From NCBI GenBank assembly GCA_963710605.1, contig CAVQBA010000004.1, forward strand, positions 992,001-1,056,000: a stretch of 64,000 bases of DNA, given 5' to 3'. The DNA is from an uncultured cyanobacterium. Lineage in GTDB: Bacteria > Cyanobacteriota > Cyanobacteriia > Cyanobacteriales > Cyanobacteriaceae. Made by a program: the position numbers and the translations under genes. The notes under the pieces were generated by a model. The model worked only from the letters and a program-made list of their open reading frames with translations, had not been told where the DNA came from and made no database searches. Positions 1 through 64,000 of the stretch are shown piece by piece; positions within the stretch are counted from its first letter, which is position 1, and each line of letters starts with the position of its first letter.

Positions 1-378
1 AATCAAGGTACATTAACTTGTTATTTTAAACACCGATATCACGACAACTTTTATGTCAATATAGGTAATCAAGATTTAAGTGCCCATGTTAATTTTACAG
101 CTTTACAAAACTATGGAAAATCCCTGAATTTATTAAATGTTGGCTATATTCAACAAGCATTGTTTTTGATGAATTTAGGATTAGGCGATCGTCTTAACCA
201 ATTATCCCATAATGATATACCCCTGACAGAAATTTTATTTAAGCGAAATCAATTACATAGTTTAATTAATCCGCAAGGATTGGGTAACTTTAAAATATTA
301 TTACAAAGTAAAAATATTGATTATCAACCACAATCGCCGATTTTACAAGGATTTAAAAACAATACTGATTACATTTAA
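1..378 (+). CDS. Class I SAM-dependent methyltransferase (MidA/NDUFAF7-like), 3' part; truncated by window start
   Basis: Frame 1 is open from base 1: NQGTLTCYFKHRYHDNFYVNIGNQDLSAHVNFTAL...GLGNFKILLQ, typical C-terminus of this family. Confidence 0.75.
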   Translation, partial: NQGTLTCYFKHRYHDNFYVNIGNQDLSAHVNFTALQNYGKSLNLLNVGYIQQALFLMNLGLGDRLNQLSHNDIPLTEILFKRNQLHSLINPQGLGNFKILLQSKNIDYQPQSPILQGFKNNTDYI

Positions 379-528
379 TTTAGACAAGTCGGTCAAATTT
401 AACAAGTTAAATAATTTATGTGTATAGTAGATCTTATTTTTCCTCGTAAACTTATAAAAAGTGTGAGTAATTATTGATGATCAATATCTTTTTTATTAAT
501 AAAAATTTAAGTATTGAGGCAAATATTA

Positions 529-3045
529 ATGAGCGATAAGAAAAATATTAGTCATTGTTTACAAATTAAATATAACAATATTAATCAGCAAGTAATTCTC
601 ACTAATGATATTTATTCTATCGGTCGTCATTCGAGTAATAAAATTGTGATCAACAGTGAAATTATTTCTCGTTTTCATTGCACTATTTTACCGGTTAAAT
701 ATCAAGGTCAAAATAATCAAAATCTTTTCTGGATTATTGACGGAGATTTACAAGGGAATAGAAGCTCTAATGGTATATTTGTCAATAATGACAAATGCTT
801 ATCTCATGAGTTAAAAACAGGGGATGTGATTAAATTTGGGTCTGGTACTGTCGAAATTTCTTACCAAGAAGTTGTTAACGATTTTAATATTGAACAAAAT
901 GAAATTATTTCCTCCGATATCAATATAAATCAAAATGGCTATTTAATTCAAAACGATCTTGATTTGATAGCCGATAATATTTTAGAAACAGGTCTAAAAA
1001 CAACTTTAATCGAAAGTAATAAAGAAGAAGAAGACATTTTTATTCAAGAACTATTATTTTTGCTGAAACACCAGAAACAACAAGATCAAATTCCGGCAAT
1101 TAAAGTAGATTTGTCAGGGGTAGTTATAGATAAAAATAAGCAATTTTCCCACATATTTTCTAATCTAGGAACTAATTTATTTGTTGATCAATTAATAGAA
1201 AAGTTCGATAAGAGTACTAAAGATTTTTTAGTTAGAGAAGTCAGTATCGAAGAGATTAAATATACTCAATACGCTCATTTATACAAAGAAAGTGGATATA
1301 TAGAAAGTTATATTTTTTCTCTGGAAGAGAGAATGGAAGTAGAACAAAAATTAAGAGAAAGCGAAGAAAAATATCGAGCAATTGTTAGACAAATTTCAGA
1401 AGGAATTATTTTAGTAGATCCAACTAGTCGAAAAATTATTGAAGCCAATAATGCTTATTGTAGTTTAGTCGGATACTCTAGTCCTGAAATTACTTCTTTA
1501 CGTATTCATGACCTCATCGCCACCGATCCTGAAATTAATGATAGTATTATTTACAAGGTAAAAGCACAAGGACTAAATATCACTCAAGAGTCGATCCATA
1601 TTCATCGTGACCACTCACTGATTCATGTAGAAGTCAATATCAGTAATGTTTTTTACGGTGCTAAAGAGTTTATTTGTTATGCAGTCAGAGATATAACCGA
1701 AAGAAAAGTAGCTGAAGATATGCTACGTTATCAAGCGTGTCATGATTCTCTAACAAAGTTGGCTAATCGAAGTTTTTTTAATGAGAAATTAACCTTTGTT
1801 ATTAATAGTATCAATAAAAGTCAAGCTAAATTAGCTGTTATTTTCATCGATTTAGACCGTTTTAAAAACATTAATGATACTTTAGGGCATAATATCGGTG
1901 ATTTGTTTTTACAACAAGTAGCTTCAAAAATAAAAAGTTGTTTAGAAGAAAAAGATTTACTTGCTCGTTGGGGAGGAGATGAATTTACGGTTTTATTACC
2001 TCAAGTGAACGATCGAACAGACGTTGATTTAGTTGCTCATCGTATTTTAGATATATTTAAACAACCGCTAAAAATCTTAGATTATCAACTTTATTGCCAT
2101 TTGAGTATGGGTATCGCAATTTATCCCGATGATGGTATTAAAGCAGAAGTATTGGTTAAAAATGCGGATACGGCTTTATATCAAAGTAAAGATCAAGGAG
2201 GTAACTATTATAGATACTATACTTCTTCGATGAACGAAAAACGCCAAGAATTATTAGAACTAGAAAGCTATCTTTACGACGCAATCAAATATAATCAGTT
2301 TCAATTATATTACCAACCCCAAATTAACTTTCAAACAAAGAAAATTGTAGGAATGGAAGCACTAATTCGTTGGCAACACCCACAATTAGGAACAGTTTCT
2401 CCGAATCAATTTATACCTTTAGCTGAACAAACAGGATTTATTAATGCGATTGGTAAATGGGCATTACATACAGCTTGTACTCAAAACAAACGATGGCAAG
2501 ATTTAGGATTACCTCATTTTAAAGTATCGGTTAATTTATCTCCTCGTCAGTGCCAACCAGAATTACCATCATTACTAACTCAAGTATTACAACAAACTAA
2601 ATTAGCACCTCAGTATTTAGAATTAGAAATTACGGAAAATAGTATTATGATACACCCAGAGTTAACTAAAAATATTTTAGAACAGTTAACGAGAATAGGT
2701 GTTTCTGTGTCTATGGATGACTTTGGTACAGGTTATTCATCTCTTGGTTATCTCAAAAAATTTCCTTTTCACACCATTAAAATCGACCAATCATTTGTTC
2801 AAGAATTGAAAAGTGAGCCTCAAGATTTGGCGATTATTTCGGCGGTGGTTACTTTAGGTAAAGGTTTCAATTTACAAGTAATAGCAGAAGGAGTAGAAAC
2901 TTTAGAACAATTAAAACTGTTAACTGATTTGAAATGTGATATTGTTCAGGGTTATTTATTTAGTCGCCCCCTTCCTGTTGATGAAGCAACTAATTTTATC
3001 AATTCTTTTACTAAAAATGGTCTTGAGTGTTTTTTAATGGTTTAA
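529..3045 (+). CDS. FHA-PAS-GGDEF-EAL c-di-GMP signalling protein
   Basis: FHA motifs (SIGRH, ISRFH, SSNG), PAS region, RWGGDEF, GMEALIRW, DDFGTGYSS; ATG at 529 (ORF track starts at TTG 514). Confidence 0.9.
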   Translation: MSDKKNISHCLQIKYNNINQQVILTNDIYSIGRHSSNKIVINSEIISRFHCTILPVKYQGQNNQNLFWIIDGDLQGNRSSNGIFVNNDKCLSHELKTGDVIKFGSGTVEISYQEVVNDFNIEQNEIISSDININQNGYLIQNDLDLIADNILETGLKTTLIESNKEEEDIFIQELLFLLKHQKQQDQIPAIKVDLSGVVIDKNKQFSHIFSNLGTNLFVDQLIEKFDKSTKDFLVREVSIEEIKYTQYAHLYKESGYIESYIFSLEERMEVEQKLRESEEKYRAIVRQISEGIILVDPTSRKIIEANNAYCSLVGYSSPEITSLRIHDLIATDPEINDSIIYKVKAQGLNITQESIHIHRDHSLIHVEVNISNVFYGAKEFICYAVRDITERKVAEDMLRYQACHDSLTKLANRSFFNEKLTFVINSINKSQAKLAVIFIDLDRFKNINDTLGHNIGDLFLQQVASKIKSCLEEKDLLARWGGDEFTVLLPQVNDRTDVDLVAHRILDIFKQPLKILDYQLYCHLSMGIAIYPDDGIKAEVLVKNADTALYQSKDQGGNYYRYYTSSMNEKRQELLELESYLYDAIKYNQFQLYYQPQINFQTKKIVGMEALIRWQHPQLGTVSPNQFIPLAEQTGFINAIGKWALHTACTQNKRWQDLGLPHFKVSVNLSPRQCQPELPSLLTQVLQQTKLAPQYLELEITENSIMIHPELTKNILEQLTRIGVSVSMDDFGTGYSSLGYLKKFPFHTIKIDQSFVQELKSEPQDLAIISAVVTLGKGFNLQVIAEGVETLEQLKLLTDLKCDIVQGYLFSRPLPVDEATNFINSFTKNGLECFLMV

Positions 3046-3071
3046 CAAAGATGCTTTTTTTTGTCTAGGTA

Positions 3072-3685
3072 ATGAAACGATCGTTTTATAAACCAGTTAC
3101 TCAAAAACGAGGTGATTTTATTACTAGTAAGTTTGATCAGTTTAAACGTAATATAATACCTTATTGTGCTGTAGTAGAAGCATTTAAAACACTAGTTAGT
3201 TCTAATCTTTGTTTTCAATACGGAGTCGTTTGTGAATCAGCTATGTCTTACAGTTATTACGCCACAATTTTAATCGCTACGGCGGGTGATTATCAATCCG
3301 CCTATGAATTGGGTTTGGTGGCAACGATTTATACGGACATCAAGCAGGAGATGAATGTTTAATCAAAATAGCTCAAACAATGAAAAAAGTTATCAAACGC
3401 TCTGGTGATTTACCTGCTCGTTATGGTGGCGAAGAATTTGCGATTGTTGTCTCTAAGGTTGATATTCAAGGTGCAATTACAATTGCTAACCGACTTTTAG
3501 AGGAAATACGATCGTTACAAATTCCTCATCTCGACTCACAAGTTGCCTCTTTTGTCACCGTTAGTATTGATATTAGCAGTCAAATACCTGAGATAAAAAC
3601 AAATTTTGAAACCCTTATTGCCAATGCCGATAAAGCTTTGTATCAAGCCAAAAAAGAAGGTAGAAATCGATACAGCATCTATTAA
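3072..3685 (+). pseudogene. Deletion relic: fragment of a Ser/Thr-kinase/AAA sensor-type protein joined out of frame to a truncated GGDEF domain
   Basis: 3072-3362 ends in QYG..ESAMSYSYYA..GDYQSAYELG. From ~3323 another frame reads NDLYGHQAGDECLIKIAQTMKK..RYGGEEF..ADKALYQAKKEGRNR, a GGDEF domain lacking its N-terminus. Confidence 0.6.
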
Positions 3686-3750
3686 CTTAATTAAAATGAG
3701 TAACGATTTTTTATCCTTTAAAGTTATTACCGACAATATTTTGATCACAA

Positions 3751-4542
3751 TTATCCATTACTAATCATTGAATATTGCTCGAGATGATTATGATTATAGG
3801 TTGCGGTATTAGGAAGTTGTGTTAAATCACCTTCTGTTTCTGCAGGGTAGCTAATTTGTTGTAAACCTTCTAAATTAAAACGATAACCAACATTTCTGAC
3901 AGTCTGAATCAAATTAGGTTGACGAGGATCTTTTTCGATTTTCTTTCTTAATGATAATACATGGGTATCGATCGTTCTTTGATTTTCGATCGCTTCTGGC
4001 CAAGCTTTTTTCAATAGCTCATTACGACTTAAAGGTGTACCTTGAGCTTGAGTAAGTACATATAACAAGCTAAATTCTTGTGGTGTGAGATCAATTATCT
4101 CATTACGAAATTCAACTCTTCTTTGTACTAAGTCAATTTTTAATGAACCAAAATCCAAACTTAAAGGTGCATTATTCAAACGAAAACGACGCACTAATGA
4201 TTCAATCCGAGCGAGAAATTCTTGCATCCCAAAGGGTTTTTTGAGGTAATCATCTGCTCCTGCTTTTAATCCTTTGACAACATCTATTTCAGTTACTTTA
4301 TTAGAAAGAATCAAAATGAGTGGTTGATGAGATTTATATAACCATTCACAAAATTCTAATCCATCACCATCAGGTAGTTCAGAATCTAAAATTACCAAAC
4401 TGGGAATATTGTTATTGGCTAAACCATTTTTTGCTTGCTTGATACTACCATACTGATGAGTCAGATATCCCATCTGTTGTAGATGCCAACCTAGTAGCGA
4501 TCGCAAATGAGAGTTACCTTCAATTATAGAGATGCAAATCAC
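3751..4542 (-). CDS. nrrA: OmpR-family nitrogen-responsive response regulator NrrA (Rre37)
   Basis: CISIIEGNSHLRSLLGWHLQQ N-terminus, GADDYLKKPFGMQEFLAR, wHTH C-terminus; likely GTG start at 4542, downstream of the NtcA promoter (ORF track start 4584). Confidence 0.8.
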   Translation of the reverse strand: MICISIIEGNSHLRSLLGWHLQQMGYLTHQYGSIKQAKNGLANNNIPSLVILDSELPDGDGLEFCEWLYKSHQPLILILSNKVTEIDVVKGLKAGADDYLKKPFGMQEFLARIESLVRRFRLNNAPLSLDFGSLKIDLVQRRVEFRNEIIDLTPQEFSLLYVLTQAQGTPLSRNELLKKAWPEAIENQRTIDTHVLSLRKKIEKDPRQPNLIQTVRNVGYRFNLEGLQQISYPAETEGDLTQLPNTATYNHNHLEQYSMISNG

Positions 4543-4579
4543 TTTGTTTTTCCTGAAATTCCATATATTTTGATAACTA

Positions 4580-4621
4580 AGCATAACCCAGCAATTATCA
4601 AGATACTGTCACATTGAATAC
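4580..4621 (-). promoter_or_regulatory. NtcA-activated promoter of nrrA
   Basis: Minus strand GTA-ttcaatgt-GAC (4621-4608), 22-nt gap, then -10 TATGCT (4585-4580): canonical NtcA class II spacing. Confidence 0.7.
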
Positions 4622-4807
4622 CTTGTCTCTACTGATTGATTTTTTAGGTTGACTGACTCGAAAATCAATTATCTATCATATTTGGGGTTAAAGTATTATA
4701 ATCAAGCAAAAATAGACAAAAATGGTTTTTAAAGCATTTATCTCTCTTGTTTTTAAATACAGGTTGTCAATATTGAGTGTTTTTTATCTAAACCTTATGT
4801 TTACTAT

Positions 4808-6339
4808 CTAAAAACGAAAAATTTCTTGACCCTCATTTAGCACAATTAATTTAATTTGTAATGGTCCTGAGGTATAACTTTCATTACCAGCAACAGTCCG
4901 AATCTCATCGATCGGTTGATCTGACAATTGTAACTTTTGAATAAAATTAATTAAAGAAGTAATATTACCATCACCTACAGAAATTCGACCAAGAACACCT
5001 TCTCTTCTAGCACGAAACTGACTGACAGAAACCAAAAAATCAAGTTTTTCTTGTAGTTCATTATTTTTTAAATCATCTGCTTCTAACAATATAGAGGCGA
5101 TCGTTTGATTAGCGGCATAAACTTTTTGATTAGGAGTAACATCAGCAAAAATCCTGATTTGCTCTTCACCTTGAACATAATTACCCGCTGACAAAATTCT
5201 GACTAAATATTGCCCCGGTTTATCTAGCTGTTGTTTAATCTGTTCAACTTGCCCTTTACTAATTCTGACAAATCGATCGGGTGTGGTTTGTTTACCATAT
5301 CCTAAAATTAGCATAACGCCTCGGTTAGCTTCACTTAAAACACCATCGATTAATTCAGCAACATCGGTATTGTTTTGTGTTTGAACAAGAGTAACAGTCA
5401 AAACTTGCCCTTTAACAATTGCGATCGGTCTTTCTCTTAAATCTTGATAAGTTTGATAATATTGTTCTAAAGTTTCCGCTTCTTTGCGAAAAAATTCTAG
5501 TTGTTGCTCAAGAGTAATTAATTCGTTTTCTTTTTGTTTAAGAATTTGGTTACTTTCAGAGATACGATTATCTAATTCTGAAATTTGTTGATCACGAGAT
5601 TGTATTTCTGATTCTAATTCACCTTGTTTATTTTGTAGCTCTTGTAAGCTTTGTTGCTGTTGTTGCAGTATTGTTTCTTGTTGATTAATTTGACTTTCTT
5701 TATTATTTAACTCAGTATTTTTAATATTTAATTCTTGATCTTTAGTACTTAATTCTTGATCTTTACTACTTAATTTTTGATCTTGAATACTTAATTCTCG
5801 ATCTTTACTTGCAATTGACTTTTCAAGAATTTGAGTTTGTTTTTGAATACGGCTTTTTTCTTCTAATAGGTTATTTTTTTCGGTAATAATTCGATCAACT
5901 TCTTCTGTTAATGCCTGAGTTTTAGTTTCAATCTTTCTAACTTGTCTTTGAGTTATATTTAATTCTTCAATATTTAACTCTAACTGATTTTCAACCCGAT
6001 TTTGTCTTTTTTGAGCTTGATCTAATTCATTTTCGATCCTTTTTTTTCTTTTTCAACAGTTCTTAATTGAGCGGTAATTTCTCTTCTTTTTCGTAATATT
6101 TCATCTAGTTCAAAGATACCTTGTCGTAGAGATTCACTCAAAGTAAACAAAATTAGTAGCGTTGATGAAGAAATCAAAATACCCGTAGTGATCGTAATCA
6201 CCACCGCAGTTTGTTTCGGTCGTAACTTAAACAGTCTTAATCTTGCTTTACCTACCTTACTCCCAATTCGATCGCCTAATGCAGCAATTAACCCTCCCAA
6301 AAGTAATATGGCGATAATTAAAATATAGGCACTAGTCAT
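4808..6339 (-). CDS. DUF3084-family membrane-anchored coiled-coil protein, split by a frameshift near the homopolymer at ~6040
   Basis: N-terminus GGLIAALGDRIGSKVGKARLRLFKLRPKQTA; coiled-coil reading continues in another frame into ORF 4808-5401. Confidence 0.75.
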
Positions 6340-6528
6340 TTTTTAATTAATTAATAATGAATAATTGATAATGAATAATTAAGCTGTGTCAATATTATCG
6401 ATTTATATAACTAGTAATTTTTTTGATTTCTCTTATCTATTTATTTTTACACACCTCAAACTAAAGACTATTAGATTAATAGTGTAATAGTTGAGATATA
6501 TCAATCAACTCAGTCAATCAAATCGAAC

Positions 6529-7221
6529 TTAGGCAAATTGTTGACTTAAAGAAACAGGATCTAGTACAGTAATTTTTTTCTTGGTAATGGTAATTAAACC
6601 TGATTGTCTTAATTCTCCTAACAAACGAGTTACCGTAACACGAGTTGAACCGATCGCTTCAGCTATTGCTTGATGAGATAATTTAAGATCAATGGTAATA
6701 CCGCTAGCAGGTGCGTTTAAAGAATTAGGTTGCCCAAAATCACGACATAAAATTAATAAAAAGCTAACCAAACGAGAAGCCATATCACGATGGGCTAAAG
6801 TTTCAATCATCATCTCAGTTTGTAAAATACGAGAAGATAATCCCTGTAACATCAAACGAGATAATTCAGGATTATCTTGTAACGATCGTTGAAATTGCTC
6901 AATCGGTGCTGAAAGTAACTCCACACCCGTAAAGGCAACTGAATGATAAAAACGATCGCTTTTTTGCCCCGTAATTAAAGACAATACACCAAAAATACTA
7001 TTTTCTCTTAATAAAGCCACAGTTATTTCCTCTCCTGCTTCATAAACACGAGACAACTTAACTGCACCTTTCATTAAAAAATAAACTCTTTCTGCGGGGT
7101 CACCGGGAAAAAAGATAGTTTTACCACGCTCATATTTTTCCACCACAGGATTATACATACCTGCACCAATTTGACTAAAAACGGAAGCTAGAGAATTTTC
7201 AGAGTTAGGGATTGATTGCAT
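6529..7221 (-). CDS. ntcA: Global nitrogen regulator NtcA (CRP family)
   Basis: [38 protein letters not shown]. Confidence 0.97.
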
Positions 7222-7390
7222 AGGGAATAATAATTAATTAATGATCAAAAATAAAGATCGTGTTTTGTAAATGACACTTTCTATAAGAGAATAAGAAGCA
7301 AATGTAAATTATGATGACTATCTATAACTTAAACAGTTTAACGAATAATTATCCTTAATTTACACCGAAATTCGATTACAAATCAAGAAG

Positions 7391-8176
7391 ATGTTAGATT
7401 TAACACAGAAAAAAGCCCTCGTAACAGGAATTGCCAATAACAAATCGATCGCTTGGGGTATTGCCCAACAATTACATCAAGCAGGTGCCGAGATTGGTGT
7501 TACCTATCTTCCCGACGAAAAAGGACGTTATGCTAAAAAAGTCGGCGATTTAGCCCAATCACTGAATCCGAGTATTTTTCTCCCCTGCAATGTCCAAGAT
7601 GATGCTCAAATCGATGAAACTTTCGCTCAAATAAAAGAACAATGGGGGCAAATTGATATCTTAATTCACTGTCTAGCTTTTGCGAACCGAGACGATTTAT
7701 CAGGGGAATTTAGTAACACCTCTCGTGATGGTTTTGCTACAGCTTTGGATATTAGTGCTTACTCTCTTACTCGTTTAGCTAAAGCCGCCAAACCCTTATT
7801 GGCTGATGGTGCTAGCATTGTTACCCTAAGTTATTTAGGAGGTGTGAAAGTAATTCCTAATTATAACGTTATGGGTGTTGCTAAATCTGCTTTAGAAATG
7901 AGTGTCCGTTATTTAGCCGCCGAATTAGGTCAAAATAACGTTCGAGTTAATGGTATTTCAGCAGGCCCTATTCGTACTCTAGCTTCTTCTGCCGTAGGAG
8001 GTATATTAGATATGATTCATCACGTCGAAGCTGTTGCCCCTTTACGCCGTACAGTCACCCAAACCGAAGTAGGTAACACAGCCGCCTTTTTGTGTAGTGA
8101 TTTAGCTAGTGGTATCACAGGACAAATTATTTATGTTGATTCTGGATACGAAATTATGGGAATGGGAACAACATAG
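7391..8176 (+). CDS. fabI: Enoyl-ACP reductase FabI
   Basis: GIANNKSIAWGIA, YNVMGVAKSALE, SAGPIRTLA. Confidence 0.96.
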   Translation: MLDLTQKKALVTGIANNKSIAWGIAQQLHQAGAEIGVTYLPDEKGRYAKKVGDLAQSLNPSIFLPCNVQDDAQIDETFAQIKEQWGQIDILIHCLAFANRDDLSGEFSNTSRDGFATALDISAYSLTRLAKAAKPLLADGASIVTLSYLGGVKVIPNYNVMGVAKSALEMSVRYLAAELGQNNVRVNGISAGPIRTLASSAVGGILDMIHHVEAVAPLRRTVTQTEVGNTAAFLCSDLASGITGQIIYVDSGYEIMGMGTT

Positions 8177-8215
8177 TTAAGAGTTAAGAGTTAAGAGTTA
8201 AGAGTTAAGAGTTAA
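8175..8215. repeat. Heptamer tandem repeat (AGTTAAG)x~6, STRR-like, between convergent genes
   Basis: Read directly from the sequence. Confidence 0.85.
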
Positions 8216-8238
8216 AGGATGAAGTATCAATTAAAATC

Positions 8239-9096
8239 TTAGCCAAAAACAACGGTACGGTTTCCATATACTAATACTCTTTGCTGTAAGTGTAACCGTA
8301 CACCTCTAGCTAGAACTACTCTTTCTAAATCTTTACCTTTAGTAATCAAATCGTCAACAGTATCCCGATGACTAATTCTGGCTACTTGCTGGTCAATAAT
8401 CGGTCCTGCATCTAAGTCTTGGGTAACGTAATGAGATGTTGCCCCAATGATTTTGACTCCTCGACGATAGGCTTGGTGATATGGTTTTGCACCGATAAAT
8501 GCGGGTAAAAAGGAATGATGAATATTGATAATATTAGGAAAATTTTTGACAAAATCTGAACTCAATATCTGCATATATTTAGCCAAGATAACTAAATCTA
8601 TATTTGCTTTTTTGACTATTTCTAATTGTTTTTGTTCTTGCTCTATTTTGTTTTCTTTATTAATTGGTAAATAATGATATTCAATGCCAAATTGCTCAGC
8701 AACAGAGGCAAGTTTGTCGTGATTACTGATAATTAAACCTACTTCAGCTTTTAATTCTTGTGATTGGATACGCCAGAGCAAATCGTATAAGCAATGGCTT
8801 TGCTTTCCTACCCAGATAGCAAGTTTTGGCGTATCAGTTGAAAAATGTAGTTTGTATGTTGCCATTAATGGTTCGGCGATCGCATTAAAAGCAGGAGCGA
8901 TCAATTCTTTAGGTAAGTTAAAACCCTGTAACTGCCATTCTATACGAGATAAAAATAAATTAGCTTCTAAATCTGTGTGGTGATCAGCATGAATAATATT
9001 TCCACCATTAGCGTAAATAAAATTAGCAATTTTAGCAACTAAACCTTTTTGATCAGGACAAGATAATAAAATCGTTGCTGTTTGCTTAACCGCCAT
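8239..9096 (-). CDS. purU: Formyltetrahydrofolate deformylase
   Basis: ACT domain CPDQKGLVA; INIHHSFLPAFIGAKPYHQA; LDAGPII. Confidence 0.95.
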   Translation of the reverse strand: MAVKQTATILLSCPDQKGLVAKIANFIYANGGNIIHADHHTDLEANLFLSRIEWQLQGFNLPKELIAPAFNAIAEPLMATYKLHFSTDTPKLAIWVGKQSHCLYDLLWRIQSQELKAEVGLIISNHDKLASVAEQFGIEYHYLPINKENKIEQEQKQLEIVKKANIDLVILAKYMQILSSDFVKNFPNIINIHHSFLPAFIGAKPYHQAYRRGVKIIGATSHYVTQDLDAGPIIDQQVARISHRDTVDDLITKGKDLERVVLARGVRLHLQQRVLVYGNRTVVFG

Positions 9097-9550
9097 AATA
9101 TTTTTTTTTCATCTGACTTCCAAAACTATATTGATTTATTGTTACCTACTCACGAAACAATGTAAAGGGTTATCTATAGCAGTTAGAGTCTTTTGTGTTT
9201 AAGTAGTAACATTTGTTTATTAGTCTCACCAAAAAAGCGTTTACTAAATGTAGTAAACAAAGAAAGGTAAAACAGATGTTAAGAGTGAGCAAGAAGTTAG
9301 GAGGCACACAGTTAAACCAAACTATCTAAAATATATCTGAAAAGTTGGGAGAAAAGTCGCTATAGACTAAATAAATCATTTACAATTCGCCACCTTGGTA
9401 TAAACTGAATATTATTCATTATTTCTAAAATATTTAAGTATAATCTTTAAATGAGATTTAATATTCTTTTAATATTTACTATTTGAATTATGTTAAGCTA
9501 GTTTGATTGCCATAGAAGCGATCGCCGCCTTAAAATGTAAGGTATCATTT

Positions 9551-10722
9551 ATGAGTGAATCTAAAAAAGAATCCGAATTTTTTTCGATTCGACCATCAAT
9601 AAATAACAACACACTACAGCTACTTTTATTTGTAGATAACCGTCATAGTTCGCAAAAAAATATCAATCAGATCAGATCTTATTTAGATAACCTTAGTAAA
9701 GATTACAGTTTTGAATTACAAGTTTTAGAAATTTGTCATTATCCTCATTTAGTTGAACATTTTAAACTAGTTGCTACTCCTGCGTTAGTTAAATTTAGTC
9801 CTTCTCCTCAACAAACCCTAGCAGGTACTGATTTAACTGCTAAATTACAAAAATATTGGTATAAGTGGCAAACTAGCTTAGAAGAAAACGATGATGTTTT
9901 TCAAGACTCTCTTGAAGAAGATACTTTCATTAACACCTGTTTACCTTCCTCAGAATTAATTCGTCTTAGAGATGAAATTTTTCGTCTTAAAAATGAAGTT
10001 GATCAATTAAAACAAACGATCGAATTTAAAGAGCAAATGTTTGCAATGCTCGCTCACGATTTAAGAAGCCCCCTTACTGCCGCCTCTATAGCAGTAGAAA
10101 CGATCGAAATCACACATAATAATAGAATGAAGAAACATCACCTAAGGAAGAACTTTATCAAAAATTATTCAAACACGCACGAACTCAACTTGTAGGAATG
10201 AATAAAATGATTAACGACTTACTACAAGTATCTCAAGAAATAAACTATCAACTTAACATTACCCCCACAGAAGTAGATTTATTTGCCCTATGTAAAGATA
10301 TTGTCCTGAAATTACCTTCTAAACTTAAAAAACAAGAACCGATAATCATTAAAGATATTCCCCAAAATCTACCTTCTGTTTATGCTGACTCTCAATTGAT
10401 AAGACAAGTTATTGTCAATTTATTAGAAAACGCCATCAAATACAGTCCATCCTCCACACCAATTACTATTTCTATCATTCATAAAACTACACAAAAAATA
10501 CAGGTTAGTATTATTGATGAAGGTTCGGGTATCCCAGATGCTAATAAAAAATCAATTTTTCAAGAACATTTTCGTTTACCGAGAGACTCTAAAGCTGATG
10601 GTTACGGGATAGGATTGGCTTTATGCCAAGAAATAATTAATGCTCATTACGGTCAAATTTGGGTTGATGATAACGCAAATCAAGGTAGTTGTTTTCGCTT
10701 TACCCTACCTGTTTATCGTTAG
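9551..10722 (+). CDS. sasA: Circadian sensor histidine kinase SasA (KaiB-like + HisKA + HATPase), frameshift near 10125
   Basis: LLLFVD..LVATPALVK KaiB-like domain, AHDLRSPLTA H-box; alternate frame NEETSPKEELYQKLFKHARTQLVGMNKM joins the two ORFs; G-box GYGIGL. Confidence 0.85.
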
Positions 10723-10784
10723 CTCGTTGACGAATATAGGTTAAAATGTAGATAGGTGAAACGAAAGAAAGAGGAAAACCTGTT

Positions 10785-11222
10785 ATGAAAAAATATTTAA
10801 TTGCTACGATCGCTGTCTTAAGTACTATTGTTGCTAATCCTAGCCAAGCAAGTAATCCAGCTCACGTTCAACAGTTGTTAGAAACAAATAAATGTATGGG
10901 ATGTGATTTAGAGGGTGCCGATTTAGCCGACGCATTTTTAATTGGTGCTGATTTAAGAAACGCCGACTTACGCAACGCAAATTTAGAAGGTGCAAATTTA
11001 GAAGGTGCTGATTTAGACGGAGCGAACTTACAAGGTGCTGATTTAGCTGATTCCTTTTTAACCAATGCAACTATGAATTATGCTAATCTTAATAATGCAG
11101 ATTTGACTTACGCTGTAATTTATGACGCTCAAGTAAAAGGTGCTAGCATGAATAACTTAAATATTGAAAATGCTTCTATAGTCGAAACAAACATCGGTGT
11201 AGGTGGTCAATACATAGATTAA
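10785..11222 (+). CDS. Exported pentapeptide-repeat protein
   Basis: Signal peptide, CMGCDL motif, A(D/N)LXX repeats. Confidence 0.9.
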   Translation: MKKYLIATIAVLSTIVANPSQASNPAHVQQLLETNKCMGCDLEGADLADAFLIGADLRNADLRNANLEGANLEGADLDGANLQGADLADSFLTNATMNYANLNNADLTYAVIYDAQVKGASMNNLNIENASIVETNIGVGGQYID

Positions 11223-12107
11223 GAGAAGTACTCAATTTAGATAGAAAAACAATTAATTGATAAATTTTATCAATAGTCGAGTGGCTTAACTTGTAAAAAT
11301 AAAATCACAGTAATACATGAATTATTAATTCATTGACTCTTCAAATAAATAAATAGACAAAAATAATCATGGTTAAGTTGATTTAAGTAAATATTCAAAA
11401 CTAATTATTTCCACTTTAGATACAGTCAATTATGCTTTTTTTAGTTTCACCTGATTAAAAAACATTAATTGATAACTTCAAAGCTGATTAATTACCTCAG
11501 GTAGTTATCAGCTACTTTTTTTGCGATAAATTTAGGCAAAATATATTAGTTAATCTCTATAGAATTTATCTTATCAAAAATTCTCTTTTTTTTACAAAGG
11601 AGGAAAAGTGATTAAAATGTTTAATCTTAATCTATAGCAGAGAACGAGTTGATTAGGACATGGTATGAGACCGAAAGCTATACCCTATGAGCATTTTACC
11701 TTTGCCCTTTGCTATAAAAGGCTTTTATTTGTACAACGTCATAAATAATTTGCTGATGATTGATTATTCGTTTTAATGCAATTTGATTAAACACCGAAGC
11801 ATTGTGTTGCAGGCACTAGGTAATAATTAATGATATGGAGTTAAGTTTTACCGCTAATAAGCTTGGATAGACCCAACAATATGTGGTTAACTACTGTCAT
11901 AAGCTCGAACTGTAAATAACCCTACTCACCTACTTGTAATTTTTGAAGAAGTATTGATCGGATTCGCTTCTTTTTTTACTTTTCACTTAATAGTTTTTTC
12001 TCGAAGTACAGACTTGCCCCGATCGAATTTTTCGGTTAGAAACAGATTTTAACTGTCTCAAACAACTGAACCTTAAAACCTTAAAAGAGCAGAAAAGCTA
12101 TTCTATG

Positions 12108-12125
12108 TAAGGAGTATAGATGTAA
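12108..12125 (+). repeat. Left copy of 18-bp direct repeat flanking the CAST (TAAGGAGTATAGATGTAA)
   Basis: Identical to 32397-32414; abuts the TGTACA terminus. Confidence 0.9.
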
Positions 12126-12310
12126 TGTACATTCAATAATTAAACGTCGCTAATTAACACATTGTTGTCGTAAATATTGCTAGACTATAAAACAGTTTAA
12201 GTTATAACACTACAAAGCTTTAAGCTGTTTTTTCTTCAATGATAACGATTACGTTTTGTTTAAAACATTATATGTCGCTCTTGTATGTTTTTAATAAATT
12301 GGTTGTCGTT
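12126..12310 (+). repeat. tnsB-proximal transposon end (RE by convention) with ~4 TnsB-binding sites
   Basis: TGTACA terminus, then repeated ..GTCG(C/T) motifs at ~12145, ~12166, ~12273 and ~12304. Confidence 0.8.
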
Positions 12311-12360
12311 TGTTTGAGGTAATGTTATGCTAATAATCACAATAGTAGTAGATTAGTTTT

Positions 12361-14053
12361 ATGGCAAAATTGTCATCTAATAAACCAAGGGTGTATAGAC
12401 TTTCTTCTGATGAACAGATCACTGATGAAGTAAAGCTGAGAATAGAAGTCATTCAAACTCTTATAGAGCCATGCGATCGTCAACTATACCGACAACGAAA
12501 GCAAGAAGCAGCTCAAAAGTTGGGTGTGTCCATTCGATCGATTCGAAAGATTGATGAAAAAGTATCGAGAAGAGGGTTTAGTTGGTATTAGTAAAAGTAG
12601 ATCTGATAAAGGAAAAGTTCGTATTGATCGAGATTGGTATGACTTTATTTTGGATACTTATAAAAAAGGTAATCAAAGAGGCAAAAGAATTACTCGGCAT
12701 CAAGTGTTCTTGAAAGTTAAAGGACGTGCTAAGCAATTAAGACTAGAGAAAAAAGATTATCCTAGCCATCAAACAGTTTATCGAATTATCGATTTATATA
12801 TAGAAGAACAAGATAAGAAACGTAAAGCAAGGAGTCCTGGTTATTCAGGTTCTCGCTTGACTCACATGACTCGTGATGGTAGAGAAATCGAAGTGGAAGC
12901 AAGTAATGATGTTTGGCAATGCGATCATACTCGTCTTGATGTCAGATTAATTGACGAATTTGGAATTTTAGATCGTCCTTGGTTGACTATTATTATCGAT
13001 TCGTATTCTCGTTGTTTGATGGGTTTTTACTTGGGTTTTGAAAGTCCTAGTTCTCAAGTTGATGCTTTAGCTTTGCGTCAGGCAATTTTACCGAAATCTT
13101 ATAGTTCGGATTATGGTTTACGTAACGAATGGACTGCTTATGGTACACCGACTTACTTTTATACTGATGGAGGTAAAGATTTTCGCTCAATTCATTTGAC
13201 AGAACAAGTCGCTGTACAGTTAGGTTTTAGTTGTTCTTTAAGAAGACGACCTTCTGATGGAGGTATTGTCGAACGTTTTTTTCGTACTCTCAACGATAGT
13301 GTTTTAAGAGAACTACCTGGATATACAGGAGCAAATGTTCAACAACGTCCCAAAAATGTCGATCTCAATGCTTCTCTTACTCTCAAAGATTTAGAGCTAA
13401 TTTTAGTTCGTTATATTATTGACGAATATAATCAAAAAGCCGATGCCAGAAGAAAGGATGCTACTCGGATGCAATTGTGGGAAAGCGGCTTAATTGTCGA
13501 ACCCGAACCCTACAATGAAAGAGAACTTGATATTTGTTTGATGAAACAAACAAGAAGAACGATTCAGAAGTTTGGCACGTTGCAATTTGAGAATGTAACC
13601 TATAAAAGTAATCATCTTCGAGGCATGGCTGGTGAAGTTGTCGTAATTTGTTACGATCCCGAAGATATTACTACAATATTAGTATATGAGCGTTTGAATG
13701 ATGATACAGAGCAATTTTTAGATTATGCTATAGCTCAGGGATTGGAAGCGGAAAAACTATCACTACGAGAATTAAAAGCTATTAATAAAAAATTGAATCA
13801 AGAGCAGGAAAAAATTAATAATGATGCTGTACTTGATGCCATTTTAGAACGAGAAGTTTTAGTGGAGGAGTTGAGTAAAAAGAATCGTCAAGAACGTCGT
13901 CAAGTAGCTCACCAAGAAGTTAATACCGTTAGAACAGTAGCAGAAAAGTTAAATATTGCTGAGCCTGAAGTTGTGGAAGAGGAAGAAAATGAAGAGGAAG
14001 AGTTACCTTCCTATCAAGTCCAGTATATGGATGACCTTTTTGATGATGATTAA
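12361..14053 (+). CDS. tnsB: CAST transposase TnsB (DDE), one-base frameshift near 12544
   Basis: HTH AAQKLGVSIRSI then ERLMKKY in the next frame; catalytic QCDHT, YTDGGKDF, GIVERFF. Confidence 0.92.
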
Positions 14054-14076
14054 TTATTAGTGGAGATTAATAGTAA

Positions 14077-14934
14077 ATGACGAATGCGGAAGTAATTGCG
14101 AATCAGTTTGGTAGTTTGCCTACTATCACTCCTGAAATTCAAGCCCAAATCGATCGATTAAATAAATATCCCTATATTGAGTTCAAGCAAGTGAAAGAAT
14201 GTCATGATTGGATGTATGAATTAGTACTTTCTCGCATGACGGGTTTACTGGTGGGAAAATCTAGTTGTGGTAAAACGGTCACTTGCAAATCTTTTATGGC
14301 AAGATACAATAAATCAAAGCAAGGAAACAAACAGAGAATTAAGCCCGTAGTTTATATTCAAGTTCCTGAAAAATGTGGTTCGAGAGATTTTTTTATCAAA
14401 ATACTTAAGGTGTTGAATAAACCAACTAAGGGAACAATTTCAGATTTGAGGGAAAGAACGCTTGACGGTTTGGCGATTCATTGTTGTGAAATGTTAATCA
14501 TTGATGAAGCTAACCACCTCAAACAAGAAACCTTTGCTGATGTTAGACATGTTTATGATGAGGATGATTTAAATATCTCGGTTTTATTGGTTGGTACAAC
14601 AAATCGTTTAGAAACAGTTGTTAGAAGAGATGAACAGGTAGCTAATCGCTTTTTGGAAGAATACGAACTCGATAGATTAGATGATAAGGAGTTTAAAACT
14701 ATTGTGAGAGTTTGGGAAAGAGATATTTTGAGATTACCCGAACCTTCTAATTTAGCAACAGCCGAAAATATTAGACTGTTGAAAAGCTCTACTCGTAAAT
14801 TACTCGGACGTTTAGAGAAAATTTTACGTAAAGCAGCGATTCGTTCTTTATGCAGGGGAGAAAAACATATTACGCCTGAAATTTTGAAGCAAGTAATTAG
14901 TTCTACTAAATGGTCTGATGAAAGAAGAAAATGA
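14077..14934 (+). CDS. tnsC: CAST AAA+ ATPase TnsC
   Basis: Walker A GKSSCGKT, Walker B MLIIDEA, RDEQVANRF. Confidence 0.93.
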   Translation: MTNAEVIANQFGSLPTITPEIQAQIDRLNKYPYIEFKQVKECHDWMYELVLSRMTGLLVGKSSCGKTVTCKSFMARYNKSKQGNKQRIKPVVYIQVPEKCGSRDFFIKILKVLNKPTKGTISDLRERTLDGLAIHCCEMLIIDEANHLKQETFADVRHVYDEDDLNISVLLVGTTNRLETVVRRDEQVANRFLEEYELDRLDDKEFKTIVRVWERDILRLPEPSNLATAENIRLLKSSTRKLLGRLEKILRKAAIRSLCRGEKHITPEILKQVISSTKWSDERRK

Positions 14935-15430
14935 GTTATGGTTAACAAAAATTGAACCATTCGCAGGGGAAAGTATCAGTCATTTTTTAGGTCGCTTTCG
15001 TCGTGCGAGAGGAAATCGTTTTTCTGCTCCTAGTGGTTTAGGAGAAGTGACAGGATTAGGTTCGGCTATATCTCGATGGGAAAAGTTTTATTTTTCACCT
15101 TTCCCCACACAAGAAGAGTTAGAAAAATTAGCAATAGTTGTGATGTTAGATGTCGATCGTCTTACACAGATGTTTCCTGATGAAGGTATGGTAACGCAAC
15201 CAAAACCAATTATGCTTTGTGCAATGTGTTATCAAGAATCTCCTTATCATCGAATAGAGTGGCAAGATAAGAAGAATAAAAGAGGGTGTAGAGTCCATAA
15301 TCTAAAACTACTTTCTAAATGTACTAATTGTGGAACTCCTTTTGCTATTCCTTCGATGTGGGTTGAAGGAAAATGTAGTCATTGTCATCTACCGTTCATG
15401 AAAATGAGTAAAAAACAAAAATCTTTGTAA
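14918..15430 (+). CDS. tniQ: Minimal TniQ
   Basis: EPFAGESISHFLGRFRR; Zn ligands CAMC, CRVH, CTNC, CSHC; overlaps tnsC end. Confidence 0.93.
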   Translation: MKEENELWLTKIEPFAGESISHFLGRFRRARGNRFSAPSGLGEVTGLGSAISRWEKFYFSPFPTQEELEKLAIVVMLDVDRLTQMFPDEGMVTQPKPIMLCAMCYQESPYHRIEWQDKKNKRGCRVHNLKLLSKCTNCGTPFAIPSMWVEGKCSHCHLPFMKMSKKQKSL

Positions 15431-15542
15431 ACTCTTATTTGGTTAGGATGATTAGTAACTATATATTTTACCCACAATTAAATAAACCCTGACCAATTCG
15501 ATATTAAGTCTGAAGCAATTTCAAAGTGAGTACAGTTGAAAT

Positions 15543-18500
15543 ATGAATCGAAATGCTTTAGTTATTGGAATAAATAACTATCCTTTTTTGAAAAAAACCA
15601 ATGGACAAACAAACAATTTGACTACTCCAGCAACAGATGCTGAAGCGATCGCATCCTTATTAGAAAATCATGGTAACTTTAAAGTTAAACGATTACCAGA
15701 AGCTAGTATTGACGGCAAGCTACAGGTAGATCCGAATGGAACAGTTAACGCTAAAGAATTACAAAAAGAAATAAAAAATTTATTTTTACCAGAAAGTCAA
15801 CAAATTCCTGATACTGCCTTATTATTTTTTACTGGACATGGTTTGAGAAAAAAACAAGCAAAAAGATATAAAGGCTTTTTAGCAACGAGTGATTGTAATT
15901 TTAGTCAAGATAGATACGGTTTTTCACTACAAGTTTTAAGAGAAATATTAGAAAATAGTGATATTCTTCAACAAATAATCTGGTTAGATTGTTGTTATGC
16001 AGGAGAATTACTTAATTTTGAGGAAGCAAATCCAGAAGAAAAAGGAAGAGCGAGAGATCGTTTTTTTGTAAGTGCATCTGCTGATTTTGAAGAGGCGTAT
16101 CAGCTTTTAAATAAAAAATCAGGAGCTTTAAGTAGTGTCTTATTAAGAGGACTCAATCCTCGACAAAAAAAGCAACAACAATGGATTAATAATTTTTTCG
16201 TAGCTGATTTTATTTGTGAAGAATTTCAAACAAATCCTCAACTCAAAAATTTACCTCAAAGACCTGTTTGTCATAACTATGGAGGAATAATTCAACTTAT
16301 TCAAGGAGAAAAAATAGACGAAGAAATAAAAATTGATACATTAATTTCATCATCTCAAAAAACACAACAAAAATTGACTGTTGAGTTGATGTATAAGCAT
16401 TTTGAAAGAGTCAAAGCTATTGCTGGAACACGCTATACTCCCGAAATTAATGTTGATTTGCCAGAAGCTAGAATCTTTGAAGCTTTAGGTACAACAGATG
16501 TTTTCTTCAACAAAATTAACAATTTATATTCTCAGCTATATCATAAGTGGAAAAAGATTAAGATATTACCACAATCATTACAACAATTTATTTATATAAT
16601 CAATTTAAGAAATAATCTAGAAAATGATATCAAACCATTAATCAATATTTTGAAAAAAATACCAGAAAGAGATACGTTAATTATAGATTTTGACTCTATG
16701 GTTTCTTATTCAAAGAAAATTTCTGAGTATGATATTTTTGATTTAATTTATCCAGATAATATTAACCAAATAAAAAAATCAAAAGATAACAATAATGATG
16801 ATTTAAATAGAGCTTTAAATTATATTTATAATGATGTTTCCAAGCTCAAAACATTAGTAACCGAAATTTATCAACTTGTCATAAATGAAGTAGCGGCTTG
16901 TCATAACAGAAAACTTCTACTTATTGGAGAAGCGGGTACAGGTAAAACTCATCTCTTGTGTGATATTGCTAAACATCGTCTTGATAAATCACTCCCAACA
17001 ATAATTTTATTAGGACAACATTTTACTCAAGGTAATCCTTGGACTCAGATTATCAACCGATTCAATCTTTCGTTTCAAAATCAAGATGAATTCTTAGAAG
17101 CATTGGAAACTAGTGCAAAAAGTTGTGGTAGTCGAGCAATGATTTTGATTGATGCTCTTAATGAAACTACTGATAAAGGTTTATGGAAAAATGAATTAGC
17201 GGGGATGTTAACAGATTTAGATAACTATCCAAATATTTGTATTGCTGTCAGTTGTCGAACTTCATACGAGAAAGCAACAATTCCCGAAGAACTTGTTCCA
17301 GAAAAATTAGTTAAAGTTAAACATCATGGGTTTGAAAATCACGAATATATTGCAACAAAAACCTTTTTTAATCATTATGGAATTGAGCTTCCCAATGTAC
17401 CTTTACTAGTTCCAGAGTTTTCTAACCCACTTTTTTTGAAAACACTTTGTCAAGGTCTTAACAAGAAAAAATTAACCCGAATACCCAAAGGTTGTAAAGG
17501 AATTACTGCTATTTTAAATTTGTTTATAGATTCAGTTCATAATACTTTATCTGAACGACTTAATTATGACGAAAAAGATAATTTAGTGAAAAAAGCGTTA
17601 CAAGCTCTAGCTTTAACTATGGCAGACAATGGAGAAACTTGGATAGAAAGAAAAAAAGCACGAACTATTGTTAATTCGTTTTTACCGATAAGCAATAGTA
17701 ATTTTTCACAGAGTTTATTTAGTAATCTAATCGCTGAAGGATTATTATCAGAAGATTTACATTATTCTTCTTCAGAAGATATATACGAAGATGAGCAAGA
17801 AATTCATATTATTAGATTTCCTTACGAAAAATTTAGCGATCATTTAATTGTTCGTTATTTACTGCAAAAATACTTTGATAAAAATAATCCTGAGAAATCA
17901 CTAGAAAAAAATAACTCATTAGGAAAACTAATACAAAATAAATGGAACATATTTAACAAAGCTGGTTTATTTGAAGCTTTGTGCGTTCAAATACCCGAAT
18001 TAATTGGCAAAGAATTAATGGAATTAACATCATGGAATGTATTGTATTTTGAACGTCCATTTCTACAAAGTATTATTTGGCGTAATCCAAAGACAATCAC
18101 TCAAAAAACCAAAGATTATCTTAATGAAATATTTAAGGAAGAGGGAACAGAAGAAAAAGTTTATGAGCTTTTACTTACAGTTGCAACTGAACCAAACCAT
18201 CCTCTAAATGCCAAGTATCTGCATAAACATCTTCTCAACATGAATATGTCAGATAGAGATGCTATTTGGTCTGTTTATCTCTATTATCAATATGGAGAAA
18301 AAACGATTGTCGATCGTTTAGTTGAATGGGCATGGGATGCAGAAAAAGCTCATATTTGCGATGAGTCGATCGAACTTTATGCGATCGCTTTAACATGGTT
18401 TTTGACAACATCCGATCGTTTTCTTCGCGATCGAGCTACCAAAGCTTTAGTTTCAATGCTACATCCTAGACCTCTTGTTTTAGTGAAAGTGATTGAACAA

Positions 18501-20559
18501 TTTTTAGAAGTTAACGATCTTTATGTTTTAGAGCGTTTATATGCTGTTGCTTATGGCGTAGCGATGCTAAGTGAAAATTATCAAGAAGTAGGAGATCTAG
18601 CTCATAAAGTATATGAGTGGGTATTTAAAGATGAAAAACCACCAACACATATTCTTTTACGTGATTATGCTAGTGGAGTCATTGAAGTAGCAAATAATCT
18701 TGGGGCTTTATCAACCAATATAGATATGGAGAAAACCTCACCTCCTTATCAAAGTGATTGGGAACTAGATATTCCGACACAAGAGGAGCTAGAGCTATAT
18801 ATTAAACTAATTAAGCTTTGTTTTGATAATAGTATAACAAAACTAATATTACTATCCCTTCTTCAATCGTGGGATCTTAATTGCTTAATGATTTATTGGT
18901 TAAATTTTTGGTTGATAATCACTTTAAGAACAACTGATAGTGAATATCATCAACATCCTAAATATGCTTTAGACTTAGTCCAAAGATCTGTTCTTAATGA
19001 TGACCCTGTAATGGGAGGTGACTTTTCTATATATGTGATAGATTATTGTACCAATAATTGGTTTTCTCGCAGAATAAATCAACCCAAGGAATTAACTAAA
19101 AAAGAAAAATATGAGCAGTTTATTGACTCTCTTACTGATAAACAAAAACAAGCATGGAAAAAATATACGATAGCACGAGAAAACGTGAACTACTATGAAA
19201 CATTAGATCGAGAAGGTCGTATAGAATGCTTTGGAGAAGAATATTCAGATGAAAAATTAGTAGAGGCATTAGAATTTAAGAAATCATTATTTTTAAAGAC
19301 AATTGGTAAAAAGAAAACAGACATTTTTCTAAGTTATGTTCTGGATTATTTAGAAAATTCACGAGAAGAAAATATAGATATTTTTGATTCTTCCTTCGCA
19401 AAACGATGGATTCTTAAGCGGGTATTCGAATTAGGCTGGACGATCGAACAATTTGGCTTTTTCGATCGACACTGTTCCAGTCAAATGTCGTATTGCTAAT
19501 AAACCAGAGCGTATAGGTAAAAAATATCAATGGATTGCTTTTCATGAGTTTTTAGCACATATGGCGGATAATTTAGAGTTTAGAGAATCTTATTTATCCG
19601 ATAAAGTATCTGTTTATCAAGGTACTTGGCAAATTAGTGTAAGAGATATCGACCCATCTTTTTTATTGAAAAAAATTCCAGAATCTTCAATAAACCAAGT
19701 TAGATGGTTGACACCTGTTCACCACGAATTTAAGCATTGTATTAATGAAAAAGAACAAATAGATTGGATAACCAAAAAAAATGATTACCCCGATCCTTTA
19801 CAATTGATTGAATTAAATAATCCTGACGATAATAAACACTGGTTAACGTTAGAAGGTTTTTACCGATGGATGGAAAAAGAACCTTTAGAAGAAAAAATTT
19901 ATGAGAATCCTCGCAGAGAAATTTGGTATCAAATCAAAAGCTATATTGTTCGTAGTGAAAATGTAGATGAATTAGTTGAATGGTTAAAAGATAAAAATTT
20001 TGAAGGTAGATGGATGCCAGAATCACATCATATATCTAATGTTTCTGATGCTTTTTTGGGTGAATTTCCTTGGTCTGTATCTTGTCAAGAAGTAAATCAA
20101 ATCAATGATTGGACTCAATACACTAGTTCTCAAGAAGAATTACCACACCCAGTTTTAGTAACAACAACAGAATATATGAGTGAGGAAGGTGGATTTGATT
20201 GTTCGATTGATGAGACAATATCAGCTTTGATACCATCTAGTTGGCTAATAAAGAATATGGGATTAAAATGCTCCAGGAAAAAATTTGATTTTGTCGATTC
20301 AGATAACGAATTAACTGCTTTTACTCCATTAGGTGAACGACTTCCTAAAAATTGTCTGATCTCTAAAGAAAAATTGGCTCGTTTTCTGTTAGAAAATAAT
20401 TTAGAGATTATCTGGACATTATTGGGTGAGCGTCAACTTATTGGTGGCGAATTTGGTAAATGGAAAGGACGTATGGAAATTTCAGGAGTATATCAACTAA
20501 AAAATGGTTCAGTAACTCAAATAAAACTGAATAATTGGCATAACAAACCAAAAGAATAA
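15543..20559 (+). CDS. Caspase (peptidase C14)-Avs2-type STAND ATPase fusion, frameshift near 19470-19500
   Basis: N-terminal ALVIGINNY, FTGHG, WLDCCYAG (His/Cys dyad); then RYTPEINVDLP, GEAGTGKT, LIDALNE, LRDRATKAL, ERIGKKYQWIA, RDIDPS, motifs I recognise from AVAST type 2. Confidence 0.78.
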
Positions 20560-20601
20560 AAGATTGGAGAATTGCAACGAATTAATTTTAAACGATCGAT
20601 T

Positions 20602-22287
20602 TTAACTTGCTTCACTCTCCTCAGGATTATTTTCACTCTGTAACTTTCTTAATCCTTGATTGGCAATATCCGCACTCAATCCCCATAAAAATAAACCTAA
20701 ATAATCATATAATCCATTAACTCCAAAAGTTGCTCCTGCGTTTACATATAAAGTTTGTAATCCTAATAATACTAAAAGAATCAAGAAAACTAACCATAAA
20801 AGAGGACGAATTAACCAATAACGCACTTCTGCATTGAGAGTTTGAATACCAGATAATGCCGCTAAAAGTTTTGCCAACCAATTCCAACGATGACCGCCAG
20901 GAAGTCTAGGTTTTGGTAAAGCTTGAAAAGCCTCAATTAACTGATTACTATTTTCACGAAAGCTATCTAATAAAGGTTGAATAATATCATCACCTATTCC
21001 CATTGAACCATCTGCTTGTGCTTCTCTTAATTTGTCCTCAACTTCATTACTTAATTGTTGTGCTTGTTCGAGATTACCATTGATTAATGACTCTCTAGCT
21101 TCGTTGATTTTAGGATTTAATAATGCTTTGAGTGCATCTAATTCATTTAATTTAGTTTCTAAAGCTTCTAAGTTACTTGAAAAACTAACGATGATATCAA
21201 GCTTCTTCAATTCTTGTTCTACTATTTCTTCTGTTTCTTCTCCTCGATCGATTTTCTGTTTTAATGCTTGAAATTGTGGCTCTAAATAATTCAAAACATC
21301 TTCATTATTAATACTGACTGCTTTACCACGCAATTGAGCGTAACGAGGATAAAGGTTAACCTGTTTTTGTGCTTTAGGACTTTCCATATCCTGTGATAGT
21401 CTTCCTACCAGAATACCCAAAATAATCACAATTAAAGCCCAAATAGGTGCATCACGTACTGCTATAGTTGTATTAACCTTGAGGGGTTCATCAGCATTTT
21501 CTAACTTAAATCTTAAAGTACCCTGATAAAAGTCTGCGGAAAGTTGATTGCGATTAATTATTAACTCAATATCTCCAATATCTTGAGTTTCCAAAGTTGG
21601 ATTAAGAACAGTTAGAGATATTTCACTACTATTTACTGAATTACCTGTTTTTTCCCCTTGCATGACTACCTTCGCATCAGTAATTTGAACAGGAATTAAA
21701 GTTTCATTATCTAGCTGTACTATCCATTGATTCTTTGTCACGCTATCTGGTAATAACAAAGTGGCTAATCCACAACTAATAGGGTTATGACAACGAACTA
21801 CTTGAAAGTTTAAGTTGTCAGTAACAGGAGCAACATTAGGTTCGGCATCAATATCTAATTGCAAAGGGATTTCTAAAGGTTCAACATCCGTTTGTCCTGA
21901 AACTATAAACTGAATATTACCTTGATATTTACCTGGATGAATAATATTATTTATAGTAACTCGTACATCACGAGGTTGTCCTTTACTTAAACTTGTTCCT
22001 GTTGGAATGTTGATTTGGCTACGATCGATCTTGATACTGTCATCATTTACTTTAGTAAGATCAGAGGGGAGTATTTGCAAATCCTTAACTTCACCATCAG
22101 TTAATGTCAGCCTTACGTTACCACTAAAAGAAGTCGTTTCCTGATCTAATGTTCCTTTTATAATTAAAGGATTATCTTGCTTATCAACTATCAAACTAGG
22201 TAATTCCTGAGCTAAAACTTGAGATGAACTAAATATAATGACAACAAAGCTAATAACTAAAGTAAAACGCAACAATAACTTTCCCAT
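20602..22287 (-). CDS. Membrane protein: signal peptide, beta-rich extracytoplasmic region, TM helix, coiled coil, ~2 C-terminal TM helices
   Basis: Hydrophobic segments at the N-terminus, IWALIVIILGILVG, LLWLVFLILLVLLGL and YLGLFLWGLS; no family recognised. Confidence 0.7.
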   Translation of the reverse strand: MGKLLLRFTLVISFVVIIFSSSQVLAQELPSLIVDKQDNPLIIKGTLDQETTSFSGNVRLTLTDGEVKDLQILPSDLTKVNDDSIKIDRSQINIPTGTSLSKGQPRDVRVTINNIIHPGKYQGNIQFIVSGQTDVEPLEIPLQLDIDAEPNVAPVTDNLNFQVVRCHNPISCGLATLLLPDSVTKNQWIVQLDNETLIPVQITDAKVVMQGEKTGNSVNSSEISLTVLNPTLETQDIGDIELIINRNQLSADFYQGTLRFKLENADEPLKVNTTIAVRDAPIWALIVIILGILVGRLSQDMESPKAQKQVNLYPRYAQLRGKAVSINNEDVLNYLEPQFQALKQKIDRGEETEEIVEQELKKLDIIVSFSSNLEALETKLNELDALKALLNPKINEARESLINGNLEQAQQLSNEVEDKLREAQADGSMGIGDDIIQPLLDSFRENSNQLIEAFQALPKPRLPGGHRWNWLAKLLAALSGIQTLNAEVRYWLIRPLLWLVFLILLVLLGLQTLYVNAGATFGVNGLYDYLGLFLWGLSADIANQGLRKLQSENNPEESEAS

Positions 22288-22417
22288 AGGAGATCGAGTT
22301 ATATTAATTTGTCCAATAGAATCATAGCAATTCTAGCAATCAGATGAAAAAACTTTTTCTTGTTCTACAAGTTCTTTGAATAAAAATGCCTAAGAAGTAG
22401 GATTTTCTATTTTTGAG

Positions 22418-25400
22418 TTAACCACACACAGGTTGAGCTAATTTTACATCAGCAGAAGCAAATAAGCTGTAAGCTAATCCTCTGGGGTCTAAATGTTCTC
22501 GTAATAAGCTGTGACGAGATTTAAATAAGGCTTCTCCTGCGGGATTTTGCTGTAAGAAGGATTGGAAAAAGTTAACCATAAAAGCATTCGCTAACATTTC
22601 TTTTACTTCACATTGCGTACCAATCACTCCAGCCGCACCTCAATCGCAGAAAAATTGTAGTAAATTCTCAAAATTATCAGGGGTATAATCAGCAGTGTCA
22701 CAAGCATTGAGAACAATTAAAGGTTGATGCTGGTCAAATTTCATATCCCATGCATCTAAATCTATTAACTGTATTTTATCACCATTACCAATAGTCAAAA
22801 AAGGACTATCATCAAATTCATCTATGCCTCCATGAGTATAAAAGTATAAAATATCTGCTGGAGTAGTACCATAATTTTTAATCATTTGTTTGAAGCTATC
22901 ACGGCTATCAATTCGCAGAAATTCTAGTTGTTTTGCTGAGGCTAATTTTCCTAATTCTTCCCAATGATGAGCTAATCGTTTAAAGTTGTTAAAGACAGTT
23001 GCATTAACTAATAACGGTAAATTATTACGAATAAATAAGGGTAAGGAATTTTTTGGTAAAGGTTTATGGGGTTCAAGTTTACAAGGTAATTGCTCGATAA
23101 TATAACGATAGCCCCAAAAACTATGAGGACAAACGGTTATTTCTTCCTCATCTGTACCATAACTAGGACAATCTTCAGGATTGGCACCATGTTGATGCCA
23201 ATTAGGACAAAGTTTAGTAACTCCCTCTTGATAAGACTCTATTTTTCGTTCATAAAGTAATTCCCAAGGTACACCTAAAGCACTAGATAAAGGAGCAACT
23301 TGAATTACTGTTTCGGGTTTTAAATCTACATTTAATCTTTGTCTGTCATCATGAATATCTTCTTGATAATCTAATCCCGGTAGTAAAGCTAAATAGAATT
23401 TTCTACCAATAACTGCTAATTCTCCTAAATGTTTAGTTAAAACTGCTTCTGTACTGCCTAATGTTCCTGAATAGGCGTTCATCGTTTGACATAATTGTTT
23501 ACGTATTACTGTTAAGGCTTTGGTTAATTTAGCGTCGGTTAAGGTTGATTGTTGAAAGCCTAAATCTGTTCCTTCTGTATCATAAAAGCGAAGTCCAATG
23601 CGATTATAGTCTATATCTCTTTCAGCGACAATCGTTAATTTACGAGGTTTATCTTGAAGAGGTTTTAAATCTTCAGTGCTTAAAGAGACAGCACGAGTCC
23701 AAGTTACATAAGCATCTTGCACAGGAAATGCTGATTCTGGTGGTTCATCTTCTGCATTTTCTACCACATCAATTTCTATTCTTTTTGATTGTAATAAATG
23801 CCCTTGTAAAAGTAGGTCTATATCAATACTATGTCTTCCTGTACGAGTAAAGGTTAAATCAAAAAAGATATATTCACTATCTCCTTTGGGAGGAAGTTTT
23901 AGTTTTTGAATTGGTGAATCTATTTCTACATCAAAAGAATTAACAACTACATCTAAATCTAAATATTCTTTATCTTCAAATAAGGTTTTTATTGATTCAT
24001 CTGGAAAGGTAACGTTAGGGTTTCCTATTCCCCAAAATTTACCAATATTAATTTTTAGATAATACTTTTTGGTATTTAGTTTCAATGGTTGATGAGTTGA
24101 GATATTTTTTTTCTCATTCAGTAAACAAAAACCACAATTTAGATAACGTTTTTCAAAAGAAAACGATTTATCTTTATTTGATAATTGTTGCTTAATTGCG
24201 TTATTAAGAATTCTATTTTCAGAAATATCATTTTCAGTAATGTGACCTGAATCTAAACAATTGGAAATAGCATTACTAACCTCATCCTTAAATGAATATC
24301 TTTGCACAATTCGCACATAAGACACTGCTTTACAACCCTTGGACCAAGACATGACTAAAGTATCGAAAATATCTTTAGCTTTTAAGGCTCTTTCTTCTTC
24401 GTATTTAAAATAAACTCCTTGGTTAAGGTTAAAGAGTAATTCCATCGAAATCCCCGTATCAATCCATTGTTGAATTGTGGCGATCGCTTTTACTACTTCA
24501 TCTTGATGCAAATTTTTATTTTCTTGATAAAACCAATATTTATCACTAATATAAGGAGGTGCGATCGCTACTGTTCCTGTTGCCCACTTATCATAGAAAA
24601 ATCTACTATATACAGGTAAGACACTTGCTGTACATCCTTGAACCAAAGAAGAAGATGTATTAGGTGCGATCGCAGTTATATGTGAGTTACGTATTCCGTG
24701 TTGTTGAATATCTAATGATAATTGTTGCCAACGAGATGTATTGTAAGCGTTTTGCTCGAACCATTCCACAGGCTTACAACCAATTAATAAACCTTTACTC
24801 CAATCGCTATTTTCAAAGGCAGGATAAGCACCTCTTTCTTGAGATAGCTTCATAGAAGCATGAGTACAATAATAACCAATATCTTCAAATAAGTTACTAA
24901 TTTGATTGAGGTTGTTGTATCTTAATTGACGTTTGGCTAACCAATCGGCTAACCCCATCGCACCAACACCAATGGTACGATAACGATCGTTATGAGATGC
25001 GGCATCTTCAAAAGGAGGTTGAGTAATTTCGATCGTATTATCTAAAATTCTCACGGCTAAATTACAGACAGATTCAATTATTTGATCATCCACATTAGCT
25101 AAATTGAGCGATACTAAATTACAACAATGAGCATATTTACCAGGGGTAACATTAGAAAAAGATTCGGTACATAAATTGACACCAGGAATATAACCATCAT
25201 GTTTATTTGGATTAGCTCGATTAATGGCATCTTTAAAAGCTAAGTAAGGCATTCCTGTCTCTACTTGTGCTTTCATTATTTCTTTGAATAATTCTCTAGC
25301 ACTTACTTTTTTGTAGAGTTTGATTCTGGTATCTATACTTGCTTCAATTACAGAGTAAGCCTCTTCAAATTCTTTACCCCATAAAGGTGCTAAATCGATA

Positions 25401-26567
25401 CCTAAGTTCTGTTGTACTTCATAAGGATCGATTAAAGTCCATTCTTGCCTATTTTGTACCCGACGCATAAATTCATCGGCGATAACTAGTTGAGGAAAGA
25501 CATCGTAGGCTTTACGACGTTGGTCGCCATTTTCGGTTTGCATTTCCAAAAATTCGGGTACATCTAAATGCCAAATATCTAAACCGACGGTAACTGCCCC
25601 TGCTCGTCTTCCTCCTTGATTAACAGCAATAGCTGTATCGTTGAGTAATTTAATCCAAGGTATTACACCACCTGAAGCGTTGTTTTTACCCATTACAGCA
25701 CTGCCTGTGGCACGTATTCTGGATACATTAACTCCTACTCCACCACCATTTTTAGAAATACGAGCGGTGTTAGTTATTTCTCGGAAAATACTTTCTAAGT
25801 TGTCGTCAATACTCACAATAAAACAACTTGTCAATGAGCCATTTGGTACTCTTAAGTTCGCCAAAATCGGTGTAGCTAAAGAAATACGACGAGATGCGAT
25901 CGCTTCGTAAAATTGACGAGCATAATGTAATCTCTCTTCAGGTGCCTCTACCATCGCTAATAATAAAGCACAAGTTAAAAACGCTTCTTGAGGTAACTCA
26001 TCATCAAGTAAATAACGATTAGTTAGTAAAACTGCCCCTGCGTAGTCATAATCTAAATCCCAGTCAGAATTAATCCAACTACCCGCTTCTTCTAATTCTG
26101 CGGTTGAATAAGTTAAAATACGATCGTCATATTTACCTTGAGCAACAAAGTCACTTACTGTTTGTACATAATTACCGTAGTTATAACCCCGACTAACTAA
26201 AATTTCTTTCCACAAACTCCAAATATATAAACGCCCAGCTACATAACGCCAATCTGGTTGCTCCAGAATCACATAATTCTAAAGCACAGTTGATTAAATT
26301 ATCTTGAATTTCTCTAGTCGTAATTCCATGACGTAAACGAGTTTTCAAACCCGATTCTAAAGCAATTGAATTAACTTCTTTGGGGTAACAAGCCCAATCA
26401 ACAACTTTTCTGATTTTACTAATGTCTAAAGGAGCAAATTGACCACTTCTTTTGATTACTTGAATTTGCTTAGGTAATTTTTCGTATCGTAACTTATCTA
26501 GATTATGCTTTACATTATCATCTATAAAAGTTTTTTTTTCTTGAACTTGATTTTTAGATGAACTCAT
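22418..26567 (-). CDS. ATP-cone + class I ribonucleotide reductase alpha (NrdA) fused to a CHAT protease; frameshift ~26270 and in-frame TGA at 22640-22642
   Basis: ATP cone IQVIKRSG..TTREIQ; RNR motifs LATPILAN, TSCF, NLCTE, CNLVS, TAIAPNTSSS; open frame continues into CHAT motifs YFYTHGG and LNACD; GAAGVIGTQCEV follows the TGA in frame. Confidence 0.8.
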
Positions 26568-26657
26568 GAAATTGATACATAAATAATTGTAATAAAATAA
26601 ATGCTTAAAATTTAGTTATAACAGTACATACTATAAAAAATCAGAATATTTATATTT

Positions 26658-28928
26658 TTACTTAACTAATTCTTGAGCTAACTTAACATCAGCAGAAGCA
26701 AATAAACTATAAACTAAACCTCTAGGATCTAACTGATTTAATAGTATTTTACGAGCCTGAAATAACGCTTCCCCTGCACAAGTTTTTTGAAAGAAAGACT
26801 TAAAGAAATGAATCATTAACTCATTAGCTAACATCTCCTTTACTTCACATTGTGTACCGATTACTCCCGCCGCACCTTTATCATGAAAAAACTGTAACAA
26901 ATTTTCAAAACTTTCAGGACTATAGCCAGCAGAATCACAAGCATTTAATACAATTAAAGGTTGATGTAGATTAAAATTAATATTCCAAGCATCTAAATCA
27001 TTTTTCTTAATTTGTTCTCCATCTCCCACTTCAAGATATGGTCTTCTAAAAATATCACTTCCTCCATGAGTATAAAAATACAAAATATCAGCAGAATTAT
27101 CAATATCGAATAAAGCAGATTCTACCTTATCTAAACTATCAAGTTTTAATAATTCCAGTATTTCTTTAGATGCTAAATTACGTAAGTTTTGCCAATGTTC
27201 ATCTAATAGATTTAATTCATTAGAAACGATCGCCTTAAACTGTAAAGGTGACTGATTACGAATTAATAAAGGTAAAGAATGCTCAGGGGTAGAAGCATGA
27301 GGCATAACTTTACAAGGTAATTGCTCAATAATATAGCGATAACCCCAAAAACTATGGGGACAAACTGTTTTGGCTTCTTCTTTTGTGCCATAACTAGGGC
27401 AATCTTCAGGATTCGCACCGTGCTGTTTCCATGTGGGACAAAGTTTAATTTTTCCTTCACGATAACTTTCTATTTTACGCTCATAAAGTAACTCCCAAGG
27501 CACACCTAATTGACTCGATAAAGGTGCTACTTGAATGATAGTTTTTGGTTGTAAATCAACTCTTAAATTTTCTCCCCTATCTATCTTATTTTTTTGCCCA
27601 GATAACTTGGGTAATAATTCTGTATAAAATGATCTGCCAATATCGGCTAATTTACCTAAATGCTTAGTTAAAACTTCTTCTGTACTCCCAATACTGCCTC
27701 CATAACCTTTTACCATTGTTTCACATAATTGAGTCCGTATTGCAGCTAAAACTTGAGTTAAATTATCATTAGTTAGTTGAGAATGTTGGCAACCTAAATC
27801 TTTTCCTGTGTTATCGTAAAATCTTAAGCCGATACGATTATAATCAATATCCCTTTCCGTTACTATGGTTAACCTACGAGGATTCTTCTTTAAAAAAGTT
27901 AATTCATCTGGATTTAAAGTAGCACTACGAGTCCAAGTAATATAAGCATCTTGTACTGGAAAAGCAGATTCTGGGGCAATATCTCCTGATTTTTCCACCA
28001 CATAAACTTCAACTCGTTTTGACTGTAATAAATACCCATGAAACATTAAATCAATATCAATACTTTGTCTTTGAGTGCGAGTAAAAGTCACAGGAAAATC
28101 AATAAATTCACTATCACCTATTTTGGAGAGTTTTAATCGTTGTTGACTAGATATGATTTCAACGTCAAAAGAATGAAGTATTACATCCATTTCTAAAGTA
28201 TCTTTATCTTCAAAAAAAGGCTCTAATAATTCTTCTGGTAAAGCAGTATCGGGAGAACCAATTCCCCAAAATTTCCCAACATTAACTTTTAAAATATACT
28301 CGGCGATTTCTAAAGCTAAAGGCTGTTGGGTATCGACAAATCGATAATGATTTAATGAATAATGATCTAATTGATAAAATCCTGTATTTATATAACGAGG
28401 CTGTATTTTATCTATACCTTTGTCTATATCTTCTCTTATAACTCCCTCATCGGAATTACTTACATCGGTAGCTGAATTAAAATAATACTCAAATTTTTCA
28501 TCTATATTGGAATTGGTAATTAACTGCTTAGGATTATCCGATTTGAAAATCTGGCTAGCGGCAACAATAATGGGTACAGAATTATTTTCATCTATACCAA
28601 AAGTAATCGGTTTATTTTCTTCTAAGTTTAATTTTTCTATATCCTGCCAAGTAGGTAATATCTGTTCGACTGATTCTTTCCCGAAGGTACTTTCAATTAA
28701 ATTCAATTTAAAGTAATTTGCTTGATATATCCTCTTTAATTCTTCATCGTTTTCAATAATTGTCATTAACGCTGGTTCAATTTCTTCTTCCCAGTCTTCA
28801 GGTGCCATTTCCAGCATATTCCCAATATTTCTTAATGACTCTAACCTTTCTGGAGGTAGAGTTGCATTGAATTCTCTTAAAGTTGGTAAAACAATAGAAA
28901 GTGTTCTATTAATATCTAAATTTGCCAT
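26658..28928 (-). CDS. CHAT-domain (clan CD) cysteine protease with helical N-terminal domain; paralog of the C-terminal half of the NrdA fusion
   Basis: VPWELLY, FWGYRYIIEQLP, YFYTHGG, LNACDS, GAAGVIGT; likely ATG at 28928 (ORF track 28976). Confidence 0.82.
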   Translation of the reverse strand: MANLDINRTLSIVLPTLREFNATLPPERLESLRNIGNMLEMAPEDWEEEIEPALMTIIENDEELKRIYQANYFKLNLIESTFGKESVEQILPTWQDIEKLNLEENKPITFGIDENNSVPIIVAASQIFKSDNPKQLITNSNIDEKFEYYFNSATDVSNSDEGVIREDIDKGIDKIQPRYINTGFYQLDHYSLNHYRFVDTQQPLALEIAEYILKVNVGKFWGIGSPDTALPEELLEPFFEDKDTLEMDVILHSFDVEIISSQQRLKLSKIGDSEFIDFPVTFTRTQRQSIDIDLMFHGYLLQSKRVEVYVVEKSGDIAPESAFPVQDAYITWTRSATLNPDELTFLKKNPRRLTIVTERDIDYNRIGLRFYDNTGKDLGCQHSQLTNDNLTQVLAAIRTQLCETMVKGYGGSIGSTEEVLTKHLGKLADIGRSFYTELLPKLSGQKNKIDRGENLRVDLQPKTIIQVAPLSSQLGVPWELLYERKIESYREGKIKLCPTWKQHGANPEDCPSYGTKEEAKTVCPHSFWGYRYIIEQLPCKVMPHASTPEHSLPLLIRNQSPLQFKAIVSNELNLLDEHWQNLRNLASKEILELLKLDSLDKVESALFDIDNSADILYFYTHGGSDIFRRPYLEVGDGEQIKKNDLDAWNINFNLHQPLIVLNACDSAGYSPESFENLLQFFHDKGAAGVIGTQCEVKEMLANELMIHFFKSFFQKTCAGEALFQARKILLNQLDPRGLVYSLFASADVKLAQELVK

Positions 28929-28976
28929 TTTTTTAAGTACATTGACAATAACTAATAAATAACAAAATAAATCCAA

Positions 28977-29153
28977 CTAATCCATTAATTTTTTTTGTGA
29001 AGATGGAATCTTGCCCTCATTTTCAGCATCTTCAATCGCTCTTTCCACCAAATAAGCCGCTAAATTAGCCACAGGACGACCTTGATTATTAGCCCATCTT
29101 TCCAAAGTTTCAAATACCTTATCTGGCAAAGTTAAATATACTCTCTTTGTCAT
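28977..29153 (-). CDS. Arc/CopG-like ribbon-helix-helix repressor, 58 aa, divergent from cas12k (not in ORF track)
   Basis: Hand translation MTKRVYLTLPDKVFETLERWANNQGRPVANLAAYLVERAIEDAENEGKIPSSQKKLMD*; occupies the regulator slot typical of V-K CASTs. Confidence 0.82.
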   Translation of the reverse strand: MTKRVYLTLPDKVFETLERWANNQGRPVANLAAYLVERAIEDAENEGKIPSSQKKLMD

Positions 29154-29291
29154 TTTATAATTCGATTATTGCAACCCCTACTATCCTATAACGAAAATAA
29201 AATATAATCTTATTTACACCATTAAAGCCACTAATTAGTAACTAATATTATGCTATAATTAATTGACATTCTTTTCATCAAATGAAATACA

Positions 29292-31163
29292 ATGAGTATC
29301 AAAACGATCGAATGTCGTCTTTATGCTTCTTCAGAAACTAAACGTTATCTTTGGCAGTTAATGGCAGATAGAAACACTCCTCTAATAAATGAGTTACTAT
29401 TTCAAGTCAGTCAACATCAAGACTTTGAAACTTGGTTTCAGACTAAAAAAATTGCTCAAAAACCCATCAAGGATATTTGTTTACCATTAAGACAACTTCC
29501 TCAATATCAAGAACAACCAGGAAGATTTTTCACGAGTGCGATTGCTTTGACTCATTACATATATAAATCATGGTTCGCAGTTCAACAGAGGCTTCAGCGA
29601 CGAATTGAAGGTAAACGTAGATGGTTTAATATTCTCAAAAGCGATTTAGAATTACAACAATTATCGGGTAACTCTATTGAAAAAATTATTACTCAAGCAG
29701 AAAAAATACTTGAGGACACTGAAACTCAGTTAAAACAAACAAAAAAAGATAGGAATAAAAAGAAAGATTCTAATTTATTCAACCACTTGATCGACGAATA
29801 CCAATCAAAAACTAATACTTTAGAACGGTGTGCGATTGCTTACTTACTCAAAAATCAATGCCAAATACCAGATGAAATAGAAGATATAGCTAAATTTGAG
29901 CAATATAGAAGAAAAAAAGAAATCGAAATCGAAAGACTTCAACAGCAACTAGAGAATCGTCTGCCGAAGGGTAGAGATTTAACTAGTAGAGAATGGTTTG
30001 ATACTTTGGCGATTGCATCAGAAAAAGTACCTGAAACTGAAAATGAAGCATCCGCTTGGCAAAGTAGCTTGTTAAGAAAATCACCGATTATTCCTTACCC
30101 AGTTAGTTATGAAACTAACACCGATTTAAGTTGGTCAAAAGATCGGCGAGGACATCTATTAGTCAAATTTAATGGTATTAGTAAACATCAGTTTGAAATA
30201 AGATGCGATAGAAGACATTTACATTGGTTTCAACGCTTTTGGGAAGATAGACAAATTTACAAACAAGATCCAACTAAATATAGCAGTGCCTTATTCACAC
30301 TTCGTTCTGCTCGTTTATTATGGCGTGAAAATAAAGGAAAAGGTAATCCTTGGGATATTCATACACTCTACTTACAATGTTCGCTAGATACTCGTTTTTG
30401 GACAGTAGAAGGTACACAAGAAATTGCTCAAACTAAAATTACTCAAACAAAAGAAAAATTAGAAAAAATTCAAGCTAAACCAGTTCTTAATTCTAATCAA
30501 GAAGCAGATCGACAACGAAAGCAATCTAGCTTAGAGAGAATCCAGAATCCTTTTCCACGACCACATAAACAACATTATAGAGGTAATCCCAATCTTATCT
30601 TAGGAGTTAGTTTTGGATTACGAAAACCTGCCACTGTTGCTGTAGTTAACGTTTTGACTCAAAAAGCGATCGTTTATCGTAGCATCAAACAATTATTGAA
30701 TGAAAACTATAAATTACTGAATCGTCAACGTCAACAGAAAATAGAATTGTCAAAACAAAGACACAAAGCCCAAAAACACGAAGGATTTAATCAAATAGGA
30801 GAGTCTAATTTAGGTGAATATGTCGATCGATTGATTGCCAAAGCGATCGTTGATATTGCCAAATCTTATCGAGTAGGTAGTATTTTTTTACCAGAACTGA
30901 AAAATATTCGTGAAATTTTACATAGTGAAGTTCAAGCTAAAGCAGAAATTAAAATTACTGGTTATAAAGAAGCTCAGAAAAAATATATGAAAGAATACCG
31001 TAAAAATTTACATCAATGGAGTTATAGCAGACTAATAGAATCAATTAGTCAACTAGCCAATCAAGAAAGAATATCCGTTGAATTTATCAAACAAAGTAAT
31101 GATGGTACACAGCAGGAAAAAGCTAAAAGGATAGCGATCGATGGTTACAATTCTCGCTCTTGA
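29292..31163 (+). CDS. cas12k: Cas12k (C2c5), nuclease-dead type V-K effector
   Basis: TIECRL..RYLWQLMADRNTPLINELL, QPGRFFTSA, RLPKGRD; RuvC-I Asp replaced (LGVSFGL); HQWSYSRL. Confidence 0.96.
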   Translation: MSIKTIECRLYASSETKRYLWQLMADRNTPLINELLFQVSQHQDFETWFQTKKIAQKPIKDICLPLRQLPQYQEQPGRFFTSAIALTHYIYKSWFAVQQRLQRRIEGKRRWFNILKSDLELQQLSGNSIEKIITQAEKILEDTETQLKQTKKDRNKKKDSNLFNHLIDEYQSKTNTLERCAIAYLLKNQCQIPDEIEDIAKFEQYRRKKEIEIERLQQQLENRLPKGRDLTSREWFDTLAIASEKVPETENEASAWQSSLLRKSPIIPYPVSYETNTDLSWSKDRRGHLLVKFNGISKHQFEIRCDRRHLHWFQRFWEDRQIYKQDPTKYSSALFTLRSARLLWRENKGKGNPWDIHTLYLQCSLDTRFWTVEGTQEIAQTKITQTKEKLEKIQAKPVLNSNQEADRQRKQSSLERIQNPFPRPHKQHYRGNPNLILGVSFGLRKPATVAVVNVLTQKAIVYRSIKQLLNENYKLLNRQRQQKIELSKQRHKAQKHEGFNQIGESNLGEYVDRLIAKAIVDIAKSYRVGSIFLPELKNIREILHSEVQAKAEIKITGYKEAQKKYMKEYRKNLHQWSYSRLIESISQLANQERISVEFIKQSNDGTQQEKAKRIAIDGYNSRS

Positions 31164-31192
31164 AAAATCAGCCTAATTTTTTAACTTAGACC

Positions 31193-31222
31193 TTGACAAA
31201 ATCAGTATATAAGTATTACTAT
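31193..31222 (+). promoter_or_regulatory. Sigma70-like promoter of tracrRNA
   Basis: TTGACA (31193-31198), 18-nt gap, TACTAT (31217-31222). Confidence 0.6.
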
Positions 31223-31225
31223 AAT

Positions 31226-31555
31226 TAATAGCGTCGCAGTCCATGTTTAAACCATAAACCCCTGCACTGTGCAAAAAATGGGTTAGTTTGACTATTAAAT
31301 AATATTCATTCTTTCTGACCCTAGTAACTGCCCGCTTCTGAGGCTGCTATCTCTAGACCTTGCAAAGAGACAGGAAAAATTGATAGAAGACGATCTTGCT
31401 ATCTTTATTCTATCGGTTAGGTACGCTCCCAGCAATAAGAAGTAAAGCAAAGAATAAGGTAATCTTCTTGGCTTAATCCTCGAGATGTGGATGTGGATGA
31501 CTACAGTGACGGTTACTAAATCACCTTCTTCACCGAAGGAATCTCACTCACATTA
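31226..31555 (+). ncRNA. Type V-K tracrRNA with internal expansions
   Basis: Conserved blocks TAATAGCG.CGCA, GGGTTAGTTTGAC, CTTTCTGACCCT.GTA.CTGC, CGCTCCCAGCAATAAG, terminal CCTTC/GAAGG hairpin; ends approximate. Confidence 0.85.
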
Positions 31556-31751
31556 ATTAATTTTGACCAATCTATAGTGAGGTTCAAATCCTTAGAAGGT
31601 TTGTCAAAAACGCCAAAGTGATACATAGTAATATTTATCTCTATGTTACCTAAAAATACTTAAGTCAATCAAGCTGATTTTGTCCAGAATTTAAGAGGTT
31701 TGTCAAAATTGGGTTGGAGAAATCTTCAGTGACTTGGTTTGGGCGTATAGA

Positions 31752-32150
31752 GTTTCAACGCTCTGATTAGTGTTTCGTAGATTGAAAGAAAAAAAGAGGC
31801 AATAAAGATTTAAAAATTGCTGGGTTTCAACGCTCTGATTAGTGTTTCGTAGATTGAAAGCATCAAGTAAAAGATATATTGCTATTTTCTACTCTGTTTC
31901 AACGCTCTGATTAGTGTTTCGTAGATTGAAAGGATCTTTCTGAAATTCAGAAAATTCCCGATTATCTGTTTCAACGCTCTGATTAGTGTTTCGTAGATTG
32001 AAAGTTTAGGATTAAAACCCGAAACCGTTGAAAGCTTGGTTGTTTCAACGCTCTGATTAGTGTTTCGTAGATTGAAAGCTAAATGGTTACTATCTCACAA
32101 TCGTGATGGTTTAGTTTCAATGCTCTGATTAGTGTTTCGTAGATTGAAAG
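31752..32150 (+). CRISPR. CRISPR array: 6 repeats (37 bp GTTTCAACGCTCTGATTAGTGTTTCGTAGATTGAAAG) and 5 spacers of 35-37 bp
   Basis: Repeats start at 31752, 31824, 31896, 31968, 32042 and 32114 (last has one C>T); TGAAAG 3' end typical of V-K. Confidence 0.97.
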
Positions 32151-32235
32151 AAACTATTGAAAGCTAAAATTTTCTTCGATACGATCGCTATTCTCAAGTT
32201 TCTCAACTATTATTTCTTTAATCTATTAAAATAGA

Positions 32236-32273
32236 TAATGTGAGTAAGATTGAAAGGCGCGCCTGTTTTGGGA
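32236..32273 (+). CRISPR. Delocalized homing crRNA: truncated repeat (AGATTGAAAG) + 17-nt spacer to tRNA-Pro
   Basis: Spacer GCGCGCCTGTTTTGGGA (32257-32273) matches the tRNA minus strand 32466-32450 at 16/17, preceded by a GTA (GTN) PAM. Confidence 0.92.
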
Positions 32274-32330
32274 TTCAAAAATGATTATTGAGCTTATTTT
32301 TGTATCTTGTAATGGTACTTTTTTAAAGTA

Positions 32331-32396
32331 GCGACATTATTTGGTTAAACTGCGACAATAATGTGTGAACAACGACACTTAATTATTGAATGTACA
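32331..32396 (-). repeat. tRNA-proximal transposon end (LE by convention) with 3 tandem TnsB sites
   Basis: Three CGACA motifs about 21 bp apart, ending TTAATTATTGAATGTACA. Confidence 0.88.
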
Positions 32397-32414
32397 TAAG
32401 GAGTATAGATGTAA
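32397..32414 (+). repeat. Right copy of the 18-bp flanking direct repeat
   Basis: TAAGGAGTATAGATGTAA, identical to 12108-12125. Confidence 0.9.
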
Positions 32415-32488
32415 TCGGGATGACAGGATTCGAACCTGCGACATCCTGCTCCCAAAGCAGGCGCGCTACCAAGCTGCGCTACATCCCG
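32415..32488 (-). tRNA. trnP: tRNA-Pro(UGG)
   Basis: CGGGATGTAGCGCAGCTTGGTAGCGCG-CCTGC-TTTGGGA-GCAGG...GGTTCGAATCC...CATCCCGA cloverleaf. Confidence 0.97.
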
Positions 32489-32557
32489 TTATTTAATGAC
32501 ATTTACTATGATAACTCACTCCCTAAATTTATGCAATACTTTTTCATAAGTTTGATT

Positions 32558-33085
32558 TTAATCTGGATACCAAAACATACCCTTAATTCCTTCTGGGTCT
32601 GGGATAAAACCTAAACGAGAATAAAATTCGACCACTTGAGGATCAGCGAACAAAGTAACATTACTAATATCATTAGCACGTAACTTATTAATGATATATC
32701 TCATAAAAGCTTTGCCTAAACCTTTACTTTGAAAACGTGGATGAATCACAACATCCCATATTGTGGCATTAAAAGAATGATCTGAAGTTGCACGAGCAAA
32801 TCCAACCAAATAAGATTTTGCACCTCTAGATTCCCAAATAGAAGCGACTAGATAGCTATTCTCTAAGGCTTTCTTGACCTTCCTTAAAGGTCTTCTTGCC
32901 CATCCGACTGAGTCACATAATTCTTCTAATTCGTATAAATCGATCGATTGATTTGTACTGAAAAAAATTTTACAGTTACCAAACAAATTAGGATCAACTG
33001 TAACCCAGTCTTTTTCTCCAGATTGTTCAGAGGAAGTATTAATATTGTCTTCAGTTTTGGTAAATAGTTTTTGTAACCAAACCAT
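32558..33085 (-). CDS. GNAT N-acetyltransferase (Ycf52-like)
   Basis: [38 protein letters not shown]. Confidence 0.88.
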
Positions 33086-33370
33086 GCCTTTATGGTTTAT
33101 TTTGTGTAAAGGTTAATATTTTCGGGCTGATTTGCTTTATTCACAAACATTTAGAAAATCATAACATAATTTAGGTTCATCGGTAAATAGTTGTTCATTG
33201 TCTTAACTATCATTTTCTCAATCTAAAAAAAGGGTGAGTGATAGGTCAAAAGGGCAAAGGTAATTTTTGCTCATTAGTATGTCAAGATAGTTTTCTCAGA
33301 TTGAGCTAATATACACAAATAAGATAACTAGATTATTAAGGATTTTAAGACTATTTAAATTAACTATTAT

Positions 33371-33847
33371 TTATTGATTTAGCTGTTTTTGTAATTTATT
33401 TTTAAACTCGGAAGAATCTTCATCTGTGGGTATTTTTTCAGCTAGAATATCAATTAATTTTTGAGGTGTCAAATTGGGATTTTGAGTTACAGTTTTTTTA
33501 CATATTATGCCAGCGATAGGTCCTATATATTCTGATAATATATTTTTAACTAGAGCTAAAAATTCTTCATTTATCTCTTGTCGTGATGATTCTGTTTTCG
33601 CTGAACTAGATGAAGTTTTAGTTTTTACTAATTCTTTTTTTTCTTCCCATGATTGAAAATAATTTTTATTTTCAACTAAAATACATAAATTATTTTTATT
33701 TTCTTGACAATATCTAATAGCTACATCTTTATTTTGCAAAGAAAATATAGGACCTTTATTAATAACTCTTTGGTTATATATTTTTTGATTTTGATTTCCG
33801 TTACTACTAGATTTTGATTCAAATTCATGCCAACTTATTATTTCCAT
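33371..33847 (-). CDS. Hypothetical cyanobacterial protein
   Basis: 158-aa ORF with C-terminal YIGPIA helical motif. Confidence 0.65.
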   Translation of the reverse strand: MEIISWHEFESKSSSNGNQNQKIYNQRVINKGPIFSLQNKDVAIRYCQENKNNLCILVENKNYFQSWEEKKELVKTKTSSSSAKTESSRQEINEEFLALVKNILSEYIGPIAGIICKKTVTQNPNLTPQKLIDILAEKIPTDEDSSEFKNKLQKQLNQ

Positions 33848-33884
33848 TTTTATTTCATAAATATTATTAATTGTTAATTATTAA

Positions 33885-34802
33885 TTATGATTCATCAATC
33901 ATTCTAATTGCTTCTTTAAGACTAAAAATCATTCGGTTGAGAGATTTAGCTAATGTACCGATTTCGTCTTTACTTTTATGTTCAAATTGTAGTTGATGTT
34001 GCTCATCAGTAATATCTCCTGTACTGATTTGAGTCGATAAAGTCGCCATTTTTTTGATCGGTTGGATAATTGATTTTTTCAAGAATAAATTAGTAAGTAC
34101 GATCGCCATAATAAAAAACAAGGCAACTACTAACAAGACAGTAACCTGTAACCGATGAGCGGCTTGATAAACTTGATTAGCAGGAACAGTCACAACTTGT
34201 GATGCTACAATTTCGTTTAGTTGCCAACCAAAACCATTTTCACTACCATAAGTGTTAATCAAATTACGAGGAGCATTTTCAGGGGTACTATGACATTGTA
34301 AACAACTAGCTTTTTCAATAGCTAACGGTCTAGCAATATAATAAAATTCCTGACCATTATTAGTCCGAAACCCAGTCAACTCCGATAAATCTGAATTTTG
34401 GCGAAATTGTTGAGTTAAATCGGTTTCAAATCGATCGGCTTTATCCCTAAGATTAGTTGGATTAAGAGTAGCTTCTTTATAAAAAAAACTTTCGTAAGCG
34501 GGTTGTTTTCTTAACTCTTCAAAAACTTCTCTAGCAGAATACGCAGGTACAGTTTCAGGAATAAAATTAGTTTCTGTTGCAAGGCGAGAAGCTAATTCGG
34601 GTTGAACTTGATTACTGGTATAATTTCGGACTGAATTCATGGTTTCAATCATTAAAAAGGCTTGATTAGCAACGACTTGCTCAGTTTTAATTTCTAAAAT
34701 ATAAGAAAGAAAAAAACCGCAACTAACCATTGCTAAAATCAAAGTACCGATCAAGATTAAATTAAGTTTGACACCTAATTTTTGATTTTGGAAAATAAAC
34801 AT
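33885..34802 (-). CDS. DUF3365 (Tll0287-like c-type heme) sensor with HAMP domain
   Basis: Two TM helices, YKEATLNPTNLRD, CLQCH heme motif, HAMP DEIGTLA. Confidence 0.85.
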   Translation of the reverse strand: MFIFQNQKLGVKLNLILIGTLILAMVSCGFFLSYILEIKTEQVVANQAFLMIETMNSVRNYTSNQVQPELASRLATETNFIPETVPAYSAREVFEELRKQPAYESFFYKEATLNPTNLRDKADRFETDLTQQFRQNSDLSELTGFRTNNGQEFYYIARPLAIEKASCLQCHSTPENAPRNLINTYGSENGFGWQLNEIVASQVVTVPANQVYQAAHRLQVTVLLVVALFFIMAIVLTNLFLKKSIIQPIKKMATLSTQISTGDITDEQHQLQFEHKSKDEIGTLAKSLNRMIFSLKEAIRMIDES

Positions 34803-35037
34803 AATAGAGAAAAAACGATCGTTTTAAAATTAGATAGATAAAATTGATAATAATTATTACCATAAAATAAAAATCAAGGGCTAGACAATAATTTTTAATA
34901 AGATGGGAAAGTTATCAAAATACAAATTTATTGTATCTATTATTTGAGACTATTTCTCTATTCTACATAACTACCTAAGCGGAAAATAAGAATTAATTAA
35001 AGTTAGTAGATTTGACAGCCAAAACCGTGTTTATTTT

Positions 35038-35748
35038 TTATTGTATATAAGGAGTTATATCTTCTTGACAATCATCAGCTAAATAAGATAAAGAGCGAAA
35101 CCTTAAGCCAACTAGTTGTTCATAAAGAGGATTTAACTTGCACATGGGGGGAATATGAACAATTTTTTTACCAAAAAGAACGACATCTCTTTCAAAAGGA
35201 CATTGAGAAGGCACCATTTTACAAATAAAACGGGCTAATCGAGGATCTTCAACTTCCATCCCATCCAACCATGTTTTAATCGGTTTAAGGGGTTTTATTT
35301 TGGCTACAGTGCTTTTGTCTTCATTTTGTTGGCTACCGATTTGATTAGATAAAGTTTGAGTTTTATCAACAATTTCAGGATTCCATAGGGTTGATTTTAA
35401 GGACTCTAAAGCTTCTATTTTTAATCCTAAAGCTGACTGAAAATCAGTAACCACATCAGACTCAGCTTGGCTATAAACTCCATTAGAAAGAGCCACCATT
35501 ACCGCTGTACGTAAAAAATTTTCTTTGGTTTTATAATCGTCTCCTAGTGCTTTAGCTAATTCTTCTGCTGAGATAATCTCAAGATTACCTAATTGTGTTT
35601 CAGGGATAAGTTCATCTTGGGTTAGATTATTAATTAATTCTTGTTCTTCTTCGTCAAAATGACCATCAGCGTAAGCAATAGTCAATAAACCTCTTAACCA
35701 TGCAGAAATTTGTTGATCTGTGTATTGATGAATGCTTGGACTTGTCAT
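35038..35748 (-). CDS. TerB-like protein with 'Mo-dependent nitrogenase C-terminal' domain
   Basis: AWLRGLLTIAYADGHF; CPFERD..IPPMCKLNPLYEQLVGLRFRSL. Confidence 0.85.
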   Translation of the reverse strand: MTSPSIHQYTDQQISAWLRGLLTIAYADGHFDEEEQELINNLTQDELIPETQLGNLEIISAEELAKALGDDYKTKENFLRTAVMVALSNGVYSQAESDVVTDFQSALGLKIEALESLKSTLWNPEIVDKTQTLSNQIGSQQNEDKSTVAKIKPLKPIKTWLDGMEVEDPRLARFICKMVPSQCPFERDVVLFGKKIVHIPPMCKLNPLYEQLVGLRFRSLSYLADDCQEDITPYIQ

Positions 35749-36173
35749 AAATTAAATCAAAAATCATAAGTTAGTTGGTTACTAGATATTATTTTAACTC
35801 TTGTTTTTACTAGTCAAATATTTTTTTGACTAATTACCGACAAATAAGAAATTAAAGTTTTAGCTTTAACCTGTTTTTTGTAGTGCTATTGTCATTTATT
35901 ATGTAGTTATTACTAAATCGATCGAGATTCAGTTATCGTCATTTCAATGTTTTACCAAGACAGTAATCGTAATATTTCAAATAGAAGTATAAAACCCGCC
36001 GAAGAATGACTAAGTAAGTAAACAAAATTAATTATCTACTTTACTTGCTTTGAACGATCGCACCAAGACAATAAAGCAATAAATATATCTGTGATTTGTT
36101 CTTTAGTAAGTAGCTCGATCTAAAAAAAAAGTTTGTCGTTACCCCTAATGGTGTCTCAAAAACTATTAAGATA

Positions 36174-36193
36174 AGGGCTTAAGCCCTTACTAC
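36174..36193 (-). repeat. GTAG-led REP-like palindrome; related copy at ~49941-49961
   Basis: Minus strand GTAGT-AAGGGCTTAAGCCCTT; the second reads GTAGTAATGACTTTAGTCAT. Confidence 0.55.
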
Positions 36194-36308
36194 GAACTTA
36201 GGCTTTTTGACGCTTAATTAATTGGGGCTACTTAACAGTTTAATCAAAAAAATAAATTTTTTAGTCAAAAGTAAAGTAATCCGTAAGCTTAAAAAGTTTA
36301 GACGGAAT

Positions 36309-36340
36309 AAAAAAAAGGCGAGCATTATTGCCCACCCTTT
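36309..36340 (-). terminator. Intrinsic terminator of groESL
   Basis: GGGTGGGCA-ATAA-TGCTCGCCT hairpin followed by a T-run on the minus strand. Confidence 0.65.
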
Positions 36341-36368
36341 TAATCATCTAATTTAAATTGATTAGTGT

Positions 36369-37995
36369 TTAGTAATCAAAATCACCAGCACCAGCACCAG
36401 CACCAGCTTTATCACTTTCTGGCTGATCAACGATAATACATTCGGTAGTTAATACCATACCAGCGATCGATGCCGCATTTTGAATTGCAGAGCGAGTCAC
36501 TTTAGCAGGATCGACAATACCAGCTTCAAGCATATTTGTGTACTGATTAGTAGAAGCATCAAAACCTGTATTAAAGTCTTTTTCTTTGACTTTTTCAGCT
36601 ACAACAGCACCATTCAAACCAGCATTTTCAGCAATACGTTTTAAAGGAGCGGTTAAAGCACGAGCCACAATTAATGCACCTGTTAATTGCTCAGCAGATA
36701 AATTGCTGTTTGCCCACTCACTTAATTTAGGAGCTAAATGAGCTAAAGTTGTACCACCACCGGGTACGATACCTTCTTCTACCGCCGCTTTAGTTGCGTT
36801 GATAGCATCTTCCAAACGTAGTTTACGATCTTTCATTTCGGTTTCGGTTGCCGCACCTACTTTGATGACTGCTACACCACCAGATAATTTAGCTAAACGC
36901 TCTTGTAATTTTTCTTTGTCGTAAGAAGAGTCACTTTCATCAATCTGACGACGAATTTGTTCGCAACGACTTTGAACTTCTTTATCATTACCTTCAGCTA
37001 CGATCGTGGTAGTATCTTTGGTAATAGTAATACGACGAGCAGAACCTAATTGCTCTACAGTAGTAGTATCTAGTCTTAAACCAGCATCTTCACTGATTAA
37101 TTGTCCGCCTGTTAAAACAGCAATGTCTTCTAACATTTGCTTACGTCTGTCACCAAAACCAGGTGCTTTAACAGCAGTTACATTCAAGACACCACGTAAA
37201 CGGTTAACGACTAAAGTTGCTAAAGCTTCTTTTTCAATATCTTCAGCAATAATCATCAAAGGTTTGCCTTGACGAGCAACTTGTTCTAAAACAGGTACTA
37301 ATTCTTGAACTAAAGTAATTTTTTTGTCGGTGATTAAAACTACAGGCTCTTCTAAGTCACATTCCATGCGTTCAGCATCAGTAACAAAATATGGAGAAAT
37401 GTAACCTTTCTCGAAACGCATCCCTTCGGTGATTTCAAGCTCGGTTTCCATCGACTTACCTTCTTCTAAAGAGATAACGCCTTCTTGCCCTACTTTGTCC
37501 ATTGCCTTAGCAATCATTTCGCCGACTTCGCTATCGTTACCCGCAGAAATTGTTCCGACTTGAGCGATCGCTTTACTGTCGCCTACAGGTTGTGCTTGTT
37601 CAGCAATTTTACCAACTAAATATTCAGTTGCTTTGTCGATGCCACGTTTAAGGGCAATTGGGTTAGCACCTGCGGCTACGTTACGTAAACCTTCTTTGAC
37701 GATCGCATGAGCGAGTACTGTTGCAGTGGTAGTACCATCACCGGCTACGTCATTAGTTTTAGAAGCCGCTTGACGAATTAAAGCTACACCTGTGTTTTCT
37801 ACGTGATCTTCTAATTCGATTTCTTTAGCGATGGTAACACCATCATTAACGATTTGAGGAGCCCCAAACTTTTTCTCTAAAACTACGTTACGTCCTTTAG
37901 CGACCAAGGGTTACGGCTACTGCTTCTGCTAGTAAGTCGATTCCTCTTTCTAAAGCACGACGAGCGTCTTCGTTATAAATAATTAATTTTGCCAT
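36369..37995 (-). CDS. groEL: Chaperonin GroEL (groESL operon copy), +1 frameshift near 37900
   Basis: [18 protein letters not shown] from ATG 37995; TLGPKGR broken by one extra base; DGTTTAT, GGGTTLA, GDFDY end. Confidence 0.95.
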
Positions 37996-38074
37996 AATTG
38001 TCCGTTGTACTAATTGAGATTAATTTTGTAATGAATTGAAAATGAAACGATTAGGAGAATTCAAAATAACTGAA

Positions 38075-38386
38075 TTAGGAAACTACAGCGAGAATGTCTT
38101 TTTCCGAAAGTAAAACGTATTCTTTTCCGTCTAATTTGATGTCTGTACCTGCATATTTAGAGTAAAGTACTTTATCTCCTACTTTTACTTCTACGGGTAC
38201 TTTGTCGCCCTTATCATTGGTTTTACCTTGTCCGACGGTTACTACTTCACCAATTTGAGGCTTTTCTTTCGCATTATCTGGTAAATAAATACCACCTGCT
38301 GTTTTTTCTTCTGCTTCGCTAACCTTAACAAATACTCGATCGCTTAAAGGTGTAACTGTAGATACGTTAATCGAAATTGCCGCCAT
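38075..38386 (-). CDS. groES: Co-chaperonin GroES
   Basis: [25 protein letters not shown]. Confidence 0.97.
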
Positions 38387-38444
38387 AATTTATATACTCC
38401 AAATTTAGTTTATTTCTCTATTTTCAGGTTTAAGTTTTTTTGTT

Positions 38445-38471
38445 TTAGCACTCTCACCTTCCGAGTGCTAA
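38445..38471. promoter_or_regulatory. CIRCE element (HrcA operator)
   Basis: TTAGCACTC-N9-GAGTGCTAA, perfect consensus. Confidence 0.96.
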
Positions 38472-38510
38472 TTTAACTAAATTTTGTCCCTAATAGCAAC
38501 TAGCCAATTT

Positions 38511-38526
38511 GTACGGGTTTCCGAAC
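38511..38526 (-). promoter_or_regulatory. K-box of cyanobacterial groESL
   Basis: Minus strand GTTCGG-AAAC-CCGTAC matches GTTCGG-NNAN-CCNNAC. Confidence 0.85.
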
Positions 38527-38987
38527 GCACTGTCTTTTATTAATTATTAATTATCTAAATAAGTGATTGTTGATCGTTAAATCTTAACTGTTCGATCAAT
38601 CGATCGTTTTTTTAATTAATATGTTTAATTAATATGTTTAAGTATTTTTACTATTAGAATATTAGTATTACAATTTGCTAAATATAACTTAATAAAAATT
38701 AATATTTAAACATTTATCTGTTGAAAAAGTCTTTTTTTGAAGCGAAAATATGTGAGTTGAAATATCTAAAGTATTCTATATGTAACGATTTAAGCTGATG
38801 AGTAGTGCGTACATTCTTCTTTTTGCTTTAGTAATAGCTAATACTAATTAATGATAAATATTAGAAATATAACTTATATCTTATTAATAAAAGTTAACAG
38901 TAATTTAGGTAAAAACCACGTTTACGTTAAAATGTCCTTAATTATAAAATATAAATAGATAAGATAAAAAACGAAGAGAGTAATAAC

Positions 38988-39167
38988 ATGAAATTTTGTT
39001 TAAAATGCAAAGGCACAGGAAGAATTCTTGAACAAAGATTATCAGACTATGCGAATTCCTTTGATTATTATCCTGCACCATGTCCTGATTGTGTTAAACC
39101 CGCAGTATCATCGGCAGTAAAAACAGTTAATCAAGAGACTTCTCGGTATCGTATAACTTATCGATAA
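38988..39167 (+). CDS. 59-aa putative zinc-ribbon microprotein (not in ORF track)
   Basis: MKFCLKCKGTGRIL...PAPCPDCVK: CxxCxGxG plus CPxC; purine-rich GAAGAGAG upstream; GC higher than flanks. Confidence 0.6.
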   Translation: MKFCLKCKGTGRILEQRLSDYANSFDYYPAPCPDCVKPAVSSAVKTVNQETSRYRITYR

Positions 39168-39529
39168 CGGTAAGCTGACAGCGAATTAATGATATTTAAT
39201 AACAATGCTCAATATTAAATAATTGAGACAGCGGTAAAGTTAGTTTAGTTTTTTTTTGAATAAGTTAACGCCAATTAACCTATTGAATTAATAAAAGCAT
39301 AATCCAAGATACTTTTATTTTTAAGCGAAACAAACTGTTTTGATTTAAGTTATTTTTATTAAAACTAAAAAATGTGTAGATCTTGTGGAGATAAATATAT
39401 ACTCAACAAGATCTAATTAAATTTATCGATAAATACAGATTTACATCAACAGTTAAGATTAAATTTCTCTATCTCTTTACCGAGAAACAAGGATTTAGAA
39501 GTTTTAATTTCGATCGTGTCAAACCTAAA

Positions 39530-42511
39530 TTAAGGTTCTGTACTTGGAGTGTCTGTTTCTAAACTAGGAATAATCGTATTGTCTAAAGAACGAATAATCG
39601 CTGAATTTTCTTCAGTTTGAGCAGGAGTAAATATATTGTTAAGAGCTTTTTCTAATGTTTCATCCATGACGATTTGGTTTTCGTAAACGACAATAACTCT
39701 GGCTAAAGTAGGAACACTATTTTTTTCAGCTTCTATATATAAAGGTTCGACATATAATAAAGATTCCTCGATCGGGATAATCAGTAAATGTCCTTGAATT
39801 ACTTTTGAACCTTGACGATTCCATAAGGAAATTTGTCCAGAAATAGCTGGCTCTTGGTTAATCAGTGCTTCAATTTGATCAGGTCCAAAAATTAGTTTTT
39901 GTTTAGGAAATTGATACAATAATAATTTACCGTAGTTTTCGCCATCACAACGGGCGGCTAACCAAGCGATTAGGTTAGGACGAGATATGGGTGTATAAGG
40001 ATGTAGTAAAATAAATTCTTCTTTTTGCCCGATCGGTAACTTCATAATCAAATAATATGGTTGTACTGACCTAACTTCATTTGCATAAATTTCTCCAGGT
40101 ACATTCCATTGATCTTCTCTGTTGTAAAATACTTGAGCATCAGTCATATGATAGCTAAGGAGTCTTTCTGACTGAGTACTAAATAAATCGATCGGGTAAC
40201 GAATATGTTCACGAATACTCGGAGGCATATCATCTAGTTTTTGAAACAAATTAGGAAATATTTTTTGCCAAACTTTGATGATTGGATCATCTTCATCACT
40301 AACGTAAAATTTGACATCGCCATTTTCGGCGTTGATTACAACCTTGACGGAGTTACGAATATAATTAAATTGGTTTTCGCCACCGTCAGAATAAGGATAA
40401 TAGTTCGAGATGGTATAACTATCGATTAACCAATACAGGTGATCTAAAGGATCTTCTTCTCCTTTGGCAACGACAAGATAAGGATCTCGATCGTAAGAAA
40501 GAAAAGGAGCGATCGCACTTAAACGAGTAGTAAGATCTCGACGAAACAAAATGCGTGTTTCAGGAGTTACGTTATTAGTCAATAACATCCGCCAATCTTT
40601 GAGATAAACAGAAAATAACAATTTATCCCAAAAAGAGGCAATATTAACACCCCCCGTACCATCATAAGTAGTATAAGTATTATCCTGTCCGCTAGGAAAA
40701 TCAAATTCAGGTACACTAGTGTTCGTCATCACATAATCAGTAGTAACTTCGCCATAATAAATACGAGGGCGATAAATAGGAATACTTGCTCTAACTTCTT
40801 CTGAAGAAGTATTTAATGCACCCGGATCACTTTCTGTACCAATATCTTGGATAAAATAATAAGGTAAACCACCTTCTGCAACCCGATTAACAGGAGACAT
40901 GGTAAATCCATAACCGTGGGTATATACTAAATGTTGGTTTACCCATGTTTGAGCTTGTTCGGGTAACAGTTTAGCGTCTAATTCTCTAGGAGAGATAATT
41001 ACCTGTTTACTTTCTCCTGAAGAAGAATTTTTTTGGATATTATAACGATCGATATCTGCATCATAAAAAACGTAATAAGGACGAATCTGTTGTAGTTGTC
41101 TATTAGTTTTTAAAATCGGTAAGGTATCCCACAGACGAATATTGTTGATAGTGAGATTGTTTCTTTCAATGTCTTCGGCGGTTAGATTACCTTCAGGATT
41201 AAAGGTTTGTACTTCGATTTTGTCTAGGTTGAAAGCGGCTCTGGTGGCATCAATGTTATTGTTGATATAAGGCTCTTCTAACGCTAATTCATTCGGTTGT
41301 ACGATTGTATTTTGAACTAATTGAGCGAGTAACAACCCCGTACCATAAAAGCTAAAATACAAAATTACAGGAAACATCGAAAGTGTAACTAAACGAAATT
41401 TTTTATTTTTAAGTGAAATACGGTTATCTTGCCCCGCACCTGTCAAACATTTAAATAACAACCAAATAGATAATCCTAAAGCAAAAATACTTGCACCTGT
41501 TTCTCTAGGTAGATTAATATTCATATCAGTATAAGCCGCACCGTGAACTACACCATCAACTGATAAAAGTAAAACGTAACGATTTAACCAGTGAATGAGA
41601 GCTAAAACGAGCATCAAACCGCTACCGATACCATAGAGATGTCTTAACTCAAAACGATCGAAACCTCTAAATTTACCATCAGAAACACTGTTGTGAGCTA
41701 ATAAATATTTGATTGTAACTGTAGCTAAACAAATAATTAGTAAACTTTCAAGCCAAAGACTAATTAATTGTAAAAAAGGTAATTGAAAAATATAAAAACC
41801 TAAATCATGACCAAAAATTGGTTCTTTTTCACCAAAAGAAATACTATTAAAAAAATGTAAAAAACGAAACCAGTATTGAGCCGAAATCAATGCCATTAAA
41901 AAGCTATAGTAAAAACAAATTACACCAATAAAAATATTAGTTTTAGCTAATAAAACTACTGTAATGACGATCGCTAAAACTACCACTTGCCAAATCGGTA
42001 AATCTAATACAGTTTCTAAACGAGGAATAACATTTAATAAAAAAGGAAAAGAAGAAATTGGTTTTAAATTAGGTAGTTCTAATCCAATATTAGATAAGGC
42101 AATAAAAATATCAGTAAAATAAAATAGCGTTGAGCTAATCAAGACAACAAAACTAAAAATAATTAATAATAAAGAATAAAGTTTCAAAGGCGGTGATTGC
42201 CCTCTAAAACTTGCACCTTGCCGAATTAAAACATTTTGTTTAGTAATTTGTTGCTCAGCTAGTTTTAAATTTAACCCTAAACAAATAGCTGAAATAACTA
42301 AAATAAATAAACCTAAACATAGTTTAGTAAATACTTGAGTTGTAAAAGCAGATAAGTAACCTACTTCTTGATACCAAAGAATGTTCGCCGTAATTTTACT
42401 AATGCAAATAATGGCAATATAGGCAAGCAAAATAGTCATCAAAAAGATAAGAATAAAGTTATGACGCTTTTTATCCTGAAATTTTGATAGTTTTTTGGTA
42501 GGATTAATCAT
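39530..42511 (-). CDS. UPF0182 family membrane protein
   Basis: N-terminal TM helices; NIRLWD, HLVYTHGYG, NYIRNSVK, FYNREDQW, LLYVEPLY. Confidence 0.93.
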   Translation of the reverse strand: MINPTKKLSKFQDKKRHNFILIFLMTILLAYIAIICISKITANILWYQEVGYLSAFTTQVFTKLCLGLFILVISAICLGLNLKLAEQQITKQNVLIRQGASFRGQSPPLKLYSLLLIIFSFVVLISSTLFYFTDIFIALSNIGLELPNLKPISSFPFLLNVIPRLETVLDLPIWQVVVLAIVITVVLLAKTNIFIGVICFYYSFLMALISAQYWFRFLHFFNSISFGEKEPIFGHDLGFYIFQLPFLQLISLWLESLLIICLATVTIKYLLAHNSVSDGKFRGFDRFELRHLYGIGSGLMLVLALIHWLNRYVLLLSVDGVVHGAAYTDMNINLPRETGASIFALGLSIWLLFKCLTGAGQDNRISLKNKKFRLVTLSMFPVILYFSFYGTGLLLAQLVQNTIVQPNELALEEPYINNNIDATRAAFNLDKIEVQTFNPEGNLTAEDIERNNLTINNIRLWDTLPILKTNRQLQQIRPYYVFYDADIDRYNIQKNSSSGESKQVIISPRELDAKLLPEQAQTWVNQHLVYTHGYGFTMSPVNRVAEGGLPYYFIQDIGTESDPGALNTSSEEVRASIPIYRPRIYYGEVTTDYVMTNTSVPEFDFPSGQDNTYTTYDGTGGVNIASFWDKLLFSVYLKDWRMLLTNNVTPETRILFRRDLTTRLSAIAPFLSYDRDPYLVVAKGEEDPLDHLYWLIDSYTISNYYPYSDGGENQFNYIRNSVKVVINAENGDVKFYVSDEDDPIIKVWQKIFPNLFQKLDDMPPSIREHIRYPIDLFSTQSERLLSYHMTDAQVFYNREDQWNVPGEIYANEVRSVQPYYLIMKLPIGQKEEFILLHPYTPISRPNLIAWLAARCDGENYGKLLLYQFPKQKLIFGPDQIEALINQEPAISGQISLWNRQGSKVIQGHLLIIPIEESLLYVEPLYIEAEKNSVPTLARVIVVYENQIVMDETLEKALNNIFTPAQTEENSAIIRSLDNTIIPSLETDTPSTEP

Positions 42512-43017
42512 TTAATAACAACGTGAAAAGTATCCGATTAAAAGAAATAGTTAAAAAAATTGCAAATACCTCAATACATATAGCTGATTATTTAATATCA
42601 AATTGGTTGCTGATATTCTTGGCTAATTTAGAACGTAATGATTATCTTGAAAAAAATTTGTTGATTGCAATTGATTATCTAATTATATGATATTAAGATA
42701 AGTCAGTAGCGAATATTTTCCTGATAGACGATCGTGGTTATAAAATTTGCTTAGCAAAAAGTGTATCTTAAAAATAAAGTACCTAATTTAACCACCAAAG
42801 AATGTAAATAATTGAGAATAGAGATACATCTAGCGTTGTAGCTATTTTAAATAAATATGAACGAAAAACCAACGAATAATGATGGTTAAAGTCAATAATT
42901 TCTCTTAACTATTAAGTAAAATCACAAGAGTTTGTTTGTCTTGAAATAAGTATATAGCAATTATCACCATTATGAAGGACAAAAAGATCCCCCACTCATC
43001 CCCCTCTATCCCCCTTG

Positions 43018-43078
43018 CCACGGGGCTTACAAGCACAGCCAAATCAATTCAGGTGACAGCCCCTCCCCTTCGTAAGGG
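43018..43078 (+). repeat. Dispersed ~60-bp repeat; inverted copy at 62416-62475
   Basis: CCACGGGGCTTACAAGCA..TCAATTCAG.TGACAGCCCCTCC shared; sits in a CCCCTT..AAGGGG palindromic context. Confidence 0.75.
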
Positions 43079-43563
43079 GGAAGATAAGCAGATGCTTCGC
43101 TTTTATGTCTGGGGACTTGAAAATAATTAATGTACCTCATAATTATGGGAAACGCTATAATAATCAAAAAATCAAATTTAGCTAAACAACCTAAAATTGT
43201 TAAGATTAGTTAAGAAGTTATTTTATCTATAGTTTACAGAGGTTTGATTAGAAAAATCAATTTTAGCTAGAACAAATTAATTTTCTGCTTAAAAATACTT
43301 AAATAAATATCCCTAAAATAAGTAAAATAGTTTTGTTGATACTTACAGATTAAAAAAAGTTTGATAGCTTTTAGATAATAATAAATATAAAAAATAGTCT
43401 ATTATATAAAAATATAATTAATCATAAAAAAATAGTTAATCTATAATTTACCTAAAGTAAATATATGAGTTAATAGTTTTAGATTTTCTGCATAGATTGA
43501 AAAAATATTTTTTTTATTGATAAATATCTTCAGCACTCATAATATTAACCTTATATTTAACCA

Positions 43564-45123
43564 ATGTTTAAATCATTATCCGACGTAGTTAAATCATTCG
43601 GAAATGGCTCAAGTCAGACTCTTGCCAACCGTTATCTAATTATTAATCAAATAGGTAAAGGGGCGATGGGAGAAGTTTATAAAGCAATCGATAAACAATC
43701 TGGAGATTCTATAGTTGCAGTTAAATTTCTTTCTCAAGCATTAATCAAAGATAAAATGCTTAAAAGGTTTGAAAATGAAGCGAAGATAAGTGCTTTACTA
43801 GGAGAACAAAGTAATCATATTATCAAAGTCAAAGACTATGGAATCATTGACCAGACTATACCTTATTATGTGATGGAGTATTTAGAAGGAGATGATTTAG
43901 ATCATTTAATTAAATATAAAGCAATTTCGATCGCTAAATTTTTATATTTAACTCGTCAGATTTGTTTAGGATTAGAATGTGCACACAATGGTATTTTAGT
44001 CAATGGAGAATTAGCAACAATTATTCATCGAGATATTAAACCCAGTAATATTTTTTTAGCCCAAGACAAAAATAAGCAAATAATTTGTAAAGTATTAGAT
44101 TTTGGTATTGCTCAAGTAAACGATTCTGAGCAAGGAGAATCTCAGCACAAGTTTATGGGTACACCTGAATATTGTTCTCCTGAGCAAATGGCAGAAGATG
44201 AATTAAAACCGACTTCAGATATTTACAGTTTAGGGGTAATGATGTACGAAATGTTAGCCCAAAAAACGCCGATAACCGCCGATAATAAAAGTTTTCAAGC
44301 ATGGTTTCGAGCTCATAATGAAGCAATGCCTAAATCGTTACCTACTTATCTTAATTTACCTCGTCAGTTAGAAAATTTGATCATGAGATGTTTAGCTAAA
44401 TCTCCTCAAGATAGACCTCAAAATATCCAAGAAATTTTACAAATTATTACCCCTTTAGAAAGAGAATATAATAATCCGAAAAAAGCACAATCTAAAGCGA
44501 TTAAAGAAAAGTCTTTACCCTCAAATCAAAGTTCTACTCTTGATGAAAAAAAAATGGAGAAAGAAGTAGATTCAATTTCTTTATATCAAATATATATGCA
44601 AAGTAGTTGGCCAGAAGATAAACCACAACAAAAGATTGTTTTTCCTAGTTTAACAAATGCAAAAGAAGGTAATTTTTCTAGTTTATGGACAATGCTTGAA
44701 TCTAAAGAAATCAATATTTTTCAGCCACAATCAACATTTTGCTTTAATTATTTTTTATTTCAACTTAAACCACATCCGATGATTTTGTGGATTAATTTAC
44801 TTTATCAACGTAATTATAAGCCTAAGTGGCTAGCTTGTTATCTCGATTTAAAAACAGAAATTGGTTATCAAATAAGTAATAATTTGGTTTCCACACCTTT
44901 GTATTATATTCTTTTATTTGAGTTGGCAAAACCCGATAAATACAAGACTATGTTAATGACAGAAATTAGCCAAGAAAAGATTAATCAAATTGAAAATTTT
45001 ATTTTAAAAAGTGCTTCTGTCTCTGGGGCAAATAAAGTACAAGAAAGTAAATCTGCTCTTCAAAAACAATTTTTGACAATTAAAGATAAAATAATTTCAG
45101 CGATCGAAAAATCTCGTCTTTAG
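43564..45123 (+). CDS. Hanks-type Ser/Thr protein kinase (SpkA-like)
   Basis: GKGAMGEVY, VAVK, HRDIKPSN, DFG, GTPEYCSPE; C-terminal WPEDKPQQKIVFP domain. Confidence 0.9.
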   Translation: MFKSLSDVVKSFGNGSSQTLANRYLIINQIGKGAMGEVYKAIDKQSGDSIVAVKFLSQALIKDKMLKRFENEAKISALLGEQSNHIIKVKDYGIIDQTIPYYVMEYLEGDDLDHLIKYKAISIAKFLYLTRQICLGLECAHNGILVNGELATIIHRDIKPSNIFLAQDKNKQIICKVLDFGIAQVNDSEQGESQHKFMGTPEYCSPEQMAEDELKPTSDIYSLGVMMYEMLAQKTPITADNKSFQAWFRAHNEAMPKSLPTYLNLPRQLENLIMRCLAKSPQDRPQNIQEILQIITPLEREYNNPKKAQSKAIKEKSLPSNQSSTLDEKKMEKEVDSISLYQIYMQSSWPEDKPQQKIVFPSLTNAKEGNFSSLWTMLESKEINIFQPQSTFCFNYFLFQLKPHPMILWINLLYQRNYKPKWLACYLDLKTEIGYQISNNLVSTPLYYILLFELAKPDKYKTMLMTEISQEKINQIENFILKSASVSGANKVQESKSALQKQFLTIKDKIISAIEKSRL

Positions 45124-45745
45124 TAAGTATTAATAAGTGATTATTAATTTAGTTTAAAAATAACCATTCGATATTTACTTGAAAATCAAAAAATAATAAT
45201 TGGATTAGCAAATAATGATTAATTTATTAATGCTAAATAGTTGACTCTCGATTAATTAACTCATCGCTCAAATGTTGAAGATAATCATTTATGATAGATA
45301 AATAGTAATAATTTTATTGTCACTCTTTGCCTTGTATTTGTTTTGTTAATGAGCCTAAATTATGATGAGATTCAAAAATCGATCGAACACATCCTCAAAT
45401 AAACTCGGTGAAAAAAGAGAGAATATTTAAAATACAATAGAGGTTTGATTAATTAATCTCAATTTGCGATAACCTAACTGAGTAACTAATGATAAACCCT
45501 TAATCAATTGACCGAAAAACTAACTTAAGCAAATAACTGTTTGAATTTGATTTATATTAGTCAAGTTAACTAACTACAAATTTATATTTATAGTTTCAGA
45601 CAAGGCGAATACGTTTTGAAGCTTAAAAACGAGATTTGAAACCAGATTTATTTGTTTAAACAAACTTTATTTCTAGCGATTATTTTTTTGCTCTTTAAAA
45701 GAAAAAGAGCTGACATTATTTAATTATTTATTTTATATACCAAAG

Positions 45746-48397
45746 ATGCAACCGACTGATCCAAATAAGTTTACCGAAATTGCTTGGGATGCCATTGTGC
45801 GATCGCAGGATATTTGCCGTGATTTTAAACATAAAAATTTAGAAGTAGAACATTTAATCTTAGCGTTACTAGAAGAAAATACGATCGCTAGCAAAATATT
45901 CGAGCATAGTGGGTTAGAAGTAACTCGCTTAGGCAAACAAATCAAAATGTTTGTCAGCCGACAACCAAAAATGTTTGATATTGCTCAGTTGTATCTAGGG
46001 CGTAGCTTAGATTTATTGTTAGACAGAGCAGAAAAATGCCGTGAAAGTTGGGATGATGAATATATTGGCGTTTCTCATATGTTGGTTGCCTTCGCTGAAG
46101 ATCAAAGATTAGGCAAAAAAACCTTACGTAATTTTAACTTAGATCCTCAGGACTTCGAGTTGAAAATTAAAGAATACAAAACTAAAGTTGAGCAGATGGA
46201 AGCCGAATCCACTGAAACAGGGGAAGAAGCGAATCAAAATATTGATAGTCAAACACCAGACTCTGAGCCTTCTTTAAATAAGTTTGGACGGGATTTGACC
46301 GCCGAAGCGGCTGATGGGAAATTAGACCCCGTTATCGGTCGTGATGATGAGGTTAGACGGATTATTCAGGTATTGTCTAGACGCTCTAAAAATAATCCTG
46401 TTTTAATAGGTGAACCCGGTGTTGGTAAAACTGCGATCGCAGAAGGATTAGCTCAAAGAATTGTTAATGGTGATGTACCAGACTCACTTAAAAACCGTCA
46501 ACTAATCTCTCTAGATATGGGTAGCTTGATTGCAGGTGCAAAATATCGAGGACAATTTGAAGAAAGACTTAGAGGTGTTTTAAAAGAAGTAATTAATTCC
46601 GATGGACAAATTATTTTGTTTATTGATGAACTACATACTGTAGTTGGTGCAGGTGCAAGAGAAGGCGGAGCGATGGATGCAGGAAACTTACTCAAACCAT
46701 TATTGGCTAGAGGTGAATTGCGTTGTATTGGGGCAACAACCTTAGATGAGTATCGCAAACATATAGAAAAAGATCCAGCTTTAGAAAGACGTTTTCAGCA
46801 AGTATATGTCAAGCAACCTAGTGTAGAAGATACCATTTCTATCCTCAGGGGGTTAAAAGAAAGATATGAAATGCACCACGGCGTAAAGATAACCGATTCA
46901 GCTTTAATTGCGGCGGCGACACTTTCTCATCGTTATATAACAGGGCGTTTTTTACCTGATAAAGCGATCGATTTAGTCGATGAAGCGGCGGCTAAACTGA
47001 AGATGGAAATTACCTCTAAACCTGTTGAATTAGAAGTACTCGATTGACGTTTGATGCAATTGCAAATGGAGCAGTTATCTCTTTCAGGAGAAGAAAATAA
47101 CGGTAAAGCTAGTCAAGAAAATTTAGAAAGAATATCAACTGAAATTGAAGGATTAAAAGTCAAACAAGAAGAATTATCGACTCAATGGCTAAAAGAAAAA
47201 GAATTACTTGATGAAATCAACGACTTAAAAGAAGAAGAAAAAGCTTTAAAAGTACAAGTTGAGCAAGCAGAAAGAGATTACGACTTAAACACCGCCGCCG
47301 AGCTTAAATACGGTAAAGTAGAAACCTTACATACAGAGATAGAAACCAAAGAAGCAAAACTAAGTGAAGTGCAATCTCAAGAAAATGCTATGCTTCGAGA
47401 AGATGTTACCGAAGACGATATAGCTGAAATTATTGCCAGTACGACGGGTATTCCTCTTAATCGTCTATTAGAAAGCGAAAGACAAAAATTACTCGAATTA
47501 GAATCTCATCTTCATCAAAGAGTTATTGGGCAAACCGAAGCAGTATCGATCGTCTCAGCGGCTATCAGAAGAGCCAGAGCGGGGATGAAAGACCCTAGTC
47601 GCCCTATTGGCTCATTTTTATTCATGGGTCCTACAGGGGTCGGTAAAACAGAATTAGCTAGAGCTTTAGCCGCTTTCTTATTCGACTCAGAAGATGCGAT
47701 GGTGAGAATTGATATGTCTGAATATATGGAAAAACATTCAGTTTCTCGTCTAATCGGCGCGCCTCCGGGGTATGTAGGTTACGAAGAAGGTGGACAATTA
47801 TCTGAAGCTGTTCGTCGTCGTCCTTATTCGGTTATCTTACTTGATGAGGTGGAAAAAGCTCATCGTGATGTTTTTAATATTTTATTACAAGTTTTGGATG
47901 ATGGTAGAATTACAGACAGTCAAGGGCGAATGGTTGATTTTCGTAATACTGTAATTGTGATGACTTCTAATATTGGTAGTGAGTATATTTTACAATTAGC
48001 AGGAGATGATGGTAATTATGAACCAATGAAAGACAAAGCGTTGCTTGCTTTACGTAAACATTTCCGCCCTGAGTTTCTCAATCGTATTGATGACTTGATT
48101 ATCTTCCACGGTTTGAACAAAGAAGAATTACGCCATATTGTTTCAATTCAACTCAAACGACTAGAAAACTTACTTTCAGAGCAAAGTATCAGTATCGAAT
48201 TAACGCCCGAAGCACAAGACTATATCGTTGATGCAGGATACGATCCAACTTACGGTGCGAGACCGATAAAACGTGCTATACAACGTGAGTTAGAAAATCC
48301 TCTGGCGACAAAAATACTAGATAATAGCTTCAGCGATGGAGACAAAGTGCTTGTTAGTCTAGAGGAGGAAGAGTTGATTTTTGCCAAAGCCGAATAA
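45746..48397 (+). CDS. clpB: ClpB chaperone, interrupted by in-frame TGA at 47045-47047
   Basis: [33 protein letters not shown]; both ORFs are in the same frame; CGA (Arg) expected at the stop. Confidence 0.92.
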
Positions 48398-48409
48398 TCA
48401 ACAACTATG

Positions 48410-48433
48410 GTAGGGGTGCAAGCTTTGCACCCT
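48410..48433 (+). repeat. GTAG REP-like hairpin; near-identical copy at 53041-53064
   Basis: GTAGGGGTGCAAG(C/G)TTTGCACCCT. Confidence 0.75.
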
Positions 48434-48843
48434 GTAATCCGCCTTAAATTTTAATTTCTCGGTGGGAGTTTTATGCTCATATTTGAAGTGGAATTATCGA
48501 TCGTCTCCGTTTAAATTGAAGTAACAATCGATTAATTTTTAGTAAGCTTGTGTTTAGAGTAGGTTCTATTATTTAATATTTCTAAAGTTTGTTGATAAGT
48601 CTTAACTTTTTGTGAACCTGATATGATGAGCTCGTATTTATCCTCTTCCAAAAAGGAATCAGATTTTTCTTGGTGTAGAAAATTCTCTGGTGACTCTTTG
48701 ACAAAATTGTTGGGCTGATGATTGAGTAAATTAATACCTTTAAAAGAACGATTTTCGCTATGGTGGTAATGCCAACAAACTAGCTCGCTTTTACTCTGAA
48801 CGAAGCATTGTGCGATCGGGGAGTAGATATTAACTTGAGAAAT

Positions 48844-49800
48844 TTAATCAGTATCTTTGACTCGAACAGAATTGGTAATTGCTTGTATTGACGGCATTAA
48901 TTTTTCTACTTCTTCAGCTTCTCCAGCAACAATTAATCTTACGTAAGAGGATGTATTTGCTGAAATCTTTAAATATTGCAATACAACTCCATCAGTTACT
49001 ATAGCTTCAATTAAATAACCATTTCCACCAGCGAAATTAATCGGTTTTCGATCGCTGATTATTGCATTAGTAAATCCTTCAGTATTTAGTAAAAGTCGCT
49101 CTGCAAAGGTGGCTAAGTCTGTGGTGTTTACTACCGAACCGATCGAACTCGCAATGACGATTACCGGTTTTTTTCCAGAGGAATCTGATTCGCCATTAGG
49201 AGTTAAGGCAACACCCGAACCAGAAATAGTTTGAAGTACTTGAAAAGGAGGAGCAACTTTGAATGTAAAGGGTAGCTGACTGATTTGTTCTTCTACAGAA
49301 GGAGTTGCCGAAATCTCGATCGATTCAATTGCTTTGATGACAGCTTCTTCGCCGAGACGATCGTCTGTAACATTAAATGTTAGCAAAATCGTTTTATCTC
49401 CACGTAGCAAAGCGATATACTTATCAACACTTACGTCATTAACGTTTTGAACTCCTGTGACAAAAGGAACTTGCATATTACCTACTATTACAGTCGATAC
49501 TTCTTTAACTAAAATCCCTTGACTAGCAAAGGCTTCGATCGCTGTCTGGGTGGAAGAAAATATGGTAGCAATTTCTGAATAACCTTCAAGAGGAAGTTCG
49601 GTGATGACGATACTTGAAAAATTATCCAGATTAACAAATCCTGAAAACTGTTCGGAGAGGCTAAAACCTACTGGCGGTTCTAATGATATACTCGTTCCTG
49701 GCACTGGAACTAATTGTGCGTTTGCGAAGGAGGAGAATGAAGCTACAGCAAATGCCGAACTAGTAGCGAGTAAGAATCTCTTAAGCCAATTTGTTTTCAT
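48844..49800 (-). CDS. Exported hypothetical protein with two similar halves
   Basis: Signal peptide ending ANA; 318-aa open frame. Confidence 0.7.
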   Translation of the reverse strand: MKTNWLKRFLLATSSAFAVASFSSFANAQLVPVPGTSISLEPPVGFSLSEQFSGFVNLDNFSSIVITELPLEGYSEIATIFSSTQTAIEAFASQGILVKEVSTVIVGNMQVPFVTGVQNVNDVSVDKYIALLRGDKTILLTFNVTDDRLGEEAVIKAIESIEISATPSVEEQISQLPFTFKVAPPFQVLQTISGSGVALTPNGESDSSGKKPVIVIASSIGSVVNTTDLATFAERLLLNTEGFTNAIISDRKPINFAGGNGYLIEAIVTDGVVLQYLKISANTSSYVRLIVAGEAEEVEKLMPSIQAITNSVRVKDTD

Positions 49801-50137
49801 TTATCAATCTACCTACTAGAGACTCGGATAAATCATATCATTTTAGACCAAGTTCGTTTAATTAATTATAATAAAATCTTTACGATCGTATATTAAATGA
49901 AAAAAGTTATCGTAACTTTATTTTAATTCTTCATAATTGAATGACTAAAGTCATTACTACAAGCCCTATTTATAAGCAATCGACCGAACTTGATATTAGA
50001 CTAAATTTCTTTAATCTTTAATCTGTTTATCTTTATAATAAGTTCTGCTTCGACGATTTTCGTATCTTTGTTGGTGAGTTAAATCATCATTAACAACGAT
50101 CGTTATCACATCATCAACAGTTTCCTCTATCCATTCA

Positions 50138-50728
50138 TCATTGTCCTGAACTTCTTGGCATTCCGTATTTAGTTGAGATTCTGTTACAGTATTTTTTTGC
50201 TGATGTTTGAGAAAATTTGAAAGCATATCCTTCTTCTCCAGGGGCAATAGTTGTCCATCCCATTTCTTCCATCTTAACTTTATCTCGATAATAATCAATA
50301 GCGTCTTCGATCGCATCAAGTTCAAGAATCGATCCAAAAGAATTACCTTCACAATAGTAAAGAGCTATTTTCGTTGCATACCAAATTAGCCAAAAACCAA
50401 CAGGTGTTATATCTCTGTCTTGTATTCGGCAAGATTCTATATGCAATATCTCGACATATTCAGCCAGATTATTTGTTGGTGGATATGGATAAAGAGCAAA
50501 ATGAATCAAACCTAGAATTTGACCTTTCCAACTCAATTTAATTATACATTCACAATCCCAGTCAGCTTTTTGCCAAAACCTTTGCCAGTTACAAACCCAA
50601 TTATCTCGATTTAAAGATAGAATATCGATTTCTTTACAAGGAGTCAAACAAGCAACGGTTTGTTTCTCACTATTTTTGTTTCTAACATTAACGTGGTATT
50701 GAGGAAGTTGTTCTGGTTTATTCATCAC
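50138..50728 (-). CDS. Hypothetical protein, possibly GNAT-like
   Basis: Pattern ILGLIHF..YVEILHIE..PVGFWLI..LDAIEDAIDYYRDK resembles GNAT-fold proteins; weak. Confidence 0.5.
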   Translation of the reverse strand: MMNKPEQLPQYHVNVRNKNSEKQTVACLTPCKEIDILSLNRDNWVCNWQRFWQKADWDCECIIKLSWKGQILGLIHFALYPYPPTNNLAEYVEILHIESCRIQDRDITPVGFWLIWYATKIALYYCEGNSFGSILELDAIEDAIDYYRDKVKMEEMGWTTIAPGEEGYAFKFSQTSAKKYCNRISTKYGMPRSSGQ

Positions 50729-50783
50729 ATATTATTTATATAATTATTTGAATTAAGTTGAGCGTAATTAAAGAATTTTTTTA

Positions 50784-53027
50784 TTACTTACTAACTAAAG
50801 GTTCGAGTATTTCTCTCTCTTCTCTAGCCAATTTCAATAAGACTCTTCTGTCTCCTTTTGTTTCTTTATATTCCACTGCTGTTTTTAATAAACGTAAAGC
50901 AATTGATAATTCTGGTTTATCTCCTACTATAGATTGCCATGTTTCTAACCAAGTACGAGCTAATTTATCGCTTACCATTTCTGACATCAAGTTAGGAATA
51001 TTATCGACAATTCCTTTACTTAAAGCAGAAATCACTAGGTGTTCATCATAAATTTTGACCAGAGTTTTAAGGCGAGATTTCCAAAGATTAATATCTGTGG
51101 TGCTATTCCAGATAATTTTGATATATTCAGTCGTATCTCCTGTATGGGATTCTTCTTCATGGGCAAAGCGATTTAGGGCATCATCTAATTCTTGAAATCC
51201 TTCTTGCCAATTGTTTAATTGAAATATTGCTTTAATACGGTCGAACCAAACGTAATAATTATCTGGTTGGATTGTGATGACTTGCTCGTAAGAAGTAATT
51301 ACTTCTTGATATCTTTTTAATTCATATAATGTAAGACCAAGATTATACCAAGCATAATAATTACTCGGATTAATTTCTATGGCTGTTTGATAATAAACAA
51401 TTGCTTCGTCATATCTTCTCAATTGATACAATAGAAATCCACAGTTATTAAACACATCATAATTATTTGAGTTGATTTGGATGGCTTTTTGATAAGAGGT
51501 AAATGCTTCGTCATATCTTTTTAAATCAAATAAGCTACAACCACGGTTATTCCAAGATTCAAAGTCATCTGGTTTAATTTTGATTACTTGTTCGTAACAA
51601 GTGATAGCTTCTTCATGTTTTTCTTGTCTATCCAATGCAACACCAAAGTTATACCAAATATTAGGATTACGATCGTCATTTTTAATTGCTTCGTAAAATA
51701 ACTCTGAAGCCTCTTCCCAATTTTCTCCTTTAGCTTGTTGAACAGCCGAAAATATTAAATTATCACTATTTTCTTTAATAGTTAAAACACGATCGATATA
51801 TTCTCTCTCTAAACAATATTCTGGCAATAACTTTAATTTTGCTTTCAACTCTTCTTCTGTGTACCAGCTCCTCAAAAAATCAATCAACAATTTAATTGGT
51901 TCACCTCGTTGCTTTTTCATTTCTAAACATATACGCATTAAAGGCTCTTGTAATTCATAAAAAGATTCTCTACCTAGTGATTCTTTTGTTACGTAACCTT
52001 TAGTTAATAAATCTTTTAACTGACTAGATGCCGTTTGATGGGTAATAAAACAACGCCTAGCAATCTCTTTAACTGATAAACGACCACCTTTATCGCAAAG
52101 CAATTCAATAATTTTTCTTTGTTGCGATGATAACCATTGCATCTTCGCTTGATAATAAGGGGTTAACTCATCTAAAGTTTGCATTACAGATTTAACTAAC
52201 TCGTCTAAAGAATTACGAGTCAAAAATTGGGAAAAAATAATATAAACTCGATGATTACCATTGGTTAAATTATGAATTGCTTGGATACGATCTTTTCCTG
52301 TAGTCGATTTAATAAAAGATTCTAATTCTCTGTCTTCTTGTACTTGAGCTATTTTACTTAATAAATTAGTAGCTTCTTCGATCGTTAATTTATCTAAATA
52401 TTGCGGAGCAAAAAAACCATAAAAAGGAGAATCTTTTTTACTAACTCCTGTAAACAAACTTTGACTGGTTGCAATAATAGTAATAAGGTTGTGATTTTGT
52501 AAATAAGCCCGAAATTGTTTTTGTCCGATATTACCTAAACCATTAAAAATTTCATCGAGGTTTTCGGTTAGTAATAGTAAAGTTCGATCGCTAATAAACT
52601 CTTTAAGTATTTTTTCGGCTTGACTAGTAGCATCTTCTGAAGATAGTTGATATAAAGATTCAACTTCAGTTTGTAACGTCTTTTGGTAATCTTGTGGATA
52701 TTCAATCTCTAAAGCCTTAAATATCCTCAGTAGTAAATCTAACCACGAACTAACTCCCCATTCTTCTTCTTTGAGCCAAGCAATTAATAACTTATCTTGT
52801 AAATCTGTTTGACTTTTAAGGCGGTGATAAGTTAGAGCAATGGTATGAGTTTTGCCAATACCTCTCATGCCAATCAATAAACGAAAATGTTTATTAGCGG
52901 TTTCGGCACTTTCACGAACTGATTCGATTAAATCTGCTACTAATTTATGTCTTTGCACAAATATAGCTTCTAAAGTAGCTGAAGACATCAAGCTGGGGGT
53001 AAAACTGGAAAGAAAGTTGTTATTCAT
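50784..53027 (-). CDS. P-loop ATPase + winged HTH + TPR-repeat protein
   Basis: GMRGIGKT, LLLTENLD, SVKEIARRCFITHQTASSQLKDL, about 5 TPR motifs (WYNLGLTL). Confidence 0.85.
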   Translation of the reverse strand: MNNNFLSSFTPSLMSSATLEAIFVQRHKLVADLIESVRESAETANKHFRLLIGMRGIGKTHTIALTYHRLKSQTDLQDKLLIAWLKEEEWGVSSWLDLLLRIFKALEIEYPQDYQKTLQTEVESLYQLSSEDATSQAEKILKEFISDRTLLLLTENLDEIFNGLGNIGQKQFRAYLQNHNLITIIATSQSLFTGVSKKDSPFYGFFAPQYLDKLTIEEATNLLSKIAQVQEDRELESFIKSTTGKDRIQAIHNLTNGNHRVYIIFSQFLTRNSLDELVKSVMQTLDELTPYYQAKMQWLSSQQRKIIELLCDKGGRLSVKEIARRCFITHQTASSQLKDLLTKGYVTKESLGRESFYELQEPLMRICLEMKKQRGEPIKLLIDFLRSWYTEEELKAKLKLLPEYCLEREYIDRVLTIKENSDNLIFSAVQQAKGENWEEASELFYEAIKNDDRNPNIWYNFGVALDRQEKHEEAITCYEQVIKIKPDDFESWNNRGCSLFDLKRYDEAFTSYQKAIQINSNNYDVFNNCGFLLYQLRRYDEAIVYYQTAIEINPSNYYAWYNLGLTLYELKRYQEVITSYEQVITIQPDNYYVWFDRIKAIFQLNNWQEGFQELDDALNRFAHEEESHTGDTTEYIKIIWNSTTDINLWKSRLKTLVKIYDEHLVISALSKGIVDNIPNLMSEMVSDKLARTWLETWQSIVGDKPELSIALRLLKTAVEYKETKGDRRVLLKLAREEREILEPLVSK

Positions 53028-53110
53028 AGTAATAAATTCTGTAGGGGTGCAAGGTTTGCACCCTTAATATGACAAGATAGAAAATTTTGGTTGATGAGGT
53101 TATTTATGGT

Positions 53111-53202
53111 TTTGGGTTGAATGATATTTGGGTTGAATGATATTTGGGTTGAATGATATTTGGGTTGAATGATATTTGGGTTGAATGATATTCAACCCCT
53201 AC
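53111..53202. repeat. 16-bp tandem repeat (TTTGGGTTGAATGATA)x5 ending in an inverted GTAG REP hairpin
   Basis: Minus strand GTAGGGGTTGAATATCATTCAACCC, followed by further copies of its arm. Confidence 0.85.
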
Positions 53203-53220
53203 GAAAGAATCTTGTATTGG

Positions 53221-54363
53221 TTATAATCCTCTCGATAACTCCCAATATTTTTGAACTATTTGATAACGAAATCCGTAAGTTTTACCCTGCCCAATTAGAT
53301 AATAATCTTTGAGTAATAATCTTAAAATGTCTCGTGTTGTTTCCTTGTCTGCCGTCTCGTTATCTAAAGCTAATCTGTTGTACAAATCCTGAAAAGATAA
53401 AGCTGTTTCGATCGCTAAAATATCTAAAATATTGAGGGCGTATGTTCGTTTTTCTGATTCGTAGTAATTATCAATTCTGTCACGATAATGATCCATTTTC
53501 CAAGGGTTGAGAGGATTAAGCAACGAATTATTAACTGCTTGTGTGACAGTATCACAATTTATTTCACCATCCATAAATTTAAGCTCACTTATTAAATGAT
53601 GAATATAAAAGGGAATACGATCGACTGATTTAGCAATTTCTTGAGCTATGATTTGAGTATCATTACTTTGAATCTTTTCTCCTTCAATCAAACTAGTTGC
53701 TAAGTTGATTGCATCTGTTGAAGATAAAGGTGGTACATCGATCGGATACATATCGTTAGTTGGCTCGTTACTATAGCCTTTTTGCTGTAATTGTTTCACC
53801 ACATGATGCAAACCAATAGAGCCTGTAAATACCATCCTGATATTAGGATAAGTTTGACGAAGCGATCGTAATGTATCTAAAACTTCCATTGCCAATTCAT
53901 CGCCAATATTATTAAGCATATAGGGCATCTCATCCCAAAGAAAAATTACCTGACGCTCTTGATTTGTAACTAAATCTTCGATCGTTTTGGTTAATAATGT
54001 TTTCCAATGAGTAGCGGCAATTTTAGGAAACTTAAAACCACTAAATTCAATCCCTTCTAAATTGCTCACAAAATCTCTAACCCGTCTGGCTTTACCTTTT
54101 TTACTAAGATACTTTTCTACATCTAGCCAAATTAATTCTACAAACTCAATAGGCGATCGTACACCTTCCAAATCTCGATAAACTGTTAATTTACTCTCCT
54201 CTACTTCTGCTTGCATCTTCTTAATGACGGTGGTTTTACCCATACGTCTTTCGGCACTTAGGATTATGCTTTGCTGTTCCAATTTTTGCCAGATTTGAGC
54301 AATTAACTTGTCTCTCCCAATTACGTTTTGAGGTGCAACAATTCCCCCTGGATTAGCTTTCAT
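53221..54363 (-). CDS. AAA/STAND-like ATPase
   Basis: VIGRD, AERRMGKTT, FLWDE, VFTGSIGL. Confidence 0.82.
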   Translation of the reverse strand: MKANPGGIVAPQNVIGRDKLIAQIWQKLEQQSIILSAERRMGKTTVIKKMQAEVEESKLTVYRDLEGVRSPIEFVELIWLDVEKYLSKKGKARRVRDFVSNLEGIEFSGFKFPKIAATHWKTLLTKTIEDLVTNQERQVIFLWDEMPYMLNNIGDELAMEVLDTLRSLRQTYPNIRMVFTGSIGLHHVVKQLQQKGYSNEPTNDMYPIDVPPLSSTDAINLATSLIEGEKIQSNDTQIIAQEIAKSVDRIPFYIHHLISELKFMDGEINCDTVTQAVNNSLLNPLNPWKMDHYRDRIDNYYESEKRTYALNILDILAIETALSFQDLYNRLALDNETADKETTRDILRLLLKDYYLIGQGKTYGFRYQIVQKYWELSRGL

Positions 54364-55452
54364 TTTTTTGTACGATCAAATTAATATACGTTATTTTTAT
54401 TGTACGTTATTTTAAACGTATTAATAAAATTTTGAGTAAAATGAACCGATTGACGATCTATTTAAAAGTCTCTTTTTGATAAGGGGAGAAACACGAGGGG
54501 TTGTATTTAGGAGAAAAAACGATCGTATTTGAGCTACTTACATCAACCAAAACTCATCTTCTAATTTGAGTTATAATCAATTTTGGTTGCTAATCAAAAT
54601 ATAAAGAATGAATAAAACTGATTGCTTAGGTTTGTTTATCGGTACTTTAGGTTTAAGTTTGACGACACAAATCGCTATTTTATTCTGGTATTACCCATAT
54701 TCTAATTGATGTATCAATGCTGTAACTAGCGATAAATTCTCGATCGTTTTTTCGTGCTTAGATACATTTATTTTTGTTTAATTACTACACATATTGCACC
54801 TAAAACAAAATTTTTGTAGCGTCAGTTGAGTCTTTGAGAGATTAATCTCTAACTAATAAATGACAAAAGTCTAACCAAGCAAGCATCAAAGTTTTACCAT
54901 AAAAAAGTTGAAAGACTATATTTGCGACAGTACTTTCAACTAATAAATAAAAATAGCAAGGAAAATTTAATTGTTAACTAATAACTTGTGGAGATAAATT
55001 AGTTCGATCAAAATTAGTTGGCTCATTGTTAATGTAGCTAAAGACTACAGCTAAATTTAGAGTACGATTATTTGAAATATTTTGAGTAGCAATTTTATTG
55101 ATTACACTTGAGTCTGTTTTGTTAGTTATTTTCATACTCTCTAATAATCATAGAATAAAACAAATGCTATCTTTTTTAAAATAGATAAATATCTATGCTC
55201 AATTTATAACATATTAATCTCAATCAAAGCAATATTTTATTATTCAGGATTACTAATTGTCTTAACAAGCTGAGGTTATCTATTATCATCATGAATATTT
55301 TTGGTAAAGTACAATCGATTGGGAAATCATGATTAATTTAGTCTCATTCAGATATAGCCAAACAATGAACTAAGTATTTTCATTGAAGATAAAAGATATA
55401 ATATAGTATAGGTCGGCAGTTATCGCCAAAAATCATCAATCATCCCTTAATA

Positions 55453-56593
55453 ATGTATTTGGAGCAAATCAAATTAAGTTATTTTCGTAACTACATAGAA
55501 GAAACAATTAACTTTGATAGCAATAAAATAATTATCTTAGGCGAAAATGCTCAAGGAAAATCTAATTTATTAGAAGCAATTCAATTATTATCCACTCTTA
55601 AAAGCTACCGCACCAGTAAAGACCAAGATTTAGTTTATCAAGATAGGTTATACGCCAAGATAAACGCTGAAGTGAAAAAAAAATATTCTAATTACAATTT
55701 AGGAATTAAAATTCCTCACAAAGGAAGAAAACAACTTGATGTCAATCAAGAAAAAAAATCACGTCAAATAGATTTTTTAGGAATAGTTAATACGGTATCA
55801 TTTTCTAGTATAGATTTAGATTTAGTCAGAGGAACTCCCGAATATAGAAGAAATTGGGTTGATAATTTGTTAATTCAATTAGAACCTGTTTATGCTTATA
55901 TTCTTAAACAATATCAACAAATATTGAAACAAAGAAATGCACTTTTAAAACAGCTTAAAAAACAACAAGTTGACAAATACGATCGTACTTTATCTGATGT
56001 GGCTAAAATACAACTAACAATTTGGGATGAAAAACTGGTAGAAACAGCCTGTAGAGTAACTAGAAGAAGAAATAGAGTTTTACAAAAACTAGAACCTTTA
56101 GCTAAATTTTGGCATCAGCAAATCAGTAATAATCAAGAACAATTAGGATTAATTTATCTTCCTAATGTTGAGTATCATCAAGATGATTTGGCAAAAATTA
56201 AAATGCAAATAGCGATCGCAATAGAAGAAAAACGCTCAGCAGAATTAGCTTTAGGAACAACATTGGTAGGCACCTCATCGTGATGATGTACAATTTATTG
56301 TTGATCACATTCCTGCTAAAAATTATGGCTCGCAAGGGCAACAACGAACCTTGGTTTTATCTTTGAAATTAGCTGAACTACAATTGATTGAAGAAATAAT
56401 TGGTGAACCACCTTTATTGCTACTAGATGATGTGATGGCAGAATTAGACTTAAAAAGACAACAGCAACTGCTTGATTCAATTGGTAATCGTTTTCAAACT
56501 GTAATTACAACTACTCATCTGAATTATTTTGAAGAACAATTGTTAAAGCAATCACAAATCTTTCAGGTTAAAAAAGGCAAGATTAGTCTTTAA
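55453..56593 (+). CDS. recF: DNA repair protein RecF, frameshift near 56272
   Basis: [23 protein letters not shown] broken by one extra base; [18 protein letters not shown]. Confidence 0.93.
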
Positions 56594-56913
56594 TAAATTA
56601 TAATGTATTTGTTTTTTATTAAGTAAGACTAACAATACAACTAAACAGTGTTTATCTTAATTATTATCGATGTTTAATAATCAAAGATAATAACTTTAAC
56701 TATAAATTTTCACGAGAATACTTTTTGAGTTAAGATTATTAAGAATGATTACAACAATGATAGTTAGATATGCTAGATAATCTTTAAATTGGTTCTAGAT
56801 TAAAATAATGATTTTAATTAAATTAAGATACAAGATCAACGTAAAAATCGAACTTAGATTGTAGTTTTGTCTAGTATGATGTTTTGTTTGTGATAGTCAA
56901 CCATCTAAATCCT

Positions 56914-57873
56914 ATGACCGATTATAATCCGCAGAATTTTTTTATCTTTGCGGTAGATGACAACTCTGTAAATCGTATTTTATTAAAAAAAATATTAAAC
57001 AAAAAAGGTTATCGAACTGAAATCTTAGCTGATAGCCTAGACGTAATACCTTGGTTAGAAAAAAATGACAATGATCAACCAGATTTAATTCTTTTAGATT
57101 TGATGATGCCGAAAATGAATGGCTTGGAATTGTGTCAAAAAGTGAAGGAAAATCCTTGTTTAGAAGAAATACCAATTATTTTTATTACTGCGAGTAGCGA
57201 AAAAGAAGATATTTTGAAAGCTTTTGATTTAGGTGCTGTAGATTATATTCTTAAACCTTTTCATAATCAAGAATTACTAGCGCGTGTCAAAATTCATTTA
57301 GACTTAAAATTTACTAGAGATGAATTAAATAAAACGTTAAAAAAGCTTGAAACGCTAGCCATTACCGATGATTTGACTAGTATTTACAACCGTCGTCATT
57401 TTACTGAGTTAGCACAAAGAGAATTTGGTTTAGCACAAAGACAAAAAAGAGCTTTTTCATTATTGATTTTAGATATTGACTTTTTTAAAAATATTAATGA
57501 TTCTTATGGGCATTTAAGTGGTGATTGTGTTATAAAATCGATCGCTCAAGAATGTGTTAATTCTTTGCGTCAAGAAGATTTGTGTGCTAGATGGGGCGGA
57601 GAAGAATTTATTATTTTTTTGTCGGCAACTTCTTTAAATGAGGCAATAGTCGTCGCTAATCGTTTGCGTGAGCAAATAGAAAACAAAACTTTTGTCTTCG
57701 ATCAGAATTCTCATCAGCAAGTTACGGTAAGTATTGGTGTTTCTACTTATCATTTTGATGATCAAGAATTGAATCAAATTATTTCTCGAGCTGATTTAGC
57801 TTTATATCACGGTAAACAGACAGGTAAAAATAAGGTTATCTCCGAAAATTTTGTAATTACTTCTGGAGAATAA
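56914..57873 (+). CDS. Response regulator receiver-GGDEF diguanylate cyclase
   Basis: AVDD, LLDLMMP, KPF; RWGGEEF; ATG at 56914 (ORF track 56884). Confidence 0.9.
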   Translation: MTDYNPQNFFIFAVDDNSVNRILLKKILNKKGYRTEILADSLDVIPWLEKNDNDQPDLILLDLMMPKMNGLELCQKVKENPCLEEIPIIFITASSEKEDILKAFDLGAVDYILKPFHNQELLARVKIHLDLKFTRDELNKTLKKLETLAITDDLTSIYNRRHFTELAQREFGLAQRQKRAFSLLILDIDFFKNINDSYGHLSGDCVIKSIAQECVNSLRQEDLCARWGGEEFIIFLSATSLNEAIVVANRLREQIENKTFVFDQNSHQQVTVSIGVSTYHFDDQELNQIISRADLALYHGKQTGKNKVISENFVITSGE

Positions 57874-58005
57874 AAACTTTTTTCTTCATAATGATCAGTT
57901 TTTTTTATTTTTGTTAGTAACTATATAAGCGTTTTCTCGGCACTCGATCGTAATTTATCAATAATTACATCCGATTAGATTTTATTTCTTATTTGTCAGC
58001 AAGAT

Positions 58006-58413
58006 TTAATTAGATGATTGCTCAACTCTTTTTTCTATATCTTCAAATGTATTCAAGAGTAGTCTTTTTGCTTCGAGTCTCCAACCTAATTTTTGTATTT
58101 TGATAGCTAAAGGAATAGCAATTGCCGGGGCGATAAAGTCTAAATATTGTTGAGAAGAAATACCAAATAATAAACCCAAACCACCAATACCCCAAAAAGG
58201 TAATGCCCATGTCTGACGACTTTTTTCAATACTTTTTTCCCAGAAGGTTTGTGGCATTTGGGCTAATAATTCTGTTTTTAATTTTTTTTGTTCGACAAAA
58301 TTAAGCGAAATACCAATCTTGCGTCTTAATTTTTCTATTTTTCTAGCATCTGTACTATATTCTATTAATTGGTCTTCTGCTAAAAGAATTAAATTTTCTA
58401 AGGTAAGAGGCAT
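58006..58413 (-). CDS. Hypothetical membrane protein
   Basis: 135 aa with a hydrophobic hairpin (ALPFWGIGGLGLLFGIS). Confidence 0.65.
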   Translation of the reverse strand: MPLTLENLILLAEDQLIEYSTDARKIEKLRRKIGISLNFVEQKKLKTELLAQMPQTFWEKSIEKSRQTWALPFWGIGGLGLLFGISSQQYLDFIAPAIAIPLAIKIQKLGWRLEAKRLLLNTFEDIEKRVEQSSN

Positions 58414-58606
58414 TTTTATTTATGACCATTAAACTATATAGGGTTTATTTTATCATTGTTTAATAATCAATCATTAGTTATTAAAGTAATTAACATTAGG
58501 AAAGAATAAAAGAGTAAAGAGTATTAATTGTTAGTTGTTCATTGTTCATTGTTCACTCTTTATGACCTATTTAGTGTACGATCGTACATATTTCGCTCAA
58601 TCATCA

Positions 58607-59389
58607 ATGTTTGCCAAAATTTTCCTCTTCTTTTTTTTAGTTTTCAATCTGGTTTTACTCAATCCTGTATCCGCTCACGCAACTAACCTCAACGAGCGTA
58701 TTAATCAATATCCGCAATGGAATAGCAAAATATCTTTACCTCAACCAGACAGAGATTTGATTTTTCCTGATTGGTTTGCGGGTAGATGGCAAGTTACAAG
58801 TATTTTAGAAGAGCAAATTGCGCCTCTCGCACCTCGATTTGAAACCCCCGGATTTAACCAAAATGAACAATATCTACACCAAATAGTTAATTTTGATGTG
58901 CAATATATTCCCGTAATTGAATTACCAAAAAGAGATAACTTTGTACCTACTGTTGTTAATTCAGCAGAGGTTATTATTGCCGATCGAGTTTTTAATGGTT
59001 TATCGATCGCAAAAGCATATTTAGGTCAAGATAATGCCATAAAAGTTATCGCTAATCCTAATAATTCAACTGAACAAATAACCACATTTAGTCAAAATAA
59101 CCAACTAATTTCAACAGTAATTGGTCGGCAACAAGAACAAACTTCTGAGGAAGAATTTACGACAAGTGAATTAACAAGCCAGTTTTTTCGTCGTTTAGAT
59201 AATATTTATTTAAACATTGTTGAAAATACCACAAAATATCATTTGGTTAAGCCTAATTTAATTGAAGCAATACAAGTTTCCGCTGTTTATTTATCACCTA
59301 AAGATCCTGATTATTTTGTAGCGATCGATAAACCTGTTGCTTTATATTACTATACTTTAAAACTTAAAAAATTGCCTAATAAATTATAA
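58607..59389 (+). CDS. DUF6816-like exported protein
   Basis: Signal peptide from MFAKIF; DLIFPDWFAGRWQVTS, ADRVFNG, YLSPKDPDYF. Confidence 0.7.
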   Translation: MFAKIFLFFFLVFNLVLLNPVSAHATNLNERINQYPQWNSKISLPQPDRDLIFPDWFAGRWQVTSILEEQIAPLAPRFETPGFNQNEQYLHQIVNFDVQYIPVIELPKRDNFVPTVVNSAEVIIADRVFNGLSIAKAYLGQDNAIKVIANPNNSTEQITTFSQNNQLISTVIGRQQEQTSEEEFTTSELTSQFFRRLDNIYLNIVENTTKYHLVKPNLIEAIQVSAVYLSPKDPDYFVAIDKPVALYYYTLKLKKLPNKL

Positions 59390-59570
59390 TTAATATCTTT
59401 TTGAAAATTAGGTTTTTTATGATTTATTATTAACTAATAAGTAATAATAGCTTCTAGCTATTTTCTTATTTTTGAGAATGAAACAGCCCAGCCCGAAAGC
59501 AAAGGGAAACTTGCTAATTGAAAATGTACCTCACAAAGGTCAAAAGGGCACTCGTGCAAAGGGTAAGTTA

Positions 59571-59690
59571 GGTGGAATGGTGGAATGGTGGAATGGTGGA
59601 ATGGTGTTAAAAAAGGTACTCCATGTAAAAGTTAAATTCACTCATTCTCCTTACTGCTTACTCCTTACTGCTTACTGCTTACTGCTTACT
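59571..59690. repeat. Short tandem repeats (GGTGGAAT)x4 and (TACTGCT)n
   Basis: Read directly from the sequence. Confidence 0.75.
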
Positions 59691-59809
59691 CGACGATAAG
59701 ACTAACTTTTACAAAGAAACTTTCGTGATATTATTCTATAAGGTGTAAGATCCATAAAATTGCGTCCTGATAAAGTTTGATTTAGATACGATCGCAGATT
59801 AATAAATTC

Positions 59810-60655
59810 ATGCTGACTTCTACCAAAGACCTTTTAGAGAAAGCCCAAAAGTATTCCTACGCTGTGGGTGCTTTCAATTTATATAATCTTGAAGGTGCTA
59901 AAGCTGTCGTCAATGCGGCTGAAGCTGATAAGAGTCCCGCAATTATTCAAATTTTGCCCCATATCTTAAAGTATGGCGGTTCGCCTCTAATGGCACTATT
60001 TTTAGAAGCGGCAGACTCAGCAACCGTACCCATGTCAGTTCATTTAGATCATTGTGAAGAACCTGCTATCATCAAAATGGCTTTGGATGCAGGAATACAA
60101 TCTGTTTTGGCAGATGGTTCTAAATTTTCCGATCAAGAAAACCTTGCTTTTACTAGTGAAATGACTGTTCTAGCTCATGCTAACAACGCTACTGTGGAAG
60201 CAGAAATAGGTAGAATTAGCGGTACGGAAGATGGTATGACAGTTGCGGAAAAAGAAGCTAAAATGACCGATCCCGATCGAGCTAAGGAATTTGTTAAAAA
60301 ATCAGGTGTAGATTTTCTTGCTGTTACTATTGGTAATGTTCATGGTAAGTATTATAGCGAACCTAGATTAGATTTTGAGCGTTTAGCTAAAGTTCGTCAG
60401 CAACTCGACATTCCTTTAGTATTACACGGTGCTTCTGGCTTACCCGCTCTGATGATTAAACGATCGATCGAGTTGGGTGTATGTAAGTTTAATGTCAACA
60501 CTGAAGTACGACAAAAATATCTCCAGTTTTGGCGAGAGTATGGAAAAACTGATTCTAAAAGTGATCTTTTAGATTGCCAAAAAGTATCAACGGGTATGAT
60601 GCAAGAGGTTATTGCTCAAAAAATTAGGTTATTTGGTAGTGCAGGTAAAGCTTAG
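59810..60655 (+). CDS. Class II fructose/tagatose-bisphosphate aldolase family protein
   Basis: VGAFN, VHLDH, ADGS, EAEIG, GNVHG, LVLHGASG, KFNVNTE. Confidence 0.9.
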   Translation: MLTSTKDLLEKAQKYSYAVGAFNLYNLEGAKAVVNAAEADKSPAIIQILPHILKYGGSPLMALFLEAADSATVPMSVHLDHCEEPAIIKMALDAGIQSVLADGSKFSDQENLAFTSEMTVLAHANNATVEAEIGRISGTEDGMTVAEKEAKMTDPDRAKEFVKKSGVDFLAVTIGNVHGKYYSEPRLDFERLAKVRQQLDIPLVLHGASGLPALMIKRSIELGVCKFNVNTEVRQKYLQFWREYGKTDSKSDLLDCQKVSTGMMQEVIAQKIRLFGSAGKA

Positions 60656-60979
60656 TCAGTATTGGAAACGATTTATTAAACAGTGTTAAGTTATTAAGTT
60701 CGTTCATATTCTTCTCACCAATCACCACTGAATTTAGCGAATATGACGATCGGTTGCGATATACTTAATTGATAATTTCTGCATCAGAAGAGAGTAAATC
60801 TATTATTCTCTAAGACATTTATTCGATCGTATAGCTAAATAAATTTATAATTGCACTTTTTGTGTTGATGAAAGTCTCCCCCTTTGAAGGGGAGATTTAG
60901 AGGGGTTGGCGAGAGTATAAGTAATCACAAATTCATTCGGCTATATCAGTAGAACAACACAATTTAAACAAGGAAAAAT

Positions 60980-61390
60980 ATGAGAAAAACATTCAGATTA
61001 ACGCACCCAAAAATGAAAGTTGCCAGAATTGTAGAATCGATCAAACACGATGTCAAGAAGTACCTTAAAAGAGAGAGAAAAAAAGAGTTACCCGAAGGTG
61101 CAGATTTCTGGGATTTCAACTGTAAGTTTGGCGTAAATGCGGAAGAGTCAGAAACAATTCACCTGTCTGAAATTAATAAACTGATTGATGAAGCTCAAAA
61201 GAATGGATTAGAATCTTTTTATCTAGAAATTTTGGCTAAAGCTGGTTATAGACAGAAAAAACCGAACCCAACATCGCAAAGCGAAGATTTGAATGAAGCC
61301 CATACAGAAGGTACGATCGATAGAATACAAAATCCTGGAGAGCGAATATCAACCGAAGATGCCAAAAGGATTCTTGATGTGGAAGATTGA
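60980..61390 (+). CDS. DUF6172-like protein
   Basis: KKYLKRERKKELPEGADFWDFNCKFG..FYLEILAK. Confidence 0.7.
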   Translation: MRKTFRLTHPKMKVARIVESIKHDVKKYLKRERKKELPEGADFWDFNCKFGVNAEESETIHLSEINKLIDEAQKNGLESFYLEILAKAGYRQKKPNPTSQSEDLNEAHTEGTIDRIQNPGERISTEDAKRILDVED

Positions 61391-61437
61391 ATGGGATAGT
61401 AAAGCTCTTAAAGAAACTAAAAAGCTCGATCGATCGT

Positions 61438-61710
61438 TTAAGATATATCGGAAATGATATTAATTCCTTCAACAATCCTAATCGTGTTCAAATTATTTTC
61501 AGCAATAGGATAACCTTGTTTTGCAGATTTTTGATACCACTCGATCGCTTTTTTAATATCTACTTCTACTCCTAATCCTAGATGATATATATTACCTAAA
61601 ATACATTGTGCCTCTGAATTTCCTTCCTCCGCAAAAGGTATTAACAAACGTAAGGTTTCTTGATAATTCTTTTGCTTAAAAGCTTGTAAACCTTTTTCAA
61701 AATTAGACAT
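61438..61710 (-). CDS. Small Sel1-repeat protein
   Basis: AEEGNSEAQCILGNIYHLGLGV..AIEWYQKSAKQG. Confidence 0.85.
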   Translation of the reverse strand: MSNFEKGLQAFKQKNYQETLRLLIPFAEEGNSEAQCILGNIYHLGLGVEVDIKKAIEWYQKSAKQGYPIAENNLNTIRIVEGINIISDIS

Positions 61711-61746
61711 TTTAATTCTTTAATGTTTTAACAAATTATAAGTTTT

Positions 61747-61965
61747 TTATGCTACTAATTTGAGAATATTGGTCGGTAACTGATTTAAAGTTAATTCATC
61801 TAATTTAACTTTTTGACTAGCATTATCAATATCAATACCAACTATATTGCCATCTTCATCATAATCAGCAACAATTCCTTCGCTAATTTCTTCACTATCT
61901 ACACTAGCTTTATTTAATAAATCAATATAAAGAGAATCTGTATCAGGATAATAATTAATTTTCAT
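61747..61965 (-). CDS. DUF2283 family protein (putative antitoxin)
   Basis: MKINYYPDTDSLYI..DYDEDGNIVGIDI. Confidence 0.85.
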   Translation of the reverse strand: MKINYYPDTDSLYIDLLNKASVDSEEISEGIVADYDEDGNIVGIDIDNASQKVKLDELTLNQLPTNILKLVA

Positions 61966-62204
61966 GGTTTAAATCTCCGATCGGTTCAAGCATTATGAAT
62001 TGTTATTTTATCTTCTAAAGTAATAACTCTTAAAAAACGATTATCAAATTCTTCTATCATTCCCCAAAATCGAAAACGATTATTTTCTTGTAACTCTATT
62101 TTAATCGGATTTTCAATGACATGGATACACCACTCTTTCTTTATGTACGGACGTTTAATTAAAACTTCATTTTCAAAATAATTAGTAAATTTATATTGTG
62201 TCAT
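61962..62204 (-). CDS. Putative RelE/BrnT-fold toxin partner of DUF2283, with premature TGA at 61986-61988
   Basis: KRPYIKKEW..RFWG..LRVITLED..IHNA*TDRRFKP*; the downstream in-frame stop overlaps the DUF2283 ATG (ATGA). Confidence 0.6.
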
Positions 62205-62521
62205 TACGTATTACTCAGGGAACAAATTTTTTAAGGAAATAGGCATCAACGAATTTGCTGTCAATAGTTTATTAAACATTTATGACTTCGATTTAAGTAA
62301 TTATATAGCCGAAGATATTTTCAGCTATATCGTTACTTACTTAAAAAAAATATCTAAAAATACAGATCATTAAGAGTAAACGAGTTGTTTTAAACAGTTG
62401 AATGAAGTTCCCCATCCTTTGAAGGAGGAGGGGCTGTCATCTGAATTGACGTAACTATGCTTGTAAGCCCCGTGGGTTAGGGGTGGTAGAGGATGTTCTA
62501 ACTTACTCGTTACTTGCTATA

Positions 62522-64000
62522 TTAAAAATTACCAGCTAAGGCTTCTTTACACCGATCGCAAATTAAAGGCTCATCAGTAAAACTACCCACGCTTGTGGAA
62601 TAATTCCAACATCGATCGCATTTTTCTCCATCAGCCGTAAACACACCTACTTTCAAAGAAGTTGAATCCCCTAACTCAATATCAGCTTGATAGTCGCTTT
62701 CGCTTAACGCCGACATATCCTCAACTAATTCCACTTGAGAAACTAACAACAAGTAACGTAACTCATCAACTCTATTACCATCATTAAGACTGACAGTCGG
62801 ATTAAGACTTTTCAACGACTCAATCAATTTAGTATCGTCTGAATACATCAATACTTTAGCTTCTAAAGACGAACCAATTAACTTAGCATTACGAGCGTTA
62901 TCTAAAACCTTATTCACCCCCGTACGAATCTCTCTTAATTGCTCCCATTTTGCCACCAAATCTTCGCTTTGAACCCAGTTTTGGTCTAATTTTACCCAAC
63001 CAGATTCAAAAATCGATTCTGTGGGTTTTTCGTAAGGAAGATTCTGCCAAATATCTTCTGCCATATGACACAATACAGGTGCGATCGATTTAGTAATATT
63101 TTCGAGTATGATTGCCATCACTGTCTGACAGCTACGACGACGAGGAGAATCAAGATTAGAAATATATAATCTATCTTTGGCGGCATCTAAATAGAAGTTA
63201 GATAAATCGACTACACAAAAATTCTGTACCTTTTGGAAAAACTTAAAGAATTGATAGGTTTCAAAAGCATCAGTAATCTCACTAAAAACAAGATGAGTTT
63301 GATGCAAAATATATTTATCTAACTCAGGTAAATCATCATAAGCGACAGCATCGGTAGCAGGATTAAAGTCGTGTAAATTACCTAATAAAAAACGAGCCGT
63401 ATTACGAATTTTACGATAAACATCAGCTAACTGTTTGATCATATTATTACCAATCCGCACGTCACCAGAATAGTCAGTAGAAGATACCCACAATCTCAAG
63501 ACATCGGCACCATAAGGAGGCTTTTCCTTTTTGTTATTACCACCGCTGATGATAAGGTTAGGATCGACGACATTACCTAAAGACTTACTCATTTTTCTGC
63601 CTTGTTCGTCTAAAACAAAACCATGAGTTAAAACAGTTTTGTAAGGAGCATGACCATTAACTGCTACACTAGTCAGAAGACTAGACTGAAACCATCCCCG
63701 ATGTTGGTCTGAACCTTCCAAATACAAATCGACAGGATATTTTAGAGCTTCTCTTTGCTTCGCCACTGCCGCCCAAGATGAGCCAGAATCAAACCAAACA
63801 TCCATGGTATCCGTACCCTTACGATAAGTTTTACCGTTGTTGCGGTAACTTTCAGGTAACAATTCTTCTACCGACAATTCCCACCAAGCATCACTACCTT
63901 TTTCTCTAACGATGTTTTTAACATAATCGATCGTTTCTTCATTTAATAAAGGTTCGTTAGTTTCCTCATCATAAAAAACAGGAATAGGTACGCCCCAATT
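62522..64000 (-). CDS. ileS: Isoleucine-tRNA ligase, 3' part; truncated by window end
   Basis: WGVPIP, DVWFDSG, EGSDQHRGWF, KMSKS, C-terminal CDRCW..CDRC. Confidence 0.97.
   Translation of the reverse strand, partial: NWGVPIPVFYDEETNEPLLNEETIDYVKNIVREKGSDAWWELSVEELLPESYRNNGKTYRKGTDTMDVWFDSGSSWAAVAKQREALKYPVDLYLEGSDQHRGWFQSSLLTSVAVNGHAPYKTVLTHGFVLDEQGRKMSKSLGNVVDPNLIISGGNNKKEKPPYGADVLRLWVSSTDYSGDVRIGNNMIKQLADVYRKIRNTARFLLGNLHDFNPATDAVAYDDLPELDKYILHQTHLVFSEITDAFETYQFFKFFQKVQNFCVVDLSNFYLDAAKDRLYISNLDSPRRRSCQTVMAIILENITKSIAPVLCHMAEDIWQNLPYEKPTESIFESGWVKLDQNWVQSEDLVAKWEQLREIRTGVNKVLDNARNAKLIGSSLEAKVLMYSDDTKLIESLKSLNPTVSLNDGNRVDELRYLLLVSQVELVEDMSALSESDYQADIELGDSTSLKVGVFTADGEKCDRCWNYSTSVGSFTDEPLICDRCKEALAGNF

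What the first reader, a model, noticed from the sequence alone, without database searches (positions are those of the whole stretch)
20602..29153. Candidate new defence operon: CHAT protease + RNR-CHAT fusion + membrane effector
Seen: three co-oriented cargo genes directly behind the RHH repressor gene: a CHAT protease, an ATP-cone/NrdA-CHAT fusion and a multi-pass membrane protein. Established: CHAT/caspase proteases activate effectors in bacterial immunity (gasdermins, Craspase), and CAST cargo is rich in defence genes. Inference: a sensor protease, a partner protease and a cleavage-activated membrane effector. I do not recognise this as a named system.
Basis: partly seen in the sequence, partly recalled or inferred. 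Interest (0 to 1): 0.85.

Follow-up and report, generated by a model that had tools for sequence, protein, structure and literature searches.

The report
Protease relay with membrane protein partner
A caspase-like protease gene and a membrane-protein gene form a conserved pair that usually sits beside a second sensor-linked protease, probably a new phage-defence or cell-death module, while the eye-catching reductase-protease fusion between them is a one-off, now broken gene.

Summary
The three co-oriented genes exist in the cargo of a type V-K CRISPR-associated transposon. Two corrections apply.

**The fusion gene (B).** The ATP-cone/NrdA-CHAT gene is broken, as assembled, by a +1 frameshift and an in-frame TGA. 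Its reductase part is a copy of the host's own nrdA (88.6% nt identity). That copy has lost one radical-transfer tyrosine and the C-terminal cysteine tail. No other full-length example of this fusion was found.

**The conserved unit (A + C).** Gene A is a CHAT-module protease and gene C is a 561-aa membrane protein of no known family.
- The pair is syntenic in 18 further loci from four phyla.
- The two gene trees are largely congruent.
- A predicted A-C complex scores 0.63 against 0.00 for the best control.

**A second protease.** In 14 of 16 assessable loci, a second caspase-fold protease gene lies next to the pair. In cyanobacteria (8 of 9 loci) this is one specific caspase domain fused to varying STAND or TPR sensors. 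In the window it is the neighbouring caspase-Avs2 gene at 15543-20559, which is outside the finding and is also frameshifted.

**Best reading.** A sensor-caspase, CHAT, membrane-protein relay, analogous to Avs2-trypsin-MBL. Function is inferred, not shown. The RHH gene is the transposon's own Arc_2-type regulator.

The parts
28977..29153 (-). 58-aa RHH_5 (Arc_2-type) regulator of the V-K CAST, divergent from cas12k. Context, not part of the module.
   Evidence: Pfam RHH_5 E 1.2e-18. Ziemann et al. 2023 describe RHH_5 'Arc_2' genes upstream of cas12k in reverse orientation (passages).
26658..28976 (-). Gene A: CHAT-module protease. N-terminal helical domain about 1-172, beta-sandwich region, helical hairpin, Cys/His cluster, CHAT domain. 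The likely start is the ATG at 28928 (756 aa).
   Evidence: Pfam CHAT. H621 and C664 are invariant in 42 homologues. AF2 pLDDT 84; best PDB matches are Craspase Csx29, separase, SAVED-CHAT and DdvA. Groups with the partners of C's closest relatives.
26193..26567 (-). Gene B, first piece: ATP-cone ORF (124 aa), ending out of frame with the rest.
   Evidence: Pfam ATP-cone E 2.8e-11. Frame offset +1 read from the sequence.
22640..26272 (-). Gene B, main piece: class I NrdA body (residues about 1-663) joined to a B-type CHAT module. Ends at an in-frame TGA (22642..22640).
   Evidence: Pfam Ribonuc_red_lgN/lgC and CHAT. NCBIfam NrdE_NrdA 573 bits. 88.6% nt identity to the host's own nrdA, with homology ending at about 24282. 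YY changed to SY and no CTAC tail.
22418..22639 (-). Gene B, tail: last 73 codons of the CHAT domain, lying behind the TGA.
   Evidence: The read-through translation aligns with gene A's C-terminus and with P0002/P0008.
20602..22287 (-). Gene C: 561-aa membrane protein. Signal peptide, two periplasmic beta-sandwich domains (31-279), TM 282-302, cytoplasmic helical bundle 304-455 with a conserved DGSMG loop (D426 invariant), TM 486-516 and 526-552.
   Evidence: No Pfam, PADLOC or NCBIfam family. 34 homologues. AF2 pLDDT 77. The complex model places residues 382-389 and 422-428 on A.
15543..19499 (+). Caspase (Peptidase_C14, residues 1-245) fused to an Avs2-type STAND NTPase, first piece. Convergent with C, 42 nt from its end. 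Proposed sensor protease of the module.
   Evidence: Pfam C14 E 7e-13. PADLOC Avs2 1048 bits. NCBIfam Avs2 966 bits. The caspase domain is 43-48% identical to the caspases next to the pair in L017, L018 and L055.
19453..20559 (+). Avs2-type gene, second piece (C-terminal sensor part), in another frame.
   Evidence: PADLOC Avs2 profile positions 1147-1500. The two ORFs overlap at 19453-19499, a stretch that holds a TTTTT run.

Best explanation
**What the region holds.** The region carries the effector half of a protease-relay conflict (defence or cell-suicide) module, as cargo of a type V-K CAST.

**Conserved unit.** The unit is gene A plus gene C. A is a cytoplasmic separase/Craspase-type CHAT protease with an N-terminal adaptor-like helical domain. 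C is an inner-membrane protein with periplasmic Ig-like domains, a cytoplasmic helical bundle and a highly conserved C-terminal two-helix membrane hairpin. In cyanobacteria the pair works with a neighbouring protein that has an active caspase domain fused to a variable sensor. Here that sensor is of the Avs2 type; for the trypsin-fused Avs2 the trigger is phage terminase.

**Proposed mechanism (inferred).**
1. Sensor oligomerisation activates the caspase.
2. The caspase activates A.
3. A docks on the cytoplasmic bundle of C and cleaves at or near the conserved DGSMG loop.
4. The freed membrane hairpin damages the membrane, giving abortive infection.

**Gene B.** B is not part of the conserved unit. 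A CHAT module of another sub-clade lost most of its own N-terminal domain to a duplicate of the host's class I nrdA. That reductase copy kept its fold under purifying selection but lost radical transfer and the redox tail. It was therefore at most a nucleotide- or partner-binding domain.

**State in this genome.** B, the Avs2 gene and tnsB all carry frame-breaking lesions, so the element appears to be decaying.
For: **Synteny**
- A CHAT-module gene lies directly upstream of the C homologue, on the same strand, in 9 of 11 genome loci.
- The same holds in 4 of 15 metagenome loci with 2 kb or more of upstream sequence. 9 of the 24 metagenome loci were too short to judge.
- It holds in 5 of 10 loci fetched from a 401-genome cyanobacterial sample.
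- All but one (L032) of the loci whose C homologue is 38% or more identical to the window's C (as listed) have it.

**Co-evolution**
- The CHAT-module and C trees share the clades (L020,L030), (L022,L031), (L017,L018) and (c8336,L019).
- Window A and window C both fall with c13134, c8745, L017 and L018.

**Predicted binding**
- ipSAE is 0.63 against 0.00 for the best of 3 controls.
- The mark was reached by 58 of 80 solved complexes and 2 of 110 mismatched pairs.
- The runs agree in at least 83% of their contacts, and the partner's pLDDT is at least 67.
- My own alignments were used, so the calibration counts hold only roughly.
- The interface covers C 382-389 and 422-428 (DGSMG starts at 426) and A 407-423, 573-574 and 697-699.

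**Second protease**
- 8 of 9 cyanobacterial pair loci have an adjacent gene with the same caspase domain. E values to the window's domain range from 1e-57 to 6e-79, and identity to the L017, L018 and L055 domains is 43-48%.
- That domain is fused to Avs2, nSTAND1-WD40, nSTAND1-FGE-sulfatase, iSTAND, NB-ARC, TPR or an Avs4-like module.
- Its GHG and DCC motifs are invariant in 10 of 10 sequences.
- 6 other loci have a large canonical CHAT gene directly upstream instead.

**Protease swapping**
- Distant C-like genes have a Peptidase_S8 gene, or an MBL/SLT protein plus a Peptidase_M14 gene, upstream.

**Adaptor logic**
- Homologues carry EAD2, EAD7 or TCAD7 N-termini. Kaur et al. 2020 assign this class of domains to effector recruitment (passages).

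**Defence context**
- The module is CAST cargo.
- BREX genes lie beside L022.
- Distribution is patchy: 2 of 41 relatives and 13 of 401 cyanobacteria.

**Precedents**
- Avs2-trypsin-MBL (abstracts and passages).
- SAVED-CHAT activating PCaspase (abstract).

**Gene B**
- The lesions are read directly from the sequence.
- The reductase part is 88% nt identical to the host's own nrdA, 82% to the same-genus genome and 80% or less to others.
- On the cargo branch there are 65 synonymous and 35 non-synonymous changes (omega about 0.14). On the host nrdA branch the counts are 75 and 18 (about 0.064).
- All 12 housekeeping NrdA sequences end in ...AVYYVRIVQRDSFK(E/D)E..CTACAN. B instead has SY and no CTAC.
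- None of the best 150 of 1.84 billion representatives spans both halves, except a 108-aa fragment with the identical junction.
- None of the 120 listed CHAT-module homologues carries an RNR Pfam domain.
Against: - No experiment or expression data exist. No sequencing run was listed.
- Cleavage of C, the order of the two proteases and the lethal effect of the hairpin are all inferred.
- C has large, well-conserved periplasmic domains, which a pure pore-former would not need. This favours a sensing or anchoring role.
- The catalytic His and Cys of A are not among the confident contacts in the complex model.
- 5 of 10 cyanobacterial C-like genes stand alone without a protease, so the family is not always protease-coupled.
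- Neighbours are only modestly defence-rich, and I made no statistical test of enrichment.
- In this genome the proposed sensor is frameshifted, so the module may be inert here.
- The frameshifts could be assembly errors. A second assembly fragment (P0206) shows a different frame break. Against this, eight long housekeeping frames checked show no internal stops.
- The cargo reductase could have been captured recently from an unsampled sister species. In that case the low omega says nothing about selection on the fusion.
Confidence: 0.55

Rival explanations
1. C is the sensor or anchor rather than the effector. Its periplasmic Ig-like domains detect an envelope or extracellular cue (phage adsorption, cell-wall damage, kin signals). 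It then recruits or activates the CHAT protease at the membrane, and the proteases cleave soluble cellular targets.
For: - The periplasmic domains are well conserved: N57, R59, L60, D107, Y121 and G123 are invariant, and the fold is confident.
- A periplasmic TPR-CHAT anti-sigma sensor, DdvA, is a precedent for CHAT-linked transmembrane signalling (passages).
- Acidobacterial C-like loci hold an open reading frame with a weak anti-sigma-type zinc-finger (zf-HC2) match.
- The complex model shows binding but not an active-site pose.
Against: - The CHAT-module proteins carry effector-recruiting adaptor domains (EAD2, EAD7, TCAD7). They also sit beside cytoplasmic STAND sensors that already supply a sensing function.
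- The most conserved part of C is the C-terminal membrane hairpin, not the periplasmic part.
Confidence: 0.22
2. The module serves developmental or social cell death, or differentiation, in multicellular bacteria rather than phage defence. HetF-type CHAT proteases in cyanobacteria would be the parallel.
For: - Carriers include filamentous cyanobacteria (Okeania, Trichodesmium, Calothrix), Chloroflexota and Acidobacteriota.
- Kaur et al. 2020 link such caspase/STAND systems to a multicellular habit (abstract; passages).
Against: - In the window and in L070 the caspase is fused to Avs2- and Avs4-type STAND modules, which are known phage sensors.
- The module rides a transposon and a plasmid and is patchily distributed.
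- It lies beside BREX genes in L022.
Confidence: 0.13
3. A is the sensor protease, RNR-CHAT is its partner, and C is the cleaved effector. The frameshift and TGA are sequencing errors or are read through.
For: - The three genes are co-oriented and tightly spaced.
- B keeps the His/Cys dyad and the Cys cluster.
- One other contig (13,134 bp) also carries two CHAT-module genes plus C.
- The reductase part shows omega of about 0.14.
Against: - The TGA is a substitution, not a typical indel error.
- Long housekeeping frames are clean.
- B's CHAT module belongs to the sub-clade whose partners are a different C clade.
- The fusion was not found elsewhere.
- 16 of the 18 other pair loci examined at DNA level have only one CHAT-module gene.
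Confidence: 0.07

Closest known systems
Avs2-trypsin-MBL (AVAST type 2 with a proteolytically activated effector)
   Same: An Avs2-type STAND sensor carries an N-terminal protease domain, and a separately encoded effector module lies next to it. In the published system, sensor assembly activates the protease, which cleaves and unleashes the effector (abstracts and passages of 10.64898/2026.08.25.746987 and 10.1101/2025.09.03.673762).
   Different: Here the fused protease is a caspase, not a trypsin. The neighbour is a CHAT protease plus a membrane protein, not an MBL nuclease. A text search of the Avs2 preprint found no mention of caspase or transmembrane partners. The window's Avs2 gene is split by a frameshift.
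SAVED-CHAT / PCaspase cascade of type III-B CRISPR-CBASS hybrids
   Same: Two caspase-fold proteases act in series, one CHAT and one caspase, and give abortive infection (abstract).
   Different: That cascade is triggered by cyclic oligoadenylate through a SAVED domain. Its order is CHAT then caspase, and no dedicated membrane protein partner is described in the abstract.
Craspase (type III-E gRAMP with Csx29 TPR-CHAT cleaving Csx30)
   Same: These are the best structural matches of gene A (7zoq_A E 1.8e-10, 8eex_B). A CHAT protease cleaves a dedicated neighbouring substrate. Known cut sites are after Met or Leu (passage in PMC11506125).
   Different: There is no Cas7-11 or crRNA here. A has beta-sandwich and Cys-cluster inserts instead of a long TPR arm, and its partner is an integral membrane protein.
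Bacterial gasdermin systems
   Same: A caspase-like or other protease is encoded next to a membrane-acting effector released by cleavage, and the protease type varies between loci (search listing and abstract of 10.1101/2021.06.07.447441; the rest recalled).
   Different: C shows no gasdermin family match or fold match. It is already membrane-inserted by predicted TM helices.
Kaur/Aravind 'System 4' (EACC1 membrane protein + N-terminal caspase with variable C-terminal domains)
   Same: A constant N-terminal caspase is fused to many alternative domains, including STAND NTPases, and is paired with a membrane component (section 33 of PMC7159879). The window's caspase gives a sub-threshold hit to NCBIfam caspase_w_EACC1 (62 bits against a cut-off of 140).
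   Different: The membrane partner here is a 560-aa three-helix protein, not the single-helix EACC1. A CHAT protease intervenes. The carriers are cyanobacteria rather than actinobacteria.
Class Ia ribonucleotide reductase large subunit NrdA
   Same: Gene B has the ATP-cone, the all-alpha domain and the barrel, with the active-site Cys/Asn/Glu motifs (NLCTE, SCF, HCCN) present. It is 88.6% nt identical to the host gene.
   Different: The first Tyr of the YY radical-transfer pair is Ser. The C-terminal CTAC redox tail is replaced by a linker to a CHAT module. The frame is broken.

Membership tests
CHAT / caspase-fold cysteine protease (Pfam PF12770) | Family profile match above the curated cut-off | tested here: met
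   Gene A scores 54.5 bits against a cut-off of 24. Gene B's main ORF scores 23.2 bits, just below 24, because it is truncated by the TGA.
CHAT / caspase-fold cysteine protease (Pfam PF12770) | Catalytic His-Cys dyad | tested here: met
   H621 (YFYTHGG) and C664 (LNACDS) are invariant in 42 aligned homologues. Both motifs are present in B.
CHAT / caspase-fold cysteine protease (Pfam PF12770) | Separase/Craspase-like fold | tested here: met
   Foldseek best hits are Csx29 (E 1.8e-10), separase, SAVED-CHAT and DdvA, for a model with pLDDT 84.
Class Ia RNR NrdA (functional enzyme) | ATP-cone, N domain and barrel with active-site Cys/Asn/Cys/Glu | tested here: met
   Pfam and NCBIfam matches. The motifs are seen in the translation.
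Class Ia RNR NrdA (functional enzyme) | Tyr-Tyr radical-transfer pair near the C-terminus | tested here: not met
   B has SY where 12 of 12 housekeeping sequences have YY. That this pair is essential is recalled from the E. coli literature.
Class Ia RNR NrdA (functional enzyme) | C-terminal redox-active Cys pair | tested here: not met
   12 of 12 housekeeping sequences end in CTACAN. B diverges after SFKDE into a linker.
Class Ia RNR NrdA (functional enzyme) | One uninterrupted reading frame | tested here: not met
   +1 frameshift near 26265-26279.
Avs2 (AVAST type 2) | Avs2 STAND and sensor profile | tested here: inconclusive
   PADLOC gives 1048 bits for piece 1 and 368 bits for piece 2. NCBIfam gives 966 bits against a cut-off of 1000 for piece 1 alone. 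The gene is split into two frames.
Avs2-trypsin-MBL system | N-terminal trypsin-like domain and an adjacent MBL effector | tested here: not met
   The N-terminus is Peptidase_C14. The neighbours are C and the CHAT genes, and no MBL was seen among the cargo ORFs.
Bacterial gasdermin system | Effector with gasdermin fold or family | tested here: not met
   C has no Pfam match. Foldseek hits cover only the Ig-like N-terminal domains.
Borvo (BovA) | BovA profile match over its length | tested here: not met
   Only 60-70 residues around the catalytic Cys match (E 0.006 for A, 6e-5 for B).
EACC1-caspase 'System 4' | EACC1-associated caspase subfamily and an adjacent EACC1 gene | tested here: not met
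   NCBIfam caspase_w_EACC1 gives 62 bits against a cut-off of 140. The gene upstream of the caspase gene is tniQ, only 112 nt away. No dedicated EACC1 search was run.
Type V-K CAST cargo | tnsB/tnsC/tniQ, cas12k, CRISPR array and tRNA-adjacent end flanking the genes | tested here: met
   cas12k was recognised by me from its sequence and position; no family profile matched it. Transposon end repeats were not mapped.

The most novel reading that the evidence does not exclude
There are two linked novel readings.

**(1) A new protease-relay system.** The sensor-caspase, CHAT-module protease and C membrane protein may form a previously undescribed protease-relay immune or suicide system that spans several phyla. 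Its terminal component would be a new kind of protease-gated membrane effector. Its first protease would be a cassette that plugs into many STAND sensors, including Avs2.

**(2) An integrated host enzyme.** Before it broke, the RNR-CHAT chimera may have been an 'integrated host enzyme' receptor. In this reading a catalytically dead copy of the cell's own NrdA tethers a CHAT protease to the reductase complex or to dATP/ATP-driven oligomers. Infection-induced changes in nucleotide pools, or phage proteins that target the reductase, would then switch on proteolysis. Integrated decoys in plant NLRs would be the parallel.
Probability: 0.3. Interest if true: 0.82.

Novelty: new variant of a known kind. 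Interest (0 to 1): 0.62.

Why it matters
If the relay works as inferred, it would add a membrane-targeting output and a caspase-to-CHAT step to the growing set of bacterial immune systems that use sensor-fused proteases. It would also give a family of about 560-aa membrane proteins of no known family a testable role, with a candidate cleavage loop. It further suggests that Avs-type sensors exchange whole protease-plus-effector cassettes (trypsin-MBL here, caspase-CHAT-membrane protein there).

The reductase-protease chimera shows that a CHAT-module protease can take up a housekeeping enzyme as a new N-terminal domain. Whether that is a route to new sensors or just an accident remains open, because the only copy found is broken.

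Tried and rejected
- **Sequencing runs**: none was listed, so neither the lesions nor expression could be checked from reads.
- **Earlier findings of this scan**: nothing to show.
- **Foldseek of C against the PDB**: only generic Ig/ASH/pilin-like hits to the periplasmic domains. Nothing was found for the helical bundle or the membrane hairpin.
- **ESM Atlas for C**: only unnamed clusters.
- **Paralogue search**: no second copy of A's N-terminal domain in the own genome. The idea that it pairs with an identical adaptor elsewhere in this genome therefore found no support.
- **Programmed frameshift or stop read-through in B:** considered and set aside. No conserved fusion relatives exist to show conservation of such a signal.
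- **RHH as repressor of the module:** rejected in favour of its described role as a CAST regulator.
- **Assembly-quality check**: this was rough. It shows no internal stops in eight long housekeeping frames, but rpoB's family was not found at all, and one glutamate-synthase frame (1038 aa) may be short.
- **Literature searches**: no description turned up of a caspase-STAND + CHAT + this membrane protein system, or of an RNR-CHAT fusion. Supplementary tables of Kaur et al. 2020/2021 and of the Avs and trypsin-MBL preprints could not be opened and may list these architectures.

Full report
**Observation**

The minus strand between 29153 and 20602 carries four co-oriented ORFs:
- a 58-aa RHH_5 gene (29153..28977);
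- gene A (28976..26658; 756 aa if it starts at the ATG at 28928);
- gene B;
- gene C (22287..20602, 561 aa).

Pfam finds the following:
- CHAT in A;
- ATP-cone, Ribonuc_red_lgN, Ribonuc_red_lgC and a partial CHAT in B;
- nothing in C.

The surroundings are a type V-K CAST:
- tnsB, tnsC and tniQ at 12361-15430;
- cas12k at 29292-31163;
- six 37-nt repeats at 31752-32150;
- tRNA-Pro at 32415-32488.

RHH_5 genes divergent from cas12k are the 'Arc_2' regulators described for these transposons (passages of PMC9938897). The RHH gene therefore belongs to the transposon, not to the cargo module.

**Gene B is broken and is a local chimera**

Two lesions interrupt the gene:
- The ATP-cone ORF (26567..26193) and the main ORF (26272..22640) are offset by +1. 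The switch lies between about 26279 and 26265.
- The main ORF ends at a TGA (22642..22640) inside the CHAT domain. After it the same frame runs on for 73 homologous codons. The closest homologues have Arg or Lys at that position.

The reductase part comes from the host lineage:
- The genome has a separate intact nrdA (770 aa, contig 7) and an nrdB.
- B's reductase part is 88.6% identical in DNA to that gene over 2185 nt.
- It is 82% identical to the same-genus genome and 80% or less to 24 other relatives with a match. Homology stops at about 24282.
- All 12 housekeeping NrdA sequences examined end in ...AVYYVRIVQRDSFK(E/D)E..CTACAN. B instead has SY, and after SFKDE it continues into a 45-residue linker and the CHAT module.

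Codon counts with the same-genus gene as outgroup:

| Branch | Synonymous | Non-synonymous | Omega (approx.) |
|---|---|---|---|
| B (cargo copy) | 65 | 35 | 0.14 |
| Host nrdA | 75 | 18 | 0.064 |

The pairwise dS between the two copies is 0.57. So the copy evolved mostly under purifying selection.

The fusion was not found elsewhere:
- None of 120 listed CHAT-module homologues (of 163 hits) carries an RNR domain.
- In an exhaustive search of 1.84 billion representatives, each of the best 150 matched either the reductase part or the CHAT part. The one exception is a 108-aa fragment with the identical junction, followed by a different frame break.

tnsB and the neighbouring Avs2-type gene are also split by frameshifts. 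Eight long housekeeping frames elsewhere in the genome show no internal stops. I read this as a decaying element rather than a poor assembly, but the test is rough: the rpoB family was not found at all, and the assembly is 85% complete.

**The conserved unit is A plus C**

C has 34 homologues at 33-77% identity. None carries a Pfam domain.

By matching longest-contig lengths (and, for two pairs, adjacent locus tags), several lie on the same contigs as CHAT-module hits. Examples are adjacent locus tags on a Calothrix plasmid and in a Chloroflexi MAG.

At DNA level a CHAT-module gene lies directly upstream on the same strand in:
- 9 of 11 genome loci, where the other two have a Peptidase_S8 gene or an MBL/SLT gene there;
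- 4 of the 15 metagenome loci with enough upstream sequence, 9 of the 24 being too short to judge;
- 5 of 10 loci from a 401-genome cyanobacterial sample, in which 13 genomes had any match.

The loci without a CHAT module are, with one exception (L032), those whose C-like gene is 35% or less identical to the window's C (where listed), or (five cyanobacterial loci, identity not measured) that stand alone.

Maximum-likelihood trees of the two proteins share four well-supported clades. They place window A and window C with the same partners. B's module falls instead with the Calothrix and contig-8336 clade, with 100/100 support. So A is C's cognate and B is an extra.

**Structures and contact**

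C (pLDDT 77):
- a signal peptide;
- two beta-sandwich domains (31-279);
- a TM helix (282-302);
- a cytoplasmic five-helix bundle (304-455);
- two further membrane helices (486-516 and 526-552).

The C-terminal hairpin and a DGSMG loop (starting at 426, with D426 invariant) are the most conserved cytoplasmic and membrane features.

A (pLDDT 84):
- an N-terminal helical domain;
- a beta-sandwich region;
- a helical hairpin;
- a Cys/His cluster (C497, C510 and C523 invariant);
- the CHAT domain, with invariant H621 and C664.

A's best solved relatives are Craspase Csx29, separase, SAVED-CHAT and DdvA.

A complex prediction of A 175-756 with C 300-486 gave these results:
- ipSAE was 0.63 against 0.00 for the best of three controls.
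- The mark was reached by 58 of 80 solved complexes and 2 of 110 mismatched pairs.
- The runs agree in at least 83% of their contacts, and the partner's pLDDT is at least 67.
- My own alignments were used, so these counts hold only roughly.
- The confident interface joins C 382-389 and 422-428 to A 407-423, 573-574 and 697-699.

This supports binding. It does not show cleavage, and the catalytic dyad is not among the confident contacts.

**A second protease belongs to the system**

The window's Avs2-type protein starts with a caspase domain. It lies convergent to C, 42 nt from its end.

That domain (residues 1-245) is 43-48% identical to the N-terminal caspase of nSTAND1-WD40 proteins beside the pair in Okeania, Trichodesmium and genome G022. 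The rest of those proteins is unrelated.

In the cyanobacterial sample the same caspase domain lies next to the pair in all five further loci. It is fused to iSTAND, TPR, NB-ARC, nSTAND1-FGE-sulfatase, a WD40 protein or an Avs4-like module.

Overall, 8 of 9 cyanobacterial pair loci have it. The GHG and DCC motifs are invariant in 10 of 10 sequences. A's N-terminal helical domain is conserved in the five sampled loci and aligns over its full length with the L017 and L018 proteins.

Six non-caspase loci (L019, L020, L024, L029, L030, L031) carry a large canonical CHAT gene directly upstream instead.

Counting only loci with enough context, 14 of 16 have a second caspase-fold protease gene beside the pair.

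Homologues of the CHAT module carry EAD2, EAD7 (weak) or TCAD7 N-termini, or CpXC-TPR, a chaperonin fragment, or a vWA-like region plus FGE-sulfatase. The first three are among the effector- and ternary-complex-associated domains; Kaur et al. 2020 describe the effector-associated domains as adaptors that recruit peptidases and effectors to NTPase-based conflict systems (passages and section 33 of PMC7159879).

**Mechanism proposed**

Shown:
- gene content, synteny and co-phylogeny;
- intact catalytic motifs;
- a predicted A-C interface.

Inferred:
1. The sensor moiety assembles on its trigger. For the trypsin-fused Avs2, that trigger is phage terminase (abstract of 10.64898/2026.08.25.746987).
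2. Assembly activates the fused caspase.
3. The caspase activates A.
4. A cleaves C in or near the DGSMG loop.
5. The membrane hairpin is freed to damage the membrane.

Precedents:
- Avs2-trypsin-MBL and other trypsin-MBL modules (abstracts).
- SAVED-CHAT activating PCaspase (abstract).
- Craspase cutting Csx30 after Met or Leu (passage in PMC11506125).

The main rival is that C is a sensor or anchor, which its conserved periplasmic domains favour. I rate the relay-with-membrane-effector reading at about 0.55 and the sensor reading at about 0.2.

**Comparison and novelty**

No Pfam, PADLOC (2023) or NCBIfam (June 2026) model covers A's module as a family or C at all. Five literature searches found no description of this combination or of an RNR-CHAT fusion. 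Supplementary tables could not be read.

The theme is known: a sensor-fused protease with a protease-released effector, and caspase/CHAT cascades. The membrane protein, the caspase-CHAT-membrane cassette and its pairing with Avs2-type sensors appear new. I file it as a new variant of a known kind.

Its earlier function as a nucleotide or decoy sensor is possible but untested.

Noticed in passing
window 12361-14053: tnsB of the CAST is split into a 76-aa N-terminal ORF (12361..12591) and a 509-aa ORF (12524..14053) in another frame, so the transposase looks inactivated.
   Followed up: partly
window 19453-19499: The caspase-Avs2 gene is split into two overlapping frames. The overlap contains a TTTTT run, so a real frameshift and an assembly slip cannot be told apart here.
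   Followed up: partly
L072, L073, L075, L076 (C-like gene at about 9.1-10.9 kb, or 3.7-5.4 kb in L075): Four cyanobacterial genomes carry a 547-568-aa C-like gene with no adjacent protease; in three of them (L072, L073, L075; not L076) it lies beside ParA-like genes. This is a protease-free branch of the family with unknown role.
   Followed up: no
L026/L035, L036, L037, L039 and L027: Acidobacterial and soil-metagenome C-like genes sit in a larger block. In L036 and L037 it holds a TPR-CHAT protein, two small ORFs, a Peptidase_M14 gene and a 650-aa MBL plus SLT-domain protein; L026/L035 show the M14 and MBL/SLT genes, L039 the MBL/SLT-type gene. L027 has TPR-CHAT, two small ORFs (one a weak anti-sigma zf-HC2 match) and a Peptidase_S8 instead of the MBL/SLT protein. 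This may be a related system with different proteases.
   Followed up: partly
L022 670-6159: BREX genes (BrxA, a BrxC-like ATPase) lie directly upstream of a CpXC-TPR-CHAT-module + C pair in an Anaerolineae MAG.
   Followed up: no
own genome G000: The RNA polymerase beta family (PF00562) gave no match anywhere in the 3.93-Mb, 7-contig assembly, and the only strong glutamate-synthase frame is 1038 aa. The assembly is incomplete (85%).
   Followed up: no
protein P0008 (metagenome contig of 13,134 bp): This is a 1525-aa relative of B's module with a vWA-like N-terminal region (DxSxS motif noted by eye) and a C-terminal FGE-sulfatase domain. By matching longest-contig length (13,134 bp) it appears to lie on one contig with an A-type CHAT gene and a C homologue 77% identical to the window's. 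It is the only other two-CHAT-module trio seen.
   Followed up: partly

What the first reader, a model, noticed from the sequence alone, without database searches (positions are those of the whole stretch)
22418..26567. Ribonucleotide reductase alpha fused to a CHAT protease: a possible dNTP or phage-RNR sensor
Seen: a full ATP-cone + NrdA reads in frame (junction ~24280, after ..RYSFKDE) into a ~600-aa region ending in a CHAT domain with intact His/Cys motifs. Active-site motifs TSCF, NLCTE and CNL are retained. The radical-relay YY dyad reads SY (KAVSYVR, 24317-24322), the C-terminal CxxC redox tail is absent, and there is no nrdB in the window. Established: class I RNR needs these features for turnover; its ATP cone and specificity site bind (d)NTPs and control oligomer state; many cyanophages encode RNRs. 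Inference: a catalytically impaired NrdA repurposed to report nucleotide pools, or a decoy for phage RNR subunits or inhibitors, switching on proteolysis.
Basis: partly seen in the sequence, partly recalled or inferred. Interest (0 to 1): 0.92.

Follow-up and report, generated by a model that had tools for sequence, protein, structure and literature searches.

The report
Dead ribonucleotide reductase fused to CHAT protease
A cyanobacterium carries, on a CRISPR-guided transposon, a gene in which a catalytically disabled copy of its own DNA-precursor enzyme replaces the sensor head of a caspase-like protease, and the two apparent breaks in the gene are most likely sequencing errors.

Summary
On the minus strand (26567-22418) an ATP-cone plus class Ia NrdA reads in frame into a beta-sandwich/CHAT protease module. 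The first Tyr of the YY dyad is Ser and the Cys tail is gone.

The genome has a normal nrdA and nrdB elsewhere. The fused NrdA is a diverged copy of that nrdA (88% nt, dS 0.60) kept under strong purifying selection (omega about 0.07). The CHAT half keeps all 79 family-invariant residues.

Both "breaks" look like assembly errors. A second assembly of the same locus reads through both. Fifteen genes in this assembly, including glyQ, clpB, mnmG and pcrA, carry the same in-frame TGA in a CGAT|TGA context.

The CHAT module belongs to a family with swappable N-terminal heads. In 7 of 7 other loci, across three phyla, the family gene is followed by a homolog of the 561-aa membrane protein downstream here. 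A complex model supports binding (0.64, best control 0.00). The cassette lies in the cargo of a type V-K CAST.

No other RNR-CHAT fusion was found. A nucleotide- or RNR-directed sensor role is plausible but untested.

The parts
26469..26567 (-). Start codon and 33-aa leader, unrelated to the family-conserved NrdA N-terminus
   Evidence: 11 of 11 family NrdAs with this region readable, including the genome's own copy, begin ML(L/F)(D/E)TQ. The fusion does not, and DNA similarity to the housekeeping nrdA starts only at codon 34. The same leader is present in P0131 of the second assembly.
24281..26468 (-). nrdA-derived segment: ATP-cone, all-alpha domain and barrel, up to ..RYSFKDE
   Evidence: 88.4% nt identity over 2189 nt to the own housekeeping nrdA on contig C7. 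Pfam and NCBIfam matches. dN 0.039, dS 0.60, omega 0.065.
26267..26268 (-). One extra T (GAT-T-CTGG) that splits the ORF in this assembly; probably an error inside a GATC site
   Evidence: Sequence. P0131 from the second assembly reads ..LELCD-L-EQPDW.. in one frame.
24317..24322 (-). Ser-Tyr in place of the invariant Tyr-Tyr dyad
   Evidence: Also present in P0121 of the second assembly.
24149..24280 (-). Linker of about 44 aa between the NrdA end and the CHAT-family module; origin unclear
   Evidence: No similarity to nrdA beyond ..FKDE. Family conservation starts at RYLNCGF.
22418..24148 (-). CHAT-family module: beta-sandwich, helical region and caspase-like CHAT domain (His 22834-22832, Cys 22702-22700)
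   Evidence: Alignment A1: all 79 invariant columns kept. One conservative departure, S to T. Fold closest to Csx29/TPR-CHAT. Clade with P0001 and P0002, support 100/100.
22640..22642 (-). In-frame TGA in the context CGAT|TGA; almost certainly CGA (Arg) miscalled
   Evidence: Family has Arg here. P0130 of the second assembly reads Arg. 15 genes genome-wide carry the same lesion, including glyQ, clpB, mnmG and pcrA.
20602..22287 (-). 561-aa membrane protein, the conserved partner of the CHAT family
   Evidence: A homolog lies directly downstream of the CHAT gene in 7 of 7 loci. Model: signal peptide, two Ig-like domains, TM helix, helical cytoplasmic part, C-terminal TM helices. Complex model 0.64 against a best control of 0.00.
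26658..28976 (-). Second CHAT-family protease (clade B, 756-772 aa) with a different N-terminal head
   Evidence: 61% identical to the fusion's module.
28977..29153 (-). 58-aa ribbon-helix-helix protein at the head of the minus-strand gene row, divergent from cas12k
   Evidence: Pfam RHH_5, 67 bits.
12127..32395 (.). Type V-K CRISPR-associated transposon that carries the cassette as cargo
   Evidence: PADLOC: TnsB, TnsC and Cas12k. 6 CRISPR repeats at 31752-32150. 18-nt terminal inverted repeats at 12127-12144 and 32378-32395. tRNA-Pro at 32415-32488.

Best explanation
The locus encodes one protein of about 1,380 aa, and the gene is most likely intact in the organism.

Origin. A copy of the host's class Ia RNR alpha subunit, running from the first residue of the ATP-cone to just before the flexible Cys tail, replaced the variable N-terminal head of a CHAT (caspase-like) protease. 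Both junctions are in frame.

State of the NrdA part. It can no longer turn over: the first Tyr of the radical-relay dyad is Ser and the redox tail is absent. It keeps its fold, its substrate and effector motifs and its ATP-cone.

Context. The gene sits in a cassette of two CHAT proteases plus one conserved membrane protein, carried as cargo of a type V-K CAST beside an Avs2-like gene.

Inferred mechanism:
- The NrdA head is the input. Nucleotide-dependent oligomerisation (ATP/dATP at the cone), or capture of a factor that binds RNR alpha, brings CHAT domains into an active state.
- The protease then acts on the cytoplasmic helical domain of the membrane protein. The predicted contact is at its conserved DGSMG loop.
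- This changes membrane integrity and aborts infection.

What is shown: architecture, loss of catalytic features, purifying selection, family context and synteny. What is inferred: intactness (strongly), and input, output and the defence role.
For: The fusion is real.
- The same junction, Ser-Tyr and Thr/Ala changes occur in a second assembly (P0131, P0127, P0121, P0129, P0128, P0130). These are 94-100% identical to the window over their aligned parts.

The gene is likely intact.
- No lesion is shared between the two assemblies. P0131 reads through the frameshift site and P0130 has Arg at the TGA site.
- Of 45 TGA codons that split long same-frame ORF pairs in this genome, 15 lie in CGAT|TGA.
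- Four of these were checked and split glyQ, mnmG, pcrA and clpB at a single model position.

Selection.
- Omega is 0.065 pairwise and 0.06-0.09 on the fusion branch, over 670 codons.
- There are 13 aa changes inside the NrdA part on the fusion branch and 13 on the housekeeping branch.
- The CHAT module has 1 departure at columns invariant in the 23 other members (range among members 0-11). Its branch is not long, 0.18.

Domain logic.
- Family members share a module of about 570 aa starting RY(L/I)N.GF.
- Their N-terminal heads differ: TCAD7, CpXC+TPR, and unnamed ones.
- The NrdA segment ends at the domain boundaries on both sides.

Cassette.
- The partner gene follows the CHAT gene in 7 of 7 loci from cyanobacteria, Smithella and Chloroflexi.
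- Complex model ipSAE 0.64 in 3 of 3 runs, best of 3 controls 0.00. This mark was reached by 58 of 80 solved complexes and 2 of 110 mismatched pairs. Contact agreement at least 96%, partner pLDDT at least 67. That model used the neighbouring clade-B protease, not the fusion.

Precedent.
- Phage NrdAB-driven dNTP rises activate the DRT2, DRT4 and DRT9 defences (bioRxiv 10.64898/2026.10.27.754916, passages read).
Against: - Only one lineage has the fusion. It was found in 0 of 30 relatives, 0 of 7 family loci from the species-representative scan and 0 of 13 metagenome loci spanning the junction. None of the 120 listed of 707 protein hits has both domains.
- The age of the fusion cannot be dated. 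The low omega may have accrued while the copy was still a working nrdA, either here or in a sister species from which the mobile element came.
- All catalytic-site motifs are intact, which fits a young fusion.
- The unusual substitutions cluster near the two junctions. They could be by-products of recombination rather than adaptation.
- Evidence that the frameshift is an error is weaker than for the TGA: the second assembly, plus only a 2.1-fold motif enrichment.
- The two assemblies may come from the same reads.
- The membrane protein is co-phyletic with the neighbouring protease, not with the fusion: 70% identity to partners of clade-B proteases against 54% to the clade-A partner.
- There are no expression data.
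- PADLOC does not list the cassette, so a defence role rests on context.
Confidence: 0.42

Rival explanations
1. Young, selectively neutral chimera. An nrdA fragment recombined into a CHAT gene inside a mobile element. It is intact or nearly so only because too little time has passed for decay, and it has no function of its own.
For: - Single lineage.
- All NrdA catalytic motifs are still present.
- Divergence is elevated next to the 3' junction: 75% nt identity over the last 69 nt, against 88% overall.
- The element is mobile, so the copy may be a xenolog from a sister species.
Against: - Both junctions are in frame and at domain boundaries, and a 33-codon leader is open.
- The 4 departures at columns at least 97% conserved all fall in the last 52 of 363 such columns, not at random. 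The post-hoc P is about 4e-4.
- The CHAT half shows no relaxation.
- No donor nrdA closer than the host's own was seen in the protein database.
Confidence: 0.27
2. RNR-directed module rather than a sensor. The NrdA part, 93% identical to the housekeeping alpha, pairs with host NrdA or NrdB. It either tethers the protease to the RNR holoenzyme or acts as a dominant-negative alpha that lowers dNTP supply when released.
For: - High identity to the host alpha across the barrel, so subunit contacts are probably kept (inference).
- The copy is catalytically dead.
- dNTP depletion is a known defence strategy (recalled).
Against: - In solved CHAT systems the non-protease part is the input or adaptor (Craspase and SAVED-CHAT papers, listing and abstracts only).
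- Nothing here tests subunit pairing.
- A constitutive dominant-negative alpha would be costly.
Confidence: 0.15
3. True pseudogene. The extra T and the TGA are real in this strain and the gene is dead here.
For: - Both lesions stand in a contiguous 7-contig assembly.
- C to T at a methylated CGATCG is also a natural mutation hotspot.
- The neighbouring Avs2-like gene is also split.
Against: - The same TGA lesion splits glyQ and 13 other long reading frames, which a living cell could not tolerate.
- The second assembly reads through both sites with family-consensus residues.
- Almost no other decay is visible.
Confidence: 0.1
4. Assembly chimera joining an nrdA from a co-occurring strain to a CHAT gene.
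For: The genome is 85% complete by marker genes and contains systematic errors.
Against: - The junction is identical in a second assembly.
- Both junctions are in frame.
- The nrdA part differs by 12% from the only other nrdA in the genome.
Confidence: 0.02

Closest known systems
Sensor-plus-CHAT proteases of CRISPR systems: TPR-CHAT/Csx29 (Craspase, type III-E) and SAVED-CHAT (type III-B)
   Same: An N-terminal input or adaptor domain is followed by a caspase-like CHAT domain with a His/Cys dyad. The best structural matches of the module model are Csx29/TPR-CHAT chains (7zoq_A E 8e-7, 8eex_B, 8d9f_A). The protease acts on a dedicated partner protein encoded nearby.
   Different: The head here is an RNR alpha subunit, not TPR or SAVED. 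A beta-sandwich lies between head and CHAT. The partner is a membrane protein, not Csx30 or PCaspase. There is no link to a type III effector. TM-scores of the fold matches are low (0.17-0.19), so only the CHAT core is alike.
Class Ia ribonucleotide reductase alpha (NrdA), the host's own copy
   Same: 93% aa identity. ATP-cone, all-alpha domain and barrel are present, and the TSCF, NLCTE and CCNL motifs are kept.
   Different: The first Tyr of the YY dyad is Ser. The C-terminal Cys pair and the family N-terminus are replaced. There are 3 family-unusual changes in the first hairpin of the ATP-cone. The protein is fused to a protease.
Catalytically dead RNR large subunits reused in cell-death control (herpesvirus R1 homologs such as M45 and ICP6); dead NrdD fused to wHTH in Asgard archaea
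   Same: An RNR scaffold that has lost its chemistry but is kept for binding or sensing.
   Different: Different RNR classes and partners. The herpesvirus case is recalled from memory. The archaeal cases are unchecked AI notes.
Bacterial gasdermin and other protease-activated membrane effectors
   Same: A caspase-like protease is encoded next to a membrane-acting protein. The proposed logic is cleavage followed by membrane damage (PMC10312443, listing and abstract only).
   Different: The 561-aa partner has a signal peptide, two Ig-like domains and TM helices. It shows no gasdermin match. Cleavage is not shown.
Defences triggered by phage NrdAB-driven dNTP rise (DRT2, DRT4, DRT9)
   Same: Nucleotide-pool change as an infection signal.
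   Different: Those systems sense dNTPs through a polymerase. Here the proposed sensor is an RNR alpha with an ATP-cone, and this is untested.

Membership tests
Class Ia RNR alpha (NrdA) as an active enzyme | ATP-cone + Ribonuc_red_lgN + Ribonuc_red_lgC architecture above the curated cut-offs | tested here: met
   Pfam 44.2, 57.4 and 441.8 bits. TIGR02506 573 bits against a cut-off of 341.
Class Ia RNR alpha (NrdA) as an active enzyme | Active-site Cys/Asn/Cys/Glu and second Cys motifs | tested here: met
   TSCF, NLCTE and CCNL are present. Which residues are catalytic is recalled, not tested.
Class Ia RNR alpha (NrdA) as an active enzyme | Tyr-Tyr dyad of the radical-transfer path to the beta subunit | tested here: not met
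   The fusion has Ser-Tyr. The column is invariant Tyr in 88 other cyanobacterial NrdAs and in the 12 NrdAs. The role of the dyad is recalled from E. coli work.
Class Ia RNR alpha (NrdA) as an active enzyme | C-terminal Cys pair that re-reduces the active site | tested here: not met
   Relatives end ..(C)TACAN. In the fusion, similarity stops at ..FKDE and runs into the linker.
CHAT protease (Pfam PF12770) | Match to the CHAT model over the gathering score | tested here: inconclusive
   The two pieces score 23.2 and 20.9 bits against a cut-off of 24, because the TGA splits the domain. Intact family members score 45-64 bits.
CHAT protease (Pfam PF12770) | Catalytic His and Cys | tested here: met
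   His of YTHGG and Cys of NACD(T/S) are invariant in alignment A1 and present here.
Unnamed cassette: beta-sandwich-CHAT protease plus 561-aa membrane protein | Conserved module of about 570 aa starting RY(L/I)N.GF, behind a variable N-terminal head | tested here: met
   47-71% identity to 23 members. All 79 invariant columns are kept.
Unnamed cassette: beta-sandwich-CHAT protease plus 561-aa membrane protein | Membrane-protein homolog directly downstream on the same strand | tested here: met
   In the window the gap is 130 nt. The arrangement holds in 7 of 7 other loci.
Type V-K CAST (context) | TnsB, TnsC, Cas12k, CRISPR array, terminal repeats and a tRNA-adjacent site | tested here: met
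   The ORF at 14918-15430 in the TniQ position had no Pfam match and was not run against PADLOC, so TniQ is unconfirmed.
Known anti-phage systems (PADLOC 2.0) | Match of the CHAT proteins or the membrane partner to a listed system | tested here: not met
   No hit for the neighbouring CHAT protein or the membrane protein. The fusion has only a weak BovA match (E 6e-5).

The most novel reading that the evidence does not exclude
A bacterial integrated-decoy or metabolic-sensor immune protease. A dead copy of the cell's own RNR alpha, wired to a caspase-like protease, fires in one of two ways. Either phage-driven dATP/dNTP surges change ATP-cone-controlled oligomerisation, or a phage protein grabs RNR alpha. 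The protease then cleaves a conserved membrane protein and the infected cell is sacrificed. Beneath this lies an undescribed, cross-phylum two-gene defence cassette (CHAT protease with swappable heads plus membrane effector) that travels on CASTs and plasmids.
Probability: 0.28. Interest if true: 0.9.

Novelty: new variant of a known kind. Interest (0 to 1): 0.7.

Why it matters
- If functional, this would be the first protease whose input domain is a whole RNR alpha subunit. It would link the best-studied allosteric nucleotide sensor in biology to a cell-fate switch.
- It is directly testable with ATP/dATP, NrdB and phage NrdAB.
- It points to a conserved CHAT-protease/membrane-protein cassette, with a predicted interface, that defence catalogues do not list.
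- It shows CAST cargo acting as a workshop for domain shuffling.
- On the practical side, this assembly turns CGATCG into CGATTG. That creates false stops in at least 15 reading frames, so pseudogene calls in it should not be trusted.

Tried and rejected
- Sequencing runs: none was listed for the 4.3-kb stretch and no RNA holder was listed.
- Misassembly: rejected.
- Class II (B12) RNR: rejected. Class I models score far higher.
- Recent gene conversion with the housekeeping nrdA: rejected. Divergence is even along the gene, 83-95% nt identity per 50-codon window.
- Wholesale frameshift noise in the assembly: not supported. About 1 of about 47 strong ABC ATPase matches is broken, by a homopolymer indel. 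The errors are motif-specific instead.
- Homologous fusions: none found. Caveat: the protein database shows cluster representatives only, and the fusion itself (P0126, 1191 aa) is hidden inside the housekeeping NrdA cluster. Other fusions could be hidden in the same way.
- Literature: 0 papers hold both 'ribonucleotide reductase' and 'CHAT domain'. Of 314 papers with 4 of 5 defence and RNR terms, none of the 12 listed describes an RNR-protease fusion by title or abstract. One search was swamped by 'ChatGPT' and gave nothing.
- Earlier findings: nothing by place or by sequence.
- Membrane-protein fold search: only generic Ig-like matches.
- RHH gene as part of the cassette: undecided. It is 33% identical over 39 aa to a 58-aa gene near the Calothrix cassette.
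- Promoter and terminator scan: no more sites than in shuffles.
- Supplementary files of papers were not consulted.
Full report
**1. What is there**

The gene lies on the minus strand. In this assembly it reads as three ORFs:
- 26567-26193, 124 aa
- 26272-22640, 1210 aa
- 22627-22418, 69 aa

Pfam finds an ATP-cone in the first ORF. It finds Ribonuc_red_lgN, Ribonuc_red_lgC (441.8 bits) and CHAT in the second, and the end of CHAT in the third. NCBIfam places the enzyme part in class I: TIGR02506 scores 573 bits against a cut-off of 341, while class II models score far lower.

**2. Origin of the NrdA half**

The genome (3.93 Mb, 7 contigs, 33% G+C) has a complete 770-aa nrdA on another contig and an nrdB on a third. 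Hit names place the organism in a family of cyanobacteria that includes Geminocystis and Cyanobacterium.

The fused copy is 88.4% identical in DNA to the housekeeping gene over 2189 nt and 93% in protein. It is closer to it than to any of 30 relatives.

Over 670 gap-free codons, dN is 0.039, dS is 0.60 and omega is 0.065. Three-taxon decomposition with four different outgroups gives omega 0.06-0.09 on the fusion branch and 0.04-0.07 on the housekeeping branch. Divergence is even along the gene, so there has been no recent gene conversion.

Parsimony assigns 16 aa changes to the fusion branch, 3 of them beyond the junction, and 13 to the housekeeping branch.

Against 88 other cyanobacterial NrdAs, the fusion departs at 4 columns that are at least 97% conserved and where its own housekeeping copy does not:
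- Lys to Thr and Pro to Ala in WA(K)GTV(P)IAPP
- Tyr to Ser in the YY dyad
- Asp to Tyr in QR(D)

All four lie in the last 52 of 363 such columns. The post-hoc P is about 4e-4.

The first hairpin of the ATP-cone also carries three changes at positions that are constant or nearly so in 11 relatives.

DNA similarity to nrdA begins at codon 34, the first residue of the ATP-cone. It ends 7 codons before the housekeeping stop. The 33-aa leader is unrelated to the ML(L/F)(D/E)TQ start that all 11 family NrdAs with this region readable share. The nrdA-derived piece is therefore an internal, domain-precise segment with both junctions in frame.

**3. The CHAT half and its family**

The C-terminal 570 aa or so belong to a family found in cyanobacteria, Smithella and Chloroflexi. 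Members share a module that starts RY(L/I)N.GF.

The N-terminal heads differ between members:
- TCAD7 (Pfam PF19973)
- CpXC plus TPR
- at least two unnamed types
- one member with a long N-terminus and a C-terminal FGE-sulfatase domain

In a 24-sequence alignment the fusion keeps all 79 invariant columns, including the His and Cys. It has one conservative departure at columns invariant in the other 23; members range from 0 to 11.

In a maximum-likelihood tree the fusion forms a clade with P0001 and P0002 (a Calothrix plasmid protein), with support 100/100 and an ordinary branch length of 0.18. The upstream neighbour falls in a second cyanobacterial clade.

An AlphaFold model of the module (pLDDT 75.6) shows a beta-sandwich, a helical region and an alpha/beta domain. 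Its best PDB matches are Csx29/TPR-CHAT chains (E 8e-7, low TM-scores).

**4. A conserved partner**

In 7 of 7 loci fetched from species-representative genomes, the family gene is followed on the same strand by a homolog of the window's 561-aa protein at 20602-22287. Identity is 40-70%, and gaps run from a 4-nt overlap to about 740 nt.

The partner model has a signal peptide, two Ig-like domains, a TM helix, a helical cytoplasmic region and C-terminal TM helices.

The window's partner is most like those of clade-B proteases (70%) and less like the Calothrix one (54%). It is therefore co-phyletic with the neighbouring protease, and the RNR-CHAT gene sits between the two.

A complex model was run with the neighbouring protease (residues 176-756) and the partner (residues 283-561):
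- It scored 0.64 in each of 3 runs, against 0.00 for the best of 3 controls.
- This mark was reached by 58 of 80 solved complexes and 2 of 110 mismatched pairs.
- The runs agree in at least 96% of contacts, and partner pLDDT is at least 67.
- My own alignments were used, so the calibration counts hold only roughly.

The model supports binding but does not show it. The contacts are protease residues 407-423, 573-574 and 697-699, against partner residues 382-389 and the conserved DGSMG loop at 422-429. The contacting protease motif is conserved in the fusion.

**5. Context**

The cassette lies in the cargo of a type V-K CAST:
- TnsB, TnsC and Cas12k by PADLOC
- six CRISPR repeats at 31752-32150
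- 18-nt terminal inverted repeats at 12127-12144 and 32378-32395
- tRNA-Pro just outside at 32415-32488

The other cargo is an Avs2-like caspase-STAND gene.

**6. Are the breaks real?**

A second assembly of the same locus exists: one 19,093-nt contig in the protein collection, very fragmented. Its pieces are 94-100% identical to the window over their aligned parts and include the junction.
- It reads ..LELCD-L-EQPDW.. in one frame (P0131), so the window has one extra T inside what is there a GATC.
- It reads Arg where the window has TGA (P0130). The family consensus is also Arg.
- Its own frameshifts are elsewhere. No lesion is shared between the two assemblies.

Genome-wide, I listed 147 single stops that separate two long same-frame ORFs. 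Of these, 45 are TGA, and 15 of the 45 lie in the exact context CGAT|TGA, always reading Asp-stop. CGATCG is hugely over-represented in this genome, with 8449 copies.

Four of the 15 were tested, and each splits a housekeeping gene at one model position:
- glyQ: model positions 2-172 and 174-291
- mnmG: 1-454 and 456-614
- pcrA: 1-381 and 383-721
- clpB (inside this window): 1-410 and 413-852

A cell cannot live with glyQ cut in two. These are therefore systematic C-to-T miscalls at CGATCG, and the TGA at 22640 is one of them. Papers on methylation-induced nanopore errors exist (PMC11610573, PMC12506013; listing and abstract starts only). I do not know how this genome was sequenced.

For the extra T the evidence is the second assembly, plus a 2.1-fold enrichment of frame-joining sites in the GA|TT|C context: 18 of 7801, against 432 of 395,639 overall. 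This is weaker.

My estimates are about 0.9 that the TGA is an error, about 0.8 for the frameshift, and about 0.75 that the gene is intact.

**7. How it most likely works**

Shown:
- the architecture
- loss of two turnover features
- purifying selection on both halves
- a family with swappable heads
- a conserved membrane partner
- a location on a mobile element

Inferred:
- The NrdA head is the input. In solved CHAT systems the non-protease part receives the signal (listing and abstracts only).
- An RNR alpha offers two kinds of signal. One is ATP/dATP-driven changes of oligomeric state through the ATP-cone (established for class Ia enzymes, recalled). The other is binding of NrdB or of foreign proteins that target RNR.
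- Phage NrdAB-driven dNTP rises are already known triggers of DRT2, DRT4 and DRT9 (passages read).
- The output would be cleavage of the membrane protein.

**8. What limits the claim**

The fusion is known from one organism only. Searches that found no other:
- 30 relatives
- 7 family loci
- 13 metagenome loci, none spanning the junction
- the 120 listed of 707 protein hits
- 2 short-protein hits, one of which is the second assembly

Cluster representatives can hide fusions, as they hide this one.

Because the element is mobile, the nrdA piece may have been captured in a sister species. The low omega may then predate the fusion. The intact catalytic motifs and the junction-proximal clustering of odd substitutions fit a fairly young event. 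No expression data could be obtained.

**9. Verdict**

- The breaks are probably artefacts.
- The architecture is a new variant of sensor-CHAT proteases.
- The cassette beneath it is not in PADLOC.

Noticed in passing
window 12127-32395: A complete-looking type V-K CAST. It holds tnsB (12524-14053), tnsC (14077-14934), an ORF in the tniQ position (14918-15430, no Pfam hit), cargo, an RHH gene divergent from cas12k (29292-31163), six 37-nt CRISPR repeats (31752-32150) and 18-nt terminal inverted repeats. A 17-nt direct repeat (AAGGAGTATAGATGTAA) flanks both ends, next to tRNA-Pro. This is longer than the short target duplication I would expect.
   Followed up: partly
whole genome; in the window 47045-47047: Systematic assembly error. 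15 in-frame TGA codons in the context CGAT|TGA split long reading frames, among them clpB in this window (45746-47047 plus 47051-48397), glyQ, mnmG and pcrA. This may help explain the 85% marker completeness of a 7-contig genome.
   Followed up: yes
window 15543-20559: An Avs2-like caspase-STAND gene is split into two overlapping ORFs. The 47-nt overlap (19453-19499) holds a T5 run abutting CGATCG. A one-base indel there would join the frames, so this may also be an assembly error.
   Followed up: partly
window 20602-22287 and 26658-28976; loci L017-L023: A two-gene cassette conserved across cyanobacteria, Smithella and Chloroflexi: a beta-sandwich-CHAT protease with variable heads, followed by a membrane protein of about 550 aa. 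It is absent from PADLOC and has a predicted protease-partner interface at a conserved DGSMG loop. In the Calothrix plasmid a TPR-CHAT gene precedes it.
   Followed up: partly
whole genome: 57% of all GATC sites (8449 of 14858) lie in CGATCG. CGATTG and CAATCG are about twice as common as CGATAG and CTATCG. This fits either decay or miscalling of an iterated, probably methylated palindrome.
   Followed up: no
genome contig C7:260489-260922: An ABC ATPase gene is broken by what looks like a one-base homopolymer deletion (AAA for AAAA) in the Walker A region.
   Followed up: no
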